This document shows, piece by piece, positions 1-63,754 of a stretch of DNA of 63,754 nucleotides. The DNA is taken from NCBI GenBank assembly GCA_009784425.1, contig WRBR01000001.1, positions 1 to 63,754 on the forward strand. Reading direction: 5' to 3'. Under the pieces are notes generated by a model, which was not told where the DNA came from, ran no database searches, and worked only from the letters and a program-made list of their open reading frames with translations. A program made the translations under genes and the position numbers. This DNA comes from Coriobacteriia bacterium (GTDB taxonomy: Bacteria > Actinomycetota > Coriobacteriia > Coriobacteriales > UBA8131). Position 1 is the stretch's first letter; every line of letters begins with the position of its first letter.

Positions 1-1228
1 CTCTGACTTAGAACCAGGAGAGCTTGGGCTACTCTATTATCGTATTGGTAACTGCCTGCTCAAAATGTATACCTTCAACGAGGCAGCCATCAGCTACCAA
101 AAGGCCCTGGAAGACACGGGCTTTACCCAGAGGTCGGCCGCCAAGGTCAATCTGGGCAAGGCGCAGCTAGGGCTTGGGCACTACGAGGATGCGGTGCAGT
201 CCTTTAACGAGGCACTCACCGACACCACCTATGCCAAGCCGTATCAGGCGCAGATGGGTCTGGGCAACGCCTACACCAAGCTGGGCATGATAGTTGACGC
301 CGGCACCGCGTATCGTAACGCCGCGCTGGACGAGAGAAACCCCAACCCCTCAAAGGCACTCATGAGCCTGGGCAGCTGCTTCATGGCGCTGGGTCGCCCT
401 GAGGATGCCATTGAATCCTACAACGCAATCTTTGAGTTTGACCCCTCGCAGCTCGTGGCACAAAAAGCCTACGAGAGCCTGGGGCAGGCTTTTTGTGCAG
501 CAGGGCACTACCCCGAGGCCCTGGATGCCTTTAGCCGAGCGCTTGAGCCCGGCGGCTTTACTCTGTCGGGGGCGGCGCAGGCAGACTACCATAAAGCCTT
601 GCAGGTCTTGCACGAGAGCAAGGCGTTTTCACCCGAGAATCTCGCCGGCTTTGATGCCCAGGAACTCGGAGTGGTAAACCCCGAGCTTGAGCCAACTGTG
701 GGAGCCGATGGCAACGAAGTCTATGGCGCCGGCAATGTGCCAACAGCAAACGACACCGGCTTCTTTGACGTAGCCGAGTCAGACCTTGTGCGTCTCTCCA
801 AAAAGCAGATGAGGGGTCAACGCAAGCTCAAGCATACCGGCCTCAAGGTAATCCTCACCATCATTATCCTCCTCATACTTGTGCTGGGAACGGCTGTCTT
901 TGGCTACATCCAAGGCTTTGGCTGGCCCACTCAAGAGACGGTCATTGAAGAAATCTTTGCCGCCAATGCTGCCGGCACCGATACCACCAGGTACTGGATT
1001 GCCACCAGTGATGAAGAAATAAAGGTCATTGAGCGAATCATGGACATGGTGGCACCCACCGCGTCTGTTGACATCGTCTTTCTCGAAAGAGGCATGACTG
1101 AATCTGAAGCCCTGGTTGCCGCAAATCTCAACGAGGGCGGCACCGTTCACTATCAGGTATTCCTTGAGCGTGAGGGCATTGGATGGAAGATAAGCAGCAT
1201 TGACCTCTACTTTGCCTCCAACCAGTAA
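1..1228 (+). CDS. TPR-repeat protein with C-terminal transmembrane segment and small extracytoplasmic domain; 5' end cut by the window edge
   Basis: The frame is open from nt 2, upstream of the first ATG at 65. Repeated TPR-like units are present (LGxxxxAxxxFxxAL). Hydrophobic stretch LKVILTIIILLILVLGTAVFGYI lies near the C-terminal third. Confidence 0.7.
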   Translation, partial: SDLEPGELGLLYYRIGNCLLKMYTFNEAAISYQKALEDTGFTQRSAAKVNLGKAQLGLGHYEDAVQSFNEALTDTTYAKPYQAQMGLGNAYTKLGMIVDAGTAYRNAALDERNPNPSKALMSLGSCFMALGRPEDAIESYNAIFEFDPSQLVAQKAYESLGQAFCAAGHYPEALDAFSRALEPGGFTLSGAAQADYHKALQVLHESKAFSPENLAGFDAQELGVVNPELEPTVGADGNEVYGAGNVPTANDTGFFDVAESDLVRLSKKQMRGQRKLKHTGLKVILTIIILLILVLGTAVFGYIQGFGWPTQETVIEEIFAANAAGTDTTRYWIATSDEEIKVIERIMDMVAPTASVDIVFLERGMTESEALVAANLNEGGTVHYQVFLEREGIGWKISSIDLYFASNQ

Positions 1229-1295
1229 CACTACCGCAACAGATGGTAACGCTGTAGCATAAAAACCAACGCACGATTCCATTGAAAGGTACGAT

Positions 1296-1697
1296 ATGAC
1301 AGAAAGAACATACGCCATGCTCAAGCCCGATGCGGTTTTAGGTGGCCATGTTGGCGAGATTATCGCCCGCTTTGAAAGAGTTGGCCTCACCATTGAGAGG
1401 ATGGAGCTTGCCACGGTAACACCGGAGCAAGCCGCCGCCAACTATGCCGAGCACGAGGGCAAGCCGTTTTACGAGGGGCTCATTGAATACATCACCTCCG
1501 GCCCCGTGGTTAAGCTGGTGCTTGCAGGGGAGGGGGCAGTTGCCATCACGAGAAAACTGATGGGCGCTACCAACCCTGCCGAAGCGCTCCCGGGGACTAT
1601 CCGAGGCGATTTTGGACTGGTTATGGATGCCAATGTGATTCACGGTTCCGACTCCCTGGAGTCAGCCAAGCGCGAAATTGCGATCTTTTTTGCATAA
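1296..1697 (+). CDS. ndk: nucleoside diphosphate kinase
   Basis: 133 aa. N-terminal ERTYAMLKPDAV and NVIHGSD active-site motif are typical of Ndk. Confidence 0.93.
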   Translation: MTERTYAMLKPDAVLGGHVGEIIARFERVGLTIERMELATVTPEQAAANYAEHEGKPFYEGLIEYITSGPVVKLVLAGEGAVAITRKLMGATNPAEALPGTIRGDFGLVMDANVIHGSDSLESAKREIAIFFA

Positions 1698-1802
1698 GCA
1701 AGCACTGCTGCGGTTTGTATCGCCCACTCCGCAGCCAAGATATATCAACGGCTTGGCAGCGCCTTTGCCAGCCAACGCAAGAGATTAGGAGCAAGGACAG
1801 AG

Positions 1803-2843
1803 ATGTCTTTTTTGGATGATTTGTTCAGCCAGTGGAGCTGCGACATGGCCATAGACCTTGGCACCGCCAACACCTTGGTGGCTATTGCCAACGAGGGCAT
1901 CGTATTAGACGAGCCCAGTGTAGTTGCCATTGACAACGAACTTAACAGGGTGTTATCGGTGGGTACCGAGGCCCGCGAGATGATTGGCCGCAATCCGGGC
2001 AATATCTCAGTTGAGCGTCCGTTGGCCGATGGTGTCATAGCCGATTACGATGTTACCGAGGCCATGCTCTCGTATTTCATCAATAAGGCAAACCCCAAGA
2101 CGCGCCTTTGGCAGCCAAAGCCGCGCATTGTCATCTGCATTCCCTGCGGCGTGACCTCCGTTGAAAAGCGCGCCGTTTTTGAGGCAACCATACAAGCCGG
2201 TGCACGCCAGGCATTTCTCATTGAGGAGCCTATGGCCGCGGCCATAGGAGCCGGCTTGCCCGTAGAAGAGCCCACGGGCTCGATGGTGGTTGACATTGGC
2301 GGCGGCACTACCGAGATTGCCGTTATTTCGCTGGGAGGCATTGTTACTTCGCGCTCCCTCAAAACGGCCGGAAACGAGTTTGATGTGGCGGTGGCCCGCC
2401 ACGTGCGTGAGGTCTACGGCCTCAACATCGGCGTCCGCACTGCTGAAGACATCAAGATAGGCATAGGCTCGGCCATGCCAATCTCAACGGGAGAGATGGA
2501 TATGGAGATATCCGGACGAGATCTCTCAACCAACCTCCCGCGCTCCGAGAACCTGCAAAGCGAAGACATCAGAGAAGGACTCAGAGCTCCACTGCATGAA
2601 ATCCTCATCGCCATTAAGGAAACATTCTTGGAGACCGACCCAGACCTGGCAGCAGACATCATAGTCAACGGCATTCTGCTCACCGGGGGAGGAGCAATGC
2701 TCAAGGAGATGGATCGCTTTTTAACCAACGCCCTGGATGTCCCCGTGTATGTATCGCCAACAGCCTTTACCAACGTAGTGGTGGGCTGTGCTATGGCATT
2801 GGAAAATCCGCAGGCACTACAGCGTTCTTATACGCAACGCTAG
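1803..2843 (+). CDS. mreB: rod shape-determining protein MreB
   Basis: 346 aa with actin-fold motifs DLGTANT and VDIGGGTTE. It is followed by mreC and mreD. Confidence 0.95.
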   Translation: MSFLDDLFSQWSCDMAIDLGTANTLVAIANEGIVLDEPSVVAIDNELNRVLSVGTEAREMIGRNPGNISVERPLADGVIADYDVTEAMLSYFINKANPKTRLWQPKPRIVICIPCGVTSVEKRAVFEATIQAGARQAFLIEEPMAAAIGAGLPVEEPTGSMVVDIGGGTTEIAVISLGGIVTSRSLKTAGNEFDVAVARHVREVYGLNIGVRTAEDIKIGIGSAMPISTGEMDMEISGRDLSTNLPRSENLQSEDIREGLRAPLHEILIAIKETFLETDPDLAADIIVNGILLTGGGAMLKEMDRFLTNALDVPVYVSPTAFTNVVVGCAMALENPQALQRSYTQR

Positions 2844-2869
2844 AAACTTAAAAGAAAGGCTGCGTACTC

Positions 2870-3862
2870 GTGGCGCTCCTCAGTCAAACACCGAAAAAGG
2901 TTACCGGTGGAATACTCGCCATAGTTTTGTGTGTATTCTCGCTGGGCCTCATCACTTTGTGGTCATATGAAGGCGGCGTCTCACCGGAGGCTTCGGGCAT
3001 CATCCATAGCGCCCGAGGAGCTATCTCCACCGTTGTTGCGCCCTTTAACAGAGCGAGTTCAATTGTTGGCCAGGCAACCAACGCGGTAGGCGCGGCAACC
3101 GATAACTTCACCGCAAGCCCGGAGAGCTTAAGAGAGCTGCAGGCGCAAAACGAGGAGTTGGCGGCCCTGGTCATCAGGCTTGAGGAGTCTCGTCTAGAAA
3201 ATGAACGGCTTTCGGAGCTGCTGGGGCTTGCTCAGGCCTATGACCTTGAGGCCACAGCTGCACGCATACTTTCCACTTCTATCGATTCATGGAACCAGAC
3301 CATCACCATAGATAAAGGTATCGAAGACGGCCTGGCGGTAGGAATGCCGGTGATGAGCCCCAACGGCCTCATTGGCCAGATAGAGTCGGTGGGTCGTTAC
3401 AACTCCGAAGTAAGGCTGCTCACCGATCCCAACTCAGGTGTTGCCGTGATCATTCAGGGCAGCAGAAACGAGGGGGTGCTTTCCGGCTCGCACACACGAC
3501 TGCTTTACCTGAGTTATATCTCGCTTGATGTTCCGGTGTCCCCCGGCGACGCCATCGTCACCTCTGGTGCCGGCGGCGTGTACCCCAAGGGCATCATCAT
3601 TGGTGAGGTTACCTCGGTGCACTACCTGCCTTCTGATGTGTTTCAGACCATCGTGGTAAAACCCACGGCAAAGGTAAAGTATTACGAAGAGGTACTGGTG
3701 CTTACCGGCCGACCGTCCGAGGTGACGTATAACGCACTGATAGCCATGCATGGAGAGGACTACCTTAACGCCAACGGTGCAAACGGAGCCAACGGCAACG
3801 GCAACGGAAACGGCAACGGAAATGGCTCAGCTGCCCCTGCTAACGGAGTCGGTGGTCATTAA
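2870..3862 (+). CDS. mreC: rod shape-determining protein MreC
   Basis: GTG start as in the ORF track. N-terminal TM, coiled-coil segment (LRELQAQNEELAALVIRLEE) and a beta-rich C-domain. It sits between mreB and mreD. C-terminal Asn/Gly repeat tail. Confidence 0.88.
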   Translation: MALLSQTPKKVTGGILAIVLCVFSLGLITLWSYEGGVSPEASGIIHSARGAISTVVAPFNRASSIVGQATNAVGAATDNFTASPESLRELQAQNEELAALVIRLEESRLENERLSELLGLAQAYDLEATAARILSTSIDSWNQTITIDKGIEDGLAVGMPVMSPNGLIGQIESVGRYNSEVRLLTDPNSGVAVIIQGSRNEGVLSGSHTRLLYLSYISLDVPVSPGDAIVTSGAGGVYPKGIIIGEVTSVHYLPSDVFQTIVVKPTAKVKYYEEVLVLTGRPSEVTYNALIAMHGEDYLNANGANGANGNGNGNGNGNGSAAPANGVGGH

Positions 3863-4419
3863 TGGACCAGAGCCAGCCACGCATGAGCATCGTTGTTTTC
3901 ACTGCTCTCATTGCCATCATCTTGCAGCTGGTAGTGGCGCCGGCCATCACGCTTTTTGGCGTGGTGCCCAACTTTATCATGGTGGCTGCAATTATTACGG
4001 CTCTGCGCAATGGCCCGGTGCGCTCTACGGTTACCGGCTTTTTGCTGGGACTCTTCTTTGACCTCTGTTCGCTGGGACCAATGGGAGCCATGACCCTGGT
4101 GCTCACCATATTGTCATATGCTGTAAGCTCGCTTAACAGGGGCGGCTTTGCCGGCAACATCATCATCGACCTGTTTACTATGATTGCCGCTGTTGCCCTG
4201 GGCGAGTTCTTGGTCAGTGTCATCTATGCCATCGCAGGCGCTAACCCACAATTTATGCTCTCACTCGTGCAGCTGGTTTTGCCGGCTATTGTCTACGACT
4301 CAGTAATCGGTTGTATTCTGCTCATCGTTTTTAACGAGGCCCAAAGAGGCAGAAAGAGAAGATCCGGCCCCACGCTTGGGTCCGGGCGCTCGCTTTCTCG
4401 AAAGCTTAATAAGTTATGA
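3862..4419 (+). CDS. mreD: rod shape-determining protein MreD
   Basis: 185-aa polytopic membrane protein. Its start overlaps the mreC stop (TAATG). Canonical position in the mreBCD operon. Confidence 0.8.
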   Translation: MDQSQPRMSIVVFTALIAIILQLVVAPAITLFGVVPNFIMVAAIITALRNGPVRSTVTGFLLGLFFDLCSLGPMGAMTLVLTILSYAVSSLNRGGFAGNIIIDLFTMIAAVALGEFLVSVIYAIAGANPQFMLSLVQLVLPAIVYDSVIGCILLIVFNEAQRGRKRRSGPTLGSGRSLSRKLNKL

Positions 4420-6506
4420 GCCCCTATCTAGTAACAGCCCTTATTGCGCTCAGTGTTTTTTTGCTGCTGCTTGCAGCTTTTTTCATTGTGCGCTATCTGC
4501 TGAGGAATCGTCGCAAAAAAACGGTCTATCGCAGATCCTTTGTCCGAGCCGACCTCGACCTGGTCAAGGATACCGAGCAAATCCGCGGCTCCGGAAGTCT
4601 CAAGGAAAGATCCGGCAAGCAGGGGAGGGGCCGATTCTACGCGTTTGGCGTGCTCATGGCTGCCATCTTTGGCACCTTGTCGGTGCGCCTTTGGGGCCTC
4701 CAGATACTCGAGCACGATAAATACGTAAAGCTTTCGAGCCAAAACATGACCCAGCGGGTCAACGTGCCGGCAAACCGAGGCCGCATCTTGGACCGATACG
4801 GCAATGAGCTGGTGGGCAACCGCCCCTCCATCACCGTTACCGGCAAACGCACCTTGGCCGAGGATGCCGGCCTCGTGCAACGCCTGTCCCTTGTGTTAGG
4901 TATTCCGGTGGGCATTGTCCGCCGTAGAATCCTCGATGATTCTGAGGGCGTGCAGGCAGATCACACCATAGCAAGCGATGTGCCTATGGAATCGATTGCC
5001 TATATCCGCGAGCACCCCTCCTTGTTCAAAGGCGTAAATGTGGAGTCACGCACGGTGCGCTTCTACCCCTATGGTTCCCTTGCTTCCCACATACTGGGCT
5101 ACACGGGCCCGGTGACTGAGGACTTTCTCAAAGGGCAGCCTGGTGACGAGCCAAGCCCGTATATGCCCGGTGACATCATTGGAAAAGATGGCGCCGAGTC
5201 CAGGTTTGAAAAAATCTTACAAGGTACACGCGGATACACCGACTTTGAGGTTGATGCCTTTGGCAGGCCTACCGGCGAGGTCCTCGCTGAGGCAAATTCG
5301 CAAAGTGGCGATGATGTGGCACTCACCCTTGATGCCAATCTGCAGCGCGAGACCGACAAGATCCTCTACGACATCATCCAATTGGTAAGAAGCGACAGCG
5401 ATAACAAAGACTGCAACGCCGGCGCACTCCTCTGCATCGATGTTGAGGATGGCGGCATTTTAGCTTCTTCGAGTTATCCCACCTTCTTTCCGTCTGACCT
5501 CTCAAGGGGAATCTCCATTGAGCTCTGGGAAGAACTCACCTCGGTTGAGTCTGATTATCCGCTCACCAATCGGGTGGTCAGTGGCCTGTACCCTGCGGCA
5601 TCCACCTTCAAGATCTTCACTTCGCTCGCCGGCTTGCATCACCATATGATTACCGATGATACCACCTCGTATTGCACCGGTTATTGGGATGCCTACGGTG
5701 ACGAATGGGGCCAGCGCTGCTGGATCCATCCGGGAGGCCACGGCACCTTGGATCTTGAGGAGTCCATCAATTGGTCCTGTGATGTTTTCTTCTACATGCT
5801 AGGCGCTGCCTTTTATGAGCAGTGGTATGCCCTGAGGGATATCCCGGTTAACGAGCGCCCTAATCCCTTTCAAGACTACCTTGCCACCTGGGGTTTTGGG
5901 TCGCGCACCGGTATTGACTTGCCCGGCGAGGCAAGAGGCAGAATCCCCACAGCAGAATGGAAGTGGGATGAGTTCTCCGACACCCCCGAAGAGGCCATGT
6001 GGCAGCCGGGAGACATGACCAACATGGTCATTGGTCAGGGAGACTTACTGGTAACCCCCCTGCAGCTCTGCAATGCCTTTTGCACCTTTATCCGCGAAAA
6101 AGAGGTGACCCCTCATATTTTTAATCATGTCCTCGACTCTGAAGGCAATGTGGTGGTCACTTACAAGGCAGAAGAAGTTGTGGAGCGCCCTCAGTATGAG
6201 CCCCGGCACCATGACCGAGTTTTGGAGGGCTGCCGGCGAGTTGTTGCCCGTGAGGGTGGTTTTAGCAGCATTCCGGTGCCGGTTGCCGGCAAAACGGGAA
6301 CCGCCGAGGTTGCCGGCAAGGGCGACTGCTCTTGGTTTGTGGGCTGGGCGCCTGTGGAAAATCCCAAATATTGCGCGGTCTGCCTCATTGAGCAGGGCGG
6401 CAGCGGCTCGCTGGTGGCTATGAATGGGGTCATCCAGACCTTTGCCCGCATCTATGGCGTGGATGTTGGTCCTATCACCATCTGGCAGAACAGAAACGAG
6501 AGGTAG
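4416..6506 (+). CDS. mrdA: penicillin-binding protein 2 (elongasome transpeptidase)
   Basis: 696 aa. N-terminal TM and transpeptidase motifs STFK and KTGTAE. Start overlaps the mreD stop, and rodA lies immediately downstream. Confidence 0.9.
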   Translation: MSPYLVTALIALSVFLLLLAAFFIVRYLLRNRRKKTVYRRSFVRADLDLVKDTEQIRGSGSLKERSGKQGRGRFYAFGVLMAAIFGTLSVRLWGLQILEHDKYVKLSSQNMTQRVNVPANRGRILDRYGNELVGNRPSITVTGKRTLAEDAGLVQRLSLVLGIPVGIVRRRILDDSEGVQADHTIASDVPMESIAYIREHPSLFKGVNVESRTVRFYPYGSLASHILGYTGPVTEDFLKGQPGDEPSPYMPGDIIGKDGAESRFEKILQGTRGYTDFEVDAFGRPTGEVLAEANSQSGDDVALTLDANLQRETDKILYDIIQLVRSDSDNKDCNAGALLCIDVEDGGILASSSYPTFFPSDLSRGISIELWEELTSVESDYPLTNRVVSGLYPAASTFKIFTSLAGLHHHMITDDTTSYCTGYWDAYGDEWGQRCWIHPGGHGTLDLEESINWSCDVFFYMLGAAFYEQWYALRDIPVNERPNPFQDYLATWGFGSRTGIDLPGEARGRIPTAEWKWDEFSDTPEEAMWQPGDMTNMVIGQGDLLVTPLQLCNAFCTFIREKEVTPHIFNHVLDSEGNVVVTYKAEEVVERPQYEPRHHDRVLEGCRRVVAREGGFSSIPVPVAGKTGTAEVAGKGDCSWFVGWAPVENPKYCAVCLIEQGGSGSLVAMNGVIQTFARIYGVDVGPITIWQNRNER

Positions 6507-6511
6507 TACCG

Positions 6512-7738
6512 TTGCCCGTTTCTCCCAAGATACAATCGTCGCCGAGTAATCGCTCTGGCTCGCAGGGTGGTTTTCATATTGTTGCTATCTTGCGCACCCT
6601 TAACTACCCCATTGTGGTGGTATCACTGATTTTAGTGGCCTATGGCCTTTTGGTTGTGTGGTCGGCAACGCTCGATTCTAACGTCTACAGCTTTAACAGG
6701 CAGCTCTCGGGAGTGGGAGTAGGCATTATTTTGATGCTGGTGATTTGGCGGTTGAACTACAGCAGGCTCTCGGTTTTTACCTACCTGTTTTTTGGGCTCT
6801 GTATATTCTTTATTGTTTTGCCGTTGTTTCCGGTTATTGGCCTTTCCGTGGGCGGGGCTCAAAGATGGGTGGTCATCTTTGGACAACGCTTTCAGCCAAC
6901 TGAGCTGGCAAAGGCTTTTTACATCCTATTTGCCGCTGCGTTGATTGCTCGCTACAAGGGCCGCTTGACCTCCGGCACCGAATACCTCAAGTGTTTTGCG
7001 CTTTTGTGTACACCAGCGGTTCTTGTGATGATGCAGCCAGACTTGGGAACCGGTGTGGTGCTCTTTGTTATTGGAATGGTGGTGCTTTTTGCCGGCGGGG
7101 CAAACCGACGGTGGCTGATTACCAGCGTGGTTGCGATTGCCGTGCTCTGTGTTGCCCTGATTGCTCTTGACGGGGTGTTGGACGCTGCCTTTGGCAGGGA
7201 TGTCTTTCTTAAAGACTATCAAAAAGCCCGTTTACTGGTTTTTATTAATCCCGACTATGACCCCGATGGCGCCGGTTATAACCTCAGGCAGGCCCAGATT
7301 GCCATAGGGTCCGGTGGGCTTTTTGGCAAAGGCCTTGGCAATGCCACGCAAAGCACGCTCGGTTTTTTGCCTGAACACCCCACCGACTTCATCTTTTGCG
7401 TCCTGGCCGAGGAATTTGGTTTTATGGGCTCTCTTGGCCTCATCTTCCTCTATGCGATTTTGATGTTTTTAGTGCTGCGAGTGGCCTTTAACTCCTACGA
7501 TTTCTTTGGCACGCTTATTGTCACCGGCGTATTGGGGATGTGGATATTCCAGATATTTGAAAACATTGGGATGAACCTGGGGCTTATGCCCTCAACGGGC
7601 ATTCCGCTGCCCTTTATGAGCTACGGCACCTCGGCTATGCTGCTCAATTTTGTTGCACTGGGCCTGGTGCTCTCTGTGTGGGCGCATCGCAGTCCCATAA
7701 AATCTGGCGTCTCCCAGCCCGGCCGCAGGGTACAATGA
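6512..7738 (+). CDS. rodA: SEDS-family peptidoglycan polymerase RodA
   Basis: About 10 TM segments with FtsW/RodA/SpoVE-type conserved C-terminal region (GIPLPFMSYG). TTG start taken from the ORF track; the true start is uncertain. Confidence 0.9.
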   Translation: MPVSPKIQSSPSNRSGSQGGFHIVAILRTLNYPIVVVSLILVAYGLLVVWSATLDSNVYSFNRQLSGVGVGIILMLVIWRLNYSRLSVFTYLFFGLCIFFIVLPLFPVIGLSVGGAQRWVVIFGQRFQPTELAKAFYILFAAALIARYKGRLTSGTEYLKCFALLCTPAVLVMMQPDLGTGVVLFVIGMVVLFAGGANRRWLITSVVAIAVLCVALIALDGVLDAAFGRDVFLKDYQKARLLVFINPDYDPDGAGYNLRQAQIAIGSGGLFGKGLGNATQSTLGFLPEHPTDFIFCVLAEEFGFMGSLGLIFLYAILMFLVLRVAFNSYDFFGTLIVTGVLGMWIFQIFENIGMNLGLMPSTGIPLPFMSYGTSAMLLNFVALGLVLSVWAHRSPIKSGVSQPGRRVQ

Positions 7739-7784
7739 GAGTTAAGAGTTAAGAGTGGAGAAGTAAGAGTGAAGAGCGGAGAAT
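7738..7784. repeat. degenerate heptamer tract GAGTTAA GAGTTAA GAGTGGA GAAGTAA GAGTGAA GAGCGGA
   Basis: Starts at the rodA stop codon. A related tract lies at 27423-27474, and the motif recurs at the trpS stop (28575-28585). Confidence 0.8.
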
Positions 7785-7785
7785 C

Positions 7786-8715
7786 ATGGCAATACCAAAA
7801 ATACCCAAACTGCCTATAAACCTCGGCACCCTCAATAAGGCGGCCAAGCTCTTTGAGAGCGAGTCAACTGCCGATACCGTGATTGAGGTTTTGGTAGACC
7901 TCAGCGCCTCGAGTGACTTAATTTCGCTTGCTCGCGAGGTGCTCAAGGTGCGCCCAGGCACGGTGCAGATAGCCGTTGAGGGCTTTCACGACGACATGCC
8001 TCACCTCAACAGAGAAGCCAGCCTGATTATAGTGGTGGCTGGTTCGTCAAGCTACCTAAAGCGCATCATGGAGATCTCTCTCTGGTCAGAGCTCAACTGT
8101 GTTGTCTTGACAGAAGACGCCTTGCCACTGGTTTCTCAAGTAGCTGACGAGGATGCCCTCGACATTGCCAAGACTTTGATTGAAGTTGATCTCACCACTC
8201 CCAAAGAAGCGCTTGAGCAAGATCTGGCAAGGTGGTGCATCGGTCGCCTGCCCGAGTTACGTCTTTCACTGGGCGTGGCCTTTCCCTTTATGCGCCAGCC
8301 CATTGCCCTTGACCTGACCCGCCAAACCGCGTTTGAGAACACCCTCATTGCATCAATCTTCTTTTTGCCTGGGGCGGACATGCCCATCCTTACTCTGAAC
8401 CAGTGTAAATTGCTCTATCAAATAGCAGTTATTAACGAGGTTCCGCTCTCTCGTGAGCGCCTGGCGGATGCGGCAGTGGTCATTGCCTCGGCCTTTGGCT
8501 TCAGGGGCATTACACGCCTGGTTTTAAAGAGGCTCACGCCTATTGGCTGGCTGGTCAGAGGCTCAACGGCCTTTGGAGCCACCATGACTATGGGACACCT
8601 GGCGCACCAGCTCTATAGCAAGGGCGGGGGAGTGGTTGAGCTGGCAAGAGGTGACCTTTCAGCAGACGACTCTGAAGTAGTCATGCCAACAACCGCCGTA
8701 ACAAAGCTGAGCTAA
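7786..8715 (+). CDS. conserved hypothetical protein
   Basis: 309-aa ORF with coding-like composition and an AG-rich region upstream. No catalytic motif recognised. The C-terminal half is amphipathic/hydrophobic. Confidence 0.6.
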   Translation: MAIPKIPKLPINLGTLNKAAKLFESESTADTVIEVLVDLSASSDLISLAREVLKVRPGTVQIAVEGFHDDMPHLNREASLIIVVAGSSSYLKRIMEISLWSELNCVVLTEDALPLVSQVADEDALDIAKTLIEVDLTTPKEALEQDLARWCIGRLPELRLSLGVAFPFMRQPIALDLTRQTAFENTLIASIFFLPGADMPILTLNQCKLLYQIAVINEVPLSRERLADAAVVIASAFGFRGITRLVLKRLTPIGWLVRGSTAFGATMTMGHLAHQLYSKGGGVVELARGDLSADDSEVVMPTTAVTKLS

Positions 8716-8727
8716 GAAACACGCATA

Positions 8728-10647
8728 GTGATTAATCAGCACTCTCAAAGCCTGCGTTTAAAGCTTGAACCACTTCTCTCCAAGGTAGAGAAGCCTTCAC
8801 GCTATATTGGTGCTGAACTGTTTGGTGAGACAAAAGGGGACGGTTCATGTGTCCTGGTGTTGTCCCAGGACAACACCAGGACACATGAACCGTCCCCTTT
8901 TGTCTCACCAAACCCCGTCCCCCCTGTACCAAACGTCCCCCTGACAAGTCAGCTTGACGTAGCGCTTATTTACCCGGATGTGTATGAAGTAGGCGCTGCC
9001 AATCAAGCTCTGGTGATTCTCTACAACATAGCGCGCCAAATGCAAGGCGTGGGAGTTGAGCGCGCTTATCTGCCTTGGATTGATATGGCAGTACTCTTGC
9101 GTGAGGAAGGTCTGCCGCTTTGCAGCCTGGAAAGCGTGCGGCCGCTTAAGGATTTTGATGTTTTGGGCATCACCTTGGCGCATGAACTCGTTGCCACCAA
9201 TCTCTGCGAGCTCTTTGACCTTGCGGGTATTCCGCTGCTTGCCGCTGAGCGCGGCGAAGGCGTGCCCCTGATTTTAGGCGGCGGCCCCGTTGCCTATAAC
9301 CCAGCTCCCTTTGCCGCCTTCTTTGACGCCATCTGCATTGGCGAGGGCGAAGAAGCCTTTGCCGAGGCGCTGGAGGTGTTGGCGCAGGCTAAAGAGCAGG
9401 GCGCTAACCGCGCAGATCAGCTGCAAGCACTAGCCAACATCACGGGCTTTTATGTGCCCTCCCTTACGCAAAACACGGTTGAGCGCCGCATAGTGCAAAA
9501 CTTTGCCGACTATCCGGTGGTCACCAACCCCCTGGTGCCCTTTATCGAAACCAGCCAAGACCGCTTTTCGGTGGAGATTCTCAGAGGCTGTACGCGTGGC
9601 TGTAGATTCTGCGCAGGCGGCATGGTGAGCCGGCCGGTGCGTGAGCGCTCAGCCGACAGTGTGGTAGCAGCTGCCACTCAAGGCCTGGCTACAACCGGGC
9701 TTTCCGAGGTATCCCTTAATTCACTCTCAAGCACCGATCACAGCCAGATTGACCAAATACTCAGGCGCCTCACCGCTCGCTACCAGGAGACAGATATCAA
9801 GATTGGTCTGCCCTCACAAAGGCTCGACGCCTTTGGGGTTTCTATGGCAACCCTGGTGTGCGGCACCCAGAAAAAGGGCCTGCTCACCTTTGCACCGGAG
9901 GCCGGCACCCAGCGCCTCCGCGATGTCATCAACAAAAATGTCACCGAAGCTGACGTGTTAGGCGCGGTCAGCGCTGCCCACGAAGCCGGATGGCGGCGCA
10001 CCAAGTTCTACTTTATGATTGGTCTTCCTACCGAGACCGACGAGGATATCATCGCCATAACCGAGCTTGCCAACAAAGCCTACAACGCCGCCAAGGATGC
10101 CGTTGAAGACAGCGAGCGCGGCAAGGTGCGCATGAGCCTCTCTGTTGCCGTATTTGTGCCCAAGGCACATACGCCCTTTCAGTTTACCGGCCAGGTGTCG
10201 AGAGAAGAGCTGGATAGAAGGGTGCGCCTGCTTAAGGCCTCGCGCCTGCACAAAGGCATCGACCTGCACTGGCATGACCCTGCGGCCGCCATGATAGAGG
10301 CGGTATTCTCACGCGGCGATGCCCCGCTAGCCGAGCTTGGCATCAAGGCCTGGGAGCTGGGAGCACGCTTTGATGCCTGGAGCGAGCGCTTTAGCCTGGC
10401 AATCTGGCAAGAAGCTGCCGCTGCCTTGGGCGTGGAGCTTTCGGAGCTCGCCGAGCGCTCCTTTGCCGTAGACAAAGCCCTGCCCTGGGACTTTATCACC
10501 GGTGGCGTAAGCCGTGAATTTCTGGCTTTGGAATACCAGCATTCTCTCACCGGCGCCCTCACCCAAGATTGCACCTTGGGACCCTGCAGCAATTGCGGCG
10601 TCTGTGAAGGCACCGTTAAAACAGCATTGGCAGGCAAACGTGGCTGA
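8728..10647 (+). CDS. radical SAM protein (TIGR03960-like, B12-binding-like N-domain), carrying an in-frame palindromic insert near the N-terminus
   Basis: CTRGCRFC (CxxxCxxC) cluster motif. N-terminal KPSRYIG and PDVYEVG motifs are typical of this family. It is followed by its usual DUF2344 partner. GTG start. Confidence 0.88.
   Translation: MINQHSQSLRLKLEPLLSKVEKPSRYIGAELFGETKGDGSCVLVLSQDNTRTHEPSPFVSPNPVPPVPNVPLTSQLDVALIYPDVYEVGAANQALVILYNIARQMQGVGVERAYLPWIDMAVLLREEGLPLCSLESVRPLKDFDVLGITLAHELVATNLCELFDLAGIPLLAAERGEGVPLILGGGPVAYNPAPFAAFFDAICIGEGEEAFAEALEVLAQAKEQGANRADQLQALANITGFYVPSLTQNTVERRIVQNFADYPVVTNPLVPFIETSQDRFSVEILRGCTRGCRFCAGGMVSRPVRERSADSVVAAATQGLATTGLSEVSLNSLSSTDHSQIDQILRRLTARYQETDIKIGLPSQRLDAFGVSMATLVCGTQKKGLLTFAPEAGTQRLRDVINKNVTEADVLGAVSAAHEAGWRRTKFYFMIGLPTETDEDIIAITELANKAYNAAKDAVEDSERGKVRMSLSVAVFVPKAHTPFQFTGQVSREELDRRVRLLKASRLHKGIDLHWHDPAAAMIEAVFSRGDAPLAELGIKAWELGARFDAWSERFSLAIWQEAAAALGVELSELAERSFAVDKALPWDFITGGVSREFLALEYQHSLTGALTQDCTLGPCSNCGVCEGTVKTALAGKRG
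8824..8931. repeat. composite palindromic element, type A (42-nt arms) plus a type-B half-site, inside the radical-SAM CDS
   Basis: GGTGAGACAAAAGGGGACGGTTCATGTGTCCTGGTGTTGTCC / CA / its reverse complement, then AAACCCCGTCCCCCCTGTACCA. 105/108 identical to 23275-23382. Confidence 0.9.
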
Positions 10648-10650
10648 TTT

Positions 10651-10773
10651 GCTTTGGAACAGGGGGACGGGGTTAGTGTTCCAATTTGACCAAGGTCAAA
10701 TTGGAACACTAACCCCGTCCCCCTGTTCCAAAGCAAAAAGCGGGACACCAAGCCCCGTCCCCCTGTTCCAGCC
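10651..10773. repeat. palindromic element type B (41-nt arms) plus an extra half-site, between the radical-SAM and DUF2344 genes
   Basis: GCTTTGGAACAGGGGGACGGGGTTAGTGTTCCAATTTGACC / AA / its reverse complement, followed by ...CACCAAGCCCCGTCCCCCTGTTCCA. Confidence 0.9.
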
Positions 10774-10786
10774 CCCAAAGAGATAG

Positions 10787-11440
10787 GTGATTGTGGCTGA
10801 TTTTCGCTTACGTATAGGCTTTGCCAAGACGGGTGCAGCCATTTGGCTCTCTCACCTGGAGGTGGTGAGAGCTATGGAGCGTTGCCTCAGACGTTCTGGC
10901 CTGCCCTGTGCTATTTCACAAGGCTTTAGCCCTCACCTTAAACACTCCTTCAGTACGGCGCTGCCGGTAGGCACGGGTTCTATCGGCGAGTTCATGGACG
11001 TAGAGCTGTCGCAACTGGTAAACGCAGAGCAGGCATTAGAGGCACTACAGGCTGCTCAGCATGAGTGCCTCCCCATTCTCTCCGCGGAATACGCACCCCG
11101 AGACGAGCCTTCTTTGCAGGTAGAGCTCAATCACTCGGTCTATCACATTGAGCTCGATGACCCTGACGGTACAGTGGTTACTAAACTGGTCAAACGCCTC
11201 TCAGCCCGCCCGGAAGTCACCATCACCAAGAAAGGCAGACCCAGGGTCTATGAACTGAGCAACTACATTGTTGATGCGAGCCTTGACTCCAGCAACAAGC
11301 ACACGGTTGTCCTCAGTCTGCTGAGTCGCCCGGAAGGTTCACTCAGACCTGAGGTTATACTGGAGGCTCTCGCAAGCCCTGACATTGAGCTGAAAATCAA
11401 GGCAATCACACGCACTGCTCTCAAGCATCAAGACCTGTAG
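10787..11440 (+). CDS. radical SAM-linked protein (DUF2344 / TIGR03936-like)
   Basis: 217 aa. LSHLEVVRAMERCLRRSGLP and SQGFSPH motifs are characteristic of the family. Adjacent to the radical SAM gene. Confidence 0.82.
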   Translation: MIVADFRLRIGFAKTGAAIWLSHLEVVRAMERCLRRSGLPCAISQGFSPHLKHSFSTALPVGTGSIGEFMDVELSQLVNAEQALEALQAAQHECLPILSAEYAPRDEPSLQVELNHSVYHIELDDPDGTVVTKLVKRLSARPEVTITKKGRPRVYELSNYIVDASLDSSNKHTVVLSLLSRPEGSLRPEVILEALASPDIELKIKAITRTALKHQDL

Positions 11441-11476
11441 CCATAAGGCACCTTGCACGCTCCGAGGAGGAGAACA

Positions 11477-12160
11477 ATGAGATACGACTGCCTCATAGTG
11501 GATGACGAAGAAGCTCTGGCTCAGTCTACCTGCGAGTACTTCTCCCTGTTTGGAGTCAGTGCCTTTTGGGCCGCTGATAGCGAAACCTGCCTGCAGTTTT
11601 TCAGGGAGCACACCGCCGGCCTGATTTTGCTGGACATCAATTTAGGCAGCTCCTCGGGTTTTGACCTCTGCAAGCAGCTCAGAGAAAAGACCGACATACC
11701 AATACTCTTCATCAGCGCACGGAGAAGCGACGATGACATGCTGCTGGCGCTTTCTATCGGTGGTGACGATTACATCCAAAAGCCCTATTCACTCTCCGTT
11801 TTGCTTGCCAAGGTCAAGGTTGTCTTGGGCCGTTACAGTGCCCAGCCAACGCCACCGCTCACCATTGATGGCATCACTCTTGACGAGCATGCGCACACGG
11901 TGTTTTTGAACGGTAAAAAAGTTGAGCTCAAGATGATGGAATTCAAGCTGCTCAGCTACCTCATGAAAAACCAAGGACGGGTCATAAGCAAAGACGAGCT
12001 ATTCCGAAAGATCTGGGAAGATTCAATCACCGGTGACAACACGCTTAATGTGCATATACGCCGACTCCGTGAAAAACTGGAAAGCGACCCAAACAATCCA
12101 GAATATATACAAACAGTATGGGGAACCGGCTACCGGTTCAAAGGCGAACAATCCTCATGA
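11477..12160 (+). CDS. OmpR/PhoB-family response regulator
   Basis: REC domain (LIVDDEE, LDINLG) plus winged-helix output (TVWGTGYRF). Start moved to the ATG at 11477, preceded by GAGGAGGAG. Confidence 0.92.
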   Translation: MRYDCLIVDDEEALAQSTCEYFSLFGVSAFWAADSETCLQFFREHTAGLILLDINLGSSSGFDLCKQLREKTDIPILFISARRSDDDMLLALSIGGDDYIQKPYSLSVLLAKVKVVLGRYSAQPTPPLTIDGITLDEHAHTVFLNGKKVELKMMEFKLLSYLMKNQGRVISKDELFRKIWEDSITGDNTLNVHIRRLREKLESDPNNPEYIQTVWGTGYRFKGEQSS

Positions 12161-13416
12161 AAATCAGGTATTACCTGCTTGCGCTTTTGGTTGTGGCGCT
12201 TTTGGGCATCGGCAGTGTGTTTTTATTGCCTGCGCCTGAGTACAAGCCAAACCTGACCCAGATAAATGATGTTGCTGCCTTGCTTGCAGAAAACATGGAC
12301 CAGATAAAAAACGACAGGAGCTTATTGCCTGCCAGCAGCTATGACTACGCTGTCATCGATGCGGAAGGAAACCTCATTCAAGCAACAAGAGAAGGGCTCT
12401 CGGAGAGTGTCTATGCGGCGCTGAAGAATGGGGACATCATCGTAGACATAGTGCAAGATGGGCAGCTGGCCGGCAAGGTGATTTTTGCTCACGATGCAAA
12501 AGCCCAGTGGCAAGCCTACCGCACCAAGCTGCAGATTATGGTTGCCGTCATTTTAGTGGTCATGCTCGCTCTAGTTCTCGCGCTTCTTTACACGATGCAC
12601 GCCCAGGTATTGCGCCCCTTTAGGAGCCTCAAGTCCTTTGCCGGAAGGATTGCAGCCGGTGAGCTGGATGCGCCCCTGAAAATGGAAAAGCGCAACCCCT
12701 TTGGCGCCTTTACCGAGAGCTTTGATCTTATGCGCGATGAGCTTAATAGGGCTCGGGCAAACGAGCAGGCCGCCGAGCGGTCAAAGCGAGAGCTGGTGGC
12801 CTCTCTCAGCCACGATATCCAAACCCCCGTTTCATCCATAAAGGCTGTAGCAGAAGTCATGGAGCTTACGGCTGAGCCCGGTGATGCGGAAAAACTCAAG
12901 ACAATACAAGACAAGGCAACGCAGATCAACACCCTGGTCACCGAGCTCTTCCATACCACCCTTGAGGAATTGAACTCGTTGAGTGTGAAGCTGACGGGTG
13001 TTCCCAGTAACCACATTGCTGAGCTGGTTCACGCTTCAGATTATCTGGACAAGGTCAGGGCAGAGGCCTTTCCCGGATGCCTAGTGCAGGCCGACCCGGT
13101 TCGCCTATCCCAGGTGCTGGATAACATCATCATGAACTCTTACAAGTATGCAGATACCGCCATTTGGGTGAGCGCGGAATTGGACGATGGCGGCTTTACC
13201 CTCACGCTCCGAGACGAGGGGCCCGGCGTGGCTGAAGAAGAGCTGCCCCTTCTCTGCTCCAAGTATTTTCGCGGCAGCTCTGCCGAGGCAAAGGATGGAT
13301 ACGGCCTGGGGCTTTTCATAGCCCATCACCTTATTGAGCGCATGGGTGGCCGCCTGGAGTGCTTCAATGTAAGCTCCGGCTTTGCCGTGCGCATCTGGCT
13401 CGGGCTCGATGAATAA
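12157..13416 (+). CDS. sensor histidine kinase (HisKA + HATPase_c)
   Basis: Two TM segments flank a roughly 115-aa extracytoplasmic loop. HAMP-like segment, H-box SLSHDIQTP and G-box GYGLGLFIA. The ATG overlaps the regulator stop (ATGA). Confidence 0.9.
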   Translation: MKIRYYLLALLVVALLGIGSVFLLPAPEYKPNLTQINDVAALLAENMDQIKNDRSLLPASSYDYAVIDAEGNLIQATREGLSESVYAALKNGDIIVDIVQDGQLAGKVIFAHDAKAQWQAYRTKLQIMVAVILVVMLALVLALLYTMHAQVLRPFRSLKSFAGRIAAGELDAPLKMEKRNPFGAFTESFDLMRDELNRARANEQAAERSKRELVASLSHDIQTPVSSIKAVAEVMELTAEPGDAEKLKTIQDKATQINTLVTELFHTTLEELNSLSVKLTGVPSNHIAELVHASDYLDKVRAEAFPGCLVQADPVRLSQVLDNIIMNSYKYADTAIWVSAELDDGGFTLTLRDEGPGVAEEELPLLCSKYFRGSSAEAKDGYGLGLFIAHHLIERMGGRLECFNVSSGFAVRIWLGLDE

Positions 13417-13510
13417 GGGCGCCAGGGGCCAGGGACCAGGGGCTAGAGGCCAGAGGCCAGGGTGGATATTCAACACTTCATCTGAGATAACATTTTGGGG
13501 AGCTTCAAAG

Positions 13511-13529
13511 ATTTAAGGATTATTTAAGG
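13511..13529 (+). promoter_or_regulatory. direct repeat ATTTAAGG-N3-ATTTAAGG (11-bp register) upstream of the ABC transporter genes; candidate OmpR-type regulator binding site
   Basis: Repeats at 13511-13518 and 13522-13529. A possible TAAGAAT -10 box follows 17 nt after the second repeat. Confidence 0.35.
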
Positions 13530-13629
13530 TTCTAGAAAAGACCTGTTAAGAATCAAAATGCCAAAATTGTGCCATGCAGAAGATCCCTGGCTCTCACTCA
13601 GAGCGCCAATAGTCAAAGGAGTGTATAGC

Positions 13630-14388
13630 ATGCACGCACATATCATAGAAACCAACAAGCTTTGCAAGACCTTCTCCTCTGGTGGTCTGCAGCAGCATGT
13701 ACTGCGCAACCTTGACCTTGAAATCGTCGATAAAGAGTTCACGGTTATCATGGGAGCTTCGGGTGCGGGCAAGTCAACCCTGCTCTACGCGCTTTCGGGC
13801 ATGGATACCCCCACGCTCGGTCAGATTAAGTTCAACGGCACCGAGATATCCACCAAAAGCAGCGACGAGCTGGCTCGATTCAGGCGCAGGAATTGCGGTT
13901 TTGTCTTTCAGCAGATTTTTCTCTGCGACAACATGAGCCTGCTTGACAACGTCATGGCGAGCGGCTTGCTCATAAGCAAAAACCGCAAGCAGCTTGCCGC
14001 CAAGGCCTACGGGCTTTTTGAGCAGGTGGGTCTCTCCAACCAGGACTACAAAAAGTTCCCCGCCCAGCTCTCGGGCGGCGAGGCACAGCGAGGTGCGGTG
14101 GTAAGAGCGCTCATCAACGACCCAGCGATACTCTTTGCCGACGAACCCACGGGCTCTCTCAACTCAGCCTCAGGCAAAATGGTTTTGGACCTGCTCACCG
14201 AGGCGAGTCAAAACGGCCAGACCATCGTCATGGTAACGCACGACATCACCTCTGCCCTACGCGGGAGTAGGGTCATCTATCTCAAAGACGGCGTCATCTG
14301 CGGTGAGTGCGCGCTCGGCACCTACGAGGGCGAAGACGAAGGGCGCAAGGCCAAGCTCCGCTCCTTCCTCACCGAGATGGGGTGGTAA
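13630..14388 (+). CDS. ABC transporter ATP-binding protein (BceA/MacB-like)
   Basis: Walker A GASGAGKST, signature LSGGEAQR, Walker B ILFADEPT. Start chosen at the ATG at 13630, behind AAAGGAG. Confidence 0.92.
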   Translation: MHAHIIETNKLCKTFSSGGLQQHVLRNLDLEIVDKEFTVIMGASGAGKSTLLYALSGMDTPTLGQIKFNGTEISTKSSDELARFRRRNCGFVFQQIFLCDNMSLLDNVMASGLLISKNRKQLAAKAYGLFEQVGLSNQDYKKFPAQLSGGEAQRGAVVRALINDPAILFADEPTGSLNSASGKMVLDLLTEASQNGQTIVMVTHDITSALRGSRVIYLKDGVICGECALGTYEGEDEGRKAKLRSFLTEMGW

Positions 14389-14390
14389 TA

Positions 14391-16739
14391 ATGAAACAGC
14401 TCCTTACCATCATCACCGCAAACCTGAAAGGCGGCAAAGGTCAGGTGGCAAGCCTGCTGGGCTTTGCCCTGATCTCGGCACTCCTGTTGAACATTGGCCT
14501 TTTGCTCATGGTTGGTTTTGGCAACTTCTTTGATGAGCGGAGTGAGGCACTCAATGCCCCGCATCTGACGATAATTGAGCTGGAGCACCTCTATGCGGAT
14601 TCGCAGATGCAGTATTTCAACGATTACCCCGGCGTCACGGATGCTGAGAAAGAATCAGCCCTCATGATCTATGCCAAAACGTCTTATGGCGATGGAAAAA
14701 TGTCAGCATTCCTCATTTTACTCAATGAAAAAACGCAACGAGCTATGAATGACTTGACCATTTTAGAGGGCGCAAAACCAGTTGCCGCCAATGAGATCTG
14801 TCTCCCCTTTTTGTTCAAGGCTGGCGGCTACGAGCTGGGCAGCATCTTTGAGTTTACCGTAGGAAACAAAGACTTCAGTTATCGTGTGAGCGGCTTTACT
14901 GAAGAGATTATGTGGGGCTCCATCAACAACACGATCTTTCAGTTGTACCTGTCAAGTGCGGGATTTGCCGCCCTGCAAGAAGACATGCCCGAGGCCGCCG
15001 CCATGACAATCAGAGTCAGGCTGGATAATCCTGACAAGAGCGAAGCCCTGAGAATAAACAGCGTCAAAGAACTCTTCTTTGCCACCAGCGCCGAAGGGTA
15101 CGACTACGGGCATTATTTTGCATTGGATTACAACGGTGTCAAGATGATTCGCACGATGATGTCTAATATCACTGCGATAATACTGGTGGTGTTTGCAGCA
15201 CTGCTCATCTCGATAAGCCTGCTGGTGATTCGCTTTAGGATTCGCAACAGCATTGAGGAGAGCATGCATAACATCGGCGCGCTCAAGGCGGTGGGTTATA
15301 CAGGCAAACAGCTACTCTGGGCACATGTGCTGCAATTCAGCATAATTGCCCTGGTGGGCATTGTGTTGGGCATTGGCTTATCCTACGCGTTGTTGCCTGT
15401 AGTCTCAGGCGTGCTTGAGCAACAAACGGCACTGCAATGGCAGCAGGGATTTGACCTGGGACTCTCAGCCCTTGCGTTTATCTCCATTCTGCTGGCAGTG
15501 GCAGTGGTCACCTGGCTTTCTGCCCGTAGGATTCAAAAGCTGCAGCCTCTTACCGCCCTCAGGCAGGGCCTCTCCACCCATAACTTTAAGCGAAATCATT
15601 TTTCACTGGATAGCTCGCGCGGTGCCCTCACCTGGCTGCTGGCTGTCAAAAGCGCCCTGCATGCCAAGGGGCAGATGGTCATGATTGCCCTGATTGTGAC
15701 TATGGTGAGCTTTGCCGCCGCGGCGGGAGTTGCTGTCTATGACAACCTGGGAGTCAACTCCGGTCACTTTGCTCGCATTCTCTCCGGAGAGATGCCCGAT
15801 GCCGCCGCCACGGCAAGGACCCCCGAGGAGGCTCAAGTGGTATATCGCGTGCTTGAGCAGGATGCCAAGGTACGCAAGGTCTTCTATAAGGAGGACGTCA
15901 GCGTGATGATAGGGGATCTCAGCGTTGTCAGTATTCTCGCCGAGGACTACCGGCAATTTGAAGGCGAGATGCTCTACGAGGGACAATACCCGCGCCACGC
16001 CAATGAGATTGCCATCGGTGGCTCCCTGGCTCGGTACTACAACTTGGAAATCGGAGACAGCGTTAAGGCCGTAAGGGGAAGCAGCTCCTCAGAGTATCTC
16101 ATCACCGGATTTATCCAATTAGTGAATAACGGGGGCATTACCTGCGCCTTGACCATTGAAGGATACCGGCAGCTGCAAAGCGACTACAAGCCAAGCTCGG
16201 TATTTATCTATCTGGTAAACAGCGAGGAGACCGCGGCACTGCTTGCAGACCTTGAGAAAACCCACGGCAAAAGCCTGGAGAGCACGCTGAACATCAAGGA
16301 GCTGGCAGACGCACAGCTCAGCATGTATGGCAGCATCTTCTTTGCCGTGGCGGTGGTACTGGTAGCGGCAACGGCACTGGTCATTGTCTTGGTGCTCTTT
16401 CTCATGATGAAGACCGTAATTTTACGACAGCGGCGCTCGTTGGGTATCCAGAAGGCCTTGGGCTTTACCAGCTTTCAGCTGATGAACCAACTAGCACTCT
16501 ATTTCTTTCCGGTAATTGTGTTGGGCATTACCCTCGGAGGCATCCTTGGGGCTCTCAGTTTTAATCCCATCTTTGTGGCGCTCACGCAGAACATGGGCAT
16601 CATGAGCGCATCCATGCCGGCTCCCATAGGGCCAACCATTGCCACCTGTGTTGGGCTGGCGGTACTAGCCTATGTGGTTGCCATGCTCATCGCCCTACGC
16701 ATCCGCAAGATCTCTGCCTACGCTCTGGTTACGGAATAA
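14391..16739 (+). CDS. ABC transporter permease, FtsX-like, BceB-type (two FtsX modules with a large extracellular domain)
   Basis: About 780 aa with roughly 10 TM segments. Start at ATG 14391, directly after the ATPase stop. Located next to the two-component system. Confidence 0.88.
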   Translation: MKQLLTIITANLKGGKGQVASLLGFALISALLLNIGLLLMVGFGNFFDERSEALNAPHLTIIELEHLYADSQMQYFNDYPGVTDAEKESALMIYAKTSYGDGKMSAFLILLNEKTQRAMNDLTILEGAKPVAANEICLPFLFKAGGYELGSIFEFTVGNKDFSYRVSGFTEEIMWGSINNTIFQLYLSSAGFAALQEDMPEAAAMTIRVRLDNPDKSEALRINSVKELFFATSAEGYDYGHYFALDYNGVKMIRTMMSNITAIILVVFAALLISISLLVIRFRIRNSIEESMHNIGALKAVGYTGKQLLWAHVLQFSIIALVGIVLGIGLSYALLPVVSGVLEQQTALQWQQGFDLGLSALAFISILLAVAVVTWLSARRIQKLQPLTALRQGLSTHNFKRNHFSLDSSRGALTWLLAVKSALHAKGQMVMIALIVTMVSFAAAAGVAVYDNLGVNSGHFARILSGEMPDAAATARTPEEAQVVYRVLEQDAKVRKVFYKEDVSVMIGDLSVVSILAEDYRQFEGEMLYEGQYPRHANEIAIGGSLARYYNLEIGDSVKAVRGSSSSEYLITGFIQLVNNGGITCALTIEGYRQLQSDYKPSSVFIYLVNSEETAALLADLEKTHGKSLESTLNIKELADAQLSMYGSIFFAVAVVLVAATALVIVLVLFLMMKTVILRQRRSLGIQKALGFTSFQLMNQLALYFFPVIVLGITLGGILGALSFNPIFVALTQNMGIMSASMPAPIGPTIATCVGLAVLAYVVAMLIALRIRKISAYALVTE

Positions 16740-16771
16740 GCACATTTGAACCTGACAGAGGGACGTATAAG

Positions 16772-16812
16772 AGCTGAGAGCACAAAGGGACCGTCCCTTT
16801 GTGCTCTCAGCT
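16772..16812. terminator. 20-bp perfect hairpin after the ABC permease gene (GGGACCGTCCC at the apex)
   Basis: AGCTGAGAGCACAAAGGGAC C GTCCCTTTGTGCTCTCAGCT. There is no clear U-tract, so its terminator function is inferred from position only. Confidence 0.5.
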
Positions 16813-16818
16813 TTGTAC

Positions 16819-16976
16819 CTCGCGGCATAGAACCGTGAGTTCGTGTGACAAATGCAGCGAAATGTACGGAAATATCCCCAAATACAACTATAAACCTATA
16901 AAAACAGGCAATAATAAGGAGAAAACCGTACATTTCGCTGCATTTGTCACACGAACTCACGCTTCTATGCCGCGAG
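16819..16976. repeat. MITE-like inverted repeat: 51-bp arms (50/51 complementary) around a 56-nt AT-rich spacer
   Basis: CTCGCGGCATAGAACCGTGAGTTCGTGTGACAAATGCAGCGAAATGTACGG at 16819-16869, with its reverse complement at 16926-16976. Confidence 0.85.
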
Positions 16977-17853
16977 ATGATTGTTGGGCGGATGGAGGAC
17001 CGTCCCTCTGTGCTCCGGAAATCTCCGCAACTACTCCTTTGATATACTCATGATTCTCCTGGTTGTCTGCAACGTAGACATCGCCAGTTGCTCCCAGCCC
17101 AAAACTGGGAAGGTTCGCAGCAACGTTAGAACTAAACAAAAAAAACACTCCCACAAAAGAGCAGATAAGATAGATGATGGGTTCATGCATCAAGAGCGGG
17201 GAGCTGTAGCGTTTCTTTTTGGTGGGAGTGGGGCTTGCTTCAGGGCTGTTGCCGTATTTTGCCTGGCAGGAGCTTGGCTTGCGCCTTCTTGTGAAGAGTG
17301 TGTAGAGCCCCATAAACAGCAGGTATCCCAGAACGGTGCCCAGTGTGTTCATAAGAAGATCGTCAACCGTTGAGCCGCGACGATTGAGAAGTTGGCTTAA
17401 CTCAATGGCAAGTGAAAAAGAAAGTCCTATGAGAGCTACCTTCTTAACTGAGCGAAGCCTGGGCCAAATGAGCGCGAGTAAAAAGCCAAGCGGAATTGTC
17501 ATGTAGATGTTGAGAAGATAGGGAGCAGTGCCAACTATGGTGCCGTCATAGGTGCCAAAGGGAATGAGATGCACCTCGCTCATGCGGATGAGGGTTTCAT
17601 ATCTGCCAATATCCCAGACGGTGCCTACCCCGGTAACTAGATACACAAGCAGCAGGTAAAACAGAAGCACGTACACCCCTGCAAAGTGCTTGGCGGTTAG
17701 AGGCTTCTCCTCGCGATGGTTTGCTTTTCGTAGAAACACAAGCTGAAATACAACACAGAGGATTGTTGCGCAGGCAAACAAATACAGCGTTAGAGGAATT
17801 GAGCTAGACAGCAAATCAAATATCCACCTGAAGATCATTTCAAGAAACTCCAT
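16957..17853 (-). CDS. VanZ-family membrane protein
   Basis: VanZ-like core (PLGFLLALIWPR, SLAIELSQLLNRRGSTVDDLLMNTLG). The last roughly 7 codons and the stop lie inside the right arm of the 16819-16976 inverted repeat. Confidence 0.8.
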   Translation of the reverse strand: MEFLEMIFRWIFDLLSSSIPLTLYLFACATILCVVFQLVFLRKANHREEKPLTAKHFAGVYVLLFYLLLVYLVTGVGTVWDIGRYETLIRMSEVHLIPFGTYDGTIVGTAPYLLNIYMTIPLGFLLALIWPRLRSVKKVALIGLSFSLAIELSQLLNRRGSTVDDLLMNTLGTVLGYLLFMGLYTLFTRRRKPSSCQAKYGNSPEASPTPTKKKRYSSPLLMHEPIIYLICSFVGVFFLFSSNVAANLPSFGLGATGDVYVADNQENHEYIKGVVAEISGAQRDGPPSAQQSSRGIEA

Positions 17854-18030
17854 AGGTAAAAGCCACTAAGGGGTCTGATTAATACAGCAGCTACACTTGG
17901 TTTGAGTGGGCGCTGATCAATTGCCCACTCAGCTGCTTAGTATATTTATTATGCCAACGCAGTTTATTAAGGATTCATTAAGATAACTCTACCCATTTCC
18001 TTAACAAAACATATAAGAGGGCATTTGAGC

Positions 18031-18110
18031 GGGACAAAAGGGGACGGTTCATGTGTCCTGCTGGTGTCCCAGGACACCAGCAGGACACATGAACCGTCCC
18101 CTTTTGTCCC
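18031..18110. repeat. palindromic element type A, intergenic copy
   Basis: Outer arms match 8824/23275 (AAAAGGGGACGGTTCATGTGTCC). The apical stem differs on both arms (CTGCTGGTGTCC/GGACACCAGCAG versus CTGGTGTTGTCC/GGACAACACCAG). Confidence 0.9.
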
Positions 18111-18233
18111 GGTGAGTCGCTGCCTACGCTCTGTTTACAGAATATTCACATTTTTGCTTTGGGAGATATGCTGTTTAGGCGATTACTGGGGTAAAATCAA
18201 TATACGTACCAAAAAAGAGATTAGAGAAGCGCT

Positions 18234-21134
18234 ATGGGCAGTGAAGAACATAATGACTTTGATGAGATTCAGGCAAAACCAGAAGAATCTAACTTATCAA
18301 CGCCGCTGGAACCAACGGCACCTTTAGAGTCGGATCAACCACCCCCACCTTCAGCGCCGACAACCTCACCGGTTTCGCCGCCATCAAAGGCGGAGTCTGC
18401 GCCGGCAACCTCACCGCTTGCGCCTCCAGCCCCGGCAGCCCCGCCGATTATTCCTCCAGCAGCGACACCCTCACCGGTTGCACCTCCAGTGCCGATAACC
18501 CCACCTGTTGCTCCTCCACCTACAGCTCCGGTTATTTCAGTAACACCTCCGCCTCCGGCAGCAGCTGTGCCGGTCACGCCTCCAGCTCCATCGACTCCTC
18601 CCGCGCAGAAGCCAACTATCGGCTCTGCAGCTGGGTTCCAACCACAGCAACCGGCAAGCATTGGGTCAGCTGCGGGATTTGCTCCTTCCCCGGCACCCCC
18701 TGCGGCAACAACACCTCCTGCGCCTCCTGCACCAACGGCACCTCTTGCACCAGCGGCACCTGCAGGCTATGCTCAGCCGCAGGGTCAGTACGTCGCTGCG
18801 CAGAGAGGGCAGTACTATCCACCTCAGCAGACATCACCTTACGGCCAACCTTACAACCAGACATACGGCCAGCCACAGAGCCAGCCTTACACTCAACCTT
18901 ACGGCCAGCCACAGAGCCAGCCTTACGGCCAAACCTACGGCCAACCTTACGGCCAAACCTACGGCCAAACCTACGGCCAATCTTACGGCCAAACCTACGG
19001 CCAAACCTACGGCCAGCCTTACGGCCAACAACCTGGGTACCAAATGCCCACGTTTACTCCTCATGCCCCGCCCGCAAAGAAAAGAAAAGCCTGGCCGTTT
19101 GTGCTGGGTGGCATGGCAGTCTTGTTTATCCTGTTTTTGGCTATGGCCGTTGCCTTGGTAATGTGCAGTTCTGATGACCCCGTATACAATACAAACAGCA
19201 GCTGGGAAGCCCTCGTTTATACCGACCACAGCGCAACTTTGGCCGAGCGTTACGACCCCAACGATACCTGGGCAATCTACTGGTATCTCTGCGGCAGTGA
19301 CCTTGAAACAGACGCTGGCCTTGCCACAATGGATCTTCAAGAGATGATGAAGGTAAAACTGCCAGAAAATGTTGTGGTCATCATAGAAGCGGGAGGCTCA
19401 AGAGTCTGGCATAACGGATTTGATCCAAATTCCAACGGCCGTTACATTTATGACAGCAACGGCTTGAGGCTCTTGGAGGACAACCCCCGCGCCAACATGG
19501 GCGATAAAAAAACCCTCATCTCCTTCTTGGAGTTCTGCACCACTAAATACCCTGCCGACCACCAGGTTGTGATTTTCTGGAATCACGGCGGCGGCAGCAT
19601 CCCGGGTGTCATCTTTGATGAGCAGTATGGCTTTGATGCCCTGAGTCTCATGGACATCAGGGAGGCCTTTAGCGCAGTAAGCACCCCTTCAACGGTAAAC
19701 CCGCCTTTTGAGTTGATTGGATTTGACGCCTGCCTCATGGCTACCATTGAAACGGCTGAGACCCTGAAGGGATTTGCCAAATGGATGGTGGCTTCGGCAG
19801 AGATGGAGCCTGGAATCGGTTGGGACTACACGGGATTCCTTCAGGCTTTGGCAAATGACACCGGCATAGGTGGCGCCATGCTCGGCAAGGAGATATGCGA
19901 CTCCTTCTACAGCGCGTGTGTTGCAATTCGTCAGGCAAATGAGGCAACACTCTCGGTAATAAACCTGCAGAAGATTGATCCTCTGTTGGATGCCTACCAC
20001 AACATTGGGGCAGAGTCGTTGCTCTTTGCCTGTCAGAATGCCTCCTACGTCAGTGACTTTGGGCGCGCGGCAGTCAAGGCTCAAGATTATGGATTCAACA
20101 ACTCTTGGGATGGTTACACCAATATGGTTGACCTGGGCGATCTGGTCCATCAGCTGGGCAGCAATCTGCTTCCTGAATATGGAGCAGAGTTGCTCAATGC
20201 CTTGGATGCATGCGTGGTGTACCAGGTATACGGCCCCTTCCGCGACAGGTCCTCCGGGCTTGCCTGCTTCTACAACTACAGCGGCAGCGTTGATGCCTTC
20301 AGAGGCTTTTCTGAGCTTCAGGCAGATAGCCCCTTCCGCTGGCTTTACTACTACGAGCTTGCCGGTACGCTCAATGACGAGGGCATCCTCTTTGTGCAAA
20401 ACCTGGCCTTTATCTACGCGCCGGACAGAACTATCGTTCCGGGCGAGGTTGAAAGTGCCGAGGAGTTTGACCTCGATGACTGCCAGGTAAGAGGCGCTGA
20501 TGATGGTTCTGTTGTCATGAATCTAGGCTCTGAGGCTGCCAGCAGGCTTACCGGTGTCTACAGTTTTCTGGCTTATTACGACGAGGATACCGGCATAATC
20601 ATCCTGCTTGGCAGGGATAACGACATCGTCAACGACTGGGAAAACGGAATCTTCAAAAATCATTTCCGCGGCGTATGGGGCTGCATTGACAACACCCTTG
20701 TCTTTATGGAGCTCACCGACGAAGCCGATGATTACCAGCTTTACTCCATACCCGTGCTTCTTAACGGCGAAGAATACTCAATATCCGTCAGTTACACCTA
20801 TGCAACCAAGGAGTACGAAATCTTAGGTGCCCGCCGTGGAATCGACGACAATGGTATGGCGGACAGAAATCTTATTCAGCTCCAGCCGGGAGACGTCGTT
20901 GAGCCCTTACACTATGTAATCTATGACACGGCGGACGCGGAGTTTGAGCAAAAGGCACTTGAGAAATTCATAGTTACAGAAAACACCCGGTTTACCGAGG
21001 AAGATCTGGGCGACGGCATATTCTTCATCCTTTTTGAGATGATTGACGTGCTGGGCAACGAATACCTGTCAGAAGCAGCAGCCTTTATCGTGAAGGATGG
21101 AGACATCTCTATCTTCACCCATGAAGACGCTTGA
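18234..21134 (+). CDS. membrane-anchored clostripain-like (peptidase C11) protein with a roughly 280-aa Pro/Gln/Tyr-rich cytoplasmic N-terminal region
   Basis: KKRK followed by [27 protein letters not shown]11-like catalytic dyad context VIFWNHGGG and [10 protein letters not shown]-terminus is low complexity with (YGQP/T)n repeats. Confidence 0.75.
18924..19030 (+). repeat. about 9 tandem 12-nt units TACGGCCAAACC encoding (YGQT/P)n within the C11 peptidase gene
   Basis: Read directly from the sequence; in-frame coding repeat. Confidence 0.9.
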
Positions 21135-23559
21135 TTTAGGTATGGCTATCGATCTTTCCAGTCTCAACTCTCAGCAATACGAGGCCGCCACAACAACCGA
21201 GGGGCCTTTGTTGCTTTTGGCTGGCGCCGGCACCGGTAAAACGCGCGCGCTTACGTATCGCATTGCCCATATGGTTGAGAATCTGGACGTTGCTCCCTGG
21301 CAGATACTGGCCATCACTTTTACCAATAAGGCCGCGGCTGAGATGCGCGAGCGCCTGGCCGACCTCCTGGGAACCACCAGGGGCATGTGGATACTCACTT
21401 TTCATGCTCTCTGCGTGCGCATTTTGAGGAATCACGGCGAGCTTTTGGGCTTTAGCCCTGGCTTCACCATTTACGATGACGACGATTCCAAGCGCTTGGT
21501 CAAGGAGATATTGACCAATCTAGACGTCAACACCTCTACCTATCCCTTGAATACTTTGCGTGGAAACATCTCTCGGGCAAAGAATGAGCTCATCAATGCC
21601 GAGGAGTATGCCGCCAGCGCAAAAAGGCCCGTTGAGAAGGTCACTGCCCGCGTTTATTGCGAGCTGGAGCGGCGTTTGCTCCAGGCAGATGCCGTGGATT
21701 TTGATGACTTGCTCTTGCATGCCTGGCGCATTCTCAAGGACTACGCCGAGGTGCTTGAGGGCTATCAGGAGCGCTTTCTTTATATCTCAATAGACGAGTA
21801 CCAAGACACCAACCACGCCCAGTACAGCATAGCCAACCTCTTAGCCGCCAAACACCAAAACATCATGGTGGTGGGCGATGACGATCAGTCCATCTACTCA
21901 TGGCGCGGCGCCGACATCCGCAATATCCTCGAGTTTGAAAAGGACTACCCGGGCGCCAAGGTCTTGCGCCTTGAGCAAAATTACCGCTCAACCTCTTTGA
22001 TTCTCGAGGCAGCCAACAATGTTATAGCCAATAACAAGGACCGAAAGGCCAAGCACCTCTTCACCAAAGGTGAACAGGGCGAGCGCATCTGTCTCTATCT
22101 TGCTAATAACGAGCGCGACGAAGGGCGCTGGATTGCCGGGGAGATTGAGCGCTTGCACCGCTCCGGTCACTCCTACAACGACTTTGCGCTTTTTTATCGT
22201 ACTAACGCCCAGAGCCGTACGCTTGAGGATATGTTGCTGCGCGCCGGTGTGCCGTATCGCATTTACGGAGGCACGCGCTTTTTTGACCGTGAGGAAATCC
22301 GTGACATCATGGCCTACCTCAAGCTCATCGTTAATCCGCTTGATGACATTGCTGCCAAGCGAATCATCAACAAGCCGCGGCGGGGGATAGGCAGCACCAC
22401 CGTCACCCGCATTGAGCAGCTGGCGGCTGACGAGCAATGCAGCTTCATGGACGCCGCCGAGCTTGCGCTGGCTGATGAGGCGCTGCCCAAGGCGGCGCTT
22501 CGCAGCGTAGGGGAGTTTGTGCAGCTCATCAAGGACCTGCGCCTCTTAATGGGTGACCTGCGCAGCATCGTGGAGATTGTTGCAGAAAAGAGCGGTCTCA
22601 TGGACTATCTGGCCTCTTTGCCCTACGAAGAGGCAATCACACGCAAGGAGAATGTACAGGAGTTCTTTGGCGTAGCTGCCGAGTTTTCGCAGCAGCATCT
22701 GGAACAGGGGGACGGGGTTGGTGCTCTGGAACAGGGGGACGGGGTTGGTGTTCCAATTCCTGCGGAATTGGAACACCAACCCCGTCCCCCTGTTCCAGAG
22801 CACCAACCCCGTCCCCCTGTTCCACGTCCCCTTGTTCCAGAAACTTCTGCCTCAACAGCGCTTATTGCTTTTATGGAGTGGCTTGCTCTCAGGAGTGACC
22901 TTGATACTATGGTGGAGGGCGAGGACTACATTAAGCTGATGACCGTGCACACGGCAAAAGGACTGGAATTTAAAATTGTCTTTATCGCCGGCATGGAAGA
23001 GGGCATCTTCCCCCACATGATGAGCATAACGGGTGGCCGCGGTGTTGAAGAGGAGCGGCGCCTGGCTTACGTGGCTATTACCCGCGCGCGCCAACTGCTG
23101 TATCTCACCAGCGCGCAGCAACGCTCGCTTTTTGGGTCGTTTTCTGCCAATCCGCTCTCGCGCTTTACCACGGAAATCCCTGCTCAGCTGCAGAGGCGCA
23201 TTGGTCTGGGCTCGCAAGGCATTCAAGGCGTTGGCTGGGAAAAGCGCGGCAGCAGGGGCGGCGTTTTTGGTGCTGGTGAGACAAAAGGGGACGGTTCATG
23301 TGTCCTGGTGTTGTCCCAGGACAACACCAGGACACATGAACCGTCCCCTTCTGTCTCACCCAACCCCGTCCCTCCTGTACCACCGGTACCCAACAAAGAC
23401 CAGACCTTTGAGGTGAACGATGCAGTTGAGCACAAGGTCTTTGGGCGCGGAACAGTCATTTCTGTTGATGAGGGCACTATTGAGGTACAATTTGATAAGA
23501 ATAATAAGACGCGCAAATTGCTTGTTGAATTTGCTCCCCTGGCCAAGATTAAAACGTAA
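21121..23559 (+). CDS. pcrA: ATP-dependent DNA helicase PcrA/UvrD, carrying two in-frame palindromic inserts
   Basis: Motifs AGAGTGKT, DEYQDTN, TVHTAKGLEF, VAITRA and a C-terminal Tudor-like tail (HKVFGRGTVISV). The start could be ATG 21121 or ATG 21142. Confidence 0.93.
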   Translation: MKTLDLGMAIDLSSLNSQQYEAATTTEGPLLLLAGAGTGKTRALTYRIAHMVENLDVAPWQILAITFTNKAAAEMRERLADLLGTTRGMWILTFHALCVRILRNHGELLGFSPGFTIYDDDDSKRLVKEILTNLDVNTSTYPLNTLRGNISRAKNELINAEEYAASAKRPVEKVTARVYCELERRLLQADAVDFDDLLLHAWRILKDYAEVLEGYQERFLYISIDEYQDTNHAQYSIANLLAAKHQNIMVVGDDDQSIYSWRGADIRNILEFEKDYPGAKVLRLEQNYRSTSLILEAANNVIANNKDRKAKHLFTKGEQGERICLYLANNERDEGRWIAGEIERLHRSGHSYNDFALFYRTNAQSRTLEDMLLRAGVPYRIYGGTRFFDREEIRDIMAYLKLIVNPLDDIAAKRIINKPRRGIGSTTVTRIEQLAADEQCSFMDAAELALADEALPKAALRSVGEFVQLIKDLRLLMGDLRSIVEIVAEKSGLMDYLASLPYEEAITRKENVQEFFGVAAEFSQQHLEQGDGVGALEQGDGVGVPIPAELEHQPRPPVPEHQPRPPVPRPLVPETSASTALIAFMEWLALRSDLDTMVEGEDYIKLMTVHTAKGLEFKIVFIAGMEEGIFPHMMSITGGRGVEEERRLAYVAITRARQLLYLTSAQQRSLFGSFSANPLSRFTTEIPAQLQRRIGLGSQGIQGVGWEKRGSRGGVFGAGETKGDGSCVLVLSQDNTRTHEPSPSVSPNPVPPVPPVPNKDQTFEVNDAVEHKVFGRGTVISVDEGTIEVQFDKNNKTRKLLVEFAPLAKIKT
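22699..22840. repeat. nested type-B palindrome (two tandem units per arm) inside the pcrA CDS
   Basis: A 62-nt left arm, TGC loop and matching right arm span 22699-22824, followed by an extra degenerate half-site to 22840. Confidence 0.9.
23275..23382. repeat. composite type A + B-half element inside the pcrA CDS (linker before the C-terminal Tudor-like domain)
   Basis: 105/108 identical to 8824-8931 and read in the same frame. Confidence 0.9.
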
Positions 23560-23582
23560 CCCAAGAAGGGCAAACCCTCAAA

Positions 23583-24581
23583 ATGCAGTACCTTACAACC
23601 GCAAGAGATCCTAAACAAATACGGCGCGATGTCAGAGGAGTAGTTCTTTGCGTGGTGGCGTTTATCCTCACCCTGCAAATAGTTGCAGTGCTTGTGGTAA
23701 TGGCTGTTGCTTTTTTTGAGAACGCAGGCAGCATAGCGCAGTTCGCAGAGAGCAACAGCAACCTAGCTGGCGAGATGCAGCAAGATCAATTTCTCGTATT
23801 CTTTGACAAGGCTATGGACGAGTACATTGGCCTGGGCATGATAATCGGCATGATTTGCGGCCTCTGCTGGTTCTTCTTGATTCGCGGCAAGCGTTTTGTC
23901 ACCTCTGATATTCCCCGGGTCAACAGCAAGGCCAACTTTGGCATTCTCTTTATCTTGCTCGTTGGAATCTTTGCTATTCAGGCCTTAATGATCTTACTGT
24001 ATGCTGTTTTTGAGCCCCTTTTCAATCAGGGTGGTGGCTCGCTTACCGATACCCTTGAGGAGGCTACCACCAGTTTGGCCATCACGTTTTGGGGAGCGCT
24101 TTATATCGCCGTCATTGGCCCTATCTGCGAGGAGTTGGTGTTCAGGGGCGCGGTTATGCGCAAGCTCGAGCGCTATGGCTCCAATTTTGCCATTATTGTC
24201 TCCTCTTTGCTTTTTGCTCTCTATCACATGATTTTGTTTCAGGCGGTGTTTGCCTTTTTCATCGGCATCATTTTTGCGTACGCTGCGGGCAGGTTCTCGC
24301 TCAAGTGGGCCATTCTCCTGCATATGATTAATAACGGCTTGGCAGTTCTTTCCACCTATGCAAACAGCGATGTGTTCTCTGGGATCCTGCTTTTAATCTA
24401 TGGCCTGTCTTTGCTTGCAACAATCGTTGTCATTCTCGTGCGTTTGGACCTTTTTGCGGCGCAGAAAATCGCGGGATCTCCCAGCGAGCCCAGGGTCTAC
24501 CCACGCGCCTTTGCCAGCCCCTGGCTCATTGGCTACCTTATCTTGACCGGTATTCTTTCCGTCCACGTTATTTTTGCCTGA
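23583..24581 (+). CDS. CPBP-family intramembrane glutamic endopeptidase
   Basis: Polytopic protein with EELVFRG, FALYH and HMINN motifs typical of Abi/CPBP proteases. Confidence 0.85.
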   Translation: MQYLTTARDPKQIRRDVRGVVLCVVAFILTLQIVAVLVVMAVAFFENAGSIAQFAESNSNLAGEMQQDQFLVFFDKAMDEYIGLGMIIGMICGLCWFFLIRGKRFVTSDIPRVNSKANFGILFILLVGIFAIQALMILLYAVFEPLFNQGGGSLTDTLEEATTSLAITFWGALYIAVIGPICEELVFRGAVMRKLERYGSNFAIIVSSLLFALYHMILFQAVFAFFIGIIFAYAAGRFSLKWAILLHMINNGLAVLSTYANSDVFSGILLLIYGLSLLATIVVILVRLDLFAAQKIAGSPSEPRVYPRAFASPWLIGYLILTGILSVHVIFA

Positions 24582-24584
24582 CCT

Positions 24585-26711
24585 ATGCTTATCTGTAATG
24601 CCAGCGCTATTACCAAGTCCTTTGGCTCGCGTGTTTTGTTTTCGGAGGCAACGTTTGCCGTTAAGTCATCCGACCGCATAGCGTTGGTTGGCGCCAATGG
24701 CTCGGGTAAAACCACGCTGCTCAATATGATTGCTCAAAGAGAGTCGCAAGATAGCGGCACGCTCACCCTCGCAAAGGGCGTGAACACCGGTTATCTGGAG
24801 CAGGAAGTTTTTGGCATTTTGAGCGAGGCAAGCGTTTTAGCAAGCGTGCTTGAAGCCAAGCAGGATGTTTTAGACATGCGCGAGAGGCTTACTGTTTTAG
24901 AAGCCAAGCTGGGAGAAGATAACAACTTTAACAGCGCTGGTGAAGCAACAGACCTTGAGCATGAGCAATTGCTCAAAGAGTATGGCCGCCTCTCGGATCT
25001 TTTTGAAAACTCCGGTGGCTGGAACTTGGAATCCGATGCCATGACGGTGCTTACCGGGCTTGGGTTTAAAATGTCCGATGCTAATCGTCAGGTAAAAGAG
25101 TTTAGCGGCGGTTGGCAGATGCGCATTGCGCTTGCACGCCTGCTTTTTGCGCGCCCTGATCTGTTGCTGCTTGATGAGCCCACCAACCACCTTGATCTGG
25201 AGAGCGTGCGCTGGCTTGAGGCCTTTTTACGCAGCTACGAGGGAGCCGTTGTGGTGGTAAGCCACGACCGCGCCTTTATGGACGGCATGGTGAGCCGCAT
25301 TTGGAACATTGAGCACGAGCAGATTCATGTGTACGCAGGCGACTACACCGACTTTGAAAAGGCAAGAGAAAGGGAGCTTGAGGCCAGGCAAGCTGCCTAT
25401 GAGCGCCAAAAGGTGGAGATTGCTCAAATTGAGCTGTTTATTAACCGCTTTAGATACAAGGCTTCTAAGGCGCGGCAGGTGCAAGAAAGAGTCAAGAAGC
25501 TTGAGAAGCTTGAACGCATCAAGCCGGTGGAGGTAAAGAGCAAAATCAAGTTTCGCTTTAAACAACCGCCGCGCACCGGCGACCAGGTTATAGAGCTCAG
25601 AGACATTGCCAAGTCTTACGGCAGCACCTGCGTGTACGGCGGCGAGCATCCGCTGCTCAACCTCAAGCTCTACCGCGGTGACCGTGTGGCGCTGGTAGGG
25701 CCAAACGGCGCCGGCAAGTCCACCATGCTTAAGATTTTGGCTGGCGTTTTGCCTTTTGAAAGCGGCGAGCGCTTGCTCGGCTCCAAGGTTGAGTCAAGTT
25801 ATTATGCGCAACATCAGGTGGAGCAGCTCAAACCCGGCGCCACGGTTTTTGAGGAGCTGGAAGGGGTGACCCCCGGCTGGACTATCAGCGAGGTGCGCGG
25901 CCTGTTGGGCGCATTTCTCTTTACCGGCGACGATGTCATGAAAAAGGTGAGAGTGCTCTCTGGTGGAGAAAAGAGCCGGCTCGCGCTGGCTAAGATGCTG
26001 GTGAGCCCTGCCCCGCTACTTTGCATGGACGAGCCCACCAATCACCTCGACATTCCCTCAAACGATGTTCTTGAGGCGGCGCTGCTAGCCTTTACCGGCA
26101 CGCTGGTGCTGATTACCCACGACAGGCATCTCATCCGCAAGGTGGCCAACCGCATCATCGAAGTTGACGCAGGCCGCGTACGCGAATTCGTGGGCAACTA
26201 CGATTATTACCTACGCAAAAAAGACGAAGAAACCGGAGACCAAGCCTTTTTTATGGACGGCTCTCAAATTGCTGTTCCTGTAGATAAACCTCCGCGCGCT
26301 AAAAAGCACGCGCACAGCGATAAAGTAAGCACTGTTGGTACAAGAGGGACGGGGTTTGGTGTACCTGTTTCCTTGGAAACTGGTACACCAAACCCCGTCC
26401 CTCTTGTACCAACGGCTGGCAGTCGAAAAACCAAGGAGCAAAAGCGCCTTGAGGCAGAAGCGCGCACCCGCACCTATCGCATGTTCAAAGAAGACCGTGA
26501 GCGACTTGAGGTGCTGGAGCCCGAGCTAGAGCAGGCGCAAGAAGAATACGACCGCATCGTAGAAGCTATGGCAGACGAGGCGCTTTATAATGACAAGGAA
26601 GGCTTTGCAGCCTTGATGGACAGGTATAATGAACTCAAGCGGCTTATCCCCAAGCTCGAAGAGGAGTGGCTGGATATCACCGCCCGCATAGAAGACGAAC
26701 TGAACGGATAA
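24585..26711 (+). CDS. ABC-F family ATPase (translation-factor type), carrying an in-frame palindromic insert in the C-terminal linker
   Basis: Two ABC cassettes ([15 protein letters not shown]; [17 protein letters not shown]), no TM domain, and a C-terminal coiled coil. Confidence 0.92.
26334..26413. repeat. type-B' palindrome (GGTACA variant) inside the ABC-F CDS
   Basis: GTTGGTACAAGAGGGACGGGGTTTGGTGTACCTGTTTCC TT GGAAACTGGTACACCAAACCCCGTCCCTCTTGTACCAAC. Confidence 0.9.
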
Positions 26712-26719
26712 ATTACACA

Positions 26720-27421
26720 ATGGCACCCACGATATTTGGCTATTCGGCCTTGCCCTTCATTATGTTGCTCTGCTTTGTGCCCGCCATCGTAGTACACGAG
26801 GTGGCGCACGGCTTTGTGGCCTGGAAGCTGGGAGACCCCACAGCCAAAGACAGGGGGAGGCTCTCGCTCAACCCCATCAGGCACATTGACCCCTTTGGAA
26901 CGGTGATACTCCCCATAGCCTTAGCGATATATGGCGGACCGGTTTTTGGTTATGCCAAGCCGGTGCCCTATAATCCCACCTACTTCAAAGACATCAGAAA
27001 AGGCGAGCTGTTAACCGGCATGGCCGGCCCTGCGTCAAATCTCATTATGAGCATCATTGGCGCTCTCATTACCAATGTGCTGCTCTTAGTTGGAACCTTT
27101 TCCGCTGAGGTGACCATGTGGATATTCTATGGGGGCTACTACTTTGTGTTCATTAACCTCGTTTTGATGTTCTTCAACCTCCTGCCCATTCCGCCCTTGG
27201 ACGGCTCAAGCATCATTGCCATATTTCTCTCGGACAGCGCTTTGCGAAAATACTACAATGTCCAGCGCTATGCCTTGCCGATACTGCTGCTTTTGCTCTT
27301 TGTGATTCCGTGGGCTTCCAGCTCGCTTTTTGGCGTGCAATTCAACCCCATCGGCATCTATATCAGTGCCACCGCAGGTAATTTAACCGAGCTATTCTTT
27401 AGCCCAATACTCGGAGGATGA
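26720..27421 (+). CDS. site-2 protease family (M50) membrane metalloprotease
   Basis: HEVAHG (HExxH) in the first TM region and NLLPIPPLDG motif. Start moved to ATG 26720 (MAPTIFGY...). Confidence 0.85.
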   Translation: MAPTIFGYSALPFIMLLCFVPAIVVHEVAHGFVAWKLGDPTAKDRGRLSLNPIRHIDPFGTVILPIALAIYGGPVFGYAKPVPYNPTYFKDIRKGELLTGMAGPASNLIMSIIGALITNVLLLVGTFSAEVTMWIFYGGYYFVFINLVLMFFNLLPIPPLDGSSIIAIFLSDSALRKYYNVQRYALPILLLLLFVIPWASSSLFGVQFNPIGIYISATAGNLTELFFSPILGG

Positions 27422-27422
27422 G

Positions 27423-27474
27423 GAGAGAGTTAAGAGTTAAGAGTTAAGAGAGAAGAGTTAAGAGAGAAGAGTGA
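27423..27474. repeat. heptamer tract (GAGTTAA)3 GAGAGAA GAGTTAA GAGAGAA GAGTGA
   Basis: Read directly. It starts 2 nt after the M50 protease stop. Confidence 0.85.
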
Positions 27475-27557
27475 TCCTTTTCATCTTGAGCGAAGCGTAG
27501 TGTAGTTGAAGGATTTAGTGTAAAACAATCAAGTAAGAAAGCAGGAACAGAGACCGA

Positions 27558-28580
27558 ATGACTAAAAAAGTACTCCTCACCGGTGACCGCCCCTCGGGGC
27601 AACTGCACCTTGGTCACTACGTTGGCTCGCTCAAGAACCGCTTGGCGTTGCAAAACAGCGGCGACTATACCTGCTACGTACTCATCGCAGACGTGCAGGC
27701 GCTCACTGATAACTTTGCCACACCGCAAAAGGTCAGGGAGTCAGTCTACGAGGTAGCCCTCGACTACCTGGCCGTGGGCCTCGACCCCGCGCTCACCACC
27801 ATTGCCATTCAATCCCAGATCCCGGCTATAGCCGAGCTGACTATCTTTTACCTCAACCTGGTATCGCTTGCGCGCGTGGAGCGCAACCCCACCGTCAAGG
27901 CAGAACTCACCACCAAGAACTTTGGCGCCGGCGTGCCCTGTGGTTTTGTAATTTACCCCGTGAGCCAAGCCGCCGACATCACCTTCTGCAAAGCACACGT
28001 GGTGCCGGTAGGCGTGGACCAACTCCCCATGCTTGAGCAAACGCGCGAGATTGTGCGGAGCTTCAACAGCTACTACGGCGAGGTGTTGGTAGAGCCCGAG
28101 GCCATGCTGGCAGAAGACGAGCAAAGCCGCCGCCTGCCCGGCACCGACGGAAACGACAACAAGATGAGCAAGAGCCTTGGCAACGCCATTTATCTGGCGG
28201 ACTCCGCCGAGGTGCTCTGGGAGAAGGTCAGAAGCATGTACACCGACCCTCAGCATCTGCGCGTTGAGGATCCGGGGCATATAGAAGGAAACACCGTGTT
28301 TACCTATCTGGACGTTTTTGACCCCGATAAAGCAGAGGTTGCTCGCTTAAAGGAGCACTACCAACGCGGAGGACTCGGAGACATCAAGGTTAAGAAGTAC
28401 CTCTTTGAGGTGCTAGAAGCTGAGCTGGCCCCCATTCGCCAGCGCCGCGAGGAGTACATGCAAGACCTTGGATACGTACGTCAAGTTTTAGAAGAAGGCA
28501 CAAGAAAGGCCAACGAAGTAGCCGCTGAAACACTCAACGCAGTAAAAACCGCCATGCACATCAACTACTTTGAGAGTTAA
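27558..28580 (+). CDS. trpS: tryptophan--tRNA ligase
   Basis: 340 aa with class I HIGH-like LHLGHY, KMSKS, and TrpRS-type sequence throughout. Confidence 0.94.
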
Positions 28581-28582
28581 GA

Positions 28583-28760
28583 GTGGTACAGGAGGGACGG
28601 GGTTTGGTGAGTGGTACAGGAGGGACGGGGTTAGTGTACCACTTTGGCTCTTGAGCCAAAGTGGTACACTAACCCCGTCCCTCCTGTACCACCTCCTGTA
28701 CCACTCACCAAACCCCGTCCCTCCTGTACCACTCACCAAACCCCGTCCCTCCTGTACCAC
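28583..28760. repeat. nested type-B' palindrome between trpS and scpA
   Basis: Two GGTACAGGAGGGACGGGG units, an apical stem CACTTTGGCTC TT GAGCCAAAGTG, and three mirror units on the right. Confidence 0.9.
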
Positions 28761-28781
28761 TCCCAGTAAGAAACGAGAGGC

Positions 28782-29603
28782 ATGTCATACAACGTAAAAA
28801 CAGCTGATTTTGAGGGCCCCTTTCAGTTGCTGTTGCACCTGGTGAGCCAGCGCAAGGTTGACATCGGCAACATCTCCATTACCGATGTAGCCAGTCAGTA
28901 CCTGGAGTACCTGGGCGACATGCAAAATCTCGACATGGACGTAGCCTCAGACTTTATTGAGGTTGCTGCCAGTCTTCTGTCAATAAAGGCGGGTTCGCTC
29001 CTACCCAATGTCTCTGACTTTGAGCTTGATACCGAGGAATTTGAAGACATCGAACCGGAGCAGGCACGCGAGATACTGATTTCTCGCCTCATCGCCTATA
29101 AGCAGTTTCGCAATGCTGCTGCCGCGCTCTCTTCTCGCAGAGAAAGCGAGGGAAGGATGCACGCCAGGCATGCCGGTCTGGAAACCCCCTTCCTCTCGAT
29201 AATGCCCGACTACCTCGACGGCGTTAACCTTGAAAACCTGGCTCTGATGTGTGCCAGTTTGGCTGCCCGCAGAGAAGAGTTCTTGATGGAGGCCCGGCAC
29301 ATCGCCGCGCGCCCCATACCGGTTGAATCTCGGCTGGAGGAGATAAGTTTTATGCTGTCACGCAAAGGCACACTGACCTTTAGTGAGCTCTTGGTTGACC
29401 GCCGCGACAGCACCATGATAATCGTGAGCTTTCTGGCGATGCTCGAGCTTTTTCACCGCGGCATGGTTGAAATAGAACAGCACGATATGGACTCAACCAT
29501 CACTTTGACCTGGATTGACGAGGCCCACTGGGCACCAGCACCACTTGACCCAGAAAACGAAGCAGACCCAATAGACGAGTACCTGGAAAAACTGGAGAAA
29601 TAA
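28782..29603 (+). CDS. scpA: segregation and condensation protein A
   Basis: N-terminal FEGPFQLLLHLV motif. The gene is followed by scpB with an overlapping start/stop. Confidence 0.9.
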   Translation: MSYNVKTADFEGPFQLLLHLVSQRKVDIGNISITDVASQYLEYLGDMQNLDMDVASDFIEVAASLLSIKAGSLLPNVSDFELDTEEFEDIEPEQAREILISRLIAYKQFRNAAAALSSRRESEGRMHARHAGLETPFLSIMPDYLDGVNLENLALMCASLAARREEFLMEARHIAARPIPVESRLEEISFMLSRKGTLTFSELLVDRRDSTMIIVSFLAMLELFHRGMVEIEQHDMDSTITLTWIDEAHWAPAPLDPENEADPIDEYLEKLEK

Positions 29604-30283
29604 TGGCTCAAGAAAACCTATACGCGCAACTCGAAGCACTGTTATTTGTATCCGACGAACCAGTGAGCGCAGCCGAGCTTGCCAAAATAGTAGAAGCTCG
29701 CCCCTCAGAAGTGGACAGCGCCCTGGCATTTTTGGCTCATCGCTTTGCCGACGAGGAGCGCGGAATACAGCTGCGTGAGGTAGCCGGAGGTTGGCGCCTC
29801 TATTCACATCCAGCCTATCACGAGGTTATCGAGCGCTATATTGCTTCTTGGGATACCCGCACGCTCTCGCAGGCTGCCCTGGAGACGCTCGCGATTATCG
29901 CTTACCACCAGCCGGTGACCCGCTCAGAGATCAACACCATTCGCGGCGTTGGCTCCGAGGGCGTTGTCTCCCTGCTGGTTGACAAGGGCTTGGTGCGCGA
30001 GACCGGCAGATCTTCCTCGCCGGGCAACGCCATCATCTACGGCACGAGCCGCACCTTCTTGGAGCGCTTTGGCCTGAAAAGCCTGAACGACCTGCCTCCC
30101 CTTGAGCAATTTGCCCCGGATGAGCACACCAAGCAGGTTATCCGCGACAGGCTCTCTGCCGCCTCGGGCACTATGGCATCCTTGGAGATGGAGCCCACCC
30201 CCGAGCAAATGCAGCAAATAGCCGAAGGCTACGAAGACTACGATGACGACGATGACGACTACATCGAAGAACTCGAGCAGTGA
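29603..30283 (+). CDS. scpB: segregation and condensation protein B
   Basis: LEALLFVSDEPV and AYHQPVTRSEI motifs, plus an acidic C-terminal tail. Confidence 0.9.
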   Translation: MAQENLYAQLEALLFVSDEPVSAAELAKIVEARPSEVDSALAFLAHRFADEERGIQLREVAGGWRLYSHPAYHEVIERYIASWDTRTLSQAALETLAIIAYHQPVTRSEINTIRGVGSEGVVSLLVDKGLVRETGRSSSPGNAIIYGTSRTFLERFGLKSLNDLPPLEQFAPDEHTKQVIRDRLSAASGTMASLEMEPTPEQMQQIAEGYEDYDDDDDDYIEELEQ

Positions 30284-30284
30284 C

Positions 30285-30357
30285 ATGAGTCATGGGGACG
30301 GGGAAAGTGACTCTTTTATGCAGAAAAAGAGTCACTTTCCCCGTCCCCGTGACTCAT
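30285..30357. repeat. palindrome of the GAGTCA-GGGGACGGGG-TGACTC type between scpB and rluB
   Basis: ATGAGTCATGGGGACGGGGAAAGTGACTCTTTT / ATGCAG / its reverse complement (1 mismatch). A half copy recurs at 63604-63633. Confidence 0.88.
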
Positions 30358-30368
30358 TTTCATACCCA

Positions 30369-31172
30369 ATGCGCCTCCAAAAGTTTCTCGCGCGCGGCGG
30401 AGTTGCTTCCAGGCGCGGCTCAGAAGATTTGATGACCGCCGGCAGCGTCACCGTCAATGGGGTGGTAGTCACCGAGCTCGGCAGCAAAGTTGATCCCGCA
30501 ACCGACGAGGTGTGCGTTGACGGCAAGCCGGTTTTCCTCACCGATGAGTGGGACTACCTCATGATGCACAAGCCAGCCGGCTACCTCACCACCATGCTCG
30601 ATCCTCACGGCCGCCCCACAGTTAAAGACCTGCTGCCGAAGGAGCGCGCCGCCGGCTTGTTCCCCGTAGGCAGGCTGGACTCTGACACCACCGGACTCTT
30701 ACTCTTCATGACCGACGGTGAATTAGCGCATCGCCTGCTGCACCCCAAGAACCACGTTAGCAAGCGTTATCTGGCCACCGTAGACGGAGTGTTCACTGAG
30801 GAAAATGCTGCAGAGCTACGCGCAGGAGTCCTGCTCAACGACGGCATGACCAAGGCAGCCGAAGTAGAGATACTAAGCGAAGCGCAAGACACCAAGCTTA
30901 ACGATACGCACCTCAAGCAGTTCAAAAAACTCAACACCAACGAACGCATACAGCTGGCAGCAGGGGAGCTACCGGTAGTAACAACTGATGTACTGATAAC
31001 CATCTCCGAAGGCCGAAAACGCCAGGTCAAGCGCATGTTTGCCCACGTAGGCCGCCCCGTACTAAGCCTCCACCGCGAAGCCTTCGGCCCCCTAGAGCTC
31101 GGCGACCTCCAACCCAGCGAATCCCGCAAGCTCACCGAAAAAGAGATTAACAGCCTTAAAACTTCCATGTAG
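30369..31172 (+). CDS. rluB: 23S/16S rRNA pseudouridine synthase (RluB/RsuA family)
   Basis: S4 domain start MRLQKFLARGGVASRR and catalytic GRLDSDTTGLLL. Start set at ATG 30369; the upstream extension in the ORF track reads through a palindromic repeat. Confidence 0.88.
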   Translation: MRLQKFLARGGVASRRGSEDLMTAGSVTVNGVVVTELGSKVDPATDEVCVDGKPVFLTDEWDYLMMHKPAGYLTTMLDPHGRPTVKDLLPKERAAGLFPVGRLDSDTTGLLLFMTDGELAHRLLHPKNHVSKRYLATVDGVFTEENAAELRAGVLLNDGMTKAAEVEILSEAQDTKLNDTHLKQFKKLNTNERIQLAAGELPVVTTDVLITISEGRKRQVKRMFAHVGRPVLSLHREAFGPLELGDLQPSESRKLTEKEINSLKTSM

Positions 31173-31216
31173 AACCGGCAGCTTGTATAGCCAAGACTCA
31201 AAAAGGCTCAAAACCA

Positions 31217-31244
31217 TTGCGTATACGCAATACCGTGTTATACT
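31217..31244 (+). promoter_or_regulatory. 14-bp perfect palindrome TTGCGTATACGCAA (putative operator) followed by a TATACT -10 box, 6 nt before the ATG (leaderless transcript likely)
   Basis: Palindrome at 31217-31230, TATACT at 31239-31244, ATG at 31251. Confidence 0.5.
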
Positions 31245-31250
31245 ATTCTC

Positions 31251-31946
31251 ATGATGATTACAGCTGCAGACATAGTCTATGAAATAAGAAAAACACGCCT
31301 GCTCTCGATGAACACGCTCGCAGAGCTTGCCGGCGTACCTCCTTCAACTATTAGTCGAATAGAGGCAGGAAAGCTTGAGCCGACATTTTTGATGCTCATG
31401 CGAATCCTGCAAGCAGCTGGCTTTACTTTCGACAATCAGCTCAAGGAAAGCGGGTCTGACCAACCCTTCGACTCCTATATCAGGCGATTAAAAAAAAGCA
31501 ACCTAGATATTCAAAAAGAACCGGCAAAGAATCTACTTGCCGTAGCGTCATCCGCTCCCATAGCCAAACGTAACGGAGTCACCAGATACGAGCTTGGCTA
31601 CAGTTTACGCGATGTAGTGCTTGAACTGGAAAGACAAGGACAGAGCCCGGTTGTCTCCTCATTAGAATCTTGGGCAGGAAGCATCGACTCAGTTTATTCC
31701 TTCACGCCAATTGTCTATGTTGACAATCCGAGCATAATCAAGAACCTCAAGCCAGCCAACAGTCAATCAAGTCAGATTCTGTTCTTACTACCGCTCACAA
31801 AGAATGCACAAAAGAATATGAGGGCTGTCAGAGGCTTTAATATGACTAGCAGAGCATGGGGGATGCTTGATGCTTTGGCATCGCCCGGCAGACAACCTGA
31901 TGCCGCGCTTGAAACGCTTAGGGATTATTCAAGGAGCGTTGCATAA
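31251..31946 (+). CDS. XRE-type HTH protein with a roughly 160-aa C-terminal domain (possible AbiEi-like antitoxin; low confidence on the family)
   Basis: N-terminal HTH (LSMNTLAELAGVPPSTISRIEAGK). Apparently leaderless start 6 nt after a TATACT box. Perfect palindrome operator upstream. Confidence 0.7.
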   Translation: MMITAADIVYEIRKTRLLSMNTLAELAGVPPSTISRIEAGKLEPTFLMLMRILQAAGFTFDNQLKESGSDQPFDSYIRRLKKSNLDIQKEPAKNLLAVASSAPIAKRNGVTRYELGYSLRDVVLELERQGQSPVVSSLESWAGSIDSVYSFTPIVYVDNPSIIKNLKPANSQSSQILFLLPLTKNAQKNMRAVRGFNMTSRAWGMLDALASPGRQPDAALETLRDYSRSVA

Positions 31947-32112
31947 AGATGAGGATTGACGAAGATAGCATCGCCAATGCCAGATACGGGGCTGCTCAAT
32001 CACGTAGGCTGCTGGTAGGTGGCTTGCCGATTATCAAGAAGCAATAGAACCTTGGCTGAGAACCTGACAGGTTTTAGCTTGCACGCGAACATTTGTTTGC
32101 TATAATGGCTGT

Positions 32113-32652
32113 ATGCAGGAAGAATTCAGGATACTTGGTGTTGATCCCGGGTTGGCTAACTCAGGCTGGGGGATTATCGCTGTGCAGGGGAGTAAGCTCA
32201 GGCCGCTTGCTTATGGTTCGATTTCTACTGACTCAAAAGAGGAGCTGCCGCTGCGTTTAGCCAGGATTTATGATGAGTTTGCAGCGGTTATTCTCAAGTA
32301 TGTACCTGCCGAGCTGAGCATTGAGACTATCTACCATAAGGGCAATCCCAAGAGTTCGCTTTCAACGGCTCAGGCGCGCGGAGTGGCTCTGGTGGCTGCG
32401 GCACGCAGTTCGCTGGTGGTAAACGAGTACGCCCCTTCTGCGATAAAGCAGGCGGTGGTTGGCACAGGGTCAGCCACCAAACAGCAGGTGCAGTTCATGG
32501 TGCGGAGCCTGCTAGAGCTCAATCACACCCCCGAGCCCAATCACGCAGCCGACGCCTTGGCTGCCGCCATCTGTCACGCACACCTTCGCAGGTATAATGG
32601 TTTGGTACAGGAGGGACGGGGCTTGGTGAGTGGTACAGAGGGACGGGGTTAG
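32113..32652 (+). CDS. ruvC: crossover junction endodeoxyribonuclease RuvC
   Basis: ILGVDPG and ADALAAAICHAH motifs. The last roughly 17 codons and the TAG stop lie inside the palindromic repeat 32603-32736. Confidence 0.92.
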   Translation: MQEEFRILGVDPGLANSGWGIIAVQGSKLRPLAYGSISTDSKEELPLRLARIYDEFAAVILKYVPAELSIETIYHKGNPKSSLSTAQARGVALVAAARSSLVVNEYAPSAIKQAVVGTGSATKQQVQFMVRSLLELNHTPEPNHAADALAAAICHAHLRRYNGLVQEGRGLVSGTEGRG

Positions 32653-32736
32653 TGTACCACTTTGGCTCTTGAGCCAAAGTGGTACACTAACCCCGTCCCT
32701 CTGTACCACTCACCAAGCCCCGTCCCTCCTGTACCA
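32603..32736. repeat. nested type-B' palindrome covering the 3' end of ruvC
   Basis: Nearly identical to the 28583 element, including the apical stem CACTTTGGCTCTTGAGCCAAAGTG. It contains the ruvC TAG stop. Confidence 0.9.
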
Positions 32737-32753
32737 CACAAGGAAGGAAAAAC

Positions 32754-33350
32754 ATGATTGCATCACTCGTTGGAGTAGTTGAGCACAAGGATAGCTCGGG
32801 CGTTGTTATCAATGTGAGCGGCGTGGGCTTTCACTGCTTGATGAGCACCAACTCGCTTTTGTCGCTCGGTACCGTAGGCAGCGTGGTGCGCGTTGAGACC
32901 CTGCTTCTCATGAAAAACGAGACGCTCTCGCTTTACGGCTTTGCTACCGTTGAAGAGCGGGCGCTTTTTGAGAGCCTCACCTCAGTTTCTGGCGTAGGCG
33001 CAAAGTTTGCGCTGGCGATTCTCTCTGCCTATGCTCCGGCGGAACTCACCAAGATTATTCAATCGAGTGATGACACGCGGCTTACCACGGTCTCGGGCAT
33101 CGGCAAAAAAACCGCGCAGCGCATCATTCTTGAGCTGCAGGGCAGCCTGGACGCACTGGTAGGTTTCCGGGGCACACAAGCTCCCGCAGAGGGTAGTGCA
33201 GAGGCAGAAGTGGTGCTGGCGCTGGAGGCTATGGGCTTCTCGCGCTCGGAGATTGCCCTGGTGCTCTCGAGCAACGATGATGAGACTGTAGAAGGCAAAG
33301 AAAGTGACCCCTCAGAACTTATCCGCAAAGCTTTGAAGAAGTTAGGATAA
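32754..33350 (+). CDS. ruvA: Holliday junction DNA helicase subunit RuvA
   Basis: 198 aa with an OB-fold N-terminus and HhH motifs ([21 protein letters not shown]). Confidence 0.93.
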
Positions 33351-33354
33351 GCGC

Positions 33355-34467
33355 ATGGTTAATTGGGAAGCCGACAACTTAGACGAAAACAGAGCAAACT
33401 GGGAAGCTGACAACTCAGACGATGACTTTGCCCAGGGCAGTGTGGTGCGCGACCTTTCGGCCACCGCCGCAGACGACGATACCGGCCTTGACCGCTCACT
33501 GCGCCCGCAGTATCTCAAGGACTATTTGGGGCAGGGCAGGGTCAAGGAAAACCTTGCAGTATTGATTGAGGCGGCAAGGGCGCGCGGCGAGTCACTGGAT
33601 CACTTGCTCCTCAGCGGACCGCCCGGCTTGGGCAAAACCACGCTGGCTGGCGTGGTGGCCAACGAGCTGGGAGTCTCCATCAAGGTCACCAGCGGCCCGG
33701 CCATAGAGCGCGCCGGTGATTTGGCGGCAATCCTCACCAACCTCGAGCGCGGCGACGTGCTGTTCATAGACGAGATCCACCGCCTCAACCGCGCGGTAGA
33801 AGAAGTGCTGTACCCGGCCATGGAAGACTTTATGTTGGACATCGTCATTGGCAAGGGCCCGGCGGCGCGCTCCATCAGGCTTGACCTTGCTCCCTTTACT
33901 CTGATTGGCGCTACTACGCGCACGGGCCTGCTAACCGGGCCGCTGCGCGACCGCTTTGGCATAGCCTATCGACTGGATTACTACGTAGCCGAGGAGCTCA
34001 AGCAAATCGTGGAGCGCTCGGCTTTGCTCCTGGGGGTCAGTATCGACAAAGAGGGAGCCCTGGAGATTGCACGCCGCAGCCGCGGCACCCCTCGTTTAGC
34101 CAACCGCCTGCTCAAGCGGGTGCGCGATTACGCAGAAGTGCGGGCCGAAGGCCACATCTCGCTTGCGGTAGCCCGCGAGGCGCTCAGCTTCTTTGAAGTA
34201 GACGCACTCGGCCTCGACAACATGGACAACAAGATACTTGACCTGCTCACCATAACCTTTGCCGGCGCCCCCGTGGGCCTCTCCACCCTGTCAAGCGCCC
34301 TCGGCGAAGACCCCGACAGTATGGAAGAAGTCTACGAGCCCTACCTGCTACAGCAAGGCCTCATAAAGCGCACCCCCAAAGGTCGCGTAGCAACCCCCCG
34401 CGCCTTTGAACACCGCGGCCTACCATACGGTGACGCGGAAGAGGCACAAACAAGCATCGAGTATTAG
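33355..34467 (+). CDS. ruvB: Holliday junction DNA helicase subunit RuvB
   Basis: Walker [10 protein letters not shown], Walker [10 protein letters not shown], and RuvB-type sequence throughout. N-terminal roughly 35-aa acidic extension with a duplicated NWEADN motif. Confidence 0.94.
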
Positions 34468-34573
34468 TGTGTCAGATGACACCCCTCACCGTCATTCCGG
34501 GCTTGACCCGGAATCTTCGCAAATACACTAAAATAAACCTCACAGAAAACCACAACAGAAACAAGGAAAACCC

Positions 34574-35020
34574 ATGTTTGAAAACGACTACATAATGCGC
34601 ATGATAATGCAGCTCACCCGCGCTCTCAGAAAATCTCTCTTCAGGGAATACAGCAACCCAGATATAGAGATTCGCGACATTGAGGGCAGGGTTGCCGAAG
34701 CACTTGACCTTGACCCACGCCTGATGTTCAAGCTTGAGCCGGACTCCTTGGTGTCTCTCTTGCAGCTGGGCAGCGTTGACCCGGTGCTGGCAGTCTTTGC
34801 CGTGAGGTCAATCTACTACGAATCAGACCTCCTGGAGGCAAACGGCGAGCTGGAAAAGGCCGATCTGCGCCGGAGGCAGGCAGATGCCATCGCCGAAGCC
34901 TACAACATAGAAGTCACCCTCGCCGACGGCTCTGCAGAAGCTATGGAAGAATTTCTCAACGAACAAGAACTCGAAGACGAGTACTGGCTAGAGACAGAAG
35001 ACGAAGAAAACGAAAAGTAG
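34574..35020 (+). CDS. hypothetical helical protein with acidic C-terminus
   Basis: 148-aa ORF with a good purine-rich region upstream. No recognisable catalytic motif. Confidence 0.6.
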   Translation: MFENDYIMRMIMQLTRALRKSLFREYSNPDIEIRDIEGRVAEALDLDPRLMFKLEPDSLVSLLQLGSVDPVLAVFAVRSIYYESDLLEANGELEKADLRRRQADAIAEAYNIEVTLADGSAEAMEEFLNEQELEDEYWLETEDEENEK

Positions 35021-35040
35021 CTGGAGGGTGGTATCACTAA

Positions 35041-35865
35041 ATGACAGCTAGCGAAGAGTGGGCCGCAAAGAACATAAGTAATGAAACCAAAGAGAAACTT
35101 GCTCGCTCATTATCCTGGGAAACAGCGGAACTGCTACCGTTTATGCCCTATCTGCTCCAAGACTTCTGGGAGCTTGGAAGCGACCCCGAGGTAATGGTGC
35201 AACTGGTAAAGAAACATATAGCGGTGTCACAAAACACAAGGATACTTGACGTAGCCTGTGGCAAGGGTCCGGTGTCGGTGAGGCTTGCCCAAAAACTTGG
35301 GGTGAGGGTTAAGGGAATCGACCTCATGCCCGAGTTCATTGAATATGCCAGGAGCCAGGCACGCGAGCTGGCGGTTGAAGATCTCTGCGAGTTTGTCCTA
35401 GATGATATCAACGAGGCCCTCAAAACTGAAAGGGACTATGACTGCCTGGTATTTGGAGCAGTTGGCACGGAGGTGTTGGGAGGCCCAGCTGAAGCCTTGC
35501 GCAAGCTCAAGTCCGCGGTAAAACCAGGCGGCTACATCCTGATTGAAGAGGGCTATATACCAACTGACGGCAAACGAGAAAGCATCAGGTTCAACAGAGA
35601 CGCTTATTTCCCGCTGGAACACTGGCTGACCCTCTTCAAAGAAACAGGCTTGGAGCTGGTTGAAACCGCCTCTGGCCACAGCGAGGAAAACCTGGACAAA
35701 ACCACCGGCGTGGCCGCAATTACAAACAGAGCCAACGAGCTGACTCGAGAACACCCTGACAAAAAAGAGCTCTTTGAAGCGTACGTCAAAACCCAACAAG
35801 ACGAGTATAACGACATAGACGACAGCCTCGTCTGCGTAACCTGGATGCTCAAAAGCAGTGGATAA
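35041..35865 (+). CDS. class I SAM-dependent methyltransferase
   Basis: Motif I ILDVACGKGPVS with an acidic loop downstream, and motif post-II LVFGAVG. Confidence 0.8.
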   Translation: MTASEEWAAKNISNETKEKLARSLSWETAELLPFMPYLLQDFWELGSDPEVMVQLVKKHIAVSQNTRILDVACGKGPVSVRLAQKLGVRVKGIDLMPEFIEYARSQARELAVEDLCEFVLDDINEALKTERDYDCLVFGAVGTEVLGGPAEALRKLKSAVKPGGYILIEEGYIPTDGKRESIRFNRDAYFPLEHWLTLFKETGLELVETASGHSEENLDKTTGVAAITNRANELTREHPDKKELFEAYVKTQQDEYNDIDDSLVCVTWMLKSSG

Positions 35866-35905
35866 AGAGTAGCTTGCTGACACTAATGCAGTAAAATAGC
35901 TGATT

Positions 35906-38728
35906 GTGGGTTTTCAGCATGTTGTTTCAACGGAGGTCGCCTTGGCAAGCAGACATCAGAGCAAGTCAGCAGACAAGGCACTTGCTGCCGAGCGCTTTGT
36001 TGAGGAGTGGCAGGACCGCGGCCAAGAGGATGAGCATGATGAGACCTTCTGGAACCAGTTTCTGCAAGAAGTCATGGGCATCGACCGCGTTCACCACATC
36101 ATTGACTACCAGAAGAAAGTGAAGATAGGCGGCTCATGGAAGCGCATTGATGCTTACATTCCCAGTTCCAAGGTGCTGATTGAGCAAAAGACAAGAGGCA
36201 TTGACCTCACCAAAGGAGCCAAGCAATCCGACGGCAGCGAACTTACGCCTTTTGAGCAGGCAATGCGCTACGCAGGGTATCTGCCCGCAAGCGAGCAGCC
36301 CAGCTACATCATCACCTCCAACTTTCAAGAGTTTTACATCTATGACAGAGATAATGACCCGGCAGGGGAGGAGCCGGTGGTTGTTTCACTTGAGGAGCTG
36401 CCTCAGCAGCTGCAGGTATTCAGCTTCATCGTTGACCCGGTCAACCGAAAGATTGCCAAACAGCAGCAGGTCAACCTCGATGCCGCCAAGCTCATTGGCG
36501 AAGTCTACGAAAGCGTAAGCAAGCAATACCACGACCCCGATGCCTCAAGGCATGACCTGGCAGTGCTCATGGTGCGCGTACTCTTTTGCCTCTATGCTGA
36601 GGACAGCGCGCTCTTTGAGCGCAATCTCTTCTACGATTACCTCAAGGAGATTCCCGCAGGCGAAGGCGTGTTTCGTGACGCGCTCATCAAGCTCTTTAGG
36701 GTGCTCAACACGCCGGTAGATGAGCGAGATGCCTATTTGGGCGAAACACTTGCACAGTTTCCCTATGTCAACGGCGGCCTTTTTGCTGATGAGATTGAGA
36801 TTCCCATCTTTACCAACGACATCAAGTTCCAAATGCTCCAAAAGGCAGGCTATGAGTTCAACTGGTCAGAGATATCACCGGTAATCTTTGGCTCAATCTT
36901 CGAGAGCATCCTCTCAGGAGACGAGCGCCGCGCCGGAGGCATGCACTACACCAGTGTAGAAAACATCCACAAGGTCATTGACCCCTTGTTCTTGGGTGAG
37001 CTCCGCCTTGAATTTCAAAAAGCCGGCAACAACAAAGCCAAACTGCGCGAGCTGCAAGACAAGATTGCCTCACTCAAATTCCTCGACCCCGCCTGCGGCA
37101 GCGGCAACTTCCTTACTGAGACCTATATAGAGCTCCGCGCTCTAGAAAACGAGATCCTCGGCAAACTCTTTGGCGAGCAAATGGCTATCGAGTACCAAGA
37201 GGAAGGCTTTCCGTCTTTCGTGAAGGTCAACGTAGGCCAGTTCTATGGCATTGAGATCAACGATTTTGCTGTTTCCGTTGCCAACACTGCGTTATGGATT
37301 GCCGATCACCAATCAAACCAACAAACTGCAAAAATCATCAACCGCCCCGTGGTGAACCTACCCCTGAAAAACTACGACAACATTGTCTGCGCCAATGCCC
37401 TCCGCATTGACTGGAATGAGGTGATTCCGGCAAGCGCGTGTGACTACATCATGGGTAATCCCCCGTTTATTGGCAAAAAGGAACAGACCAAAGAACAGAA
37501 AAACGAACTAATAGATGTAATCGGGAAATCAAAGCGATCAGGGGAGCTAGATTATGTTGCCGGCTGGTACTACAAAGCCACTGACTATATGCGAGACAAT
37601 ACTGAAGCTGCGTTTGTGTCTACAAATTCGATAACACAAGGCCAGCAAGTACAGCCTCTCTGGCAAGTACTTTTTGAGCGCGGTGTCCGGATTGCATTTG
37701 CACACAGAACCTTTGTTTGGAGGTCTGAGGCAGTGGATTCCGCACACGTCCACGTTGTTATCATCGGTTTTTCGTATAAAAAGTGCTTACCTGTGCTCTA
37801 CACCTACCCAAAAACCAGAACTGACCCAGTGCGGCTCATTGTCCAGAATATTAATGCCTATTTGGCTGACGCACCGGACGTGTTCATTGAGAGCAGAAAA
37901 ATGCAGATATCCAATGCTCCTACAATGAATTATGGAAGTATGCCTATTGATGACGGGGCGCTAATTGTTTCTCAAGACGAATACGAGCTGCTAATAAACA
38001 AAGAACCGGGCACTTTAAAGCTTTTACGCCGCTATCTAGGTGGCCAAGAGTTAATCAACAATAAAACAAGGTACTGTATCTGGCTCAAAGACATTCCGCC
38101 TACGGAGTTCAAAGAATCAGACTTTGTAACAGGGAGAATAAGAAAATGTCAGGAATTCAGACTCTCAAGCAGTAGGCCAACCACTTTGAACTTGGCAAAA
38201 ACTCCTTACCTGTTTGGCGAAATAAGACAACCAGACAACAAAATGCTTGTAATAGCGAAAGTGTCTTCTGAAAACCGCGATTATCTACCTTTAGGGTTTG
38301 TAGAGCCGGAAGTGATTGTAAATGGCAGCGCTCTGATTTTGCCAGACGCAAATCTATACCATTTCGGCATATTGAGCTCACAATTCCATAATTCTTGGAT
38401 GCGTGCTGTCGGAGGCCGCTTGGAATTACGCTATCAGTACTCAAAAGATATTGTATACAACAGCTTCGTTTGGCCGGAGAGCGGCTCAGATGTGGAAAAG
38501 AGGATTGCGCAATGCGCGCAGAGCATCCTGGACGCACGAGCTGCCTACCCAGATAGCTCCCTCGCCGACCTCTACGACCCCCTCACTATGCCACCCGACT
38601 TACTCAAAGCCCACAAAGCCCTCGACAAAGCCGTCGAACAAGCCTACGGCGTAAACTTCAACGGCGACGAAGAAAAAATAGTCGCCCACCTCTTCAAACT
38701 CTACGCCGAAGCCACAAAAGGAGTATAA
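35906..38728 (+). CDS. MmeI-like Type IIL restriction-modification enzyme (fused PD-(D/E)xK nuclease + gamma-class N6-adenine methyltransferase + target-recognition domain)
   Basis: N-terminal RIDAYIPSSKVLIEQK (D-x10-ExK), MTase motif I LDPACGSGNFL and motif IV GNPPFIG, with a long C-terminal TRD. The architecture is collinear with MmeI. A TTG at 35942 behind GGAGG is an alternative start. Confidence 0.85.
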   Translation: MGFQHVVSTEVALASRHQSKSADKALAAERFVEEWQDRGQEDEHDETFWNQFLQEVMGIDRVHHIIDYQKKVKIGGSWKRIDAYIPSSKVLIEQKTRGIDLTKGAKQSDGSELTPFEQAMRYAGYLPASEQPSYIITSNFQEFYIYDRDNDPAGEEPVVVSLEELPQQLQVFSFIVDPVNRKIAKQQQVNLDAAKLIGEVYESVSKQYHDPDASRHDLAVLMVRVLFCLYAEDSALFERNLFYDYLKEIPAGEGVFRDALIKLFRVLNTPVDERDAYLGETLAQFPYVNGGLFADEIEIPIFTNDIKFQMLQKAGYEFNWSEISPVIFGSIFESILSGDERRAGGMHYTSVENIHKVIDPLFLGELRLEFQKAGNNKAKLRELQDKIASLKFLDPACGSGNFLTETYIELRALENEILGKLFGEQMAIEYQEEGFPSFVKVNVGQFYGIEINDFAVSVANTALWIADHQSNQQTAKIINRPVVNLPLKNYDNIVCANALRIDWNEVIPASACDYIMGNPPFIGKKEQTKEQKNELIDVIGKSKRSGELDYVAGWYYKATDYMRDNTEAAFVSTNSITQGQQVQPLWQVLFERGVRIAFAHRTFVWRSEAVDSAHVHVVIIGFSYKKCLPVLYTYPKTRTDPVRLIVQNINAYLADAPDVFIESRKMQISNAPTMNYGSMPIDDGALIVSQDEYELLINKEPGTLKLLRRYLGGQELINNKTRYCIWLKDIPPTEFKESDFVTGRIRKCQEFRLSSSRPTTLNLAKTPYLFGEIRQPDNKMLVIAKVSSENRDYLPLGFVEPEVIVNGSALILPDANLYHFGILSSQFHNSWMRAVGGRLELRYQYSKDIVYNSFVWPESGSDVEKRIAQCAQSILDARAAYPDSSLADLYDPLTMPPDLLKAHKALDKAVEQAYGVNFNGDEEKIVAHLFKLYAEATKGV

Positions 38729-38897
38729 ATGCCAATCCCATCCCAAACAGAGATGTTCAGACCCACATGCTGACCTCATACTTATCGATGGCGCGCACCT
38801 AACAAGCCTGATGATAGATTACGATCTAGGTGTGACCGCATACGAGACAATCAAACTCAAGCGCCTCGATTCAGATTATTTTATCCGCGATGAGTAA
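38729..38897 (+). pseudogene. remnant of an Mrr-type methylation-dependent restriction endonuclease (internal deletion plus frameshift)
   Basis: ATG at 38729 gives MPIPSQTEMFRPTC then a stop, which resembles an Mrr N-terminus. A different frame from 38772 reads DLILIDGAHLTSLMIDYDLGVTAYETIKLKRLDSDYFIRDE, which resembles an Mrr C-terminus. The roughly 250 aa in between are missing. Confidence 0.7.
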
Positions 38898-38903
38898 AGC
38901 AAA

Positions 38904-38980
38904 GGTGTCACGGGGACGAATGTGTCACGGGGAAAGGTGTCACGGGGACGAGGTGTCACGGGGACGAATAATTTGACACC
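38904..38980. repeat. tandem array of 4 x GGTGTCACGGGGA(C/A)
   Basis: Unit starts are at 38904, 38922, 38936 and 38952. The last unit closes with TGACACC, forming a hairpin with GGGGACG in the loop. Confidence 0.85.
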
Positions 38981-38982
38981 TG

Positions 38983-39513
38983 CTACAGCGAATGAAGATA
39001 CTTCATGATTCTAGTTGCATTGTCTAGAGACAGCTTTTCGATTGCGCCATGCTTTAAGTAGGTGTTCACATTTCCCGCATCTAGATTTAGGTAATGACTA
39101 ATTTGCGAGTTTGGCACTCCCTTTTCCTTTTGCAGCTGCACGCTCTTTTCCCATCTAAGCTTCTTCGACTCATTGCGTGTGTCGATTCTTTGATACGCAG
39201 CTTTGAATGAAAGCAAGGCTTTCTCATACCTATCAGGCAGTTGCACCTCATCTAAAATAGCTGGATCGTCAAGATTCTTCTCTCTGAGCATCTGTGAAAG
39301 CGCAGCTAATTCCTCCAAGAAATCTTCTCGATAGAGAAAGCTCCGCAATCGCTCAACTTTGCCTGCTGCTATAGCGTAGAGCACGAGACGCTCCTGTAAC
39401 CGAGGCTTTGATGTTTGCGCCAAATAGGCGAGTCTGCGCATATTGAGCGTGCTCTCCCCAGAAAGATAGGAAAGCTCTCGAGTTACCCAGCCCTCAAAAC
39501 TAGGACGTCTCAT
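38983..39513 (-). CDS. helical protein with C-terminal XRE/Cro-like HTH, partner of the upstream nucleotidyltransferase
   Basis: Start chosen at ATG 39513, behind GAAGG. It overlaps the end of the upstream gene by 14 nt in another frame. C-terminal GVPNSQISHYLNLDAGNVNTYLKHG...LSLDNATRIMKYL fits an HTH. Confidence 0.65.
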   Translation of the reverse strand: MRRPSFEGWVTRELSYLSGESTLNMRRLAYLAQTSKPRLQERLVLYAIAAGKVERLRSFLYREDFLEELAALSQMLREKNLDDPAILDEVQLPDRYEKALLSFKAAYQRIDTRNESKKLRWEKSVQLQKEKGVPNSQISHYLNLDAGNVNTYLKHGAIEKLSLDNATRIMKYLHSL

Positions 39514-40099
39514 TATTACCTTCAATCGAATGTGCAAGGTCAACAATCACTTGATAGCGGGACAAGAAGGTCTCCCACTCTTCTTCGGTGTCATAGTTCA
39601 CGCGCATCTCTACATCGTTTTTGAGTATCGATTGAAGCAGCTTCATATCAAGCTCACCGCTGTAAACCATGTCCTTCAAATCGCCTTGGTCTATTTCTCG
39701 AAAGGCATCCAGTTTCAAAATAGCCAAGTCCTCATTAGAGGGGGAATAAACATCGAGCACCATGCCCTCGAAGGGCACCCTCTGTCGTCGAATCAACCAG
39801 TTTTCAGGTAGTCGAAATCTATAGTTTGCAACCTGTTGATTCATATCGTACCGCTCAAGGAGGCCTTTTATTTCTTGGGCAGCCTCCATAACATCAATGT
39901 CAGTTGTAACTCTTGTGTCAACAGTCAAACCAAGCACCATTAGTGCGCTTCCTCCAACTATTGTCATTTCAACGCGAGAGCCAAAAGGAACAAGTGAAAG
40001 AAGGTCATCGTCTAACTGCTCAAAACGGCGGATTACGCCGTCGATACCAAAGTGATCCATGTGAGCCCTTTCAGGACAAATCTTAGTTAGTGTAAACAT
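39500..40099 (-). CDS. minimal nucleotidyltransferase (Pol-beta superfamily, MNT/DUF6036-like)
   Basis: The G[GS]-x(n)-DxD signature is IVGGSALMVLGLTVDTRVTTDIDV, followed by a helical C-terminal half. An alternative start at ATG 40060 (MDHFGIDG) has a better SD (AAAGGG). Confidence 0.65.
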   Translation of the reverse strand: MFTLTKICPERAHMDHFGIDGVIRRFEQLDDDLLSLVPFGSRVEMTIVGGSALMVLGLTVDTRVTTDIDVMEAAQEIKGLLERYDMNQQVANYRFRLPENWLIRRQRVPFEGMVLDVYSPSNEDLAILKLDAFREIDQGDLKDMVYSGELDMKLLQSILKNDVEMRVNYDTEEEWETFLSRYQVIVDLAHSIEGNNETS

Positions 40100-40122
40100 T
40101 GTAAATAAAAAGGGAGAAATTG

Positions 40123-40151
40123 TAAATATAAGAGCGCACCGCAGGTGTCAA
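40123..40151 (-). promoter_or_regulatory. putative sigma-70-type promoter of the nucleotidyltransferase-HTH operon
   Basis: On the minus strand: TTGACA (the reverse complement of a GGTGTCAA repeat word), a 17-nt spacer, then TATTTA, 24 nt upstream of ATG 40099. Confidence 0.4.
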
Positions 40152-40356
40152 GGTGTCACGGAGGAAGGTGTCACGGGAGGGGAGTCACAGGGACGTCAGA
40201 CTGTGTGAAAACACATTAATTCGTCATTCCGGGCTTGACCCGGAATCTAATAACATGCCATTCAAGATTCCGGGTCAAGCCCGGAATGACGTTTTCACAC
40301 AGTCTGACGTCCCTGTGACACCCGTGACACCCCTTGACACTCCATCCCCGTGACAC
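40144..40356. repeat. composite palindrome: outer arrays of GGTGTCA(A/C) words enclosing a 118-bp nested-hairpin element (40193-40310)
   Basis: Left GGTGTCAAGGTGTCACGGAGGAAGGTGTCACGGGAGGGGAGTCACAGGGAC, mirrored at 40311-40356. The inner element has ACGTCAGACTGTGTGAAAA termini and two ATTCCGGGCTTGACCCGGAAT hairpins. Confidence 0.85.
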
Positions 40357-40465
40357 TCTCATGTCTTCTATTGGCTCTGCCCCTCGCTCATTCGCTTGCT
40401 TTTCACTTGGTATGATGAGATAATAACTCAACGTACTGAGTAATTTGTGTTTCCAAGGAGGATCT

Positions 40466-41737
40466 ATGGAGTATAGTCGGAAACTCGTCTCCCAGCTAGC
40501 TTGGAGGCTGCAAGAGCCCCGCCAGTTCATCCAGATTGTGGTTGGACCGCGGCAAACCGGCAAAACTACAGCGGTTAGTCAGGCGCTCTCTGATATCTCC
40601 ACACCCATACACTTTGTTAGTGCTGACGATCCGGGACTGCTTTCACAAAGCTGGCTTAAAAACGAATGGGAGAGAGCGCGAGTCCTGAGTGAAAGCTCAG
40701 AGCTTGGTGCAATTCTCGTTGTTGACGAGATTCAGAAGATTCCTCAGTGGTCTTCTGTTGTAAAGCTGATGTGGGATGAAGACACGCGATTCAAAACACC
40801 GGTAAGAGTTGTACTCACCGGCTCTTCATCGCTGCTTCTCAAAAAAGGCATGAGTGAATCTCTTGCAGGACGTTTTGAGGTGCTGTATTCACCGCATTGG
40901 AACCTCGAGGAATGCAGAGAGGCATTTGGTTACACTCTTGAAGACTTCCTCTACTTTGGGGGATATCCTGGAGCAGCCAGTATTCGTAAATCGGTTGAGC
41001 GGTGGAGACGATACATGAGTACTTCAATCGTTGAGCCCACGATTTCTCAGGATGTGCTGCAAATGGAAGAAATCCGCAAGCCTGCTCTTATGAGAGCACT
41101 CTTCTATTTAGGTGCAGCTTATTCTGCACAAGAACTGTCGTATGTAAAGCTTCAGGGGCAATTGCAAGACGTTGGCAACACCGTTACCCTAGCTCATTAT
41201 CTGGAGCTACTGGGACGCGCCGGCATGCTTTGCGGGCTTGAGAAGTTCACCTTTGAAAAGGTGAGCCAACGCAAAAGCTCCCCCCGTTTTATGGTTTTTG
41301 ATACATCGCTCTTGGTTCACGCAGCAGATGTTTCATGTGCTCAGGCTCTTGAGGACACCGGTTTTCGCGGCCATCTTGTGGAGAGTGCAGTTGGGGCGTA
41401 TCTCCTTGCACGCTCACAGGAAGAAGGGTTCAAGGTGTTTTACTGGCGTGAGCGCAACCACGAGGTAGACTTTGTGCTACAAAAAGGGGCTTCTATTACC
41501 GCTATAGAGGTCAAGAGTGGGCGAGTGCGAGGATTAGACGGCAGCCAGGCTTTTCTCAAGCGTTACCCACAAGCACTTTGCTACGTGGTAGGCGGTAAAA
41601 CCTGCCCTCTGGAAGAATTCTTGTTAGGAAAGGTGACACTCTTCAAGGCAGCTGACAGAGCAACGGATACAACACCGGTTACCCCTGCAGAAATCATAGG
41701 CGCGTTTAGAGAGTACCTGGGAGAGCGAGCTGACTAA
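40466..41737 (+). CDS. AAA-type ATPase with C-terminal DUF4143 (restriction-endonuclease-like) domain
   Basis: Walker A GPRQTGKTT, Walker B ILVVDEIQ, and C-terminal NHEVDFVL...AIEVKSG motif. Start at ATG 40466 behind AAGGAGG. Confidence 0.8.
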   Translation: MEYSRKLVSQLAWRLQEPRQFIQIVVGPRQTGKTTAVSQALSDISTPIHFVSADDPGLLSQSWLKNEWERARVLSESSELGAILVVDEIQKIPQWSSVVKLMWDEDTRFKTPVRVVLTGSSSLLLKKGMSESLAGRFEVLYSPHWNLEECREAFGYTLEDFLYFGGYPGAASIRKSVERWRRYMSTSIVEPTISQDVLQMEEIRKPALMRALFYLGAAYSAQELSYVKLQGQLQDVGNTVTLAHYLELLGRAGMLCGLEKFTFEKVSQRKSSPRFMVFDTSLLVHAADVSCAQALEDTGFRGHLVESAVGAYLLARSQEEGFKVFYWRERNHEVDFVLQKGASITAIEVKSGRVRGLDGSQAFLKRYPQALCYVVGGKTCPLEEFLLGKVTLFKAADRATDTTPVTPAEIIGAFREYLGERAD

Positions 41738-42062
41738 GGAGTTCTCCTGGCTCAGGTTGTAAGCGATATCTCCTTTAGCAAGCGCTCGCTGAGGGTCACC
41801 TTTGACCCTGCTATCAAGGGAATCGACACTGAGGTATTGCTCAGCGTAAGCCCTTATTCTAATCACGCAGAGTTTGTTGGTGCTCCCATAGCGTTTGACG
41901 ATAGTCTTGGTACGCGGCTAAGACCAGCTCTAGATGAGATAGAGACATTTCTGTTAGATGGTACAAATCTTGGCGCGCTTTCAACAGCGGAAGTATATCG
42001 CATGGGAACCGGCAAAGAGCTCTGAAGTTGAGCCCTGCTGGTCATTCCAAGTTTTTGCTAGA

Positions 42063-42220
42063 TTTTGCCTGAAAACGCGTCCTGTGGGTACTATTTTTCA
42101 AGCCAGGAGCGTTGTCCTGGAATGACCCGCGCAATCTACCAGCAGTTTAGCAATCCAAGAAATTCTGAAGGGCTCCACCATAAAAAGAAAAGTACCCACA
42201 GGGCGCGTTTTCAGGCAAAA
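42063..42220. repeat. MITE-like element with 30-bp terminal inverted repeats (29/30)
   Basis: TTTTGCCTGAAAACGCGTCCTGTGGGTACT at 42063-42092, with its complement at 42191-42220. Internal small hairpin CCAGGA-GCGTTG-TCCTGG. Confidence 0.75.
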
Positions 42221-42317
42221 ACGCTTCTTTTTATGGAATGAAACCACTGCCTGCACCGCCAGTAGCGCCGGGAGTGAATGGTGACCAATAATTATCGGGA
42301 ATTTGGCAGGATAAAAC

Positions 42318-42333
42318 GGTGTCACGTGACACC
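42318..42333. repeat. 16-bp perfect palindrome GGTGTCACGTGACACC
   Basis: Read directly. It lies about 35 nt downstream of the stop of the zinc-ribbon gene. Confidence 0.8.
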
Positions 42334-42366
42334 GAAGGGGCGATACAGCAATAGGAGTTCTTGTGT

Positions 42367-43011
42367 CTAATGCCTGATGCGATTCTTAGCAGACTGCCTC
42401 TGGTTTCTCTTCTTCTGTTTCTCCTCACAAACCTTGCAGCAATACACTGAGCTAGAGCTTGGCCTTACCGATGTGTCCGTTTGCTTTCTTTTAAATACCC
42501 TCTCGCAGCCGACACAGGCACATCGCCTCCAAGGAGCATCATCGGCAATCGTGTTAATAGTCTGGTTGCTTATTGCCCATGTTGGTGAAAGCCTATCACG
42601 CAGCCTTCGGTTGTTAAGAATAATGTCATATGGATAGTAGGTCGAGTCGAGAATGAGCGATAAATCAATGTCGGCAGCCTCTCCAATAACGTATCTCCTT
42701 AAATCTTTGACTATTGACTGGAAAAAGCTGATTGAGGACACTGTTTCATCGAACGAGAATATGACATCAAACATGTCAAAGAACTCTCTTGAATACTCTG
42801 TGATGTTGATGGCTTCACTGTGCCTTGCGTAACTCCTATCACCCTTGAACACAGAATACCTTCTATATGGAGAGAGGGGAACGCCCCACTTACTGATAAA
42901 GGTGAAGACGCTTTCTTCGTTTGCCGGGTCAACATCCATGATTTGATGATTGAAGAATTCGGTAGGAAGAAGATGCATCTTGCCTCTTACAGAGGTTGCC
43001 CTGTATATCAA
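42367..43011 (-). CDS. hypothetical protein with C-terminal CxxC...CxxC zinc ribbon and basic tail (CGNR-zinc-finger-like)
   Basis: 214-aa ORF in visibly AT-richer DNA. C-terminus reads CACVGCERVF-x17-CCKVCEEKQKKRNQRQSAKNR. Confidence 0.5.
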   Translation of the reverse strand: MIYRATSVRGKMHLLPTEFFNHQIMDVDPANEESVFTFISKWGVPLSPYRRYSVFKGDRSYARHSEAINITEYSREFFDMFDVIFSFDETVSSISFFQSIVKDLRRYVIGEAADIDLSLILDSTYYPYDIILNNRRLRDRLSPTWAISNQTINTIADDAPWRRCACVGCERVFKRKQTDTSVRPSSSSVYCCKVCEEKQKKRNQRQSAKNRIRH

Positions 43012-43084
43012 GAAACTGCCATCAACAACCTCAATCGCTCTGCTGAAGATGTCTTTATGAACTGGGCTCTCACAGGCTTTTGTT

Positions 43085-43304
43085 TTGTCTATCGAGGGAA
43101 CCTGGGTGCATTTCTACGAGCACGACCAAGCCTTCGAGCGTTTGTGGAATAATCCAAAGCGTTACATCAAGATATTGCAGCGGTTTGCAGGCTCAATCAG
43201 TCCTGATTTCAGTCTTTATCCTGACATGCCCCATCCATACAAGCAGTGGAACAACTACAGGAATTATGCCTGTGGTGTTTGGTTTCAATCTCAAGGACAG
43301 CTAG
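43085..43304 (+). pseudogene. N-terminal fragment of a DUF4417-family gene
   Basis: VHFYEHDQAFERLWNNPKRYIKILQRFAGSISPDFSLYPDMPHPYKQWNNYRNYACGVWFQSQG matches my memory of the DUF4417 N-terminal consensus. Similarity ends near 43300. Confidence 0.5.
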
Positions 43305-43511
43305 TCTCGCAGGCTGATAGAGAACTATGGTGGTACTGGGCATTGGCTCGGTGGAAACAAGGAGACAGTGGACTTTGGACGCATCATCGGAGGCTGGGTT
43401 AACAAGAAAACCGACAGGATTGAGCCAACCCAGATAGGAATCATCCATTATGGTCGAAATGGTGCGCACATTGTACCCTCCAATCCCAATCCAATAGTTG
43501 GAAGGAACTAG
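43305..43511 (+). pseudogene. C-terminal fragment of a polymorphic-toxin-like domain (Ntox50-like ending), with no start codon of its own
   Basis: An open frame without an initiator reads ...GGNKETVDFGRIIGGWVNKKTDRIEPTQIGIIHYGRNGAHIVPSNP. The IHY-x3-G-x-HIVP ending resembles toxin-50-type C-termini. Its stop lies 1 nt before the next ATG. Confidence 0.35.
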
Positions 43512-43512
43512 A

Positions 43513-43857
43513 ATGCTGTTTCACAAAGAGGAGAAAGCTACAGTCTTTTTGCTAGAGATTTACTGTATGGACCACCCAAACTCAAAGCTACTGTTTGAGT
43601 TTTTGGACGGCGAATCCTACCTCGCAACCTATTACACATCCTATGAGAGCGACAACTTTCATGCTGTTGAAGTAGGTATTGAGGAGGAAGAGGACGATTT
43701 CAATGAGATTGCCTTTCAAGTCTCAGAGGTCATCAAGCCAGGTCCACACAAGGATCCAAATTACGATTCGCTTTTGATAAACTACAAGAATTTTCCTGAA
43801 AGAGTAATTAACACTGAGAACAACGAAGTCGTTTTTCCGCCTAAAGAGGCAAGCTAA
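43513..43857 (+). CDS. small acidic protein, putative orphan immunity protein
   Basis: 114 aa. ATG at 43513 behind GGAAGG, immediately after the toxin-fragment stop. Acidic and cytoplasmic-looking. Confidence 0.45.
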   Translation: MLFHKEEKATVFLLEIYCMDHPNSKLLFEFLDGESYLATYYTSYESDNFHAVEVGIEEEEDDFNEIAFQVSEVIKPGPHKDPNYDSLLINYKNFPERVINTENNEVVFPPKEAS

Positions 43858-44197
43858 GACGGTTGTAAATGCTGGTGTGTCACGGGTGCATGTGTCACGC
43901 TTTAACGTATCGCTGCAAAAATGTTTGATAGTGACTATAAGCCGCTAATCTCAAATACCCCGCACTGCGAAACCAGATGCCGCACTGCCTAGATCCTTCG
44001 TCTACGCGGCAAAGAGCCCCGCCCAGCTCAGGATGACAGGGCAGGGGATTTGTTGGACAAATTCAGTCAGGCGCTGGGTTTTGATGCGGTTTAGAAAAAC
44101 GTAATACAGTTTTGAAATCGTTAAGGGGCAATCAAGAGAAAGTTTTGATACGGCAGCTATCATGTCTTCTTGTTATTGGTAAAAAAAGCTGTTATCC

Positions 44198-44224
44198 TGT
44201 GTATATACGAAAGGTGTATACACA
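44198..44224 (+). promoter_or_regulatory. inverted repeat TGTGTATA-N11-TATACACA upstream of mazE (putative MazE/MazEF operator)
   Basis: Read directly. It ends 14 nt upstream of the mazE ATG. Confidence 0.45.
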
Positions 44225-44237
44225 AGAAGGTGATTAC

Positions 44238-44519
44238 ATGTCAACAACGATAGCGCCTTGGGGAAACAGCGAGGCAATTCGTTTGCCTAAAGAACAGCTG
44301 AGGATAGTTGGGCTTGAGAGAGGTGATGAGGTGGAGCTGTTAGTAAATGAGCGGGGCAATCTGGAGATTGTTCCTAAGAAGACCTACCGCAGCGGGCGGC
44401 GGCGTCGCAAGGTTACCTTTGATGAGCTGTTTAAGGATTACGACGGCACAAGACAAGAATCACAAAGCCCCTGGGCCGATGATGCTCTCGTTGGCGCGGA
44501 AAAGGATGCCTGGTCGTAA
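44238..44519 (+). CDS. mazE: MazE/AbrB-SpoVT-type antitoxin
   Basis: STTIAPWGNSEAIRLPKEQL swapped-hairpin motif. Its stop overlaps the mazF start (TAATG). Confidence 0.85.
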   Translation: MSTTIAPWGNSEAIRLPKEQLRIVGLERGDEVELLVNERGNLEIVPKKTYRSGRRRRKVTFDELFKDYDGTRQESQSPWADDALVGAEKDAWS

Positions 44520-44851
44520 TGGTGTATGAACAAGGAGACATTGTTTTCATTGACTTCAGCCCTTCAAAAGGGCATGAGCCAATGTACCATCATCCCGCGC
44601 TGGTAGTGAGCAGCACGCGGGTCAACTATCTCACCAATCTCACCTTGTTGGCTCCCATCACCTCAACAGACAACCGCTTTCCGCTGCATGTGCCCATAAA
44701 GCTCGGCAATGCAGTAGAGGGATTTGTGCAGTGCGAGGCCCTGCGAGCGCTGGACTTACAAAGTCGCAAAGGCACCAAGCGCGTTGGAGCGGTAGACGAC
44801 GACACCCTAAGCGCGGTACTTGAGGCTCTCGGCGTTGTTTTAGGAATCTAA
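44519..44851 (+). CDS. mazF: MazF/PemK-family endoribonuclease toxin
   Basis: 110 aa with GDIVFIDFSPSKGHE...HPALVVS...LLAPITS motifs typical of MazF/PemK. Confidence 0.88.
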   Translation: MVYEQGDIVFIDFSPSKGHEPMYHHPALVVSSTRVNYLTNLTLLAPITSTDNRFPLHVPIKLGNAVEGFVQCEALRALDLQSRKGTKRVGAVDDDTLSAVLEALGVVLGI

Positions 44852-44856
44852 GTGGT

Positions 44857-45267
44857 GTGGCATCCCGCCCCTCCGTACCAAAGTCAATGCTTTTTAGAAA
44901 GAGGCGCTCCGTGTTTGATAACCTCAAAAAATATGCAACAAAGCCTGTGCTGTATGCACCGAGCACAAGCGCGTTTTGGGATGATGAACATATCTCTAAA
45001 GGTATGCTTCAAGCACATTTGAACCCAAATTGGGAAGCCGCAAGTCGCAAGCATGATTTTATTGACAAATCAGTAAACTGGATTGCAGGTGTTGCGCCAC
45101 CAACAGAGTTTAAATTTCTATTGGACTTAGGTTGTGGGCCCGGTTTATATTCAGAAAGGTTTAGCTCTGCGGGATTTTTACGAAGTAAACTCTATCCCAT
45201 TCGGCTAGCGGAGCGCGCAGCGTCCCCATTACACCTGGCTCAGGATGACAGGGGTGCGCCGGGTTAG
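44857..45267 (+). pseudogene. 3'-truncated class I SAM-dependent methyltransferase
   Basis: Sequence reaches MTase motif I (LLDLGCGPGLYSE) and then runs into repeat-derived sequence (GCTCAGGATGACAGGGG) and a stop. The rest of the Rossmann fold is missing. Confidence 0.6.
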
Positions 45268-45339
45268 GCTTGCTGTAAAGTGAAGTGCGTCAAGAGGAGA
45301 GTCCCCTTGACGCACTGAGCGCACTGAACAAACTGAGGG

Positions 45340-45936
45340 TTATCTTGGAAAGCTTGTGTTGAAGGCCTCGCCGAGCATGTCTTCTACGTCGTTGCTGGGT
45401 TTGAAACTCTCAAGGAAGGCAAGCATGGTGGGGTCATTGGGACCTATGCACCAGCCGTGAATATACACCACGTAATCGTCGGTCATCTGAGCCATGTAGA
45501 TTGTGCTTGGATGGCCGTTGAAGGTGAAATCAATGGTAGTCCAGGTGAATAAACCAGCCTTAACGTCGGGTCCTTGAGTTTTGGTATCAGACTTAAGCTG
45601 GTCTTCCAGCTTGCTCGCAATGTTGCCTGCACCAAAGGTTGGGGCAATTATGGCGCTGTTACCGCCGCCTATACTCTGAGAAAACTCAATGGTGGTATAG
45701 GTTCCGCCGGGGCTTTTAATCTCAAATCCGGCGGGAGGCACGGCAGAAAACCAAACAAAGTCTTCGCCGTTAGCTGCTTCATCAGAGCCGTCTTCTGAAC
45801 CGCCTTCAACTTCGCCGGCCTCAAGACCGCTGTCTGAGTCACTGGTTCCTGAATTGCCGCCTCCGCAAGCCACCAAAGATAATGCCAACACACAAATCAT
45901 AGATACGAGTAAAAACTTAAATAAAACCTTCTTCAT
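45340..45936 (-). CDS. lipoprotein of unknown function
   Basis: Signal peptide with lipobox LSLVAC followed by a G/S/D/E-rich linker. The (CT)23 tract lies immediately upstream. Confidence 0.8.
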   Translation of the reverse strand: MKKVLFKFLLVSMICVLALSLVACGGGNSGTSDSDSGLEAGEVEGGSEDGSDEAANGEDFVWFSAVPPAGFEIKSPGGTYTTIEFSQSIGGGNSAIIAPTFGAGNIASKLEDQLKSDTKTQGPDVKAGLFTWTTIDFTFNGHPSTIYMAQMTDDYVVYIHGWCIGPNDPTMLAFLESFKPSNDVEDMLGEAFNTSFPR

Positions 45937-45939
45937 GGG

Positions 45940-45994
<55 letters not shown>

Positions 45995-46248
45995 ACTCCT
46001 CAGAGGATATTAGCAAAAACTTCAGAGATAGAAGGAATAGTTGGCATGATGAAAACTAAGCGTAAAGAACCTTACACTTAGGCGGTGTGTCACTTTCCCC
46101 GCTCCCAGCTGACACATTGTCTGGTGCGGACAAGAGAACTGCCCCCTGTCCTTGCCCTGGCAGACTTCGTCCAAAATGCGTCAACTTTTTACTTAGTGCT
46201 AATAGTATGCGATAATGTGCAGAAGTTATAGGGTGACAAGAGGTTGTA

Positions 46249-49200
46249 ATGGCAGCTAAAAAAAGAAAAACCACCTCTCAACGATCCTTCAAGATATCGC
46301 TGCTTGTGGTATTGCTTACCGTTGCACTGGTGTTGGCGATGCCGCTTACTGCGTTTTCTGAGGAGGGCGGGGGCGCAACCCCTGAAAAGACTGGCTCTTC
46401 ATCTATCATCGCCTTTGGTTCCGGAGCAGCAAGCTTGCATATTAACGGCGGCACAGGCCTTACCTTCTCCTTTGTGTTTCTCACCTCGGGTGGGTCGCAG
46501 CAGACGATAAACATCCCCGGAAACGGCACGGTAACAGCGGTGTATCCCAATGGAAGCGCACTCGCTGCGGGTGATCAGCTCCTCTATGTATTGGTTTCTG
46601 ACTCCAACGGAAACCCCATTGGCACCATCCTGCAAAACGCTATTGGGCATAAGAGCGACGCGGGCGCGGTTTTGCAGGCAGACGGCTCTATGGGATCCAA
46701 TGGAAACATGGTGGGTAACACCGGAACCATCAACTTTTGGTTTAATGGCTTTCCAACTGGTGGCGGCACCCCGCCGAGTCCGCCCAGTATTCCTTCGTCT
46801 TACCTCATGGCTAACAAGGTTTGGCTCAATGCGGATGGCACACCGGATACCAACCCGCCCTCAGGTTTCACTTTTGTTTTGAATGGAACCATTCCCGGTG
46901 GGGGAACGGTCTCGAATATTGCGGTGCTTCCCGGTGTTCCGATTTTGGTTCAAGACGGCACCTATACCATCTCCGAGCCTGACATACCCGGCTTCACGCT
47001 CACGAGTGTTGTTTCAAGCACCATGCAACCGAATCTTGCCGATAGGTCAGCTTCGGCCACCACCTCCAACGGTAATTACTCGGCAACGTTTACCAATCAG
47101 ATTACCCCCATTAACTATCTCTTTACCATCGATGGGTTGAAGGTTGGCAACGGTGCTCCGCTGAGCCCCGGCCTTTTCAATTTCACTGTCACGGACAACG
47201 CAACGGGCTTGGTGGTTGCCACGGCTACGAATACTGCTGAAGCCTACATCTCTTCCACCAGCACGGCATACGGTTATATCACTTTCACGCCCATAACGTA
47301 CACCGCGGCAGACGTAGGCACTCACACCTACACGGTTTCAGAAGTGGGCACCAACAGCCCTCTTTGGACCTATGACAGCACAACGCAGTGGACGGTGCAG
47401 GTTACGGTCTCAATGGCCCCTGACGGCACCATCAGCGTAACCAACGACCTATACCCCAATATTGAGTTCCACAATTATTACAATGCCGTGGCCTCCTTCC
47501 AGCCTCAGGCCACCAAAACGGTCTCTGCGGGTGCTCACCTGGCAGCCGGGCAATTCAACTTTGCTGTTGAGGATAACGCAACGGGCTTGATAGTATCCAC
47601 CGGCACCAATGATGCAAGCGGCAACATCAACTTTGCTCATCTCACCTTTAACAGCAACCAGACTGGTGTGCATACCTACACCATCTATGAGACCACCCCA
47701 AACAGTACCGGCTGGTATACCGATGCCCATAGATATACCTTGGTTGTGGACGTGGAGCCCGACCCCAGCAGCGCCACCGGGTACAGTATCACCTCTTACT
47801 ACCAGGACTCAGGTGGCAATACCATCCCCAGTATCAATTTCAACAATGTCTATTATCCGCGCGCGTTTTTCTCCTTGTCTGCGTTTAAGCAGACCAACGG
47901 CGGTCCTCCTCTTACCTATGGCCAGTTTCAATTTGCTGTTCTTGACGAAGGGGGCAACGTAGTTGCTACGGGCACCAACGCCGCCGACGGAACCGTCACT
48001 TTTAGCTACATCGATTACTATCTGAGCGATGTGGGCTTTCACCAGTACTGGATTGTTGAGACAACGCCTTCAACAGGCAGCTGGACAACCAGCACCGTTG
48101 AATACCCGGTACTCGTGTATGTGGGAGATAACAGCAACGGCACCATGCAGGTTACGCCGTTTGTCTTGAACACGTCGAGTTACATTTTCATCAATACCTA
48201 TAGCTCATTTGGATCTGTCGATCTTACCGCCACCAAGACTGTCAGGGGCAGCACGCTCGCTGACGGACAGTTCTCCTTTGCCGTGCAGGATGCTAACGGG
48301 GTAATCGTGGCTACCGCCACCAACGACGCGGCCGGAAACATTGTTTTTCCTGAGATACATTACACCGATGCCGACGTGGGAACCCACGTGTACACGATAC
48401 TCGAGACAAGCCCCGGCGGAAACGGCTGGTCGATAAGCCCGGTGGTCTTTAGTGTTACCGTTGAAGTTGTTGATAACGGAAACGGCACGGTTACCGCAAC
48501 ACCCACCTATGACGGCGGCGGGCCGCCCACTTTTGTCAATACCTATGGCTCGGTTGGTTCTCTGGCCCTTGATGCTGAGAAGGTGGCGATTGGCGGCACG
48601 CTCACTGCCGGCCAGTTCTCCTTTGCTGTGCAAGAGGGTGGCATCACCGTGGCCACTGCTACCAACGATGCAGACGGATACATCCTCTTCCCCGCTATTC
48701 AGTACGACTCAACTGATGTGGGAACACACAACTACACCATTATCGAAACCAGCCCGTCGGGAGGCGGCTGGGTTACCGATACTACGGTTTTTCTCGTAAC
48801 AGTCGTTGTTGTCGATAACGGTGATGGTACTATCACCGCAACGCCAGACTATCTCCCTGGGGAGATTGAGTTCACCAACACCTACTCGGCGTATGGCTCC
48901 GAAACTTTAACCGCCACTAAAGTGGCCAGGGGAGAGCCACTGCCTGCGGAGCCCTTCACCTTTGAGGTTCTCGACCAAGGCGGAGCAACGGTTGCAACCG
49001 GAAGCAACGATGCGTCCGGTAACATCACCTTTACCCCGATAGACTTTACCAACCTTGATGTAGGGTTGCATCGCTATGTGATTGTAGAGACCGGCGGTGG
49101 GCCGGGTAGTGGCTGGACCCTCAGCACCAGCCAGATAGCCGTTTGGATTACTGTTGACGATAACGGCGATGGCACGCTTACCATCACAACGGTCTACCCA

Positions 49201-52041
49201 ACCGGCGCTGCAACTTTTACCAACACCTATAATGCGGCTGGCGAGCTTGTTCTTGAGGCAACCAAGCAGGGAATCAACAGCCCACTCACCGCTGACCAGT
49301 TCCATTTTGCTGTTCTGGATGACAGTGGCACCATCGTAGCTACCGGCACTAACGACGCGGCGGGCACTATAAGCTTCTCTCCCATCCATTACCTCCTCAA
49401 CGATGCCGGCATATCCCACTACTACACTATCGTTGAAACAGACCCGGGCGGCCTGGGCTGGACAACTGATAGCACGGTCTTCAACGTGTCGGTTGATGTT
49501 GTTGACAATGGAAATGGCACGATTACTGCAACACCCACCTACCCAGGTGGTGGCGTGGAATTCACCAATGTCTACTCTGCTGAAGGCCAGGTCATACTCA
49601 CTGCAACAAAGTCAGCGCTAGGCGCAAGCATTAGCGCGGGTCAGTTTACCTTTGCTGTCTTGGATAGCGGAGGCACAACAGTGGCTACCGGCACCAACGA
49701 TGCAACCGGCCTCATAAGCTTTTCACCGATAGATTACTCAATCCAAGAAGTGAAAACGCATAATTACACGGTTGTGGAAACCAGTGCCGCAGGGGGCGGT
49801 TGGCTGCCTGATCCTACGATTTTCACCGTAACTGTTGTCGTTACTGACAATGGTGACGGAACCCTCACGGCAACGCCAAGCTATCCCGCAGGAAGCATCG
49901 GTTTTATCAACACGTACTATGCAACGGGCTCACTTACCTTGACCGCAACCAAGAGGGCCATTGGTGGCACGCTTTCTGATAACCAGTTTGACTTTGCTGT
50001 GGTGGATCAATTTGGTGTAACCGTAGCCACCGGAACCAATGACGCGGCAGGGAATGTCACCTTTACGCCGATTAACTATACCAACAGCAACCTTGGCTTA
50101 CATCGTTATCTGATGGAAGAGACGAGCGCAAGCGGAAGCGGCTGGACTACCAGCACCAATCTGATTGCTGTTTGGGTCAGCGTTGTTGACAACGGCGACG
50201 GGACCCTCTCCGCCACACCGATGTTCCCAACCGGACCAGCGGTTTTCACCAATACCTACGAAGCTACTGGCTCGCTTGCCTTGACCGCCACCAAGGTGGC
50301 CAGGGGAGAGCCGCTGCCTGCTACGCCCTTCACCTTTGCCGTGCTTGACCAAAGCGGCGCAACGGTGGCAACGGGAAGCAACGATGCAGCCGGTAACGTT
50401 ACCTTTACGCCGATAGTCTATTCCAACCTTGATGTAGGGCTGCAGCGCTATATGATCACAGAAACGGGCGGAGGCCCGGGCAGCGGTTGGAGCCTCAGCA
50501 CCAGCCAGATACCGGTCTGGGTCACCGTGGTTGACAACGGCGACGGCACCCTCACTATGACGCCGAACTTCCCCATTGGGGCAGCGAACTTCATCAATAC
50601 GTATAACGCAGCGGGCTCGGTTACCCTGGCCGCAACGAAGGTGGCTGTAGGCAACACACTCACTGACGGTCAGTTCCACTTTGCCGTTTTGGATGACCTC
50701 GGCACCATCGTGGCCACCGGAACCAACAATGCGGCGGGCTCCATCACCTTCTCTCCCATCCACTACCTTGTTGCTGACATCGGCACCCACAACTACACCA
50801 TTATTGAGACAGATTTCAGCGGAGGAGGCTGGACAACTGACGCGAGCATCTTTGATATAAGTGTTACTGTTGTCGACAACGGAAATGGCACGATAACCGC
50901 AACACCTAGCTACCCCTTGCCCGGTGTTGAGTTTGTTAATACCTACTATCCCATGATGCATTTGGCTGTGACCAAGACGGTAAACGAGCCGTCGGTTTTC
51001 CTTGGAGAGACGGTAACCTGGAGCGTTGTTGCAAATGTGCCAAATGGTATAGCAAAATGTACGGAGTTCGCCGTGCAGGATGTCCTCGAGCCAGACTTGC
51101 AGTTTGTGAGCGGCTCCCTGAGGGTCATGGGCCTGTTGAACGATACCGATACTAGCGGACCTCTTATCCCTGAAAACCCCAACTTTACTCTCACTGAGCC
51201 ATCCGGCAGCAACAACAACACGCTCACCGTGGAGTTTAGTAGTCCTGACGGCTTGAACACCCTGGCAAACTTCAGTTCTGTGTTATTGGCGTTTGATACG
51301 ATAGTGACCCCCAACATCCTCAACCATCCCGAGTATACGCTGGAGAATACGGTAACTGTCAACGTCATCAACAACCTCGGTCAGCCGGATGAGGTAGAGC
51401 CAACAGTGATTCCCACGGTTCATACCGCTGCCATCCTCATCAACAAGCTGGATTCCACAACCCAAACAGGAGAAAACGTTAACGGGGCAGCGTTCAAGAT
51501 AGCCTCCTCGGCTCTCAACGCAGGGGCCGGTAACTACCTGAGGATTGCCGCTGACGGAAGCATTCTGGACGTTGGTGACCCGGGGTATGCCTCAGCAACC
51601 GACTGGGTGGCAACCACTGCGGGCGGAACGGCCACCACCCCTGCAACGGCGCTGTTTGCAGGATTAAAGGACTTTTCACAAGACCCATCAGGAGCTCGCA
51701 CCTACCTCAGTTACTGGCTGGTAGAAACAACAGCGCCGAGCGGCTACAACCTGCCCGGTGTCAGCATCCGCGTTGATTTCAATGCAAATAATTCCACCGC
51801 AGCAAACAGCTATACCGTAGCGGTGTCTATATTCAATACCCTTGCCTCACCAGGCCCCGGCCCTGACCCCACTCCCGGACCCGGCGGCGGCGGAACAGGC
51901 GGCCTCCCAAGTGTTGGCGACAACAAGAGCCTGCTGCTGTTGACGCTAGCGCTATCAGCATCAGCCTTGGGAGCACTCAGCATTCTGGCCTGGCGCAATA
52001 GGCGGTGCATGTCCTCCTGTCATTCTGAGCGAAGCGCGTAG
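46249..52041 (+). CDS. cell-wall-anchored adhesin with about 11 tandem Spy0128/FctA-type pilin isopeptide-linkage domains, a C-terminal Cna-B/SpaA-like domain and an LPSVG sorting-signal-like C-terminus
   Basis: Signal peptide, then repeated units of about 135 aa (ATK...GQFxFAVxD...VATGTNDAxGxIxF...DVGTHxYTIxET...VVDNGDGT...FxNTY). LVETTAPSGYNL, then LPSVGD + hydrophobic stretch + RNRR. Confidence 0.85.
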   Translation: MAAKKRKTTSQRSFKISLLVVLLTVALVLAMPLTAFSEEGGGATPEKTGSSSIIAFGSGAASLHINGGTGLTFSFVFLTSGGSQQTINIPGNGTVTAVYPNGSALAAGDQLLYVLVSDSNGNPIGTILQNAIGHKSDAGAVLQADGSMGSNGNMVGNTGTINFWFNGFPTGGGTPPSPPSIPSSYLMANKVWLNADGTPDTNPPSGFTFVLNGTIPGGGTVSNIAVLPGVPILVQDGTYTISEPDIPGFTLTSVVSSTMQPNLADRSASATTSNGNYSATFTNQITPINYLFTIDGLKVGNGAPLSPGLFNFTVTDNATGLVVATATNTAEAYISSTSTAYGYITFTPITYTAADVGTHTYTVSEVGTNSPLWTYDSTTQWTVQVTVSMAPDGTISVTNDLYPNIEFHNYYNAVASFQPQATKTVSAGAHLAAGQFNFAVEDNATGLIVSTGTNDASGNINFAHLTFNSNQTGVHTYTIYETTPNSTGWYTDAHRYTLVVDVEPDPSSATGYSITSYYQDSGGNTIPSINFNNVYYPRAFFSLSAFKQTNGGPPLTYGQFQFAVLDEGGNVVATGTNAADGTVTFSYIDYYLSDVGFHQYWIVETTPSTGSWTTSTVEYPVLVYVGDNSNGTMQVTPFVLNTSSYIFINTYSSFGSVDLTATKTVRGSTLADGQFSFAVQDANGVIVATATNDAAGNIVFPEIHYTDADVGTHVYTILETSPGGNGWSISPVVFSVTVEVVDNGNGTVTATPTYDGGGPPTFVNTYGSVGSLALDAEKVAIGGTLTAGQFSFAVQEGGITVATATNDADGYILFPAIQYDSTDVGTHNYTIIETSPSGGGWVTDTTVFLVTVVVVDNGDGTITATPDYLPGEIEFTNTYSAYGSETLTATKVARGEPLPAEPFTFEVLDQGGATVATGSNDASGNITFTPIDFTNLDVGLHRYVIVETGGGPGSGWTLSTSQIAVWITVDDNGDGTLTITTVYPTGAATFTNTYNAAGELVLEATKQGINSPLTADQFHFAVLDDSGTIVATGTNDAAGTISFSPIHYLLNDAGISHYYTIVETDPGGLGWTTDSTVFNVSVDVVDNGNGTITATPTYPGGGVEFTNVYSAEGQVILTATKSALGASISAGQFTFAVLDSGGTTVATGTNDATGLISFSPIDYSIQEVKTHNYTVVETSAAGGGWLPDPTIFTVTVVVTDNGDGTLTATPSYPAGSIGFINTYYATGSLTLTATKRAIGGTLSDNQFDFAVVDQFGVTVATGTNDAAGNVTFTPINYTNSNLGLHRYLMEETSASGSGWTTSTNLIAVWVSVVDNGDGTLSATPMFPTGPAVFTNTYEATGSLALTATKVARGEPLPATPFTFAVLDQSGATVATGSNDAAGNVTFTPIVYSNLDVGLQRYMITETGGGPGSGWSLSTSQIPVWVTVVDNGDGTLTMTPNFPIGAANFINTYNAAGSVTLAATKVAVGNTLTDGQFHFAVLDDLGTIVATGTNNAAGSITFSPIHYLVADIGTHNYTIIETDFSGGGWTTDASIFDISVTVVDNGNGTITATPSYPLPGVEFVNTYYPMMHLAVTKTVNEPSVFLGETVTWSVVANVPNGIAKCTEFAVQDVLEPDLQFVSGSLRVMGLLNDTDTSGPLIPENPNFTLTEPSGSNNNTLTVEFSSPDGLNTLANFSSVLLAFDTIVTPNILNHPEYTLENTVTVNVINNLGQPDEVEPTVIPTVHTAAILINKLDSTTQTGENVNGAAFKIASSALNAGAGNYLRIAADGSILDVGDPGYASATDWVATTAGGTATTPATALFAGLKDFSQDPSGARTYLSYWLVETTAPSGYNLPGVSIRVDFNANNSTAANSYTVAVSIFNTLASPGPGPDPTPGPGGGGTGGLPSVGDNKSLLLLTLALSASALGALSILAWRNRRCMSSCHSERSA

Positions 52042-52150
52042 CGCGTAGTCGAAGAACCCAGGCAGCGAGTTGCTGGCCAGGCTCTTTGGCTTCGCTTTGC
52101 TACGCTCAGGGTGACAGAGATTTCACATGCACCTGACTGCCATCCCTTTG

Positions 52151-54070
52151 TCACTGCTCAAACGGCAGGATAACTTCGCTGGTAAAGATCTTTTCTTGGG
52201 TGTTGGGGGTAAAGCTCGCACTGCCGCCTAGTTGGGTAACAACGCTTTGTATTGAGGCCAGCCCCAGGCCTTCGCGGTTGTGTTGTTTGCGGGAGAGAAA
52301 CATGCTGCCCCGCTTGCGAACGGAGCCGTCAAAGCTGTTGTCTACCAGCATAATGAGACTGCTTTTGACCTGCTTAATCGTCACGCGAATGCTTTTGTCC
52401 CCAGCTACGTACGCATTTGCTTCCACGGCGTTTTCTAACAGGTTGCTTAAAATAGTGCAGAGGTCGGCGTTATCGAGCGGAAGGCTCGCAGGCAGTGCTG
52501 CATCCACCTCATAGCGAATTCCTTCCTGCTCGGCCAGGGTGGCAAACTGACGCAGGATAACATCTGCTATGTCATTCTCGCAAAAGGTCAGCGGTGTGAG
52601 CCGCGAGAGCTCGGCCGCATAATCCTGCACATAGGCTGCAAGCTCGTTCTGTTTGCCCGCCGCAAGCAGGCCTTGGATTACACCGATGTGGTGGCGCAGG
52701 TCATGCCGCGCGTGGCGGGCCTGCTCTACGCTTTCCATAAGCACCGGATAATAGGCTCGTTGCATTTCAAGCAGGTTTTCAATGCCTGCCACCTTGCCCT
52801 CCAGCACCAGCTTGTTTTGGTAGTGGCGCAGCGCCTCCTGCCCCACCACAACACCCAATACAACCACCAGGGCAAAACCGCTGATTTCGGCAAACCAGCC
52901 AAAGCGAATAGGCTCAAACAAAGGAAGCAGCCTGTCCAAAACCAGGCCAACGTCAAAAACCACCACGCCGGCGAGCATGGTGAGCCCATATCTGGTGTTT
53001 CTCCCGGCTGAGCGAATCAGGCTCACCGTGAGAAAAAAAGCCGCCGCCCATTTATAGAGGCCAATCAACAGAGAGTAGGCAGTCATCAGAGAAAGATTGC
53101 CTGCAGGTAGGGCAAAGCGCAGAAGCGAGCAGGCGCATACCACCAGAGCAAATCCTATAAACACCAAAGAGAGCCTGCTCTTGTCTCCAGAGATAACGCG
53201 CTGCAAGAGCATCACCAAAAGCAGTAGGGCGCAGAAGCAGAGATTCTCAAACCCATACCACCACATGCCAACGCTGAGCATGGATTTAACGAGCGGATAG
53301 CAGACAAAACCCACAAAGCAGAGGCAGAGGGCGCCAAACAGCAGCAGAGTGCGGTCGTTTCTCATCAAGAAGCCAAGAGTCAAGAAAAAAACCGCCAGCG
53401 CCAGCGCCAACGCTGAGACGGCCGTGCGCACGGCAAGGCGGGTATCCAACATCGTGGACACAGCATGAGACAGCCCAAAGGCAGGCGGGTAGACCATGCC
53501 ACTGTAGGTATGCGAAAAGTCAGAGACCGCCACGATAATCTCCACGCTGTTTTGCGCGAGGAACGATACCGAGGTCATGCCCGTCTCAGGGCGATAGTGC
53601 GCCGGGTTGGGCTCGCCAAACTGCTGAGCCTTGACCCCGTTTATGTAGAGCGTGTACGCCGAGTAAATCTCGGGAAGCTCAAGCGTATAGGCGGCAGGCT
53701 CAGAGGGAATGTCAATAGAAAGACGATAGGTGGCGCTGCCATGAGGGCTGCGCTTTGGGTTGCTTCCCTCAAAGCCGCCGTACTGTCCAATGAACACAAA
53801 TTCATCGGGGCTCACACCACCGGCGCTTAGAGAAAAATCCTCAGGCGCAAGCAGTCTGTCTCGATGTATCTCCCACCCATGAACCAAAAACACCACAGGA
53901 TACTTCTCAAGCTGAGCCTCACTCAGCACCAGTACGCCCCGCTCTGGCTGGGGTCCACCTGCCGTGTATTTATTGTCTAAGTTATAGCAAGCCCAAAAAA
54001 GCGCAAGAGAGAAGATAACCGCGCCAGCCATAAACAGCAAAAACCCGCTTTTACCTGCGGTGCGCCTCAT
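52151..54070 (-). CDS. 7TM-receptor-type sensor histidine kinase (extracellular 7TMR-DISMED2-like domain, 7 TM, GHKL ATPase of the LytS/AgrC class)
   Basis: Start at ATG 54070 shares one nucleotide with the upstream stop (TGATG). H-box HARHDLRHH and C-terminal N/G boxes (LSNLLENAVEA, GLGLASI). Confidence 0.82.
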   Translation of the reverse strand: MRRTAGKSGFLLFMAGAVIFSLALFWACYNLDNKYTAGGPQPERGVLVLSEAQLEKYPVVFLVHGWEIHRDRLLAPEDFSLSAGGVSPDEFVFIGQYGGFEGSNPKRSPHGSATYRLSIDIPSEPAAYTLELPEIYSAYTLYINGVKAQQFGEPNPAHYRPETGMTSVSFLAQNSVEIIVAVSDFSHTYSGMVYPPAFGLSHAVSTMLDTRLAVRTAVSALALALAVFFLTLGFLMRNDRTLLLFGALCLCFVGFVCYPLVKSMLSVGMWWYGFENLCFCALLLLVMLLQRVISGDKSRLSLVFIGFALVVCACSLLRFALPAGNLSLMTAYSLLIGLYKWAAAFFLTVSLIRSAGRNTRYGLTMLAGVVVFDVGLVLDRLLPLFEPIRFGWFAEISGFALVVVLGVVVGQEALRHYQNKLVLEGKVAGIENLLEMQRAYYPVLMESVEQARHARHDLRHHIGVIQGLLAAGKQNELAAYVQDYAAELSRLTPLTFCENDIADVILRQFATLAEQEGIRYEVDAALPASLPLDNADLCTILSNLLENAVEANAYVAGDKSIRVTIKQVKSSLIMLVDNSFDGSVRKRGSMFLSRKQHNREGLGLASIQSVVTQLGGSASFTPNTQEKIFTSEVILPFEQ

Positions 54071-55704
54071 CAAACCGGTAAGGCTTTCTTTCTGCGAGAC
54101 GTGAAGACAAACCATGCTATGCCGCTGATGCCTGCAAGGATTGCAAGAGCGAATACTGCAGGCAGGATGATTGAGCCAAGGAGTGAGGGTTCTGGCTCTA
54201 ACAGCACAGACGCTACAGCCAAGGGGGCAGCTTCGTCAGGTAGGGTAGTAGCGGACTCTGAGAGTGCCCCGGCAGAACCCTCTGGGTTGGATGACTCCAA
54301 AATGAGCCCTCCAGGCTGAGTGCTTGGAGTGTTTGAGCTGCCTCCGCTCCCACCGGTCAAGCCGCCGCTAGCGTAGCTGCTGCCTCCGCCGCCTCCACTC
54401 AGGTGGTTGCCTGGGCTTACTCCGGCCCCCGGCACCGTAGCCGTGCCGCCACCGCCACCGGGGGTTTCGCCGCCATCAGGGCCGCTTCCGCCGCCACCGG
54501 GAGTTTCACCGCCACCGCCAGGGCCACCCCCGCCAGGGTTTGGTGTTTGGCCTCCGCCATCAGGGCCGCTTCCACCGCCACCCGGAGTTTCACCGCCACT
54601 GCCAGGACCACCCCCGCCGGGGTTTGGTATACGATCGCCCCCGTCGCGGTCGCCGCCCACGGGCAGGGTGCGCGTGACCAAAAGCCCCTCGTCAAACTTC
54701 AGATGGAGATAGTCCGAGACCCCGTCTGCGTAACGTATCTGTATCCAGAACTCGCCTTCGATTGAGTTGTGGCCACCCAGGGGCAGCGAGCGGAATTCAA
54801 GATCCAGGTAGGTGGGGGTCACCAGAGCATCAAGCCTTACGTCATCAAGGTCGATTGACCCTAAGACGTGCTGCCATACCGGCTCCGGCTCAATGCTGAA
54901 GGGATCATCTTGAGTTATCCAGACCTCGGGATCTGCGGCCTCAAAAAGCCACCTTCCCCACAGGTTATAGGGTGTGTTCAAGGCAGGGAGCATGCCGGCA
55001 AAATCAACCTTGTTGGGATCAACCACAATCACCGCCATGCTGCGCCCAAGCAAAAACAGCGGATCAACTTGAATACCCTCGGCCAAAGCGGGCTGGTACG
55101 GATAGTAGGCGCCGGAAGCCGTGGTATCAACAAGATCTTGGTCAATGGTAAAACCGGTGGTGAACAGCAGGCGATCTGAGGTGCTAAACAGCATGGTGCT
55201 GCCACACTCAGCGTCAAAGAGCGCTGCGAGCGCTTCGCTGTTGGTGCCTAGAGAGACGAGGGGAAACTGATATCCAACCAGGGGCGACTGATCTATAATC
55301 ACCGTTTCTCGCTCAGTCATGTCCGGGGCAAATACCCACACCGGTTGCTGGATGAGCAGAGGCACCACAACACCGTCCTCAAAATAGGCATAACCAGGAG
55401 GCAAAATCACCGTTCCGGTTAAAAGCTGCCGCCCCGTTTGTGAGGCATCAAAAGCAGCCAGATCCCAACTGGCAGAAAGCCCTTGCAGATAATTAAATCG
55501 ACCATAGGGAGCGTGCTGCACAACAATGTCAGAAGGCAGGCTCAAAGCAGAGGCATCACCGTGCTGCGGCAAAAAAAGCAGCTGGGGTAATGCGTAGAAG
55601 GCATAGTCGCTTACCGGCGTGGGCGGAGCTTCGTCTGCAAAGGCAACAGGGCTCAGAGAAAACACCAGAACCAGGCCAAGCAGGGCACCAAGAAAACGCT
55701 TCAT
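54070..55704 (-). CDS. secreted, C-terminally membrane-anchored protein with a Gly/Pro-rich tandem-repeat stalk
   Basis: Signal peptide MKRFLGALLGLVLVFSLSPVAFA, a roughly 380-aa globular region, GGGGPGSGGETPGGGGSGPDGGGQTPNP repeats, and a C-terminal TM + RRKK. Its ATG overlaps the LytTR stop (ATGA). Confidence 0.75.
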   Translation of the reverse strand: MKRFLGALLGLVLVFSLSPVAFADEAPPTPVSDYAFYALPQLLFLPQHGDASALSLPSDIVVQHAPYGRFNYLQGLSASWDLAAFDASQTGRQLLTGTVILPPGYAYFEDGVVVPLLIQQPVWVFAPDMTERETVIIDQSPLVGYQFPLVSLGTNSEALAALFDAECGSTMLFSTSDRLLFTTGFTIDQDLVDTTASGAYYPYQPALAEGIQVDPLFLLGRSMAVIVVDPNKVDFAGMLPALNTPYNLWGRWLFEAADPEVWITQDDPFSIEPEPVWQHVLGSIDLDDVRLDALVTPTYLDLEFRSLPLGGHNSIEGEFWIQIRYADGVSDYLHLKFDEGLLVTRTLPVGGDRDGGDRIPNPGGGGPGSGGETPGGGGSGPDGGGQTPNPGGGGPGGGGETPGGGGSGPDGGETPGGGGGTATVPGAGVSPGNHLSGGGGGSSYASGGLTGGSGGSSNTPSTQPGGLILESSNPEGSAGALSESATTLPDEAAPLAVASVLLEPEPSLLGSIILPAVFALAILAGISGIAWFVFTSRRKKALPV

Positions 55705-56441
55705 AGTTCCTCCATCCTCATAGTTGCCCCTCCACGTGCCAGGCGCGTCAGATAATTCTGATAGGCCTTTCTGGTCTTCCACTGGGTGAGATGGCCTATG
55801 TAGACCTTTTCTCCATCCTGCATGATAAAATCCCGCCCGTCATCGCCCTTGATGTAGTCCATGTTGACGATGTAACTGCGGTGGCAGCGCAAAAAGGACG
55901 GCAGGGTGAGCTGTTGTTCCATGTCGTCAAGCGAAAGATAGGTCTCAACGGTCTCATCTGCCAGATGAATCTTGCACTTTTTGTTGAATACTTCCACGTA
56001 CCGAATTTCGCTTTGCCTGATGCCGCGCTTTCTGCGCTCTGTGGTTACGCAGAGCTCGTCGCTTTTCATCTCAAAATGCCGTGCCGCCCTGCCCAGGAGT
56101 GCGAGCACCTCTTCTTCGTCCAAGGGCTTGGTGAGATACTGTTGGGCATGAACCTTGTAACCAAAGGCGGCAAAATCGGGGCTGGAAGTGGTAAAGGCAA
56201 TCCAAACATCTTCGTCGAGCTCGCGAATCTTTAGCGCCGTGTTTATGCCATCAGCAGAGCCCTCAAAGTATATGTCGAGAAAAATCAGCTGAAACATGTG
56301 CGCGCGAAACGAAGAAAGAAACTGCTCTGTGTTCTCATACACGTGCGTGTTGGCCGAGATACCGCTCGCAGCAACTATACGCCGCAGGGTGTGTGCATCG
56401 CCTGCATCGTCCTCGCAGAGTGCTATGTTGATGGTGAGCAT
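55701..56441 (-). CDS. LytTR-family response regulator
   Basis: REC domain (ALCEDD, FLDIYF) plus LytTR output (IRYVEVFNKKCKIHL...FLRCHRSYIVN). Confidence 0.9.
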   Translation of the reverse strand: MLTINIALCEDDAGDAHTLRRIVAASGISANTHVYENTEQFLSSFRAHMFQLIFLDIYFEGSADGINTALKIRELDEDVWIAFTTSSPDFAAFGYKVHAQQYLTKPLDEEEVLALLGRAARHFEMKSDELCVTTERRKRGIRQSEIRYVEVFNKKCKIHLADETVETYLSLDDMEQQLTLPSFLRCHRSYIVNMDYIKGDDGRDFIMQDGEKVYIGHLTQWKTRKAYQNYLTRLARGGATMRMEEL

Positions 56442-56751
56442 GCTGCACGTACCCCTATCGTTGCGCCAGCCTTACCGATTGCTTCATGCCGTTGTTTCCA
56501 TACATTCTATCACGCTGCTGAGCATTTCCTACTCATGAGATTTTCGTTTTGTCAAGTAATTTTTACGCCCATTAAATGCTCGATTTTCCGGGCCCCAAAG
56601 GCACTTGTTCACTCCGGTGAGGTCTATAGAATTATTAGTGGTATTCTGCGCCATTTTTACACAGAAAAAGCAGTCAAATGTTGCAGGGTAACACAAGGGG
56701 ACGGGACACAAAGAGCACTGAGGGAACGAGGGTAAAAGAGTGACGAATGCT

Positions 56752-56869
56752 ACGTCAGACTGTGTGAAAAGGCCCACTTTCGTCATTCCGGGCTTGACCC
56801 GGAATCTTCTAACATGCGGATTAAGATTCCGGGTCAAGCCCGGAATGACGTTTTCACACAGTCTGACGT
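56752..56869. repeat. second copy of the 118-bp nested-hairpin element
   Basis: Same termini (ACGTCAGACTGTGTGAAAA / TTTTCACACAGTCTGACGT) and the same two ATTCCGGG-CTTGA-CCCGGAAT hairpins as 40193-40310. A half copy lies at 34489-34519. Confidence 0.9.
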
Positions 56870-56915
56870 ACCCCTGTTCCGCTTCTGGCCATAGCGAAGA
56901 TGAAGGAGAGCCGGC

Positions 56916-59900
56916 ATGATACCTAAAGCTCAAATAATACGTTTAAAAGAGGGTCTAGTGAAAGCATTGCTGCTTCTGCTCTGCTTTGTGCTGGTGGCAG
57001 GAATTACCCCATTGGTTTCTGGCATAACCTTGGTTACCGCTCTTGAGAGCGAAAGCGATGAGGGGGACGGCTCCCCTGAATCCTCGGAAGGCGAGGGGCA
57101 AGAGAATCCTCCCCCAGTCCCCGCTCCTGGTGAACCGAGCACCCCAACAGCACCGCCCGCCAATGCCATCCCGGCAAATCCTTCTGGCCCAAGCCAGACT
57201 CCCGGTGCTGCGGGAGGCACCCTGCCGCAGCAGGGTTACGTCACGTATATAGCAGCTTTTGACGAGCTGGATGAGTCTACGCTCTGGCAGGGTTATGACC
57301 TGGGCGAGATAAGCTCACAGGAAGACCTTGAGCTGCCAAACACCTTGACCGGTAGAGACACATGCGGCAACCCTGTTACGATAGTAGGCGTTACCTGGAA
57401 GATAGCAGACGACGCGCTCGGCTTTCCGGGCACGCCCTTTGACCCGGCAGTCTCGGCAAACTACGAATTCTCGCCAAAACTCCCGGAGGGCTTTGAGCTG
57501 GCAGCCGGCGCAGAAACACCGACTATCTCGGTGTTCATCCGGCCAGACGGCAGCAGGGGCATCACGCCCCTGGCAGCCCATGTTTGGAATGGTGAGGGCA
57601 GCCTGCTTGCCGTGGCAGACGGCGACACCGTAACCATAGCGAGCGGTGCAATCGGCACGCTGACGATACCCGCAGGCGCAACCGTTGCCATCGATGGCAC
57701 GGCGTCGGTGATAAACGACCTCGAACTGAACATCAATGCCGGCGCAACCGTCAAGTGGCAGGCATCACTCACGATGACCGGCCCCTCAACGCTTTTCCTC
57801 TCTGGTACGGGGACCTTTGAGATGACGGGTGGCCTGGTAAGCTCTGCCGGCAGCTACGCTCTGTGGATTAATACCGCTCCCACCAAAGTACTGATAAACG
57901 GCGGCGCGGTTACCTCGACGAGCGGCTATGGGGCTATTCTATTGTCGAGTGGGGAAAGCCAGGAAATAGCGGTAAGCGCTGGAACGGTGAGCACCACCTC
58001 GGGCATTGCCATCGAGGCCACTTATAGCACGCCCCTTGCTTTGATGATAAGCGGCGGCCTGGTGAGCTCCCAAACTCATAGCGCGATATATGCGGGCAAT
58101 GCAGGCAGCACCGTAACGGTGAGCGGCGGTACGGTAACCACCTTGGACAGCGTCAACCCTGTTATCTACATGGTAGGAGCGCCAGCCGATGCAGGCTTTG
58201 TCAACGTGGTGGTAAATGGGACGGGTTATGTGTTCACAGATGCTGACAACTCAGCAATCTTTACCTCCGGCAGCGTTTCTGTTGCCGGCAGCGCCGAGGT
58301 GCGCGCCAACTCGAGCGTTACCATTAACGCCAGAGGCGCGGGCAGCAGCGTGGCGGTGAGTGGCGGCACGGTGAGCACCATCTCGGGCCGCGCCATTAGC
58401 ACCTTTGATGCCAGCAGCAGCGTAGCAGTAAGCGGTGGCACGGTAGAAGCCATGGGAGCAGGAGGATTTGCCATTTTTTGCTCCGGTGTAGCCGTAACGG
58501 TGAGTGGCACCGGAGTGGTAAGCGCTGCTCAGGCAAGCAGCACGGCAATACGTGCCAATAACCCATGCCTGGTCACGATCTGCGATGCAGGAGAGGTGCG
58601 GGCTACGGGAGCAGACAGTATCGGCATACAAAGCGACTACTCCATTGTGGTCAAGGACAGCGCCACGGTGAGCGCCACCACCGGAAGGGCCATTTACACC
58701 TCTGTGAATAACAGTAGTACGGTAAGCATAAGCGGCGGCACCGTAAGCGCCACCACCGGTGATGCTATCTATGCCCTTCAGGCGGGCTGTGCACTTACCG
58801 TGAGCGGTGGCACCGTGGAGGCTACGGGTAGCGGTAACGCCGTGCACCTCAACGGCAGCAACGATACGGTTTTGATATCCGGCGGCAGGGTGTGCGCCCG
58901 GGAGGGTTATGCGCTGCTCACCCATACTACTGCGTACAGCAATCTCACGATAAACGGTGGCCTGCTGTTTGCCTATGGCACAAGGATCGCGGGCTTCAGC
59001 GACACTGTCCTCTGGACCGCGCAGCTGGGCGGCACGTTTCCAGACGCAGCAGGAGCTGGCCTCATCGTTGCTTGGGACCAGGGGGTAGGCACCACCACCT
59101 ACAACGGGGGAGCCAGCACCGATCTGGTCGTCAACCCGGCCACCGGTGCCACGGCGGTCTGGGCATTCAGCGGAGGTGCACACGGCATCTCCTACGCAAA
59201 CGGTGCAAACACCGGGTTCTTGCCTGTTGGTGGGGTTACGGTCTTGACTTCGGGCGATCTGGATCTGAGTGTTGACAACTCCAGCTCGTCAGGAATTAAC
59301 TGGCACTGCGACGCTACGGGCGCCAACTACACCATTACCGGCGACGTTACCATCATAGGCACAAAGACCGGTGCTGCCAGCGGCATCACTCTCGACATAC
59401 CTGCGGGAGCAACGGCAACGTGGAGCGCAACGCTTGAGATAAGCGGCAGCGCTGACGCGGTGACCCTGCCCGGCAACGGAACCCTGGCAGTGCAAAGCGG
59501 AGAGATCGCAGCCGACTCCGGCCATGCCGTCTTTGCCACCGGTACGAGCAGCACCGTGGTGGTGAACGGTGGTGCGGTGAGCAGCAGCACAGTCAGTGCC
59601 ATCAGGTGTACCGGAGCAGGAAACACGATAATGGTGAGTGGTGGCCTGGTAACCAGCGCGGGTACAACAAGTGCTAATGCCGCTATCTTGATGACCGATA
59701 CATCAACGGGAACCAGCGCAACCGTGAGCAACAACGGCTCAGTAGAAGGAGCGGGAGGCGCGATAAGAACAAATGGTGGTCAGGTGGCTGTGAGTGGTAA
59801 CGGCTCAGTTAAAGCAACGGGAATCGCAATCTACACTGCCTCTGGCCAGGTAACGGTAAGCGGCAACGGCTCAGTAGCCGCATCGGGAGCGGGAGAGACG

Positions 59901-62900
59901 ATACGGACTACCTCTGGCTCGATAACCGTAAGTGGTAGCGCCGGAGTTGTATCAACGGGAACGGGAATCACGATAAGAACAGATGATGGCCAGGTGACCG
60001 TGAGCGAGAGCGGTTCAGTACAATCTGAGCGAAGGGCTATTAACTTTAACGGCGCCGGCAATGTGTTGATAGAGGGAGACGCCAGGGTAAGTACCAGCAG
60101 TAGCGCGGAAAGGGCAATAGACCTCTACGGCGGCTCCGCTACCATCCTTGGCGGAACAGTGAGTGCCGCTGGAGGAGGAGTCATCGGCGCCGACAACGTC
60201 TCAGGTGCCGCAAACAGCACGGTTACAGTAAGCGGAGGCACCGTGCGTAACAACGCTGTTAATAACGCTGCTATAAACATGCCATTACCACCAGCTGGTT
60301 CCGGCACGGTCAACGTCACCATAAGCGGTACAGGCAGAGTAGAGAACACCGGAAGCGGCAGGTGCATCACCTCCTCGGGTAGCGTGCTGGTGGAGGATAG
60401 TGCCGTGGTGATGAACTCCAGCACCACGAATGCTGCCATTTTCTCAGGAAGCGGCACCAGCACTACCGTGCGTGGTGGCCTGGTGTTTTCCTATGGTACC
60501 GGCATCAACGGCACAGCAAATGTAATCTCAGTTGGCTTCATGGACGCGGGCACACCAACGGTCATCGCCCCCGGCGTGGTCATAGCATGGAATCAGACGG
60601 CGGGAGCGGCACTAACTCCTGCCCACACCTATGAGCTGCGCACCGAGAACCATATCCTCACCGCGCCCGCAAGCGTGGATGCTCAATGGGGCAACCATGT
60701 TACGAGCGGCGGCGGCATCTCCTATGCCAACGGCACCAACACCGGCTTTATTCCCCTGCCGGTTGTGGTGACCAAGGCAAGCGGCCTTATGGCTACCGAC
60801 CCTGCCCCAATCTCGATTGCGAACAGCGTTACCACCGCGCAGACCTTTGACCTTAACAGCATCGTACTCAGCGCAACGGATCATGGGGTTAGAAGCTATA
60901 CGCTTGGCGCTTTCACTGATGTGGCGGGTGCAGGCGTATTGGCTTCTGCTCCTACGTTGAGCGGCACTAACAATGCCACGTTGACGTATCAGGGCGCAGG
61001 GGCTGTGACCGGTACGGCAACGCAGGTCATCAATATCATTACGGAGGAGTATCAGGATATAACTGCAACCATCACCTTTGAAGCTATTGACACCATCCCC
61101 CTTTCTATAACGGGAATCACGGCAAATAATAAGACCTATGACGGCACAGCTACCGGGTCATATTCCGGCACGGCTGCTCTTGTTACAACCAACGTGCTGG
61201 CGGGCGATACGGTGAGCCTTTCGGGTACGCCGGTTGTCACCTTTGCCAGCGCGGGTGTGGGCACTGCCAAGACGGTGACGATCACCGGGCTTTCACTTTC
61301 CGGTGCGGATGCCTATAAGTACGTACTTGATTTGGCGGGCTACACCGCCGATATCAGCACACGCGCGCTCACGATAACCGGTGTGAGCGCTGTGGGCAGG
61401 GCGTATGATCCCGGCAACACCTCGGTGAGCCTTACGGGCGGCACGCTGCAAAACGTGGTTGCAGGCGATGCCGTGACTCCGGTTGTCCCGGCTACCGGCA
61501 CCATTGCTACAGCTGACGTGGGTGTCAACAAGGCCGTTACTCTTGCTGCGATAACGCTTACCGGCGCTGATGCGGCAAACTATACCCTCACGCAGCCTGC
61601 GGGCATAACGGTGAACATCACCCAGGCAATACCCGCCGCCCTTACGTGGCCGAGTGCCGGAGCTATTACCTACGGCGAGGCGCTTTCCGCGTCCAGCCTG
61701 ACAGGCGGCTCCACAACCGGCTCATGGGCGTGGGCGGCGCCTGCCACGATTCCCATTGTTGCCAACAGCGGCTACAGCATAATCTTTACTCCCACGGATA
61801 CGATTAACTACGACTGGTCGGGCGTCCAGCTCACTCGGGAGGTGAGCATCTCGGTTACCAGGGCAACGCTCACCGGAGTGCCTCAGATCTATCAGGTGGC
61901 AGAGAGCCACGCTTTTGACTACAGCTTTGACTTAACAACGCTTCTGCCCTCTGGCATGAACACGGCAGGGGTGAGCTACGCGCCGTTGATTAGCTCAAAT
62001 GCAGCTGGTTTGCTGGGCGCGCTGACGTACATCTCAGGCAGCACCTTGACTTTGCCGGTTCAGTCTGTGGCCGGCGTGGGCACTACGGCAACGATAACCG
62101 TTGCGGTTCCCAGCGCCAACTACCATGACTTTTATGTAGACATCACGGTTACGACCATAGCCAAGACCCCGGTGACCATCACGGCTCAGATGAACAGCGG
62201 CACGTACCACGGCGGCTCCCACTCCTATAGCAACGCTGTTGTGACAGAGAACATGAGCGGTAACCCCGTAAGCGGCGTCATCCTTGTGGCGCTCTATGAG
62301 TCCACAGACGGCGCGGGCTACAGCAGCCCTGCTGCCCCTGTGAGCGCAGGTGCCTATCAACTGACGCTCTCCGTGCCGGCTACTCACCCGACCCACTCGG
62401 GTAGCAACGTATTTGCCTTCACCATTGAAAGGGCAACCGTGACCATCATTGCTGATAACATAACCGCAGTTGCCGGAAGCAGCCAGCCCTTGTATACCTA
62501 CCAGATAAGCGGGCTGGCAACCGGCGAAGTGCTGTCAGTTCTGCCTGTGGTGAGCTCTCCTACCGCCAACATGATTGTGGTAGGCACCTATCCCATAGTG
62601 GCAGCTGGCGCAGTGGTCCCAAGCACGGGCAACTATAACGCTGGCATCATCTATGTCAACGGCACGCTCACCGTGAATGCAGCACCCGTTACCCCACCGC
62701 CTGTTGACCCTGTGCCTCCAACACCCCCGACACCCCCTGCTGACCCTGTGCCCCCGACACCCCCTGCAGATTCTGCAGCCCCAACACCAAACACCTCCCT
62801 CGGTCTCACGAGCTCCACGGCAGGCAGCACACCCACAGAAGGCAGCAGCTCAGAGGCCGCAACAAGCTCTGCCACCTCATCAAGCAACAACACGAGTGTC

Positions 62901-63089
62901 ACGCAAGGAGAAGGAGCTGGGTCATCGGGCGCCATAGAAAACCCTGCCACCCCGCTTGTCTCATCAAACAACGATTCTGCCAACAGTTTTGCGGCCTTCC
63001 CCTGGTGGATACTCGCACTGATAACGGCAGCTGCAGCTGGCGGCATACTAGCTCTCGTATTTTGGAAGAGAAGTAAGGCAACAAGGTAA
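56916..63089 (+). CDS. giant surface protein: signal peptide, Pro-rich spacer, many short GGxV(S/T)-type repeats (beta-helix-like), YDG/MBG-type domains, Pro/Ser-rich stalk, C-terminal TM anchor
   Basis: 2057 aa. AAGGAGAG RBS. More than 25 repeats of SGGTVS/T...G.AI. Motifs NNKTYDGTATG, GRAYDPGNTS, ADAANYTLTQP. C-terminal WWILALITAAAAGGILALVFWKRSK with no LPxTG. Confidence 0.8.
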   Translation: MIPKAQIIRLKEGLVKALLLLLCFVLVAGITPLVSGITLVTALESESDEGDGSPESSEGEGQENPPPVPAPGEPSTPTAPPANAIPANPSGPSQTPGAAGGTLPQQGYVTYIAAFDELDESTLWQGYDLGEISSQEDLELPNTLTGRDTCGNPVTIVGVTWKIADDALGFPGTPFDPAVSANYEFSPKLPEGFELAAGAETPTISVFIRPDGSRGITPLAAHVWNGEGSLLAVADGDTVTIASGAIGTLTIPAGATVAIDGTASVINDLELNINAGATVKWQASLTMTGPSTLFLSGTGTFEMTGGLVSSAGSYALWINTAPTKVLINGGAVTSTSGYGAILLSSGESQEIAVSAGTVSTTSGIAIEATYSTPLALMISGGLVSSQTHSAIYAGNAGSTVTVSGGTVTTLDSVNPVIYMVGAPADAGFVNVVVNGTGYVFTDADNSAIFTSGSVSVAGSAEVRANSSVTINARGAGSSVAVSGGTVSTISGRAISTFDASSSVAVSGGTVEAMGAGGFAIFCSGVAVTVSGTGVVSAAQASSTAIRANNPCLVTICDAGEVRATGADSIGIQSDYSIVVKDSATVSATTGRAIYTSVNNSSTVSISGGTVSATTGDAIYALQAGCALTVSGGTVEATGSGNAVHLNGSNDTVLISGGRVCAREGYALLTHTTAYSNLTINGGLLFAYGTRIAGFSDTVLWTAQLGGTFPDAAGAGLIVAWDQGVGTTTYNGGASTDLVVNPATGATAVWAFSGGAHGISYANGANTGFLPVGGVTVLTSGDLDLSVDNSSSSGINWHCDATGANYTITGDVTIIGTKTGAASGITLDIPAGATATWSATLEISGSADAVTLPGNGTLAVQSGEIAADSGHAVFATGTSSTVVVNGGAVSSSTVSAIRCTGAGNTIMVSGGLVTSAGTTSANAAILMTDTSTGTSATVSNNGSVEGAGGAIRTNGGQVAVSGNGSVKATGIAIYTASGQVTVSGNGSVAASGAGETIRTTSGSITVSGSAGVVSTGTGITIRTDDGQVTVSESGSVQSERRAINFNGAGNVLIEGDARVSTSSSAERAIDLYGGSATILGGTVSAAGGGVIGADNVSGAANSTVTVSGGTVRNNAVNNAAINMPLPPAGSGTVNVTISGTGRVENTGSGRCITSSGSVLVEDSAVVMNSSTTNAAIFSGSGTSTTVRGGLVFSYGTGINGTANVISVGFMDAGTPTVIAPGVVIAWNQTAGAALTPAHTYELRTENHILTAPASVDAQWGNHVTSGGGISYANGTNTGFIPLPVVVTKASGLMATDPAPISIANSVTTAQTFDLNSIVLSATDHGVRSYTLGAFTDVAGAGVLASAPTLSGTNNATLTYQGAGAVTGTATQVINIITEEYQDITATITFEAIDTIPLSITGITANNKTYDGTATGSYSGTAALVTTNVLAGDTVSLSGTPVVTFASAGVGTAKTVTITGLSLSGADAYKYVLDLAGYTADISTRALTITGVSAVGRAYDPGNTSVSLTGGTLQNVVAGDAVTPVVPATGTIATADVGVNKAVTLAAITLTGADAANYTLTQPAGITVNITQAIPAALTWPSAGAITYGEALSASSLTGGSTTGSWAWAAPATIPIVANSGYSIIFTPTDTINYDWSGVQLTREVSISVTRATLTGVPQIYQVAESHAFDYSFDLTTLLPSGMNTAGVSYAPLISSNAAGLLGALTYISGSTLTLPVQSVAGVGTTATITVAVPSANYHDFYVDITVTTIAKTPVTITAQMNSGTYHGGSHSYSNAVVTENMSGNPVSGVILVALYESTDGAGYSSPAAPVSAGAYQLTLSVPATHPTHSGSNVFAFTIERATVTIIADNITAVAGSSQPLYTYQISGLATGEVLSVLPVVSSPTANMIVVGTYPIVAAGAVVPSTGNYNAGIIYVNGTLTVNAAPVTPPPVDPVPPTPPTPPADPVPPTPPADSAAPTPNTSLGLTSSTAGSTPTEGSSSEAATSSATSSSNNTSVTQGEGAGSSGAIENPATPLVSSNNDSANSFAAFPWWILALITAAAAGGILALVFWKRSKATR

Positions 63090-63095
63090 GTAAAA

Positions 63096-63136
63096 GGGCC
63101 GGGTCGTTTTGTCCAGAGGACAAAACGACCCGGCCC
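63096..63136. terminator. bidirectional hairpin terminator between the convergent giant surface protein and superoxide reductase genes
   Basis: 19-bp perfect stem GGGCCGGGTCGTTTTGTCC / AGA / GGACAAAACGACCCGGCCC, 7 nt after the TAA stop. Confidence 0.7.
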
Positions 63137-63166
63137 CAGGTTTGAACCCGGTTTGAAAGCAGAAGC

Positions 63167-63541
63167 TTACAAGCGGGCTTCCCAGATTCCGTGAAGATTG
63201 CAGAGCGCCTGTACAGCAATCTGGCTGTCTGAGCGCTTGACCTCAAATGAGGCAACCGGCTCATCATTGGGCCCAAAGAGTGCCTCGCCCACAAGCTCGC
63301 CGCCGTCAAAGACGCGAATCCACTCGGTGAGATGCTCTTCGGTCTGCGGGTGCGCAATACCCTTAAGGCCAATCGAGACCTTGATAAGCTGACCAGAGGC
63401 CAACTCCTCGAGCTCTACATTTGGCGTATGCTTAAGCTCAAAGTCAGAAGCAGTGTCAGTATCCTCTATGGAATGAATCTCTTGTACAACACCATCATTT
63501 ACTTCAGTCACGGCATTATCGATATTTGCTGTGTCACTCAT
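63167..63541 (-). CDS. 1Fe superoxide reductase (neelaredoxin / desulfoferrodoxin ferrous-iron domain)
   Basis: Ligand-bearing motifs ELKHTP, HPQTEEHLTEWI and CNLHGIWE. Start set at ATG 63541 behind GGGAGG. Confidence 0.8.
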   Translation of the reverse strand: MSDTANIDNAVTEVNDGVVQEIHSIEDTDTASDFELKHTPNVELEELASGQLIKVSIGLKGIAHPQTEEHLTEWIRVFDGGELVGEALFGPNDEPVASFEVKRSDSQIAVQALCNLHGIWEARL

Positions 63542-63656
63542 GTTGACCTCCCGGTTTTTTTTCAATAGTAAGGGCCTTTAGCGGCTCGTCGTAGTGTAGC
63601 ACAAGTGACTCATGGGGACGGGGAAAGTGACTCAGTGGCACAGTGGGGTCAGTTCC

Positions 63657-63754
63657 TGCCGCGTTTGCACGCAAAAAGACGACTTTTACAGCATTTTAGC
63701 CCGATTTGGGGGTTTTTTGAGCCAAAAGTCGTCTTTTTGCGTGCAAACGCGGCA
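63657..63754. repeat. inverted repeat with 31-bp perfect arms, reaching the window edge
   Basis: TGCCGCGTTTGCACGCAAAAAGACGACTTTT at 63657-63687 and its exact reverse complement at 63724-63754. Confidence 0.85.

Follow-up and report, generated by a model that had tools for sequence, protein, structure and literature searches.

Genes and palindromes in the window

The window, which is the whole stretch of 63,754 nucleotides of Coriobacteriia DNA that was analyzed, contains a radical-SAM gene, a pcrA gene and an ABC-F ATPase gene, all of which carry palindromic DNA within their reading frames, and further palindromes located between genes or at their ends. The genes and elements are:

8728–10647, plus strand: TIGR03960-type B12-binding radical-SAM gene, 639 aa, intact (Pfam Radical_SAM_N2 and Radical_SAM)
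8820–8913, plus strand: family-1 hairpin inside the radical-SAM gene, a REPIN-like doublet of two inverted units GACAAAAGGGGACGGTTCATGTGTCC
8906–8931, minus strand: single family-2 unit (GGTACAGGGGGGACGGGGTTTGGTGAG in reverse complement) joined to the hairpin
10648–10775, no strand: intergenic family-2 palindrome (10648–10737; 44-nt arms, 100% complementary) plus one extra unit
18030–18111, no strand: intergenic hairpin of family 1 whose apical stem differs (40-nt arms, 100% complementary)
21097–23559, plus strand: pcrA/uvrD helicase gene, intact, with two palindromic inserts (Pfam UvrD-helicase, UvrD_C and PcrA_UvrD_tudor)
22700–22824, plus strand: family-2 composite palindrome of two nested layers of GGAACAGGGGGACGGGGTTGGTG units inside pcrA (aa 535–576)
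23275–23382, plus strand: second 108-nt composite, hairpin 23275–23360 plus family-2 unit 23357–23382, in the PcrA linker before the Tudor domain
26334–26413, plus strand: family-2 palindrome (39-nt arms, 97%) in the ABC-F ATPase gene 24585–26711 (aa 584–610)
28581–28762, no strand: intergenic multi-layer family-2 palindrome directly after the stop codon 28578–28580
30285–30357, no strand: family-3 palindrome, unit GAGTCATGGGGACGGGGAAAGTGACTC, between scpB and a pseudouridine synthase gene
32600–32739, no strand: family-2 multi-layer palindrome (69-nt arms, 99%)
63603–63754, no strand: composite palindrome cut by the contig end

The palindromes belong to a superfamily of nested palindromes that forms about ten clusters in the window. 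The 19-mer core of family 1 occurs there six times (0.01 expected), the GGGACGGGG core of the second family 23 times (0.44 expected), and GGGACGG cores were counted 34 times in the 64 kb. Four of the ten clusters lie completely within genes (one in the radical-SAM gene, two in pcrA, one in the ABC-F gene), which is an intragenic fraction far above the REP norm. One more overlaps the 3′ end of ruvC (32113–32652): the palindrome 32600–32739 provides the final ~17 codons of this gene together with its stop codon and fills the spacer between ruvC and ruvA. The Pfam RuvC domain ends at aa 155 of 179.

Intergenic copies are found right after stop codons, like REPs. The cluster at 10648 begins one base past the stop codon of the radical-SAM gene, that at 28581 likewise 1 nt after the stop codon of the gene 27558–28580, which codes for a class-I W/Y tRNA synthetase, probably TrpS, and the cluster at 30285 (33-nt arms with at most one mismatch) follows 2 nt after a stop codon. 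The S4 domain of the pseudouridine synthase ORF 30243–31172 begins only at aa 43, and the true start codon of this ORF is therefore probably downstream of the palindrome 30285–30357. The hairpin 18030–18111 sits between a VanZ gene (16957–17853, minus strand) and a Peptidase_C11 gene (18234–21134).

The 108-nt block

A preliminary description, made from the letters of the DNA, had claimed that one 108-nt segment is present in two unrelated genes, and comparison of the two copies bears this out: 8824–8931 and 23275–23382 are identical in 105 of 108 nucleotides. The three mismatches, at element positions 77, 87 and 99, result in one F→S exchange and are silent in the other two cases. Both copies lie in phase 0 of long, intact ORFs, as aa 33–68 of ORF 8728–10647 and aa 727–762 of ORF 21097–23559, and are translated to GETKGDGSCVLVLSQDNTRTHEPSP(F/S)VSPNPVPPVP, of which GDGSCVLVLSQDNTR is the predicted tryptic peptide. 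The common frame thus stands as a fact and has little weight as evidence: two of the three frames of the 108-mer are stop-free on each strand, as the description had also noted, so that a shared phase is expected by chance with a frequency of about 0.5.

Most of the block is a hairpin, with arms of 46 nt that are 100% complementary in the first copy (8820–8865/8868–8913) and of 42 nt that are 98% complementary in the second (23275–23316/23319–23360). Computed as an RNA fold, 8820–8913 has a free energy of −91.9 kcal/mol (z = −14.5). The 3′ tail of the 108-mer, CTCACCAAACCCCGTCCC(C/T)CCTGTACCA, corresponds to a single unit of the GGGACGGGG family in reverse complement, as the reported fusion of the hairpin with a half-site implied; in the first copy this unit (8906–8931) brings the common block up to 108 nt or 36 codons. 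The adjoining nucleotides 8932–8945 (AACGTCCCCCTGAC) look like a possible further degenerate unit.

The two copies diverge by 2.8%, as compared with a dS of ~1.5–2 to the nearest relative, which indicates that the block was recently copied between the radical-SAM gene and pcrA. The copies also agree at synonymous positions, which argues for recent copying rather than convergence.

The basic unit of the superfamily is a small stem-loop, the stem of which has 5–9 bp and differs by sub-family. The stems covary (GGACA/TGTCC, GGTACA/TGTACC, GGAACA/TGTTCC, GAGTCA/TGACTC and CTCAC/GTGAG), and the loop contains the invariant motif GGGGACGG (= CCGTCCCC, which contains CGTC). A pair of inverted units makes up a long perfect hairpin, and such hairpins are in turn nested within one another. 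The third, intergenic copy that had been pointed out, 18030–18111, indeed has an apical stem altered on both arms. Such paired changes, described earlier as covariation, are real: in the arms of the palindromes 97.6% of the cells are paired and nine pairs are changed on both sides. As evidence for RNA structure they fail, since only one of 378 cells is a G-U pair; this strict Watson-Crick pairing indicates palindromy or copying at the level of DNA and gives no evidence of a selected RNA fold.

The host genes

In the radical-SAM protein the insert is located between the motifs KPSRYIG and YPDVYEVG, and in PcrA between UvrD_C, the last residue of which is aa 674, and the Tudor domain (aa 773–817); Pfam and alignments thus agree with the sites first proposed. 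The orthologue comparison, which had been suggested for the radical-SAM protein, found the insert absent in 45 of 45 radical-SAM orthologues and in 27 of 27 PcrA orthologues (the orthologues without the insert having 50–76% identity), and in both proteins the site is a hypervariable loop. In the AlphaFold model of the radical-SAM protein the mean pLDDT is 84.7 and falls below 50 only at aa 36–68, and the insert is therefore predicted to be disordered, in line with the view that this site tolerates changes in length. The same insert is present in the protein encoded by an independent NCBI contig of 14,861 nt.

The second palindrome of pcrA, 22700–22824, has 61-nt arms that are 100% complementary, is free of stop codons in all six frames and is prolonged to ~22842 by a degenerate extra unit. 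It is translated as LEQGDGVGALEQGDGVGVPIPAELEHQPRPPVPEHQPRPPVP and lies in a variable acidic loop of the protein. The insert in the ABC-F gene is also in frame and is located in the linker before the C-terminal coiled coil. Several housekeeping or essential genes thus carry in-frame palindromic inserts in flexible loops.

The cysteines C288, C292 and C295 of the CxxxCxxC motif of the radical-SAM protein are invariant in the orthologue alignment, and dN/dS versus the syntenic relative L030 is 0.08 for PcrA and 0.05 for the ABC-F protein. From complete domains, intact ORFs and low dN/dS we conclude that the host genes are functional and under purifying selection. On the same grounds they are not pseudogenes, and the 108-nt segment is not a conserved protein domain, being absent from homologues; both had been named as readings that could overturn the proposal of a palindromic repeat in frame at tolerant positions of two functional genes. 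Constraint on the hosts, absence from orthologues and the further copies all support that proposal.

Intragenic and intergenic copies differ in their open frames. The former have four to six of six frames open, the latter zero to four of six, which is no better than shuffled sequences; for the intragenic copies of family 2 the openness has a p of ~0.01–0.02 versus palindromes with shuffled arms. The intragenic units have GGGGTTGGTG or GGGGTTTGGTG, whereas the inner units of intergenic palindromes have the stop-containing GGGGTTAGTG.

Relatives and databases

A scan of metagenomes yielded 26 further loci with hairpins, single units and tandem arrays, many of them at contig ends. Single units or head-to-tail arrays were seen in L012, L014, L020, L023 and L024. 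The same hairpin is in frame in birA (L007) and hypF (L016) on metagenome contigs of other samples, and related copies are read in other phases (hypF, ABC-F), giving unrelated peptides. The family-3 unit and the next layer of the truncated palindrome 63603–63754 recur in L009, where they surround a family-1 hairpin.

In the syntenic relative L030 the ABC-F site of the 26334–26413 insert is empty, and a different palindrome is present at another site of the ABC-F gene, so that palindromes have been gained or lost between relatives. The same PcrA linker of L030 holds a different, 96-nt palindrome; the linker thus appears to be a tolerant site rather than one that requires a certain sequence. Among the loci found there was no empty site in a close (>90% identical) relative, and the linkers have diverged too much from those of L030 for empty-site junctions, insertion boundaries and target sites to be defined. 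Flanking direct repeats that would indicate a target-site duplication were present at none of the copies read.

A 19-mer scan of a species-representative genome collection gave only three single matches, none in a hairpin, two by chance in high-GC actinomycetes and one a unit in a Coriobacteriales MAG; no hairpin-bearing record was found in this collection. A 44-aa query with the insert peptide gave no word-sharing candidates. The second open frame (VRQKGTVHVSWCC...) was searched against 1.84 billion representatives, with low sensitivity because only cluster representatives were covered, and showed no sign of use in real genes; returned were two domain-less, probably spurious ORFs and two unrelated repeat proteins. 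A literature search for REPs in Coriobacteriia yielded nothing relevant.

A candidate transposase

The 64-kb window contains no transposase gene. The only RAYT-like gene found, which is IS200-like and of the Y1 type, is on L014, a 3-kb metagenome contig from another sample. Its ORF 1665–2426 matches Pfam Y1_Tnp above the cut-off (E = 6e-12), and its best NCBIfam match, REP_Tyr_transpos, has 68.6 bits, below the cut-off of 80 bits. The protein has the HUH (HFH) and Y..QNP motifs and a C-terminal extension of ~110 aa; it has no sequence match in the PDB. The ORF is flanked by three direct units upstream (1437–1519, plus) and one inverted unit downstream (2442–2470, minus), and these units have a 20-nt core, CAAAAGGGGACGGTTCATGTG, in common with the element of the window. 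A second RAYT candidate, on L013 (tblastn E = 0.03), turned out to be spurious on inspection of the ORFs.

Comparison with known systems

The Rickettsia palindromic elements RPE-1 to RPE-10 were reportedly described by Ogata and coworkers in 2000 and 2002. Like these, the elements of the window are palindromic repeats of 100–150 bp that occur between genes and also, in frame, within unrelated housekeeping genes, where the peptide that they encode is located at sites tolerated by the fold; several families coexist, and one gene may hold two inserts. They differ in belonging to Actinomycetota/Coriobacteriia rather than Alphaproteobacteria, in their unrelated sequence, in hairpins that are perfect, much more stable and made from nested short units, and in the candidate link to a transposase, the mechanism by which RPEs are mobilized being unknown. 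Since the host, judged by its protein neighbours, belongs to the Coriobacteriales, not the Rickettsiales, and since no Rfam family matches in the window, the relation to RPEs is one of analogy and not of membership.

RPEs have been reviewed (PMC10969869), and with them and with intragenic REPs, including those in UvrD-type helicases, the phenomenon is already documented (PMC3733652, PMC10969869). Intragenic REP dimers encode 20–30 aa, also in UvrD/Rep helicases; DNA-repair genes are repeatedly struck, and some genes have been struck twice (PMC3733652). The units found here resemble the GTAG/CGTC REPs of Di Nocera et al. (2013; PMC3733652) in being short, palindromic and present in many copies, in frequently forming inverted pairs, and in lying partly inside genes and partly outside them close to the 3′ ends of ORFs, the REPs being mostly extragenic. 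The families of these REPs are recognized by a terminal, unpaired tag, GTAG or CGTC, that adjoins a stem of 8–13 bp with a loop of 4–5 nt (PMC3733652). In the Coriobacteriales units, by contrast, the conserved motif is inside a loop of 13–17 nt or a long stem; a terminal GTAG tag is absent from them, and CGTC is present internally rather than as an unpaired end. Also unlike these REPs, the doublets are perfect and multi-layer nesting is the rule. No family listed by Di Nocera et al. is from Actinobacteria, a word that is not in the text of the paper (PMC3733652).

With the REPIN-RAYT systems (Bertels & Rainey 2011, PMC3116915; Nunvar 2010, PMC2817692; Bertels 2017, PMC5581495) the elements have in common that inverted doublets of REP units form a hairpin as the replicating entity, that a Y1/HUH gene is flanked by inverted units, here on the one metagenome contig L014, and that target-site duplications are lacking. 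There, however, a strong association with REPINs was described for RAYT groups 2 and 3 of Gammaproteobacteria, and the REPINs are extragenic and imperfect, whereas here the RAYT-like gene is below the NCBIfam cut-off, has the C-terminal extension and was not found in the window. MITE-like repeats such as ERIC, Correia and the cyanobacterial MITEs (PMC10969869, PMC2229807) are likewise small and non-autonomous and sometimes fused in frame to ORFs; they have terminal inverted repeats, target-site duplications and a parent DDE insertion sequence, none of which was seen here.

Origin of the element

We propose to regard the 108-nt block as a selfish palindromic element of the REP/REPIN-like kind, mobile though non-autonomous, that belongs to an uncultured lineage of Coriobacteriales and is probably mobilized by a RAYT, and give this a probability of about 0.7. 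The 108-mer would be one hairpin with one outer unit of a second sub-family, copied as a block. The mobilizing enzyme would most likely be a transposase of the RAYT type (IS200-like, HUH/Y1) that works in trans on the hairpin as single-stranded DNA, presumably without target-site duplication, and such an enzyme would be present and active in this genome. Among the insertions, a selection filter may retain within genes those copies that have a length divisible by three, are stop-free in the frame of the host and lie in surface or linker segments tolerating a change in length, much as in the case of RPEs and intragenic REPs. The survivors would be transcribed and translated to a disordered Pro/Gly-rich peptide of ~36 aa, if translation through a hairpin of −92 kcal/mol is assumed. 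The peptide as such is probably without function, and the hairpin, given its great stability, may also influence translation or the stability of the mRNA. Both 108-nt copies are asymmetric, with an outer unit on one side only, which the simple REPIN model does not predict and which counts against a REP/REPIN reading. So do the missing GTAG tag, the lack of a transposase gene in the window and the score of the L014 gene below the RAYT cut-off.

A classical MITE, the deletion derivative of a DDE insertion sequence that moves by cut-and-paste via terminal inverted repeats and leaves target-site duplications, would also be short, palindromic, non-coding, present in many copies and located both between and within genes, and in-frame insertions of MITEs are known (PMC10969869). 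We nevertheless regard this origin as quite improbable: the palindrome is perfect along its whole length rather than at the termini alone, direct repeats do not flank the copies read, single units and head-to-tail arrays are not expected of a MITE defined by its terminal repeats, the ~200 kb of loci inspected showed no DDE transposase whose ends match, and the sole transposase adjoining units is of the Y1/HUH type. Somewhat less improbable, if still unlikely, is a spread without a dedicated transposase, by ectopic recombination, gene conversion or template-switching between existing repeats, with intrastrand templated repair keeping the palindromes perfect. CGTC-type REPs have been reported without a dedicated transposase (PMC3733652), an abundant family includes the unit at the 3′ part of the 108-mer and could thus supply homology, the copies are only 14.4 kb apart, and the strictly Watson-Crick arms suggest that one arm templates the other. 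The left flanks of the copies, however, are without homology and consist of conserved host codons (AELF, GAG), the many unrelated loci with several sub-families across contigs call for a mechanism of dispersal, and a RAYT-like gene flanked by units exists.

That the segment is kept for its usefulness to the host, as a Pro/Gly-rich linker or as an mRNA hairpin setting expression (RNase III site, translational pause), so that selection and not selfish spread would account for its presence in both genes, could explain the extreme stability of the hairpin, the recurrence of inserts in the same PcrA linker of a relative and the intergenic copies directly past stop codons, where REP-like hairpins can stabilize or terminate transcripts. 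Yet the palindromes in the linker of the relative are unrelated, disorder is predicted for the peptide, which none of the orthologues has, related copies in other phases encode unrelated peptides, G-U pairs are almost lacking, and the shared synonymous positions point to recent copying; we therefore hold this explanation to be very improbable. An assembly artefact, by which reads were joined through a repeat so that the inserts are in no real genome, comes to mind because a repeat lies at the end of the contig and the element is where many related contigs break off. It is hardly credible, since both copies have on both sides unique coding sequence that matches orthologues with the frame kept, since the same insert is encoded by a different NCBI contig, and since birA and hypF carry the hairpin in frame in contigs of other samples.

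Within the REP/REPIN-like reading one may, quite tentatively, go further and consider a REPIN-RAYT-type system that has not been described before, which would belong to gut-type Coriobacteriales and combine four unusual properties, a proposal that we consider doubtful rather than probable. The transposase could recognize the loop motif, with its CGTC, on a small covarying hairpin; new copies could prefer the apex of existing hairpins, giving rise to perfect multi-layer palindromes; coding loops could be colonized at a rate like that of RPEs; and the system could provide the first transposase link for a CGTC-containing, protein-coding class of palindromes. If true, this would point to a general mechanism for RPE-like elements.

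Significance

No new category of biology is opened; the same thing is known from Rickettsia and from REP repeats of other bacteria. In-frame coding palindromes are, however, extended beyond Rickettsia and a few members of the Proteobacteria and Verrucomicrobia to an uncultured gut lineage of actinobacteria, and the window offers an unusually clear view of how selection may filter insertions, the intragenic copies being stop-free, divisible by three in length and in disordered loops. The RAYT-like Y1 enzyme is a candidate transposase for a class of repeats the mobilization of which is unknown.

There are also practical consequences. Repeats of this type break metagenome assemblies, inflate protein lengths and can lead to false ORF calls or to apparent homology of proteins that are in fact unrelated.

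The 108-nt element in the radical-SAM gene and in pcrA

The element described from a radical-SAM gene (8824-8931) and from pcrA (23275-23382) is identical in the two genes at 105 of 108 positions, and both copies are read in phase 0 of long ORFs, yielding the peptide GETKGDGSCVLVLSQDNTRTHEPSP(F/S)VSPNPVPPVP. It belongs to a superfamily of which about 10 palindrome clusters are present in the window.

Palindromes of the superfamily and their principal host genes
8728-10647: ORF of a TIGR03960-type B12-binding radical-SAM protein
8820-8865/8868-8913: hairpin arms of the first copy (46 nt, 100% complementary)
10648-10775: intergenic cluster
18030-18111: intergenic cluster, third copy of the hairpin
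21097-23559: ORF of PcrA/UvrD, all domains present, the C-terminal Tudor domain included
22700-22824: intragenic, in-frame palindrome in pcrA (aa 535-576; 61-nt arms, 100% complementary)
23275-23382: second 108-nt copy (hairpin arms 42 nt, 98% complementary)
26334-26413: intragenic, in-frame palindrome in an ABC-F ATPase (aa 584-610)
28581-28762: intergenic cluster
30285-30357: intergenic cluster
32600-32739: palindrome in which ruvC (32113-32652) ends, providing its stop codon and the ~17 codons before it
63603 to contig end: intergenic cluster

As RNA the first-copy hairpin has a folding energy of −91.9 kcal/mol (z = −14.5 vs. shuffles). The final 26 nt of the 108-mer, CTCACCAAACCCCGTCCC[C/T]CCTGTACCA, correspond to a single unit, in reverse complement, of a second family, whose core, GGGACGGGG, occurs 23 times in the window (0.44 expected); a 19-mer of the hairpin core occurs 6 times (0.01 expected). 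The 108-mer is a composite of a family-1 (long) hairpin and a family-2 unit that lacks the left outer unit; in the metagenome loci L018 and L026 family-2 units flank the family-1 hairpin symmetrically on both sides. Since the radical-SAM and pcrA copies have this asymmetry, the apical variant (TGGTGTTGTCC) and the outer stem (GGTGAG) in common, they were not assembled independently and derive from each other or from one master.

Common to all variants is a 5-9-bp stem around a loop of 13-17 nt in which GGGGACGG is invariant. The stems vary by sub-family and stay complementary (GGACA/TGTCC, GGTACA/TGTACC, GGAACA/TGTTCC, GAGTCA/TGACTC and, in a relative, CTCAC/GTGAG). Inverted units pair to give long perfect hairpins, and hairpins are nested within hairpins. 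Several intergenic clusters start 1-2 nt from a stop codon. In RuvC the Pfam domain stops at aa 155 of 179 and the final codons lie inside the palindrome, so that the element has apparently lengthened the C-terminus or taken its place.

A multi-layer palindrome (63603-63754) is truncated by the end of the contig, and its outer layers (GAGTCA...GGGGACGGGG...TGACTC, then CAGTGGCACAGTGGGGTCAGTTCCTGCCGCGTTTGCA) recur in the metagenome locus L009 (999-1200) around a family-1 hairpin; in the window they surround a different inner hairpin, so the layers combine modularly. Against nine clusters at 8.8-32.7 kb, no GGGACGGGG-family element is found over the 30 kb from 32800 to 63600. This stretch, which may be more recently acquired DNA, contains a restriction-modification gene of the MmeI type (35906-38728) and encodes two giant repeat proteins, one at 46249-52041 with 342-345-nt repeats and one at 56916-63089.

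Host genes and reading frames

The nearest relatives of the radical-SAM protein and of PcrA are from uncultured Coriobacteriales (70-76% identity), and the window, a complete contig of 63,754 nt, has housekeeping content (mreBCD-pbp2-rodA, ruvCAB, scpAB and others). Alignments placed the inserts in the KPSRYIG/YPDVYEVG interval of the radical-SAM protein and in the PcrA linker from the helicase core to the Tudor domain, the positions named in the preliminary description, which had expected length to be tolerated there; in both places length and sequence are hypervariable. None of the 45 radical-SAM and 27 PcrA orthologues aligned has the inserted segment, which is therefore not a conserved protein domain. 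The radical-SAM protein was modelled with AlphaFold at good overall confidence (mean pLDDT 84.7, pTM 0.87); its sole long stretch with pLDDT <50 is aa 36-68, the insert. Complete domains and low dN/dS values against the syntenic relative L030 (0.08 for PcrA, 0.05 for the neighbouring ABC-F) speak against pseudogenes, the other reading that had been named as fatal to the proposal, and recurrence of the insert in a protein of an independent 14.9-kb NCBI contig speaks against an assembly artefact; both readings are rejected.

Same-frame translation in two genes was observed as claimed but is weak evidence by itself: each strand of the full hairpin has two of three frames free of stops, as had been noted, and the chance that two copies fall in one frame is ~0.5. 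The GDG phase is used by every one of the three coding copies of full length, those in the radical-SAM gene, in pcrA and in birA of a metagenome contig (chance ~0.25), and the copies in hypF and ABC-F use other phases. More telling is which copies are open. Of the six frames, 4-6 are open in intragenic copies (all six in the two family-2 copies, p ~0.01-0.02 vs. shuffled-arm palindromes) and 0-4 in intergenic ones, the latter not above shuffles. At the position where inner units of intergenic palindromes have GGGGTTAGTG with TAG/CTA, the intragenic units have GGGGTTGGTG or GGGGTTTGGTG. In length the 108-nt block equals 36 codons, while the 86-nt hairpin by itself would cause a frameshift. This pattern fits survival only of in-frame, stop-free insertions in tolerant loops.

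Copies in other genomes

No hairpin copy was found in the species-representative genome collection. One metagenome scan gave 26 loci. They comprise single units, head-to-tail arrays and hairpins with several apical stems, which differ but are complementary in every case; many of the loci are at contig ends, as expected of a high-copy repeat. At two loci the hairpin lies inside Pfam-verified genes: in birA (L007) it reads RTKGDGSCVLVLSQDNTRTHEPSPFV in the phase seen in the window, right before the KWPNDI strand, and in hypF (L016) it is shorter.

In L030 the ABC-F insertion site of the window is empty, and a different palindrome is present at a second ABC-F site, where the window has none; the pre-Tudor linker of PcrA holds a different 96-nt palindrome, and a degenerate unit is found at the first PcrA site. 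These differences show that gain and loss of the elements occur over the time in which species diverge, with repeated hits on the same tolerant linkers. Inside its genes L030 thus has further sub-families of the superfamily, at 6280-6350 and 4620-4720 (ABC-F CTCACGGGGACGGTTCTCGTGAG; the 96-nt PcrA-linker palindrome, with GGGGGACGGAGGTAC).

Mechanism of spread

The pairing of nine aligned 86-nt hairpins was analyzed with slid alignments as controls. Of the cells 97.6% were paired, nine pairs were changed on both sides and none on one side only; all slid controls dropped to ~40-45%. The hairpin symmetry is thus real, and so are the changes on both arms of the apical stem reported for the third copy. 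As evidence for selection on an RNA fold they do not serve: only 1 of 378 cells is a G-U pair, and this near-absence of wobble points to palindromy at the DNA level, with a single-stranded DNA or a cruciform as substrate, or with one arm serving as the template for the other. Among the alternatives considered, a selected peptide or RNA module has to be set against this lack of wobble and against the absence of the insert from orthologues; spread by recombination or template-switching with no transposase, and a DDE-type MITE, have to be set against the following association.

Transposase locus L014 (metagenome)
1437-1519: three direct units, upstream of the ORF
1665-2426: ORF of 254 aa like a RAYT (REP-associated tyrosine transposase), with HUH (HFH) and Y..QNP motifs
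2442-2470: one inverted unit, immediately downstream

The ORF passes the cut-off of Pfam Y1_Tnp (E = 6e-12); its best NCBIfam match, REP-associated tyrosine transposase, scores 68.6 bits, under the 80-bit cut-off. All flanking units share CAAAAGGGGACGGTTCATGTG with the window element, and the layout is that of the 'REPtron' of RAYTs (PMC2817692, PMC3733652). It was the sole such gene found and lies outside the window's genome; the 64-kb window has no transposase gene of any kind. Six same-orientation units (GCCAAAAGGGGACGGTTCATGTGGCAC) lie at 430-690, ~750 nt upstream of the gene's own flanking units, with a small antitoxin-like ORF pair in between.

With this one transposase-unit association, and with the anatomy, distribution, gain and loss, host constraint and insert disorder observed, a REP/REPIN-like non-autonomous element mobilised by a RAYT-type Y1 transposase is the best-supported model. 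We infer that the window's genome has such a transposase, which would move the element in trans on single-stranded hairpin DNA and insert it without target-site duplication; in-frame, stop-free copies in tolerant loops would then persist, and read-through would give a disordered peptide of ~36 aa. As side effects, the 42-46-bp stem may be open to RNase III-type cleavage or may slow ribosomes, and intergenic copies may stabilise mRNA 3' ends.

Relation to known repeats

The element behaves like the palindromic elements (RPEs) of Rickettsia (PMC10969869) and the intragenic REPs described by Di Nocera et al., whose dimers encode 20-30 aa, frequently in DNA-repair genes including UvrD/Rep helicases, some genes being hit twice (PMC3733652). 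Membership of the RPE families is unlikely because the host phylum differs, and lacking the unpaired terminal tag that defines GTAG and CGTC REPs the element falls outside these families. No description of this family, nor of REPs in Coriobacteriia, was found in the literature. The phenomenon itself is known; the sequence family and the host lineage are new for it. Some novelty attaches to the nested hairpins, which are perfect and very long, to the large intragenic share (4 of ~10 clusters) and to the candidate link between a CGTC-containing, coding palindrome and a RAYT. The factual statements of the preliminary description were all confirmed, and its interpretation is supported.

Other repeats in the window

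About 30 nt downstream of an FtsX-permease stop codon is a terminator-like palindrome (16770-16814, apex AAAGGGACCGTCCCTTT), beyond which a 51-nt inverted repeat (16819-16869/16926-16976, 98% complementary) encloses an AT-rich 56-nt spacer; this may be another small mobile element. Purine-rich short repeats of the GAGTTAA/GAGAGAA type lie directly upstream of gene starts at 7737-7787 and 27411-27475; the motifs are alike in the two places and recur ahead of the element at 28570. A Peptidase_C11 (clostripain-like) protein (18234-21134) has N-terminal 30-nt Pro-rich repeats (18348-18518) and ~18 tandem 12-nt repeats (18828-19040) encoding YGQP/YGQT. A 121-nt direct repeat (40193-40313/56752-56872, 88% identity, 16.5 kb apart) is unrelated to the palindrome families.

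Follow-up and report, generated by a model that had tools for sequence, protein, structure and literature searches.

The segment inside the helicase gene pcrA is probably a copy of a non-autonomous palindromic repeat family of the REP/REPIN type, made up of two tandem units followed by their mirror image. The present perfect palindrome is most likely the product of a recent re-occupation or conversion of the site by a current, stop-free member of the family, and is unlikely to have acquired its paired substitutions in place. Some change of this copy after insertion is possible, as its exact variant has no second copy in the sample. The element is a gut-anaerobe counterpart of the Rickettsia palindromic elements (RPEs), and not a new kind of system.

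The DNA analysed was a stretch of 63,754 nucleotides from a Coriobacteriia bacterium, referred to below as the window. The gene and the parts of its central element are as follows.

21142 to 23559, plus strand: coding sequence of pcrA (UvrD-family helicase), host of two elements; the open reading frame spans 21097-23559 and the database gene call starts at residue 16.
22699 to 22824, no strand assigned: nested palindrome, a REPIN-like doublet of doublets, with the in-frame translation LEQGDGVGALEQGDGVGVPIPAELEHQPRPPVPEHQPRPPVP.
22698 to 22751, plus strand: two tandem G-rich units with a 27-nt period, carrying GGGGGACGGGGTTGGTG (family D2); degenerate orthologous units are present in the relatives L094 and L095.
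22771 to 22824, plus strand: two tandem C-rich mirror units, carrying CACCAACCCCGTCCCCC (family D1).
22825 to 22842, plus strand: an extra degenerate C-rich half-unit (CGTCCCCTTGTTCCAGAA) adjoining the palindrome on its right side, with 83-90% complementarity to the left units.

The preliminary description of this DNA had reported a near-perfect palindrome in frame inside pcrA, and this was confirmed. The palindrome is perfect over its full length of 125 bases, with arms of 61 nt each (22700-22760 and 22764-22824) that are 100% complementary and separated by a 3-nt loop, TGC, at 22761-22763. Each arm contains two 27-nt units, those at 22698-22724 and 22725-22751 being mirrored by those at 22771-22797 and 22798-22824. 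Folded as a single strand, the palindrome reached -89.9 kcal/mol as DNA (z = -18) and -143.9 kcal/mol as RNA (z = -20), and none of 200 shuffled sequences folded as well. The reading frame stays open through the element, and stop codons are absent from all six frames of 22699-22824. Pfam matches to the UvrD-helicase, UvrD_C and PcrA_UvrD_tudor domains were found in the open reading frame, with helicase domains flanking the insert on both sides. Peptides that the translated elements are predicted to encode include GDGVGVPIPAELEHQPR and GDGSCVLVLSQDNTR.

The segment was likewise borne out as an insertion that is read in frame, and its proposed position in a surface loop of domain 2B agrees with the structural comparison. 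The insert takes the place of only two residues (524-525) of Geobacillus stearothermophilus PcrA (PDB 1PJR), and is predicted to be disordered, with pLDDT below 50 over residues 522-569. The second insert in the same protein gave pLDDT values below 50 over residues 694-752. On these models the domain-2B loop of PcrA appears to be a permissive site, in which the insert forms a putative disordered, Gly/Pro-rich loop of about 45 residues. Comparison with orthologues, the check proposed at the outset, gave a divided answer: the region does vary in length among Coriobacteriia orthologues, but in the two nearest of these a homologous segment, GDG(A/V)G, is present and its coding DNA is not palindromic.

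The pcrA palindrome is one of more than 10 long palindromes in the window, and about 5 of 13 elements there overlap coding sequence in frame. At least five in-frame copies were found within the 64 kb: two in pcrA, and one each in the ABC-F gene, the radical-SAM gene and the RuvC tail. The other copies are listed here, none with an assigned strand.

23275 to 23391: second in-frame pcrA element, lying in the linker that leads to the tudor domain and composed of a type-B palindrome (23275-23360, core GGGGACGGTTC) with a trailing type-A unit.
8820 to 8950: near-identical type-B composite, in frame in the N-terminal region of the radical-SAM gene (RYIGAEL, insert, DVALIYPDVYEVG).
26334 to 26413: type-A palindrome, in frame within the linker that precedes the C-terminal domain of ABC-F; L094 and L095 have an empty site.
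32600 to 32739: nested type-A palindrome in the RuvC tail; its first part forms the last ~17 RuvC residues, and TTAG gives the stop codon at 32650-32652.
10648 to 10737: intergenic type-A (TTAG) palindrome, beginning directly after a stop codon.
18030 to 18111: intergenic type-B palindrome.
28581 to 28762: intergenic nested type-A cluster between trpS and scpA, two genes that overlap in the relative L095.
30285 to 30357: intergenic palindrome (GGGGACGGGGAAAG variant) between scpB and a rluB-like gene.

The linkers that host elements here are empty, or hold other palindromes, in relatives. All intragenic copies are free of stops in the frame used, type-A1 sequence being open in only two of six frames and type B in four of six.

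The family consists of dispersed hairpin doublets that share the core GGGGACGG(GG)TT. With up to two mismatches allowed, GGGGACGGGGTTRGTG occurs 13 times in the window where 0.10 occurrences are expected, an excess of about 130-fold. In the inner units the conserved G-rich core lies in the loop of a short hairpin whose stem differs between copies, and two such units in inverted orientation give a long hairpin or cruciform. Doublets were counted in a census anchored on the core; this replaced a pair-count covariation test, which is circular on perfect palindromes. In about 0.26 Mb (the window, the same-source contigs L098-L122 and the relatives L094-L096) there were 53 doublets, 42 of them with perfectly complementary arms. 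Arm mismatch was 0.9%, as against about 30% between copies. A local stem of at least 6 bp was present in 32% of units, compared with 6% in a partner-shuffled control. Palindromes in the lineage reach arm lengths of 107 nt, and one very long example lies at a contig end (L100, 12221-12436).

Outside this lineage nearly all copies are intergenic. More than 93 family loci were present among the matches listed, across Firmicutes, Collinsella and Enorma; the hosts are Lachnospiraceae, Syntrophomonadaceae, Peptococcaceae-type genera (Desulfotomaculum, Pelotomaculum), Negativicutes and Collinsella/Enorma, and they include isolate genomes of Butyrivibrio, Oribacterium, Collinsella tanakaei and Enorma massiliensis. 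Comparison of filled with empty sites (the ABC-F gene and the trpS-scpA spacer) gave no target-site duplication and no definable clean element boundary. There was no match in Rfam 15 at gathering score; the only models that passed an E-value threshold were those of eukaryotic miRNA precursors, which scored below their own cut-offs and were rejected as a generic effect of long hairpins. A scan of viral contigs for the doublet returned no matches, and so gave no sign of carriage by phage. A full-text literature search with the core strings retrieved eukaryotic primers only. A protein-database search with the concatenated element-encoded peptides gave no matches and missed the PcrA of this organism as well, the probable cause being composition-bias correction. 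Simple slippage in a low-complexity linker is contradicted by the near-identical sequence in unrelated genes and spacers. A CRISPR array, an integron attC site and an explanation by terminators only were rejected from the anatomy.

Since the element lies within a metagenome contig, and a lookup of the exact PcrA protein found no independent assembly of the pcrA copy, a chimeric or fold-back product of metagenome assembly was considered. The second member of the protein cluster is on a contig that is likewise 63,754 nt long, and this is probably the present contig with a different gene start. The very long palindrome at the end of L100 might also be read in this way. The pcrA element, however, lies in the interior of a 64-kb contig and leaves the frame of a conserved gene intact. 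Degenerate units occupy the corresponding position in relatives, read in that frame as well, and the family is found in the isolate genomes named above. An assembly artefact is therefore very improbable.

The pcrA copy differs from several intergenic copies in the way first described. Those at 10648, 28611 and 32603 read GGGGTTAGTG on one arm and CACTAACCCC on the other, and the pcrA copy reads GGGGTTGGTG and CACCAACCCC. CAC TAA CCC would indeed contain a stop in the pcrA frame, and reversion of CAA to TAA in the right arm creates two in-frame stops. Reversion of the left arm changes Gly to Ser and has no other effect. The centre of the palindrome also lacks a TGA expected in the pcrA frame from the A1 consensus, and the variant as a whole (GGAACA stems, TTGG, centre AATTCCtgc) was found once in the sample.

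It had been proposed that the paired TTGG/CCAA change is special to pcrA, and that its presence on both arms reflects selection or templated correction at this site. In this form neither proposal was supported. Members of a TTGG subfamily, GTGGTACAGGAGGGACGGGGTTGGTGTACCACTTTTTGCC, have no stop in any of the six frames and are abundant between genes; TT(T)GGTG also occurs in the outer units of intergenic nested copies, and the TTGG variant is found in Oribacterium as well. Variants mirrored on both arms are a family-wide feature, as the 42 perfect doublets attest. When TTAG and TTGG were tabulated for coding and intergenic copies, as had been suggested, the contrast was a trend only (Fisher p = 0.15). 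In the two closest relatives, L094 and L095, which have about 75% nucleotide identity to this lineage, the degenerate orthologous pcrA units read GGGGCTGGTG in the same frame; they are two direct G-rich units with 25-26-nt spacing, and the inverted arm is absent. The G therefore predates the present pcrA palindrome, and the site carried G-variant units before the split from the two relatives.

These observations bear on the possibility that a TTAG-type element inserted into pcrA, that TAA changed to CAA in place (TTAG to TTGG), and that the complement was copied to the other arm by hairpin selection or intramolecular gene conversion, the palindrome being kept perfect at the pcrA site over evolutionary time. 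Such a history would account for a left-arm A-to-G change that is needless for translation (Ser to Gly only) and yet is present in all units, and for the finding of no mismatches in 61 bp at a site occupied since before the divergence of L094 and L095. The missing TGA in the centre and the uniqueness of the exact variant also favour it. Against it, both relatives already have the G variant in their orthologous units, and the variant is common between genes and in other taxa. Arm symmetry is just as strict in intergenic copies, and two intragenic copies, the second in pcrA and that in ABC-F, carry an arm mismatch. Finally, the pcrA units resemble the current dispersed family (GGAACA stems, TGTTCCAATT) and not the diverged orthologous units, which points to recent exchange with other copies. 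We regard both the in-place change and the long maintenance of a perfect palindrome at this site as unlikely.

The mirror arm could also have arisen by inverted duplication in place, if a fold-back or template switch had copied two direct G-rich units as their mirror image; a pre-existing G would then automatically be mirrored as CCAA. The arrangement in L094 and L095, with two direct G-rich units, a shared G variant and no inverted arm, is what such an event would start from, and the 107-nt arms elsewhere in the lineage are in keeping with it. However, dispersed copies at other places in the genome have a matching inner unit and centre (GTGTTCCAATT...), an older right arm is suggested by the degenerate C-rich half-unit that occupies 22825-22842, and the same doublet architecture is present at dozens of unrelated loci, as expected of a mobile doublet. 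Inverted duplication in place is accordingly judged quite improbable, and re-occupation or conversion by a dispersed member of the family is preferred.

A candidate for the enzyme that moves such doublets was found in Lachnospiraceae. In all five loci examined there (L014, L080, L124, L125 and L126), inverted units bracket a Y1 (HUH) transposase. The protein, Y1_Tnp with a C-terminal HTH, has as its best NCBIfam match NF047646, REP-associated tyrosine transposase, with 75-83 bits against a cut-off of 80; the IS200 model gave only about 20 bits. Homologues are named "REP-associated tyrosine transposase" or "RayT" by NCBI and JGI. The L014 and L080 proteins show Y1_Tnp and weak HTH_7, HTH_23 and HTH_28 matches at residues ~225-256. 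In L124-L126 a GGGGACGGGGTT unit lies about 118 nt upstream of the gene, and an inverted AACCCCGTCCCC unit overlaps its stop codon. Both units are in the DNA flanking the gene in L080, and in L014 the gene lies between a degenerate unit and a doublet. A 16-mer, GGGGACGGGGTTAGTG, is identical between the RAYT-flanking unit of Butyrivibrio (L125) and positions 10663-10678 of the window. From their sequences, the Lachnospiraceae loci appear to have REPtron/REPIN architecture. Searches of the window and of about 0.2 Mb of additional contigs from the lineage, by tblastn and with a profile HMM built from 120 homologues, gave no RAYT-like gene; we therefore infer mobilisation in this organism from other phyla.

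Doublets would thus be mobilised in trans via single-stranded hairpin intermediates. Only hairpin-competent copies would propagate, so that every new copy would start out symmetric; the mirroring of variants on the two arms would follow from this. Insertions may land everywhere, and would be kept only where they are tolerated: immediately downstream of a stop codon, in the spacers between genes or, if the frame used is stop-free, in disordered loops, linkers and ends of proteins. It is also conceivable, if improbable, that arm-to-arm hairpin-templated correction, or site-specific re-targeting of old REP remnants, keeps translated palindromes perfect in essential genes. In that event the elements would continually supply proteins with new disordered linkers, and would even create gene fusions.

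REPINs are REP doublets that form hairpins and are mobilised by RAYT (Bertels & Rainey 2011, PMC3116915; Nunvar 2010, PMC2817692), and compensatory arm changes are common in them (PMC3116915). As in that system, short hairpin units are paired in inverted orientation to give a long hairpin, copies are many and dispersed and form clusters and nested arrays, arms are kept paired, and a Y1/HUH gene is bracketed by units, here in Lachnospiraceae. In contrast to it, the present family has a conserved G-rich core or loop of 12-15 nt with variable stems and no conserved GTAG-tagged stem; its arms are near-perfectly complementary up to a 2-3-nt centre; many copies in the window are intragenic, where REPINs are almost exclusively extragenic; and its hosts are Firmicutes and Coriobacteriia, not Proteobacteria, with no RAYT seen in the lineage sample. 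The GTAG (or CGTC) tag at the foot of REP stems is absent, and CGTC/GACG is found inside the conserved core or loop. CGTC-tagged REPs have the tag, an 8-9-bp stem starting with AT, a 4-5-nt loop and a short tail; the pcrA family lacks this anatomy, and that published for RPE-4 and RPE-6, of the CGTC type, does not fit. A separate family of the window, CGTCATTCCGGGCTTGACCCGGAATCT at 40222-40291 and 56781-56850, does fit the CGTC-tagged anatomy.

The bracketed enzyme resembles the TIRYT of TIRtrons (Di Nocera 2013), the equivalent of RAYT subclass 2.1, whose members have a C-terminal HTH (Quentin et al. 2018, PMC6006769). Like these, the Lachnospiraceae enzyme combines Y1 with a C-terminal HTH and is flanked by inverted repeats with a GGGG-rich motif, and repeats of this type form moderately abundant dimer families. 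The published motif, GGGG[AT][CG]A[CG], is matched by the flanks, GGGGACGG, at seven of its eight positions, position 7 being the exception. No REP-like hairpins were seen beside subclass 2.1 genes in the 2018 survey (PMC6006769), whereas the flanking units here are of hairpin type and abundant. Classical MITEs (for example Nezha, Chunjie and Correia; PMC10969869) are likewise small and non-autonomous and sometimes lie in frame without destroying the host gene, but here the whole element is palindromic, and neither the terminal inverted repeats of a DDE-type IS nor a target-site duplication was seen.

The likeness to RPEs noted in the preliminary description is apt: the palindromes are in frame, the genes are intact, and the positions are surface loops or linkers. 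Its guess at the phylum was also right, the source being an uncultured member of the Coriobacteriia/Coriobacteriales. Two of its remarks need correction, as the host DNA is not high in GC (about 53% in the window) and equivalents have been described. The literature already contains both RPEs and in-frame REPs in repair genes, among them UvrD; REP dimers lie inside UvrD/REP helicase, uvrA/B, recB and dnaE2, and REP termini can supply stop codons (PMC3733652). For Actinomycetota no described equivalent was found in the literature, where RAYT/REPIN searches for Firmicutes or Actinobacteria mostly gave unrelated microbiome papers. The present elements resemble RPEs and intragenic GTAG/CGTC REPs (Di Nocera et al. 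2013, PMC3733652) in being in-frame palindromes that add 20-80 residues to functional genes, in occurring several times per gene and often in repair or replication genes such as the UvrD/REP helicase, and in supplying stop codons from repeat termini, here for RuvC. They differ in sequence family, unit anatomy and phylum, in that a class of candidate mobilising enzyme can be named, and in their longer, perfect palindromes. One REP core is common to several phyla, and perfect palindromes of 125 to 216 bp are tolerated inside coding DNA, which bears on palindrome stability, on the handling of long mRNA hairpins by RNase III and ribosomes, and on metagenome gene calling, where stop-free repeats can yield small ORFs that are spurious and genes that seem to be fused. 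The RPE phenomenon, in which selfish DNA of palindromic form becomes part of proteins, would extend from Rickettsia and Proteobacteria to gut-type anaerobes of Actinomycetota, and be linked to a concrete enzyme class, the RAYT/TIRYT-type transposase that in cultured Butyrivibrio strains has the GGGGACGGGGTT hairpin on both flanks.

The pcrA palindrome consists of two 61-nt arms, 22700-22760 and 22764-22824, which are 100% complementary and separated by a 3-nt loop. Each arm contains two 27-nt units, those on the left carrying GGGGGACGGGGTTGGTG and those on the right its complement, and an extra, degenerate C-rich half-unit (22825-22842) follows on the right. The folding energy of the region as a single strand is -89.9 kcal/mol as DNA (z = -18) and -143.9 kcal/mol as RNA (z = -20). 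The host ORF (21097-23559) encodes UvrD-helicase, UvrD_C and PcrA tudor domains that flank the palindrome on both sides. If the right-arm CAA is reverted to TAA, two stops appear in frame; the left-arm reversion only substitutes Ser for Gly. The preliminary description of complementary arms, an in-frame position and a stop on reversion was therefore accurate.

The names of PcrA homologues indicate that the window comes from an uncultured member of the Coriobacteriia/Coriobacteriales. The 16-nt core, allowing up to two mismatches, occurs 13 times in the window (GC content about 53%), compared with 0.10 expected. More than 10 long palindromes with centres of 2-3 nt are present; their cores are either type A, GGGGACGGGGTT, or type B, GGGGACGGTTC. 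The copies are located as follows, relative to genes and, for ABC-F, to L094 and L095, contigs of the closest relatives.

22699-22842, in frame, first element in pcrA
23275-23391, in frame, second element in pcrA, in the linker preceding the tudor domain
26334-26413, in frame in an ABC-F gene, inserted cleanly by comparison with L094 and L095
8820-8950, in frame in the N-terminal region of a radical-SAM gene, between conserved RYIGAEL and DVALIYPDVYEVG
32650-32652, stop codon of ruvC, provided by the TTAG of an element in frame in the RuvC C-terminal tail
10648, 18030, 28581, 30285 and the remainder of 32600-32739, intergenic copies

Several intergenic copies begin 0-1 nt from a stop codon. 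Type-A copies of the lineage fall mainly into two subfamilies: A1, TGGAACAGGGGGACGGGGTTAGTGTTCCAATTTGACC followed by aa, contains stops, and A2, GTGGTACAGGAGGGACGGGGTTGGTGTACCACTTTTTGCC followed by ga, has no stop in any of the six frames and is frequent at intergenic sites. Only two of six frames are open in type A1 and four of six in type B, yet the frame actually used is open in every intragenic copy, which argues that the elements are translated rather than removed.

The radical-SAM copy and the second pcrA copy are almost identical over about 115 nt. Both belong to a composite, a type-B palindrome with a trailing type-A unit, found in the same frame in these two unrelated genes (8805-8960 and 23260-23400) and encoding an identical 36-residue peptide, GETKGDGSCVLVLSQDNTRTHEPSP.VSPNPVPPVP. 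Each copy is preceded by native TTGGTGCTG, a sequence similar to the TTGGTG of the unit itself; by analogy with IS200/IS605-type insertion beside a short specific sequence, it may be a target motif. In all five asymmetric elements (8914-8950, 10738-10777, 22825-22842, 23361-23391 and 28693-28762), which lie beside + strand genes, the half-units that are degenerate or in excess are C-rich and found to the right, downstream on the + strand. This one-sidedness may reflect a strand bias of replication or transcription.

Residues 517-568 of the PcrA query correspond to only two residues, 524-525, of Geobacillus stearothermophilus PcrA (PDB 1PJR), which by the published domain boundaries fall in domain 2B. 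Among 16 aligned Coriobacteriia PcrA orthologues, the stretch from EFFGVAAEF to LIAFMEWLALRSDLD varies from about 10 to 90 residues and is mostly acidic. An AlphaFold model built on a shallow alignment had a mean pLDDT of 68, and fell below 50 at residues 522-569 and 694-752, the positions of the two palindromes. Both inserts are therefore predicted to lie in disordered loops or linkers.

L094 and L095 are syntenic with the window at 74-77% nucleotide identity. Their pcrA genes have, at the same position and frame, a pair of direct G-rich units (QGDGAGAP and PGDGAGVPVRGTE) without an inverted arm, and both already read GGGGCTGGTG; the units are absent from more distant PcrA orthologues such as that of L096. 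Since these G-variant units share position and frame, the site already held the G variant before the window lineage split from L094 and L095. An inverted duplication at the site is one possible origin of the palindrome, and correction of one arm by the other in place could have made it perfect. Despite the old occupancy, however, the pcrA units of the window are near-identical to the present dispersed copies of the genome (GGAACA stems, TGTTCCAATT), making it more likely that a current family member recently re-occupied or converted the site than that compensatory evolution took place there. Similar turnover was seen at other permissive linkers of the relatives:

L094 4633-4730, pcrA C-terminal linker, another perfect palindrome (98 nt)
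L094 6287-6356, ABC-F arm, type-B palindrome
L096 15163-15214, an unrelated 52-nt perfect palindrome at the ABC-F linker site

These protein linkers look like recurrent landing sites for palindromes.

In a core-anchored census, 42 of 53 doublets had arms that match perfectly, and the mismatches numbered 16 in 1816 positions (0.9%); copies differ from one another at about 30% of ungapped positions. The private variants TGAG, TAAG and TTAGG each occur on both arms. Mirrored variants are general in the family, and compensatory arm changes are reported to be common in REPINs, doublets of REP sequences (PMC3116915). TT(T)GGTG is also present in outer units of intergenic nested A1 copies, and TTGG was found in Oribacterium among the matches listed. 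The proposal that selection explains the TTGG/CCAA pair has only partial support: the pcrA copy is stop-free and reversion of its right arm gives stops, but TTGG is widespread intergenically and mirroring is family-wide. Tabulation of TTAG and TTGG in 5 intragenic and 34 intergenic type-A copies gave a trend rather than a demonstration (Fisher p = 0.15).

Scanning one genome per species for GGGACGGGGTT-N25-50-AACCCCGTCCC identified at least 93 doublet loci. Among the matches listed, hosts were Lachnospiraceae (Butyrivibrio, Pseudobutyrivibrio, Oribacterium, Roseburia, Schaedlerella, Herbinix), other Firmicutes (Syntrophomonadaceae; Desulfotomaculum, Pelotomaculum, Dehalobacterium; Sporomusa and other Negativicutes), the Coriobacteriia Collinsella tanakaei and Enorma massiliensis, and single MAGs labelled Delta- and Alphaproteobacteria and Ignavibacteriales; copies in these other taxa were nearly all intergenic. 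In one MAG labelled Alphaproteobacteria (L021, 7114-7162) two units encode RDGVWNEMRDGVCNPVP in frame within a 2,3-bisphosphoglycerate-independent phosphoglycerate mutase gene (iPGM_N and Metalloenzyme domains). None of the viral contigs scanned carried the doublet.

At locus L014 the ORF adjoining the element is a Y1 transposase. It and its homologues have Pfam Y1_Tnp and a C-terminal HTH; their top NCBIfam model is NF047646, REP-associated tyrosine transposase (RAYT), at 75-83 bits (cut-off 80), with only about 20 bits for the IS200 model. Several homologues are named "REP-associated tyrosine transposase" or "RayT" by NCBI and JGI. Inverted units bracket the transposase gene in all five loci examined (L014, L080, L124, L125, L126); in L124-L126 the pair comprises a GGGGACGGGGTT unit, about 118 nt upstream, and, overlapping the stop codon, an inverted AACCCCGTCCCC unit. 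This is REPtron architecture, the short doublets then being REPIN-type derivatives without the transposase gene. The flanking unit of L125 (Butyrivibrio) and window 10663-10678 have the exact 16-mer GGGGACGGGGTTAGTG in common. Neither the window nor the lineage contigs yielded a RAYT-like gene, so we can only infer mobilisation in this Coriobacteriia bacterium.

The lineage contigs came from a metagenome scan that gave 25 further contigs, almost all of which derive from a single JGI metagenome, Ga0123353. One (L101) overlaps the window end at 99.2% identity and extends past it. Stop-free elements join neighbouring reading frames in two others: an 886-residue FAD-oxidoreductase ORF (L113, 3205-5862, - strand; DAO, BFD-like [2Fe-2S] and Pyr_redox_2) contains three in-frame elements, and HPPK (folK) is joined to an RsmI-like methylase via an element (L103, 7467-8762). 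The resulting fusions may be genuine or just apparent. L100 has, at the end of the contig stretch examined (12221-12436), a perfect palindrome of three units per arm, each arm 107 nt long; it is either the longest family member or an assembly fold-back.

Other repeats and genes noticed in the window were:

40222-40291 and 56781-56850, inverted doublets of a second, unrelated family, CGTCATTCCGGGCTTGACCCGGAATCT
40180-40323, outer inverted repeat (GGGAGTCACAGGGACGTCAGACTGTGTGAAAAC) in which a CGTCATTCCGGGCTTGACCCGGAATCT doublet is nested
16772-16812, 41-nt perfect palindrome (AGCTGAGAGCACAAAGGGACCGTCCCTTTGTGCTCTCAGCT, centre GGGACCGTCCC) between FtsX-type permease and VanZ-like genes
16819-16976, following inverted repeat, 51-nt arms (98% complementary), 56-nt spacer
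42063-42220, separate inverted repeat, 36-nt arms
63600-63754, single GGGGACGGGGAAAG unit, then an inverted repeat with 31-nt arms reaching the contig end (63657-63754)
18234-21134, clostripain-family peptidase (C11) with a Pro-rich, YGQ(T/P)-repeat N-terminal region of about 300 residues
46249-52041, giant surface-type protein, 1930 residues, 11 FctA/Spy0128-like domains
56916-63089, giant surface-type protein, 2057 residues, YDG and MBG domains

The kind of system to which the pcrA element belongs is already known. REPs and REP dimers located entirely within ORFs were described by Di Nocera et al. 2013 (PMC3733652), with a striking fraction of them in genes for repair and replication, UvrD/REP helicase among these, and with stop codons provided by REP termini. 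The same work identified the Rickettsia palindromic elements RPE-4 and RPE-6 as CGTC REPs, and described RAYT-like "TIRYT" genes lying between inverted repeats that contain a GGGGWSAS motif; TIRYT has been equated with RAYT subclass 2.1, which has a C-terminal HTH (Quentin et al. 2018, PMC6006769). The CGTCATTCCGGGCTTGACCCGGAATCT family matches the published definition of CGTC-tagged REPs (CGTC tag, 8-bp stem beginning AT, short loop); in the relative L095 the ABC-F arm encodes RGNDISGRGNDIS, a suspected translated repeat. In contrast to the published REP/TIRYT systems, the units of the pcrA family have a conserved G-rich core or loop and variable stems, with CGTC away from the stem foot; symmetry is near-perfect in arms of up to 107 nt, and the intragenic share is high in this lineage. 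Their hosts belong to the Firmicutes and Coriobacteriia, groups that the two surveys (PMC3733652, PMC6006769) do not mention. The pcrA element is a translated REPIN/RPE-like palindromic repeat.

Follow-up and report, generated by a model that had tools for sequence, protein, structure and literature searches.

REPIN-RAYT systems have been treated as largely proteobacterial, their defining feature being a hairpin with a GTAG foot. As far as recognition by RAYTs is known, it depends on a GT[AG]G foot, and single-stranded cut-and-rejoin chemistry has been shown for E. coli TnpA-REP and for the IS200/IS605 enzymes. To our knowledge, no DNA partner is known for the second-largest class of RAYT-like proteins. 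The described systems are the REP/BIME sequences of Enterobacteria and Pseudomonas (Bertels & Rainey 2011; Ton-Hoang 2012; Messing 2012). REPs have been linked to RAYT groups 2 and 3 only (Bertels 2017, PMC5581495).

REPs have also been sorted into GTAG- and CGTC-tagged families, with intragenic REPs often found in repair genes such as UvrD, and the same survey reported "TIRYT" genes that have GGGGWSAS inverted repeats on their flanks (Di Nocera 2013, PMC3733652). TIRYT corresponds to TnpA_Y1 subclass 2.1, with an NHVH motif, an FQ motif, and a C-terminal HTH or DnaA_C-like domain, and no REP-like sequences or secondary structures were found for this subclass (Quentin 2018, PMC6006769).

Here, we analyze a whole 63,754-nt contig (the window) of an uncultured Coriobacteriales bacterium from the gut, in which nearly perfect palindromes built on small hairpins hold a common core at 15 loci. 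We think it likely that these elements are REPIN-like non-autonomous palindromes moved by a Y1/HUH enzyme of the RAYT kind, and that they represent one lineage's branch of a hairpin family with a very wide distribution. What is new, set against the closest described genes, is the occurrence of REP-like hairpins beside Y1 genes that resemble TIRYT or subclass 2.1, for which no REPs had been reported.

Results

A conserved core in hairpin loops nested in large palindromes

The core GGGGACGG occurs 19 times in the window compared to 1.68 ± 1.40 expected from dinucleotide-preserving shuffles, whose maximum was 5. The enrichment is ∼11-fold, so the first outcome that the initial annotation had named as refuting, a core no more frequent than base composition predicts, did not occur. 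With at most one mismatch, GGGACGGGG was found 32 times in the window (14.2 expected). All 14 loci at which the core had been placed, in a list given as a minimum, carry it or a close variant, and a covariance model built on the wider family (see below) adds one more at 45284-45316. Window copies read GGGACGG followed by a varied 3′ part, and the canonical motif of the wider family is GGGGACGGTTCT.

The large palindromes that had been claimed around the core are real. A repeat finder located them at 8820, 10648, 18030, 22700, 23275, 26334, 28581, 30285, 32600, and 40180, with arms of 33 to 69 nt and 97 to 100% complementarity. Their inner units form small hairpins whose loop carries the core. 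Across all the window loci that were read, type A has the form GG(A/T)ACA-(R)GGGGACGGGGTT(A/G)G-TGT(T/A)CC; type B is GGACA-AAAGGGGACGGTTCATG-TGTCC, and type C is GAGTCA-TGGGGACGGGGAAAG-TGACTC. The stem words quoted earlier were all present (GGAACA/TGTTCC, GGTACA/TGTACC, GAGTCA/TGACTC, GGTGTCA/TGACACC, and CACAG/CTGTG).

The proposal that each arm can also fold locally into small hairpins needs qualifying: the closing stem word is restricted to the innermost unit of each arm, and the outer tandem units lack this word. Where both arms are present, the long hairpin (−91.7 kcal/mol; z of −20.5) far outcompetes the small ones (−2.6 to −7 kcal/mol) when folded as a single strand. A hybrid copy at 7942 of metagenome contig L015 (GGAACA..TGTACC) has a broken small stem and an intact large palindrome. 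The tandem arrays have periods of 27 to 28 nt and 63 nt. Units are indeed duplicated in tandem within arms, as had been stated, but the symmetry also claimed for these duplications fails at 28581-28762. This type-A element begins 1 nt past the TrpS stop codon, extends to before scpA, and consists of 28-nt units (GTGGTACAGGAGGGACGGGGTTTGGTGA) that reappear as reverse complements beyond a central hairpin, with two units on the left and three plus a fragment on the right. The exact TrpS protein was matched on metagenome contigs only. Of these contigs, L001 matches the window identically over the repeat, and L002 breaks off within it. Upstream of trpS, at ∼27427-27477 (340-390 in L002), AGAGTTAAG-like units form a short tandem array, and the end of the trpS gene (..GAGAGTTAAGAGTGG) contains the same word.

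A type-A dimer (GGAACA stem) with perfect 44-nt arms and one extra unit, at 10648-10770, separates the radical-SAM and DUF2344 genes. A type-B dimer with perfect 40-nt arms occupies an intergenic site upstream of a C11 peptidase gene (18030-18111), and a type-C dimer fills the short ScpB-RluB spacer (30285-30357), the true start of RluB being at 30368. On the forward strand at 38904-38985, locus reading and the covariance model show a one-armed array of four tandem GGTGTCACGGGGACGA units closed by TGACACC. The additional locus on the reverse strand (45284-45316), absent from the earlier list of 14, is a single hairpin with a variant core, GTGCGTCAA-GGGGACTCTCCT-CTTGACGCAC, and a single type-C unit on the forward strand at 63604-63636 was also found by the covariance model. 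This last unit abuts a second, unrelated MITE-like palindrome with ∼60-nt arms (..GGCACACTGGGGTCAGTTCCTGCCGCGTTTGCACGCAAAAAGACGACTTTT) and a ∼40-nt center, which occupies 63640-63754, ends the window contig, and recurs at 2530-2680 of L015, where it again abuts a GGGGACGG unit.

The loci at 16772, 40144, and 56690 are degenerate or composite. The first (16758-16812) is a degenerate palindrome of abutting half-cores (..AAAGGGAC/CGTCCCTTT..), with a covariance-model E of 0.015. At 40140-40356, the repeat finder shows degenerate GTGTCAC/GGGACG units as arms around a nested double hairpin, CGTCATTCCGGGCTTGACCCGGAATGACG, and at 56690-56870 the repeat finder and the covariance model show one core unit (56697) adjoining the second copy of that hairpin. 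The CGTCATTCCGGGCTTGACCCGGAATGACG hairpin represents a third family of repeats, situated amid degenerate core units. It forms inverted pairs at 40222-40291 and 56781-56850, and each copy lies within TTTTCACACAGTCTGACGT arms. Two other inverted repeats, at 16819-16976 (51-nt arms 56 nt apart) and 42063-42220 (36-nt arms 86 nt apart), have no similarity to the core family. The region from 35906 to 45936 has a lower GC content (46 to 50%) and encodes an MmeI-type restriction-modification enzyme, a DUF6036 nucleotidyltransferase, a DUF4143 ATPase, and a MazE/MazF pair. We regard this region as a probable defense or mobile island.

Many copies begin within a few nucleotides of a stop codon in co-directional operons. 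A role as intrinsic terminators was nevertheless rejected, since no T-runs follow the hairpins and there were no sense-strand terminator calls on the elements, and terminator counts in the window were close to the shuffle expectation. A search of the window with Rfam gave no matches at the gathering score, and no tRNA genes were found in it.

In-frame copies within genes

Five of the 15 loci, about a third, lie within or overlap open reading frames (ORFs), and for several of these copies the intragenic position had been missed in the initial annotation. Four are in frame within genes (two in PcrA, one in an ABC-F gene, and one in a gene for a radical-SAM protein), and the fifth overlaps the end of RuvC. 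The PcrA/UvrD ORF (21097-23559) reads through a type-A element with two units per arm and perfect 61-nt arms (22698-22845) and through a type-B dimer with a type-A half unit in the linker preceding the Tudor domain (23275-23385), without loss of the Tudor domain or of any helicase domain. Both insertion sites are hypervariable linkers in an alignment with 13 homologues. The ABC-F ORF (24585-26711) reads through a type-A dimer with a GGTACA stem (26334-26413) located ahead of the C-terminal domain. In the radical-SAM ORF (8728-10647), a type-B dimer with perfect 46-nt arms and extra C-strand units (8820-8950) lies in the N-terminal linker, after the conserved ..KPSRYIGAEL, and the public gene call (P0121) spans the element. 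For RuvC, the last ∼17 codons and the TAG stop are supplied by a type-A element with 69-nt arms of 99% complementarity (32600-32739), leaving 15 nt between its end and ruvA. All six frames are open in the copies at 22698 and 26334; several intergenic copies carry a TTAG variant and contain stop codons.

Using as a query a chimera of all translated repeat frames, which is insensitive and gave three matches, we also found BirA with an in-frame type-B peptide, TKGDGSCVLVLSQDNTRTHEPSPFV, in L016 (from metagenome-assembled genome [MAG] GCA_009779685.1) and in L015. The latter contig (11 kb, from the same sample as L001) contains six elements, one of which has the 63-nt tandem period and lies inside a POR-family gene.

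Rickettsia palindromic elements (RPEs; Ogata 2000) reportedly also sit in frame in protein-coding genes, and we know of no transposase for them. Like RPEs and intragenic REPs (PMC3733652), the elements described here are in-frame palindromes at tolerated linkers, often in DNA repair genes, UvrD-type helicases included. They differ from RPEs in that the sequence family and the hosts are unrelated.

Covariation of stem words in a wider family

We scanned metagenome contigs with the pattern GGGGACGGKKYWN{20,50}WRMMCCGTCCCC, in which the motif is fixed in both arms and the stem words are free. The same pattern is found 5 times in the window, with 0 expected. The scan returned at least 120 stretches from many habitats, with 131 distinct units among the matches listed. 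Nearly all of the listed matches read W-GGGGACGGTTCT-W′...W-AGAACCGTCCCC-W′, where W and W′ are complementary to each other and different in nearly every unit (for example, AGCGCGCA/TGCGCGCT, ATAAGACA/TGTCTTAT, and GGAGACA/TGTCTCC). Stems are of free sequence over 5 to 10 bp and loops are of 12 to 17 nt.

Among the 131 listed units, the contiguous stem has a mean length of 4.8 bp compared to 2.49 ± 0.10 bp with shuffled partners, and 62 distinct stem words are found among the 72 units whose stem reaches 5 bp or more. In a gap-free alignment (A3), 66.0% of cells are paired compared to 44.4 ± 1.2% in shuffles, and the covariation score is 0.557 compared to 0.219; none of 500 shuffles reached either value. 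Controls in which the partner was slid gave at most 49.4% paired cells and a score of at most 0.253. The covariation suggested earlier from a few stem words is thus strong in a larger sample whose stems were left unconstrained.

A covariance model built from the metagenome units alone finds the window copies at 8826, 10653, 18030, 22725, 23277, 30284, and 63604 in addition to the new one at 45284, with E values of 1e-5 to 5e-3. Type-A copies with AGGGACGG (26334 and 28581) gave no score. On other contigs, the model gave 6, 11, and 3 matches in L011, L015, and L016, respectively, and none in L012 or L014. The canonical GGGGACGGTTCT is carried by L011, a contig syntenic with the window, which ties the window's lineage to the superfamily.

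In canonical units (L011 6286-6322 and L137 9835-9871), the predicted fold extends into the motif, where GGGG and TCTC pair via G·T pairs and leave an ACGGT loop. The complementary strand cannot make this extension, so the two strands are predicted to be structurally unequal.

A scan of species-representative genomes with ACAGGNGGGACGGGGTTNGTG gave seven single matches (L004-L010), all of which we rejected as chance occurrences since they encode the Rossmann NAD-binding motif V-T-G-G-T-G-F-V-G. This sequence recurs across phyla as codons of that motif and is a trap for core-based motif scans. In the open literature searched, motif 11- and 12-mers were found only as unrelated primer sequences, and they were absent from the supplements examined of the two key papers.

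Copy positions differ among close relatives

Among PcrA homologues carrying organism names, those of Coriobacteriales and Coriobacteriia MAGs share 69 to 75% identity, followed by Eggerthellaceae with ∼56%. We compared the window with syntenic loci of relatives. L011 (PcrA 80% and ABC-F 83% identical to the window) carries the hairpin family, which is absent from L012/L013 and L014 (73 to 77% for both proteins).

The element in the window's ABC-F gene is 78 nt long (26 codons), and its site is empty in the 83%-identical L011 orthologue, which lacks the 27- to 29-residue insert of the window protein. That orthologue has its own element in a different, N-terminal linker, and this second site is empty in the window. 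At the junction, the window reads ..ACTGTT, the 78-nt element, and AACGGC.., with no target duplication, which fits Y1 chemistry. An unrelated palindrome with 32-nt arms (..GTGACAAGGGAAGCGCTGCTCTG..) is present in frame at the same ABC-F linker position in L012 (15154-15223), a locus without the hairpin family, and the linker seems to be a recurrent landing site. Both PcrA linkers are also occupied in L011: the one that holds 22698 in the window contains a decayed copy, and the other contains a different subtype.

In L012 and L014, the radical-SAM gene overlaps the DUF2344 gene (GTGGCTGA), and in the window the element splits the two. An 11-bp direct duplication, GTGGCTGATTT, brackets this element (10648-10792) at 10640-10650 and 10793-10803 and restores both the stop and the start codon. 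Since it rebuilds the overlapping stop/start pair, the duplication may be explained by selection. From the upstream GTG in the 10640-10803 region, a frame of 48 codons runs through the element to a TAG (10784-10786) just before GTG codons 10787 and 10793 of the DUF2344 frame, an arrangement that could lead to translational coupling.

Sites that are empty or differently filled in close relatives indicate that the elements moved recently. Copy positions at ABC-F and at the radical-SAM/DUF2344 junction show that the copies are not ancient sequence fixed in place.

Y1/HUH transposase genes flanked by hairpins

All-against-all clustering of ORFs from the 120 listed hairpin loci gave no common neighbor. 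The clusters were mostly of ABC transporters and kinases, and no recurrent DDE transposase was found near the 120 listed hairpin loci. At 2 of the 120 listed loci, which were selected by their hairpins and form a single two-locus cluster, a Y1/HUH transposase gene is abutted by hairpins. In one (L024), the element overlaps the stop codon of the Y1 gene; in the other (L094), the gene lies between two elements at distances of ∼10 nt and ∼70 nt.

Both proteins match Pfam Y1_Tnp above the cutoff. The sole NCBIfam match is REP_Tyr_transpos, "REP-associated tyrosine transposase" (NF047646), at 56 to 59 bits against a curated cutoff of 80. In a single-sequence search, the best PDB match was TnpArep from E. 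coli (4er8; E of 0.0024), aligned across the HUH and Tyr motifs; a PDB search with a two-sequence profile returned nothing. The Y1 protein is 246 to 281 amino acids long, contains NHVH and LFQDR, and has C-terminal matches to HTH_23, HTH_28, and HTH_Tnp_1, all below threshold. A profile search recovered more than 7,600 relatives, including those of Butyrivibrio sp. VCB2001 and of Lachnospiraceae and Bacteroidaceae MAGs, and several homologues are named RayT by JGI. Many of the relatives are on contigs of ∼0.9 to 2 kb, as would follow from repeats on either side of the gene.

Four loci picked by the protein alone have hairpins on both sides of the gene (L137, L143/L144, L145, and L146), a REPtron layout. 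In the cultured Butyrivibrio sp. VCB2001 (L137), one unit is 132 nt upstream of the Y1 gene and two inverted units begin 1 nt after its stop codon. These three matches all lie within 135 nt of the gene, and there are none elsewhere in the 20.7 kb. For L143/L144, L145, and L146, further copies occupy neighboring spacers. In L139-L142, the Y1 gene is flanked instead by GAGCCAAAA-GGGGTCAGACCCC-AATTGGCTC. L146 is syntenic with these four Bacteroidales-like loci and their Y1 genes are orthologous; the motif is GGGGACGGTTCC in L146 and GGGGTCAGACCCC in L139-L142, which suggests that enzyme and hairpin motif switch together.

In total, family hairpins directly flank a Y1/HUH gene at six independent loci (L024, L094, L137, L143/L144, L145, and L146). 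At the level of the superfamily, these loci support the earlier suggestion of a REP/BIME-like system with a RAYT-type transposase. The absence of a RAYT-type gene from the window, also noted before, agrees with our searches. Neither phmmer nor a 120-sequence profile found a Y1 homologue in the 63.7-kb window or in ∼28 kb of loci from the lineage (L001-L003, L011, L015, and L016), and Pfam identified no transposase among 30 window ORFs scanned. The link between the enzyme and the Coriobacteriia genome therefore rests on repeat homology.

Discussion

The hairpins share several features with REPIN-RAYT systems. Both are high-copy short hairpin repeats with inverted doublets that form long hairpins, both have a Y1/HUH gene flanked by repeats (here in other organisms), and in both the stems coevolve within lineages and contigs break at copies. 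The differences are also clear. There is no GT[AG]G foot at the 5′ end, and a conserved GGGGACGG(TTCT) lies between the stem words instead. The hosts are Coriobacteriia, Clostridia, and Bacteroidales rather than Proteobacteria, 5 of the 15 window loci are in or overlap ORFs, and the Y1 protein, at 246 to 281 amino acids, is longer, with a C-terminal tail that is HTH-like by below-threshold matches.

By its motifs, the Y1 protein resembles TnpA_Y1 subclass 2.1, with NHVH, an FQ motif, and a C-terminal HTH-like extension (again from sub-threshold matches). Like TIRYT genes, these genes are flanked by inverted repeats with a GGGG-led motif. GGGGACGG matches GGGG[AT][CG]A[CG] at seven of eight positions, departing at position 7, and the GGGGTCAG that flanks the Bacteroidales homologues (L139-L142) fits it exactly. 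The published TIRYT repeats are terminal inverted repeats, whereas those described here are hairpins with covarying stems in large dispersed populations.

With the CGTC-tagged REPs (Di Nocera 2013), the window elements share GACG/CGTC in the core, a predominance of head-to-head dimers, and the absence of a transposase from the vicinity. Membership in that family was rejected because CGTC here lies inside the loop or motif, the 5- to 10-bp stems are free, and the loops are of 12 to 17 nt. CGTC-tagged REPs have an unpaired end tag, an 8- to 9-bp stem starting with A/T pairs, a 4- to 5-nt loop, and a CCA tail, none of which is present in our elements.

The RAYT-type reading is supported for the hairpin superfamily. 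In the mechanism that we propose, the unit would be a small hairpin in which two complementary words of free sequence enclose the conserved motif. The Coriobacteriia genome would encode, in a single copy, a RAYT-type Y1/HUH transposase most similar to TIRYT/TnpA_Y1 subclass 2.1, and this enzyme would recognize the folded single-stranded hairpin together with the motif. By analogy with E. coli TnpA-REP and the IS200/IS605 enzymes, it would cut and rejoin single-stranded DNA, so that units and inverted doublets would spread without target duplication. Since the stem would need pairing alone, stem words would drift by compensatory change and the motif would stay fixed. Copies would persist where tolerated, just past stop codons and in short operon spacers, and stop-free copies with a length divisible by three would persist in flexible protein linkers. 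Several observations count against this reading: the lack of a Y1 gene in the window and in ∼28 kb of other loci from the lineage, the NCBIfam score below the curated cutoff, the absence of the GT[AG]G foot, the type-A copies with AGGGACGG that the covariance model does not score, and an 11-bp duplication at one site that would not be expected from a Y1 mechanism. The perfect 40- to 69-nt arms also count against it, since they need a very recent origin or homogenization.

The elements might instead be host structural or regulatory sites, such as mRNA 3′-end stabilizers, attenuators, or nucleoid-protein sites, kept by selection and multiplied by duplication only, without a dedicated transposase. 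The many copies starting a few nucleotides past stop codons in co-directional operons would fit such sites, as would the strand asymmetry, in which the G-strand hairpin can add G·T/G·U pairs and the C-strand hairpin cannot; the same was noted for REPs thought to act as RNA (PMC3733652). We nevertheless find this explanation improbable, given the four loci in frame within ORFs and the fifth overlapping the end of RuvC, the sites that differ among close relatives, and the absence of T-tails and terminator calls on the elements and of Rfam matches in the window. Nor does it account for the hairpins flanking Y1 genes. Mobility could coexist with a role in the host.

If replication errors were the only source (template switching, hairpin-primed synthesis, and slippage at a G-rich seed), no specific enzyme would be required and the Y1 association would be secondary. 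The unequal number of units between the arms at 28581-28762, the tandem arrays with periods of 27 to 28 nt and 63 nt, and the perfect arms are what such errors could produce, and slippage probably shapes copy number within an element. As the sole cause, however, they are very unlikely, since they explain neither a 12-nt motif conserved across phyla with freely varying stems, nor dispersal to unrelated sites, nor the presence of hairpins to either side of the Y1 gene at every protein-selected locus.

The least probable explanation is that of MITEs moved by a DDE-type transposase that reads the palindrome arms as terminal inverted repeats and creates target-site duplications, for which the 11-bp duplication GTGGCTGATTT around 10648-10792 and the other MITE-like palindromes in the window can be cited, but the conserved motif is internal rather than terminal, no DDE transposase recurs near the 120 listed hairpin loci, the sole recurrent neighboring gene of note encodes the Y1/HUH enzyme, and there is no duplication of constant length, with none in the clean ABC-F filled/empty pair and the 11-bp one at a single other site where selection for the overlapping stop/start pair may account for it.

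The elements also matter in practice. They add 25 to 50 amino acids to essential proteins (PcrA, ABC-F, BirA, radical-SAM, and POR), which affects annotation and protein-family alignments, and the repeats break metagenome assemblies. The hairpin family is also a natural record of stem-loop coevolution.

A different type of hairpin flanks RAYT-like genes and is densely represented in gut anaerobes from three phyla. In single-stranded form, W-GGGGACGGTTCT-W′ offers a concrete, testable candidate substrate for the orphan Y1 enzymes, and for the Butyrivibrio sp. VCB2001 protein (P0131) the candidate substrate is single-stranded GGGAGTCAAT-GGGGACGGTTCT-CTTTGACTCCC. It is quite possible, if somewhat short of probable, that the W-GGGGACGGTTCT-W′ hairpins are the missing cognate REP/REPIN population of a large "orphan" Y1 clade (TIRYT/TnpA_Y1 subclass 2.1, possibly RAYT group 1). 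If so, gut Clostridia, Bacteroidales, and Coriobacteriia would commonly carry REPIN-RAYT systems, their recognition logic would place the conserved sequence in the hairpin loop rather than at the foot, and the Coriobacteriales elements would colonize protein linkers in frame at an unusually high rate.
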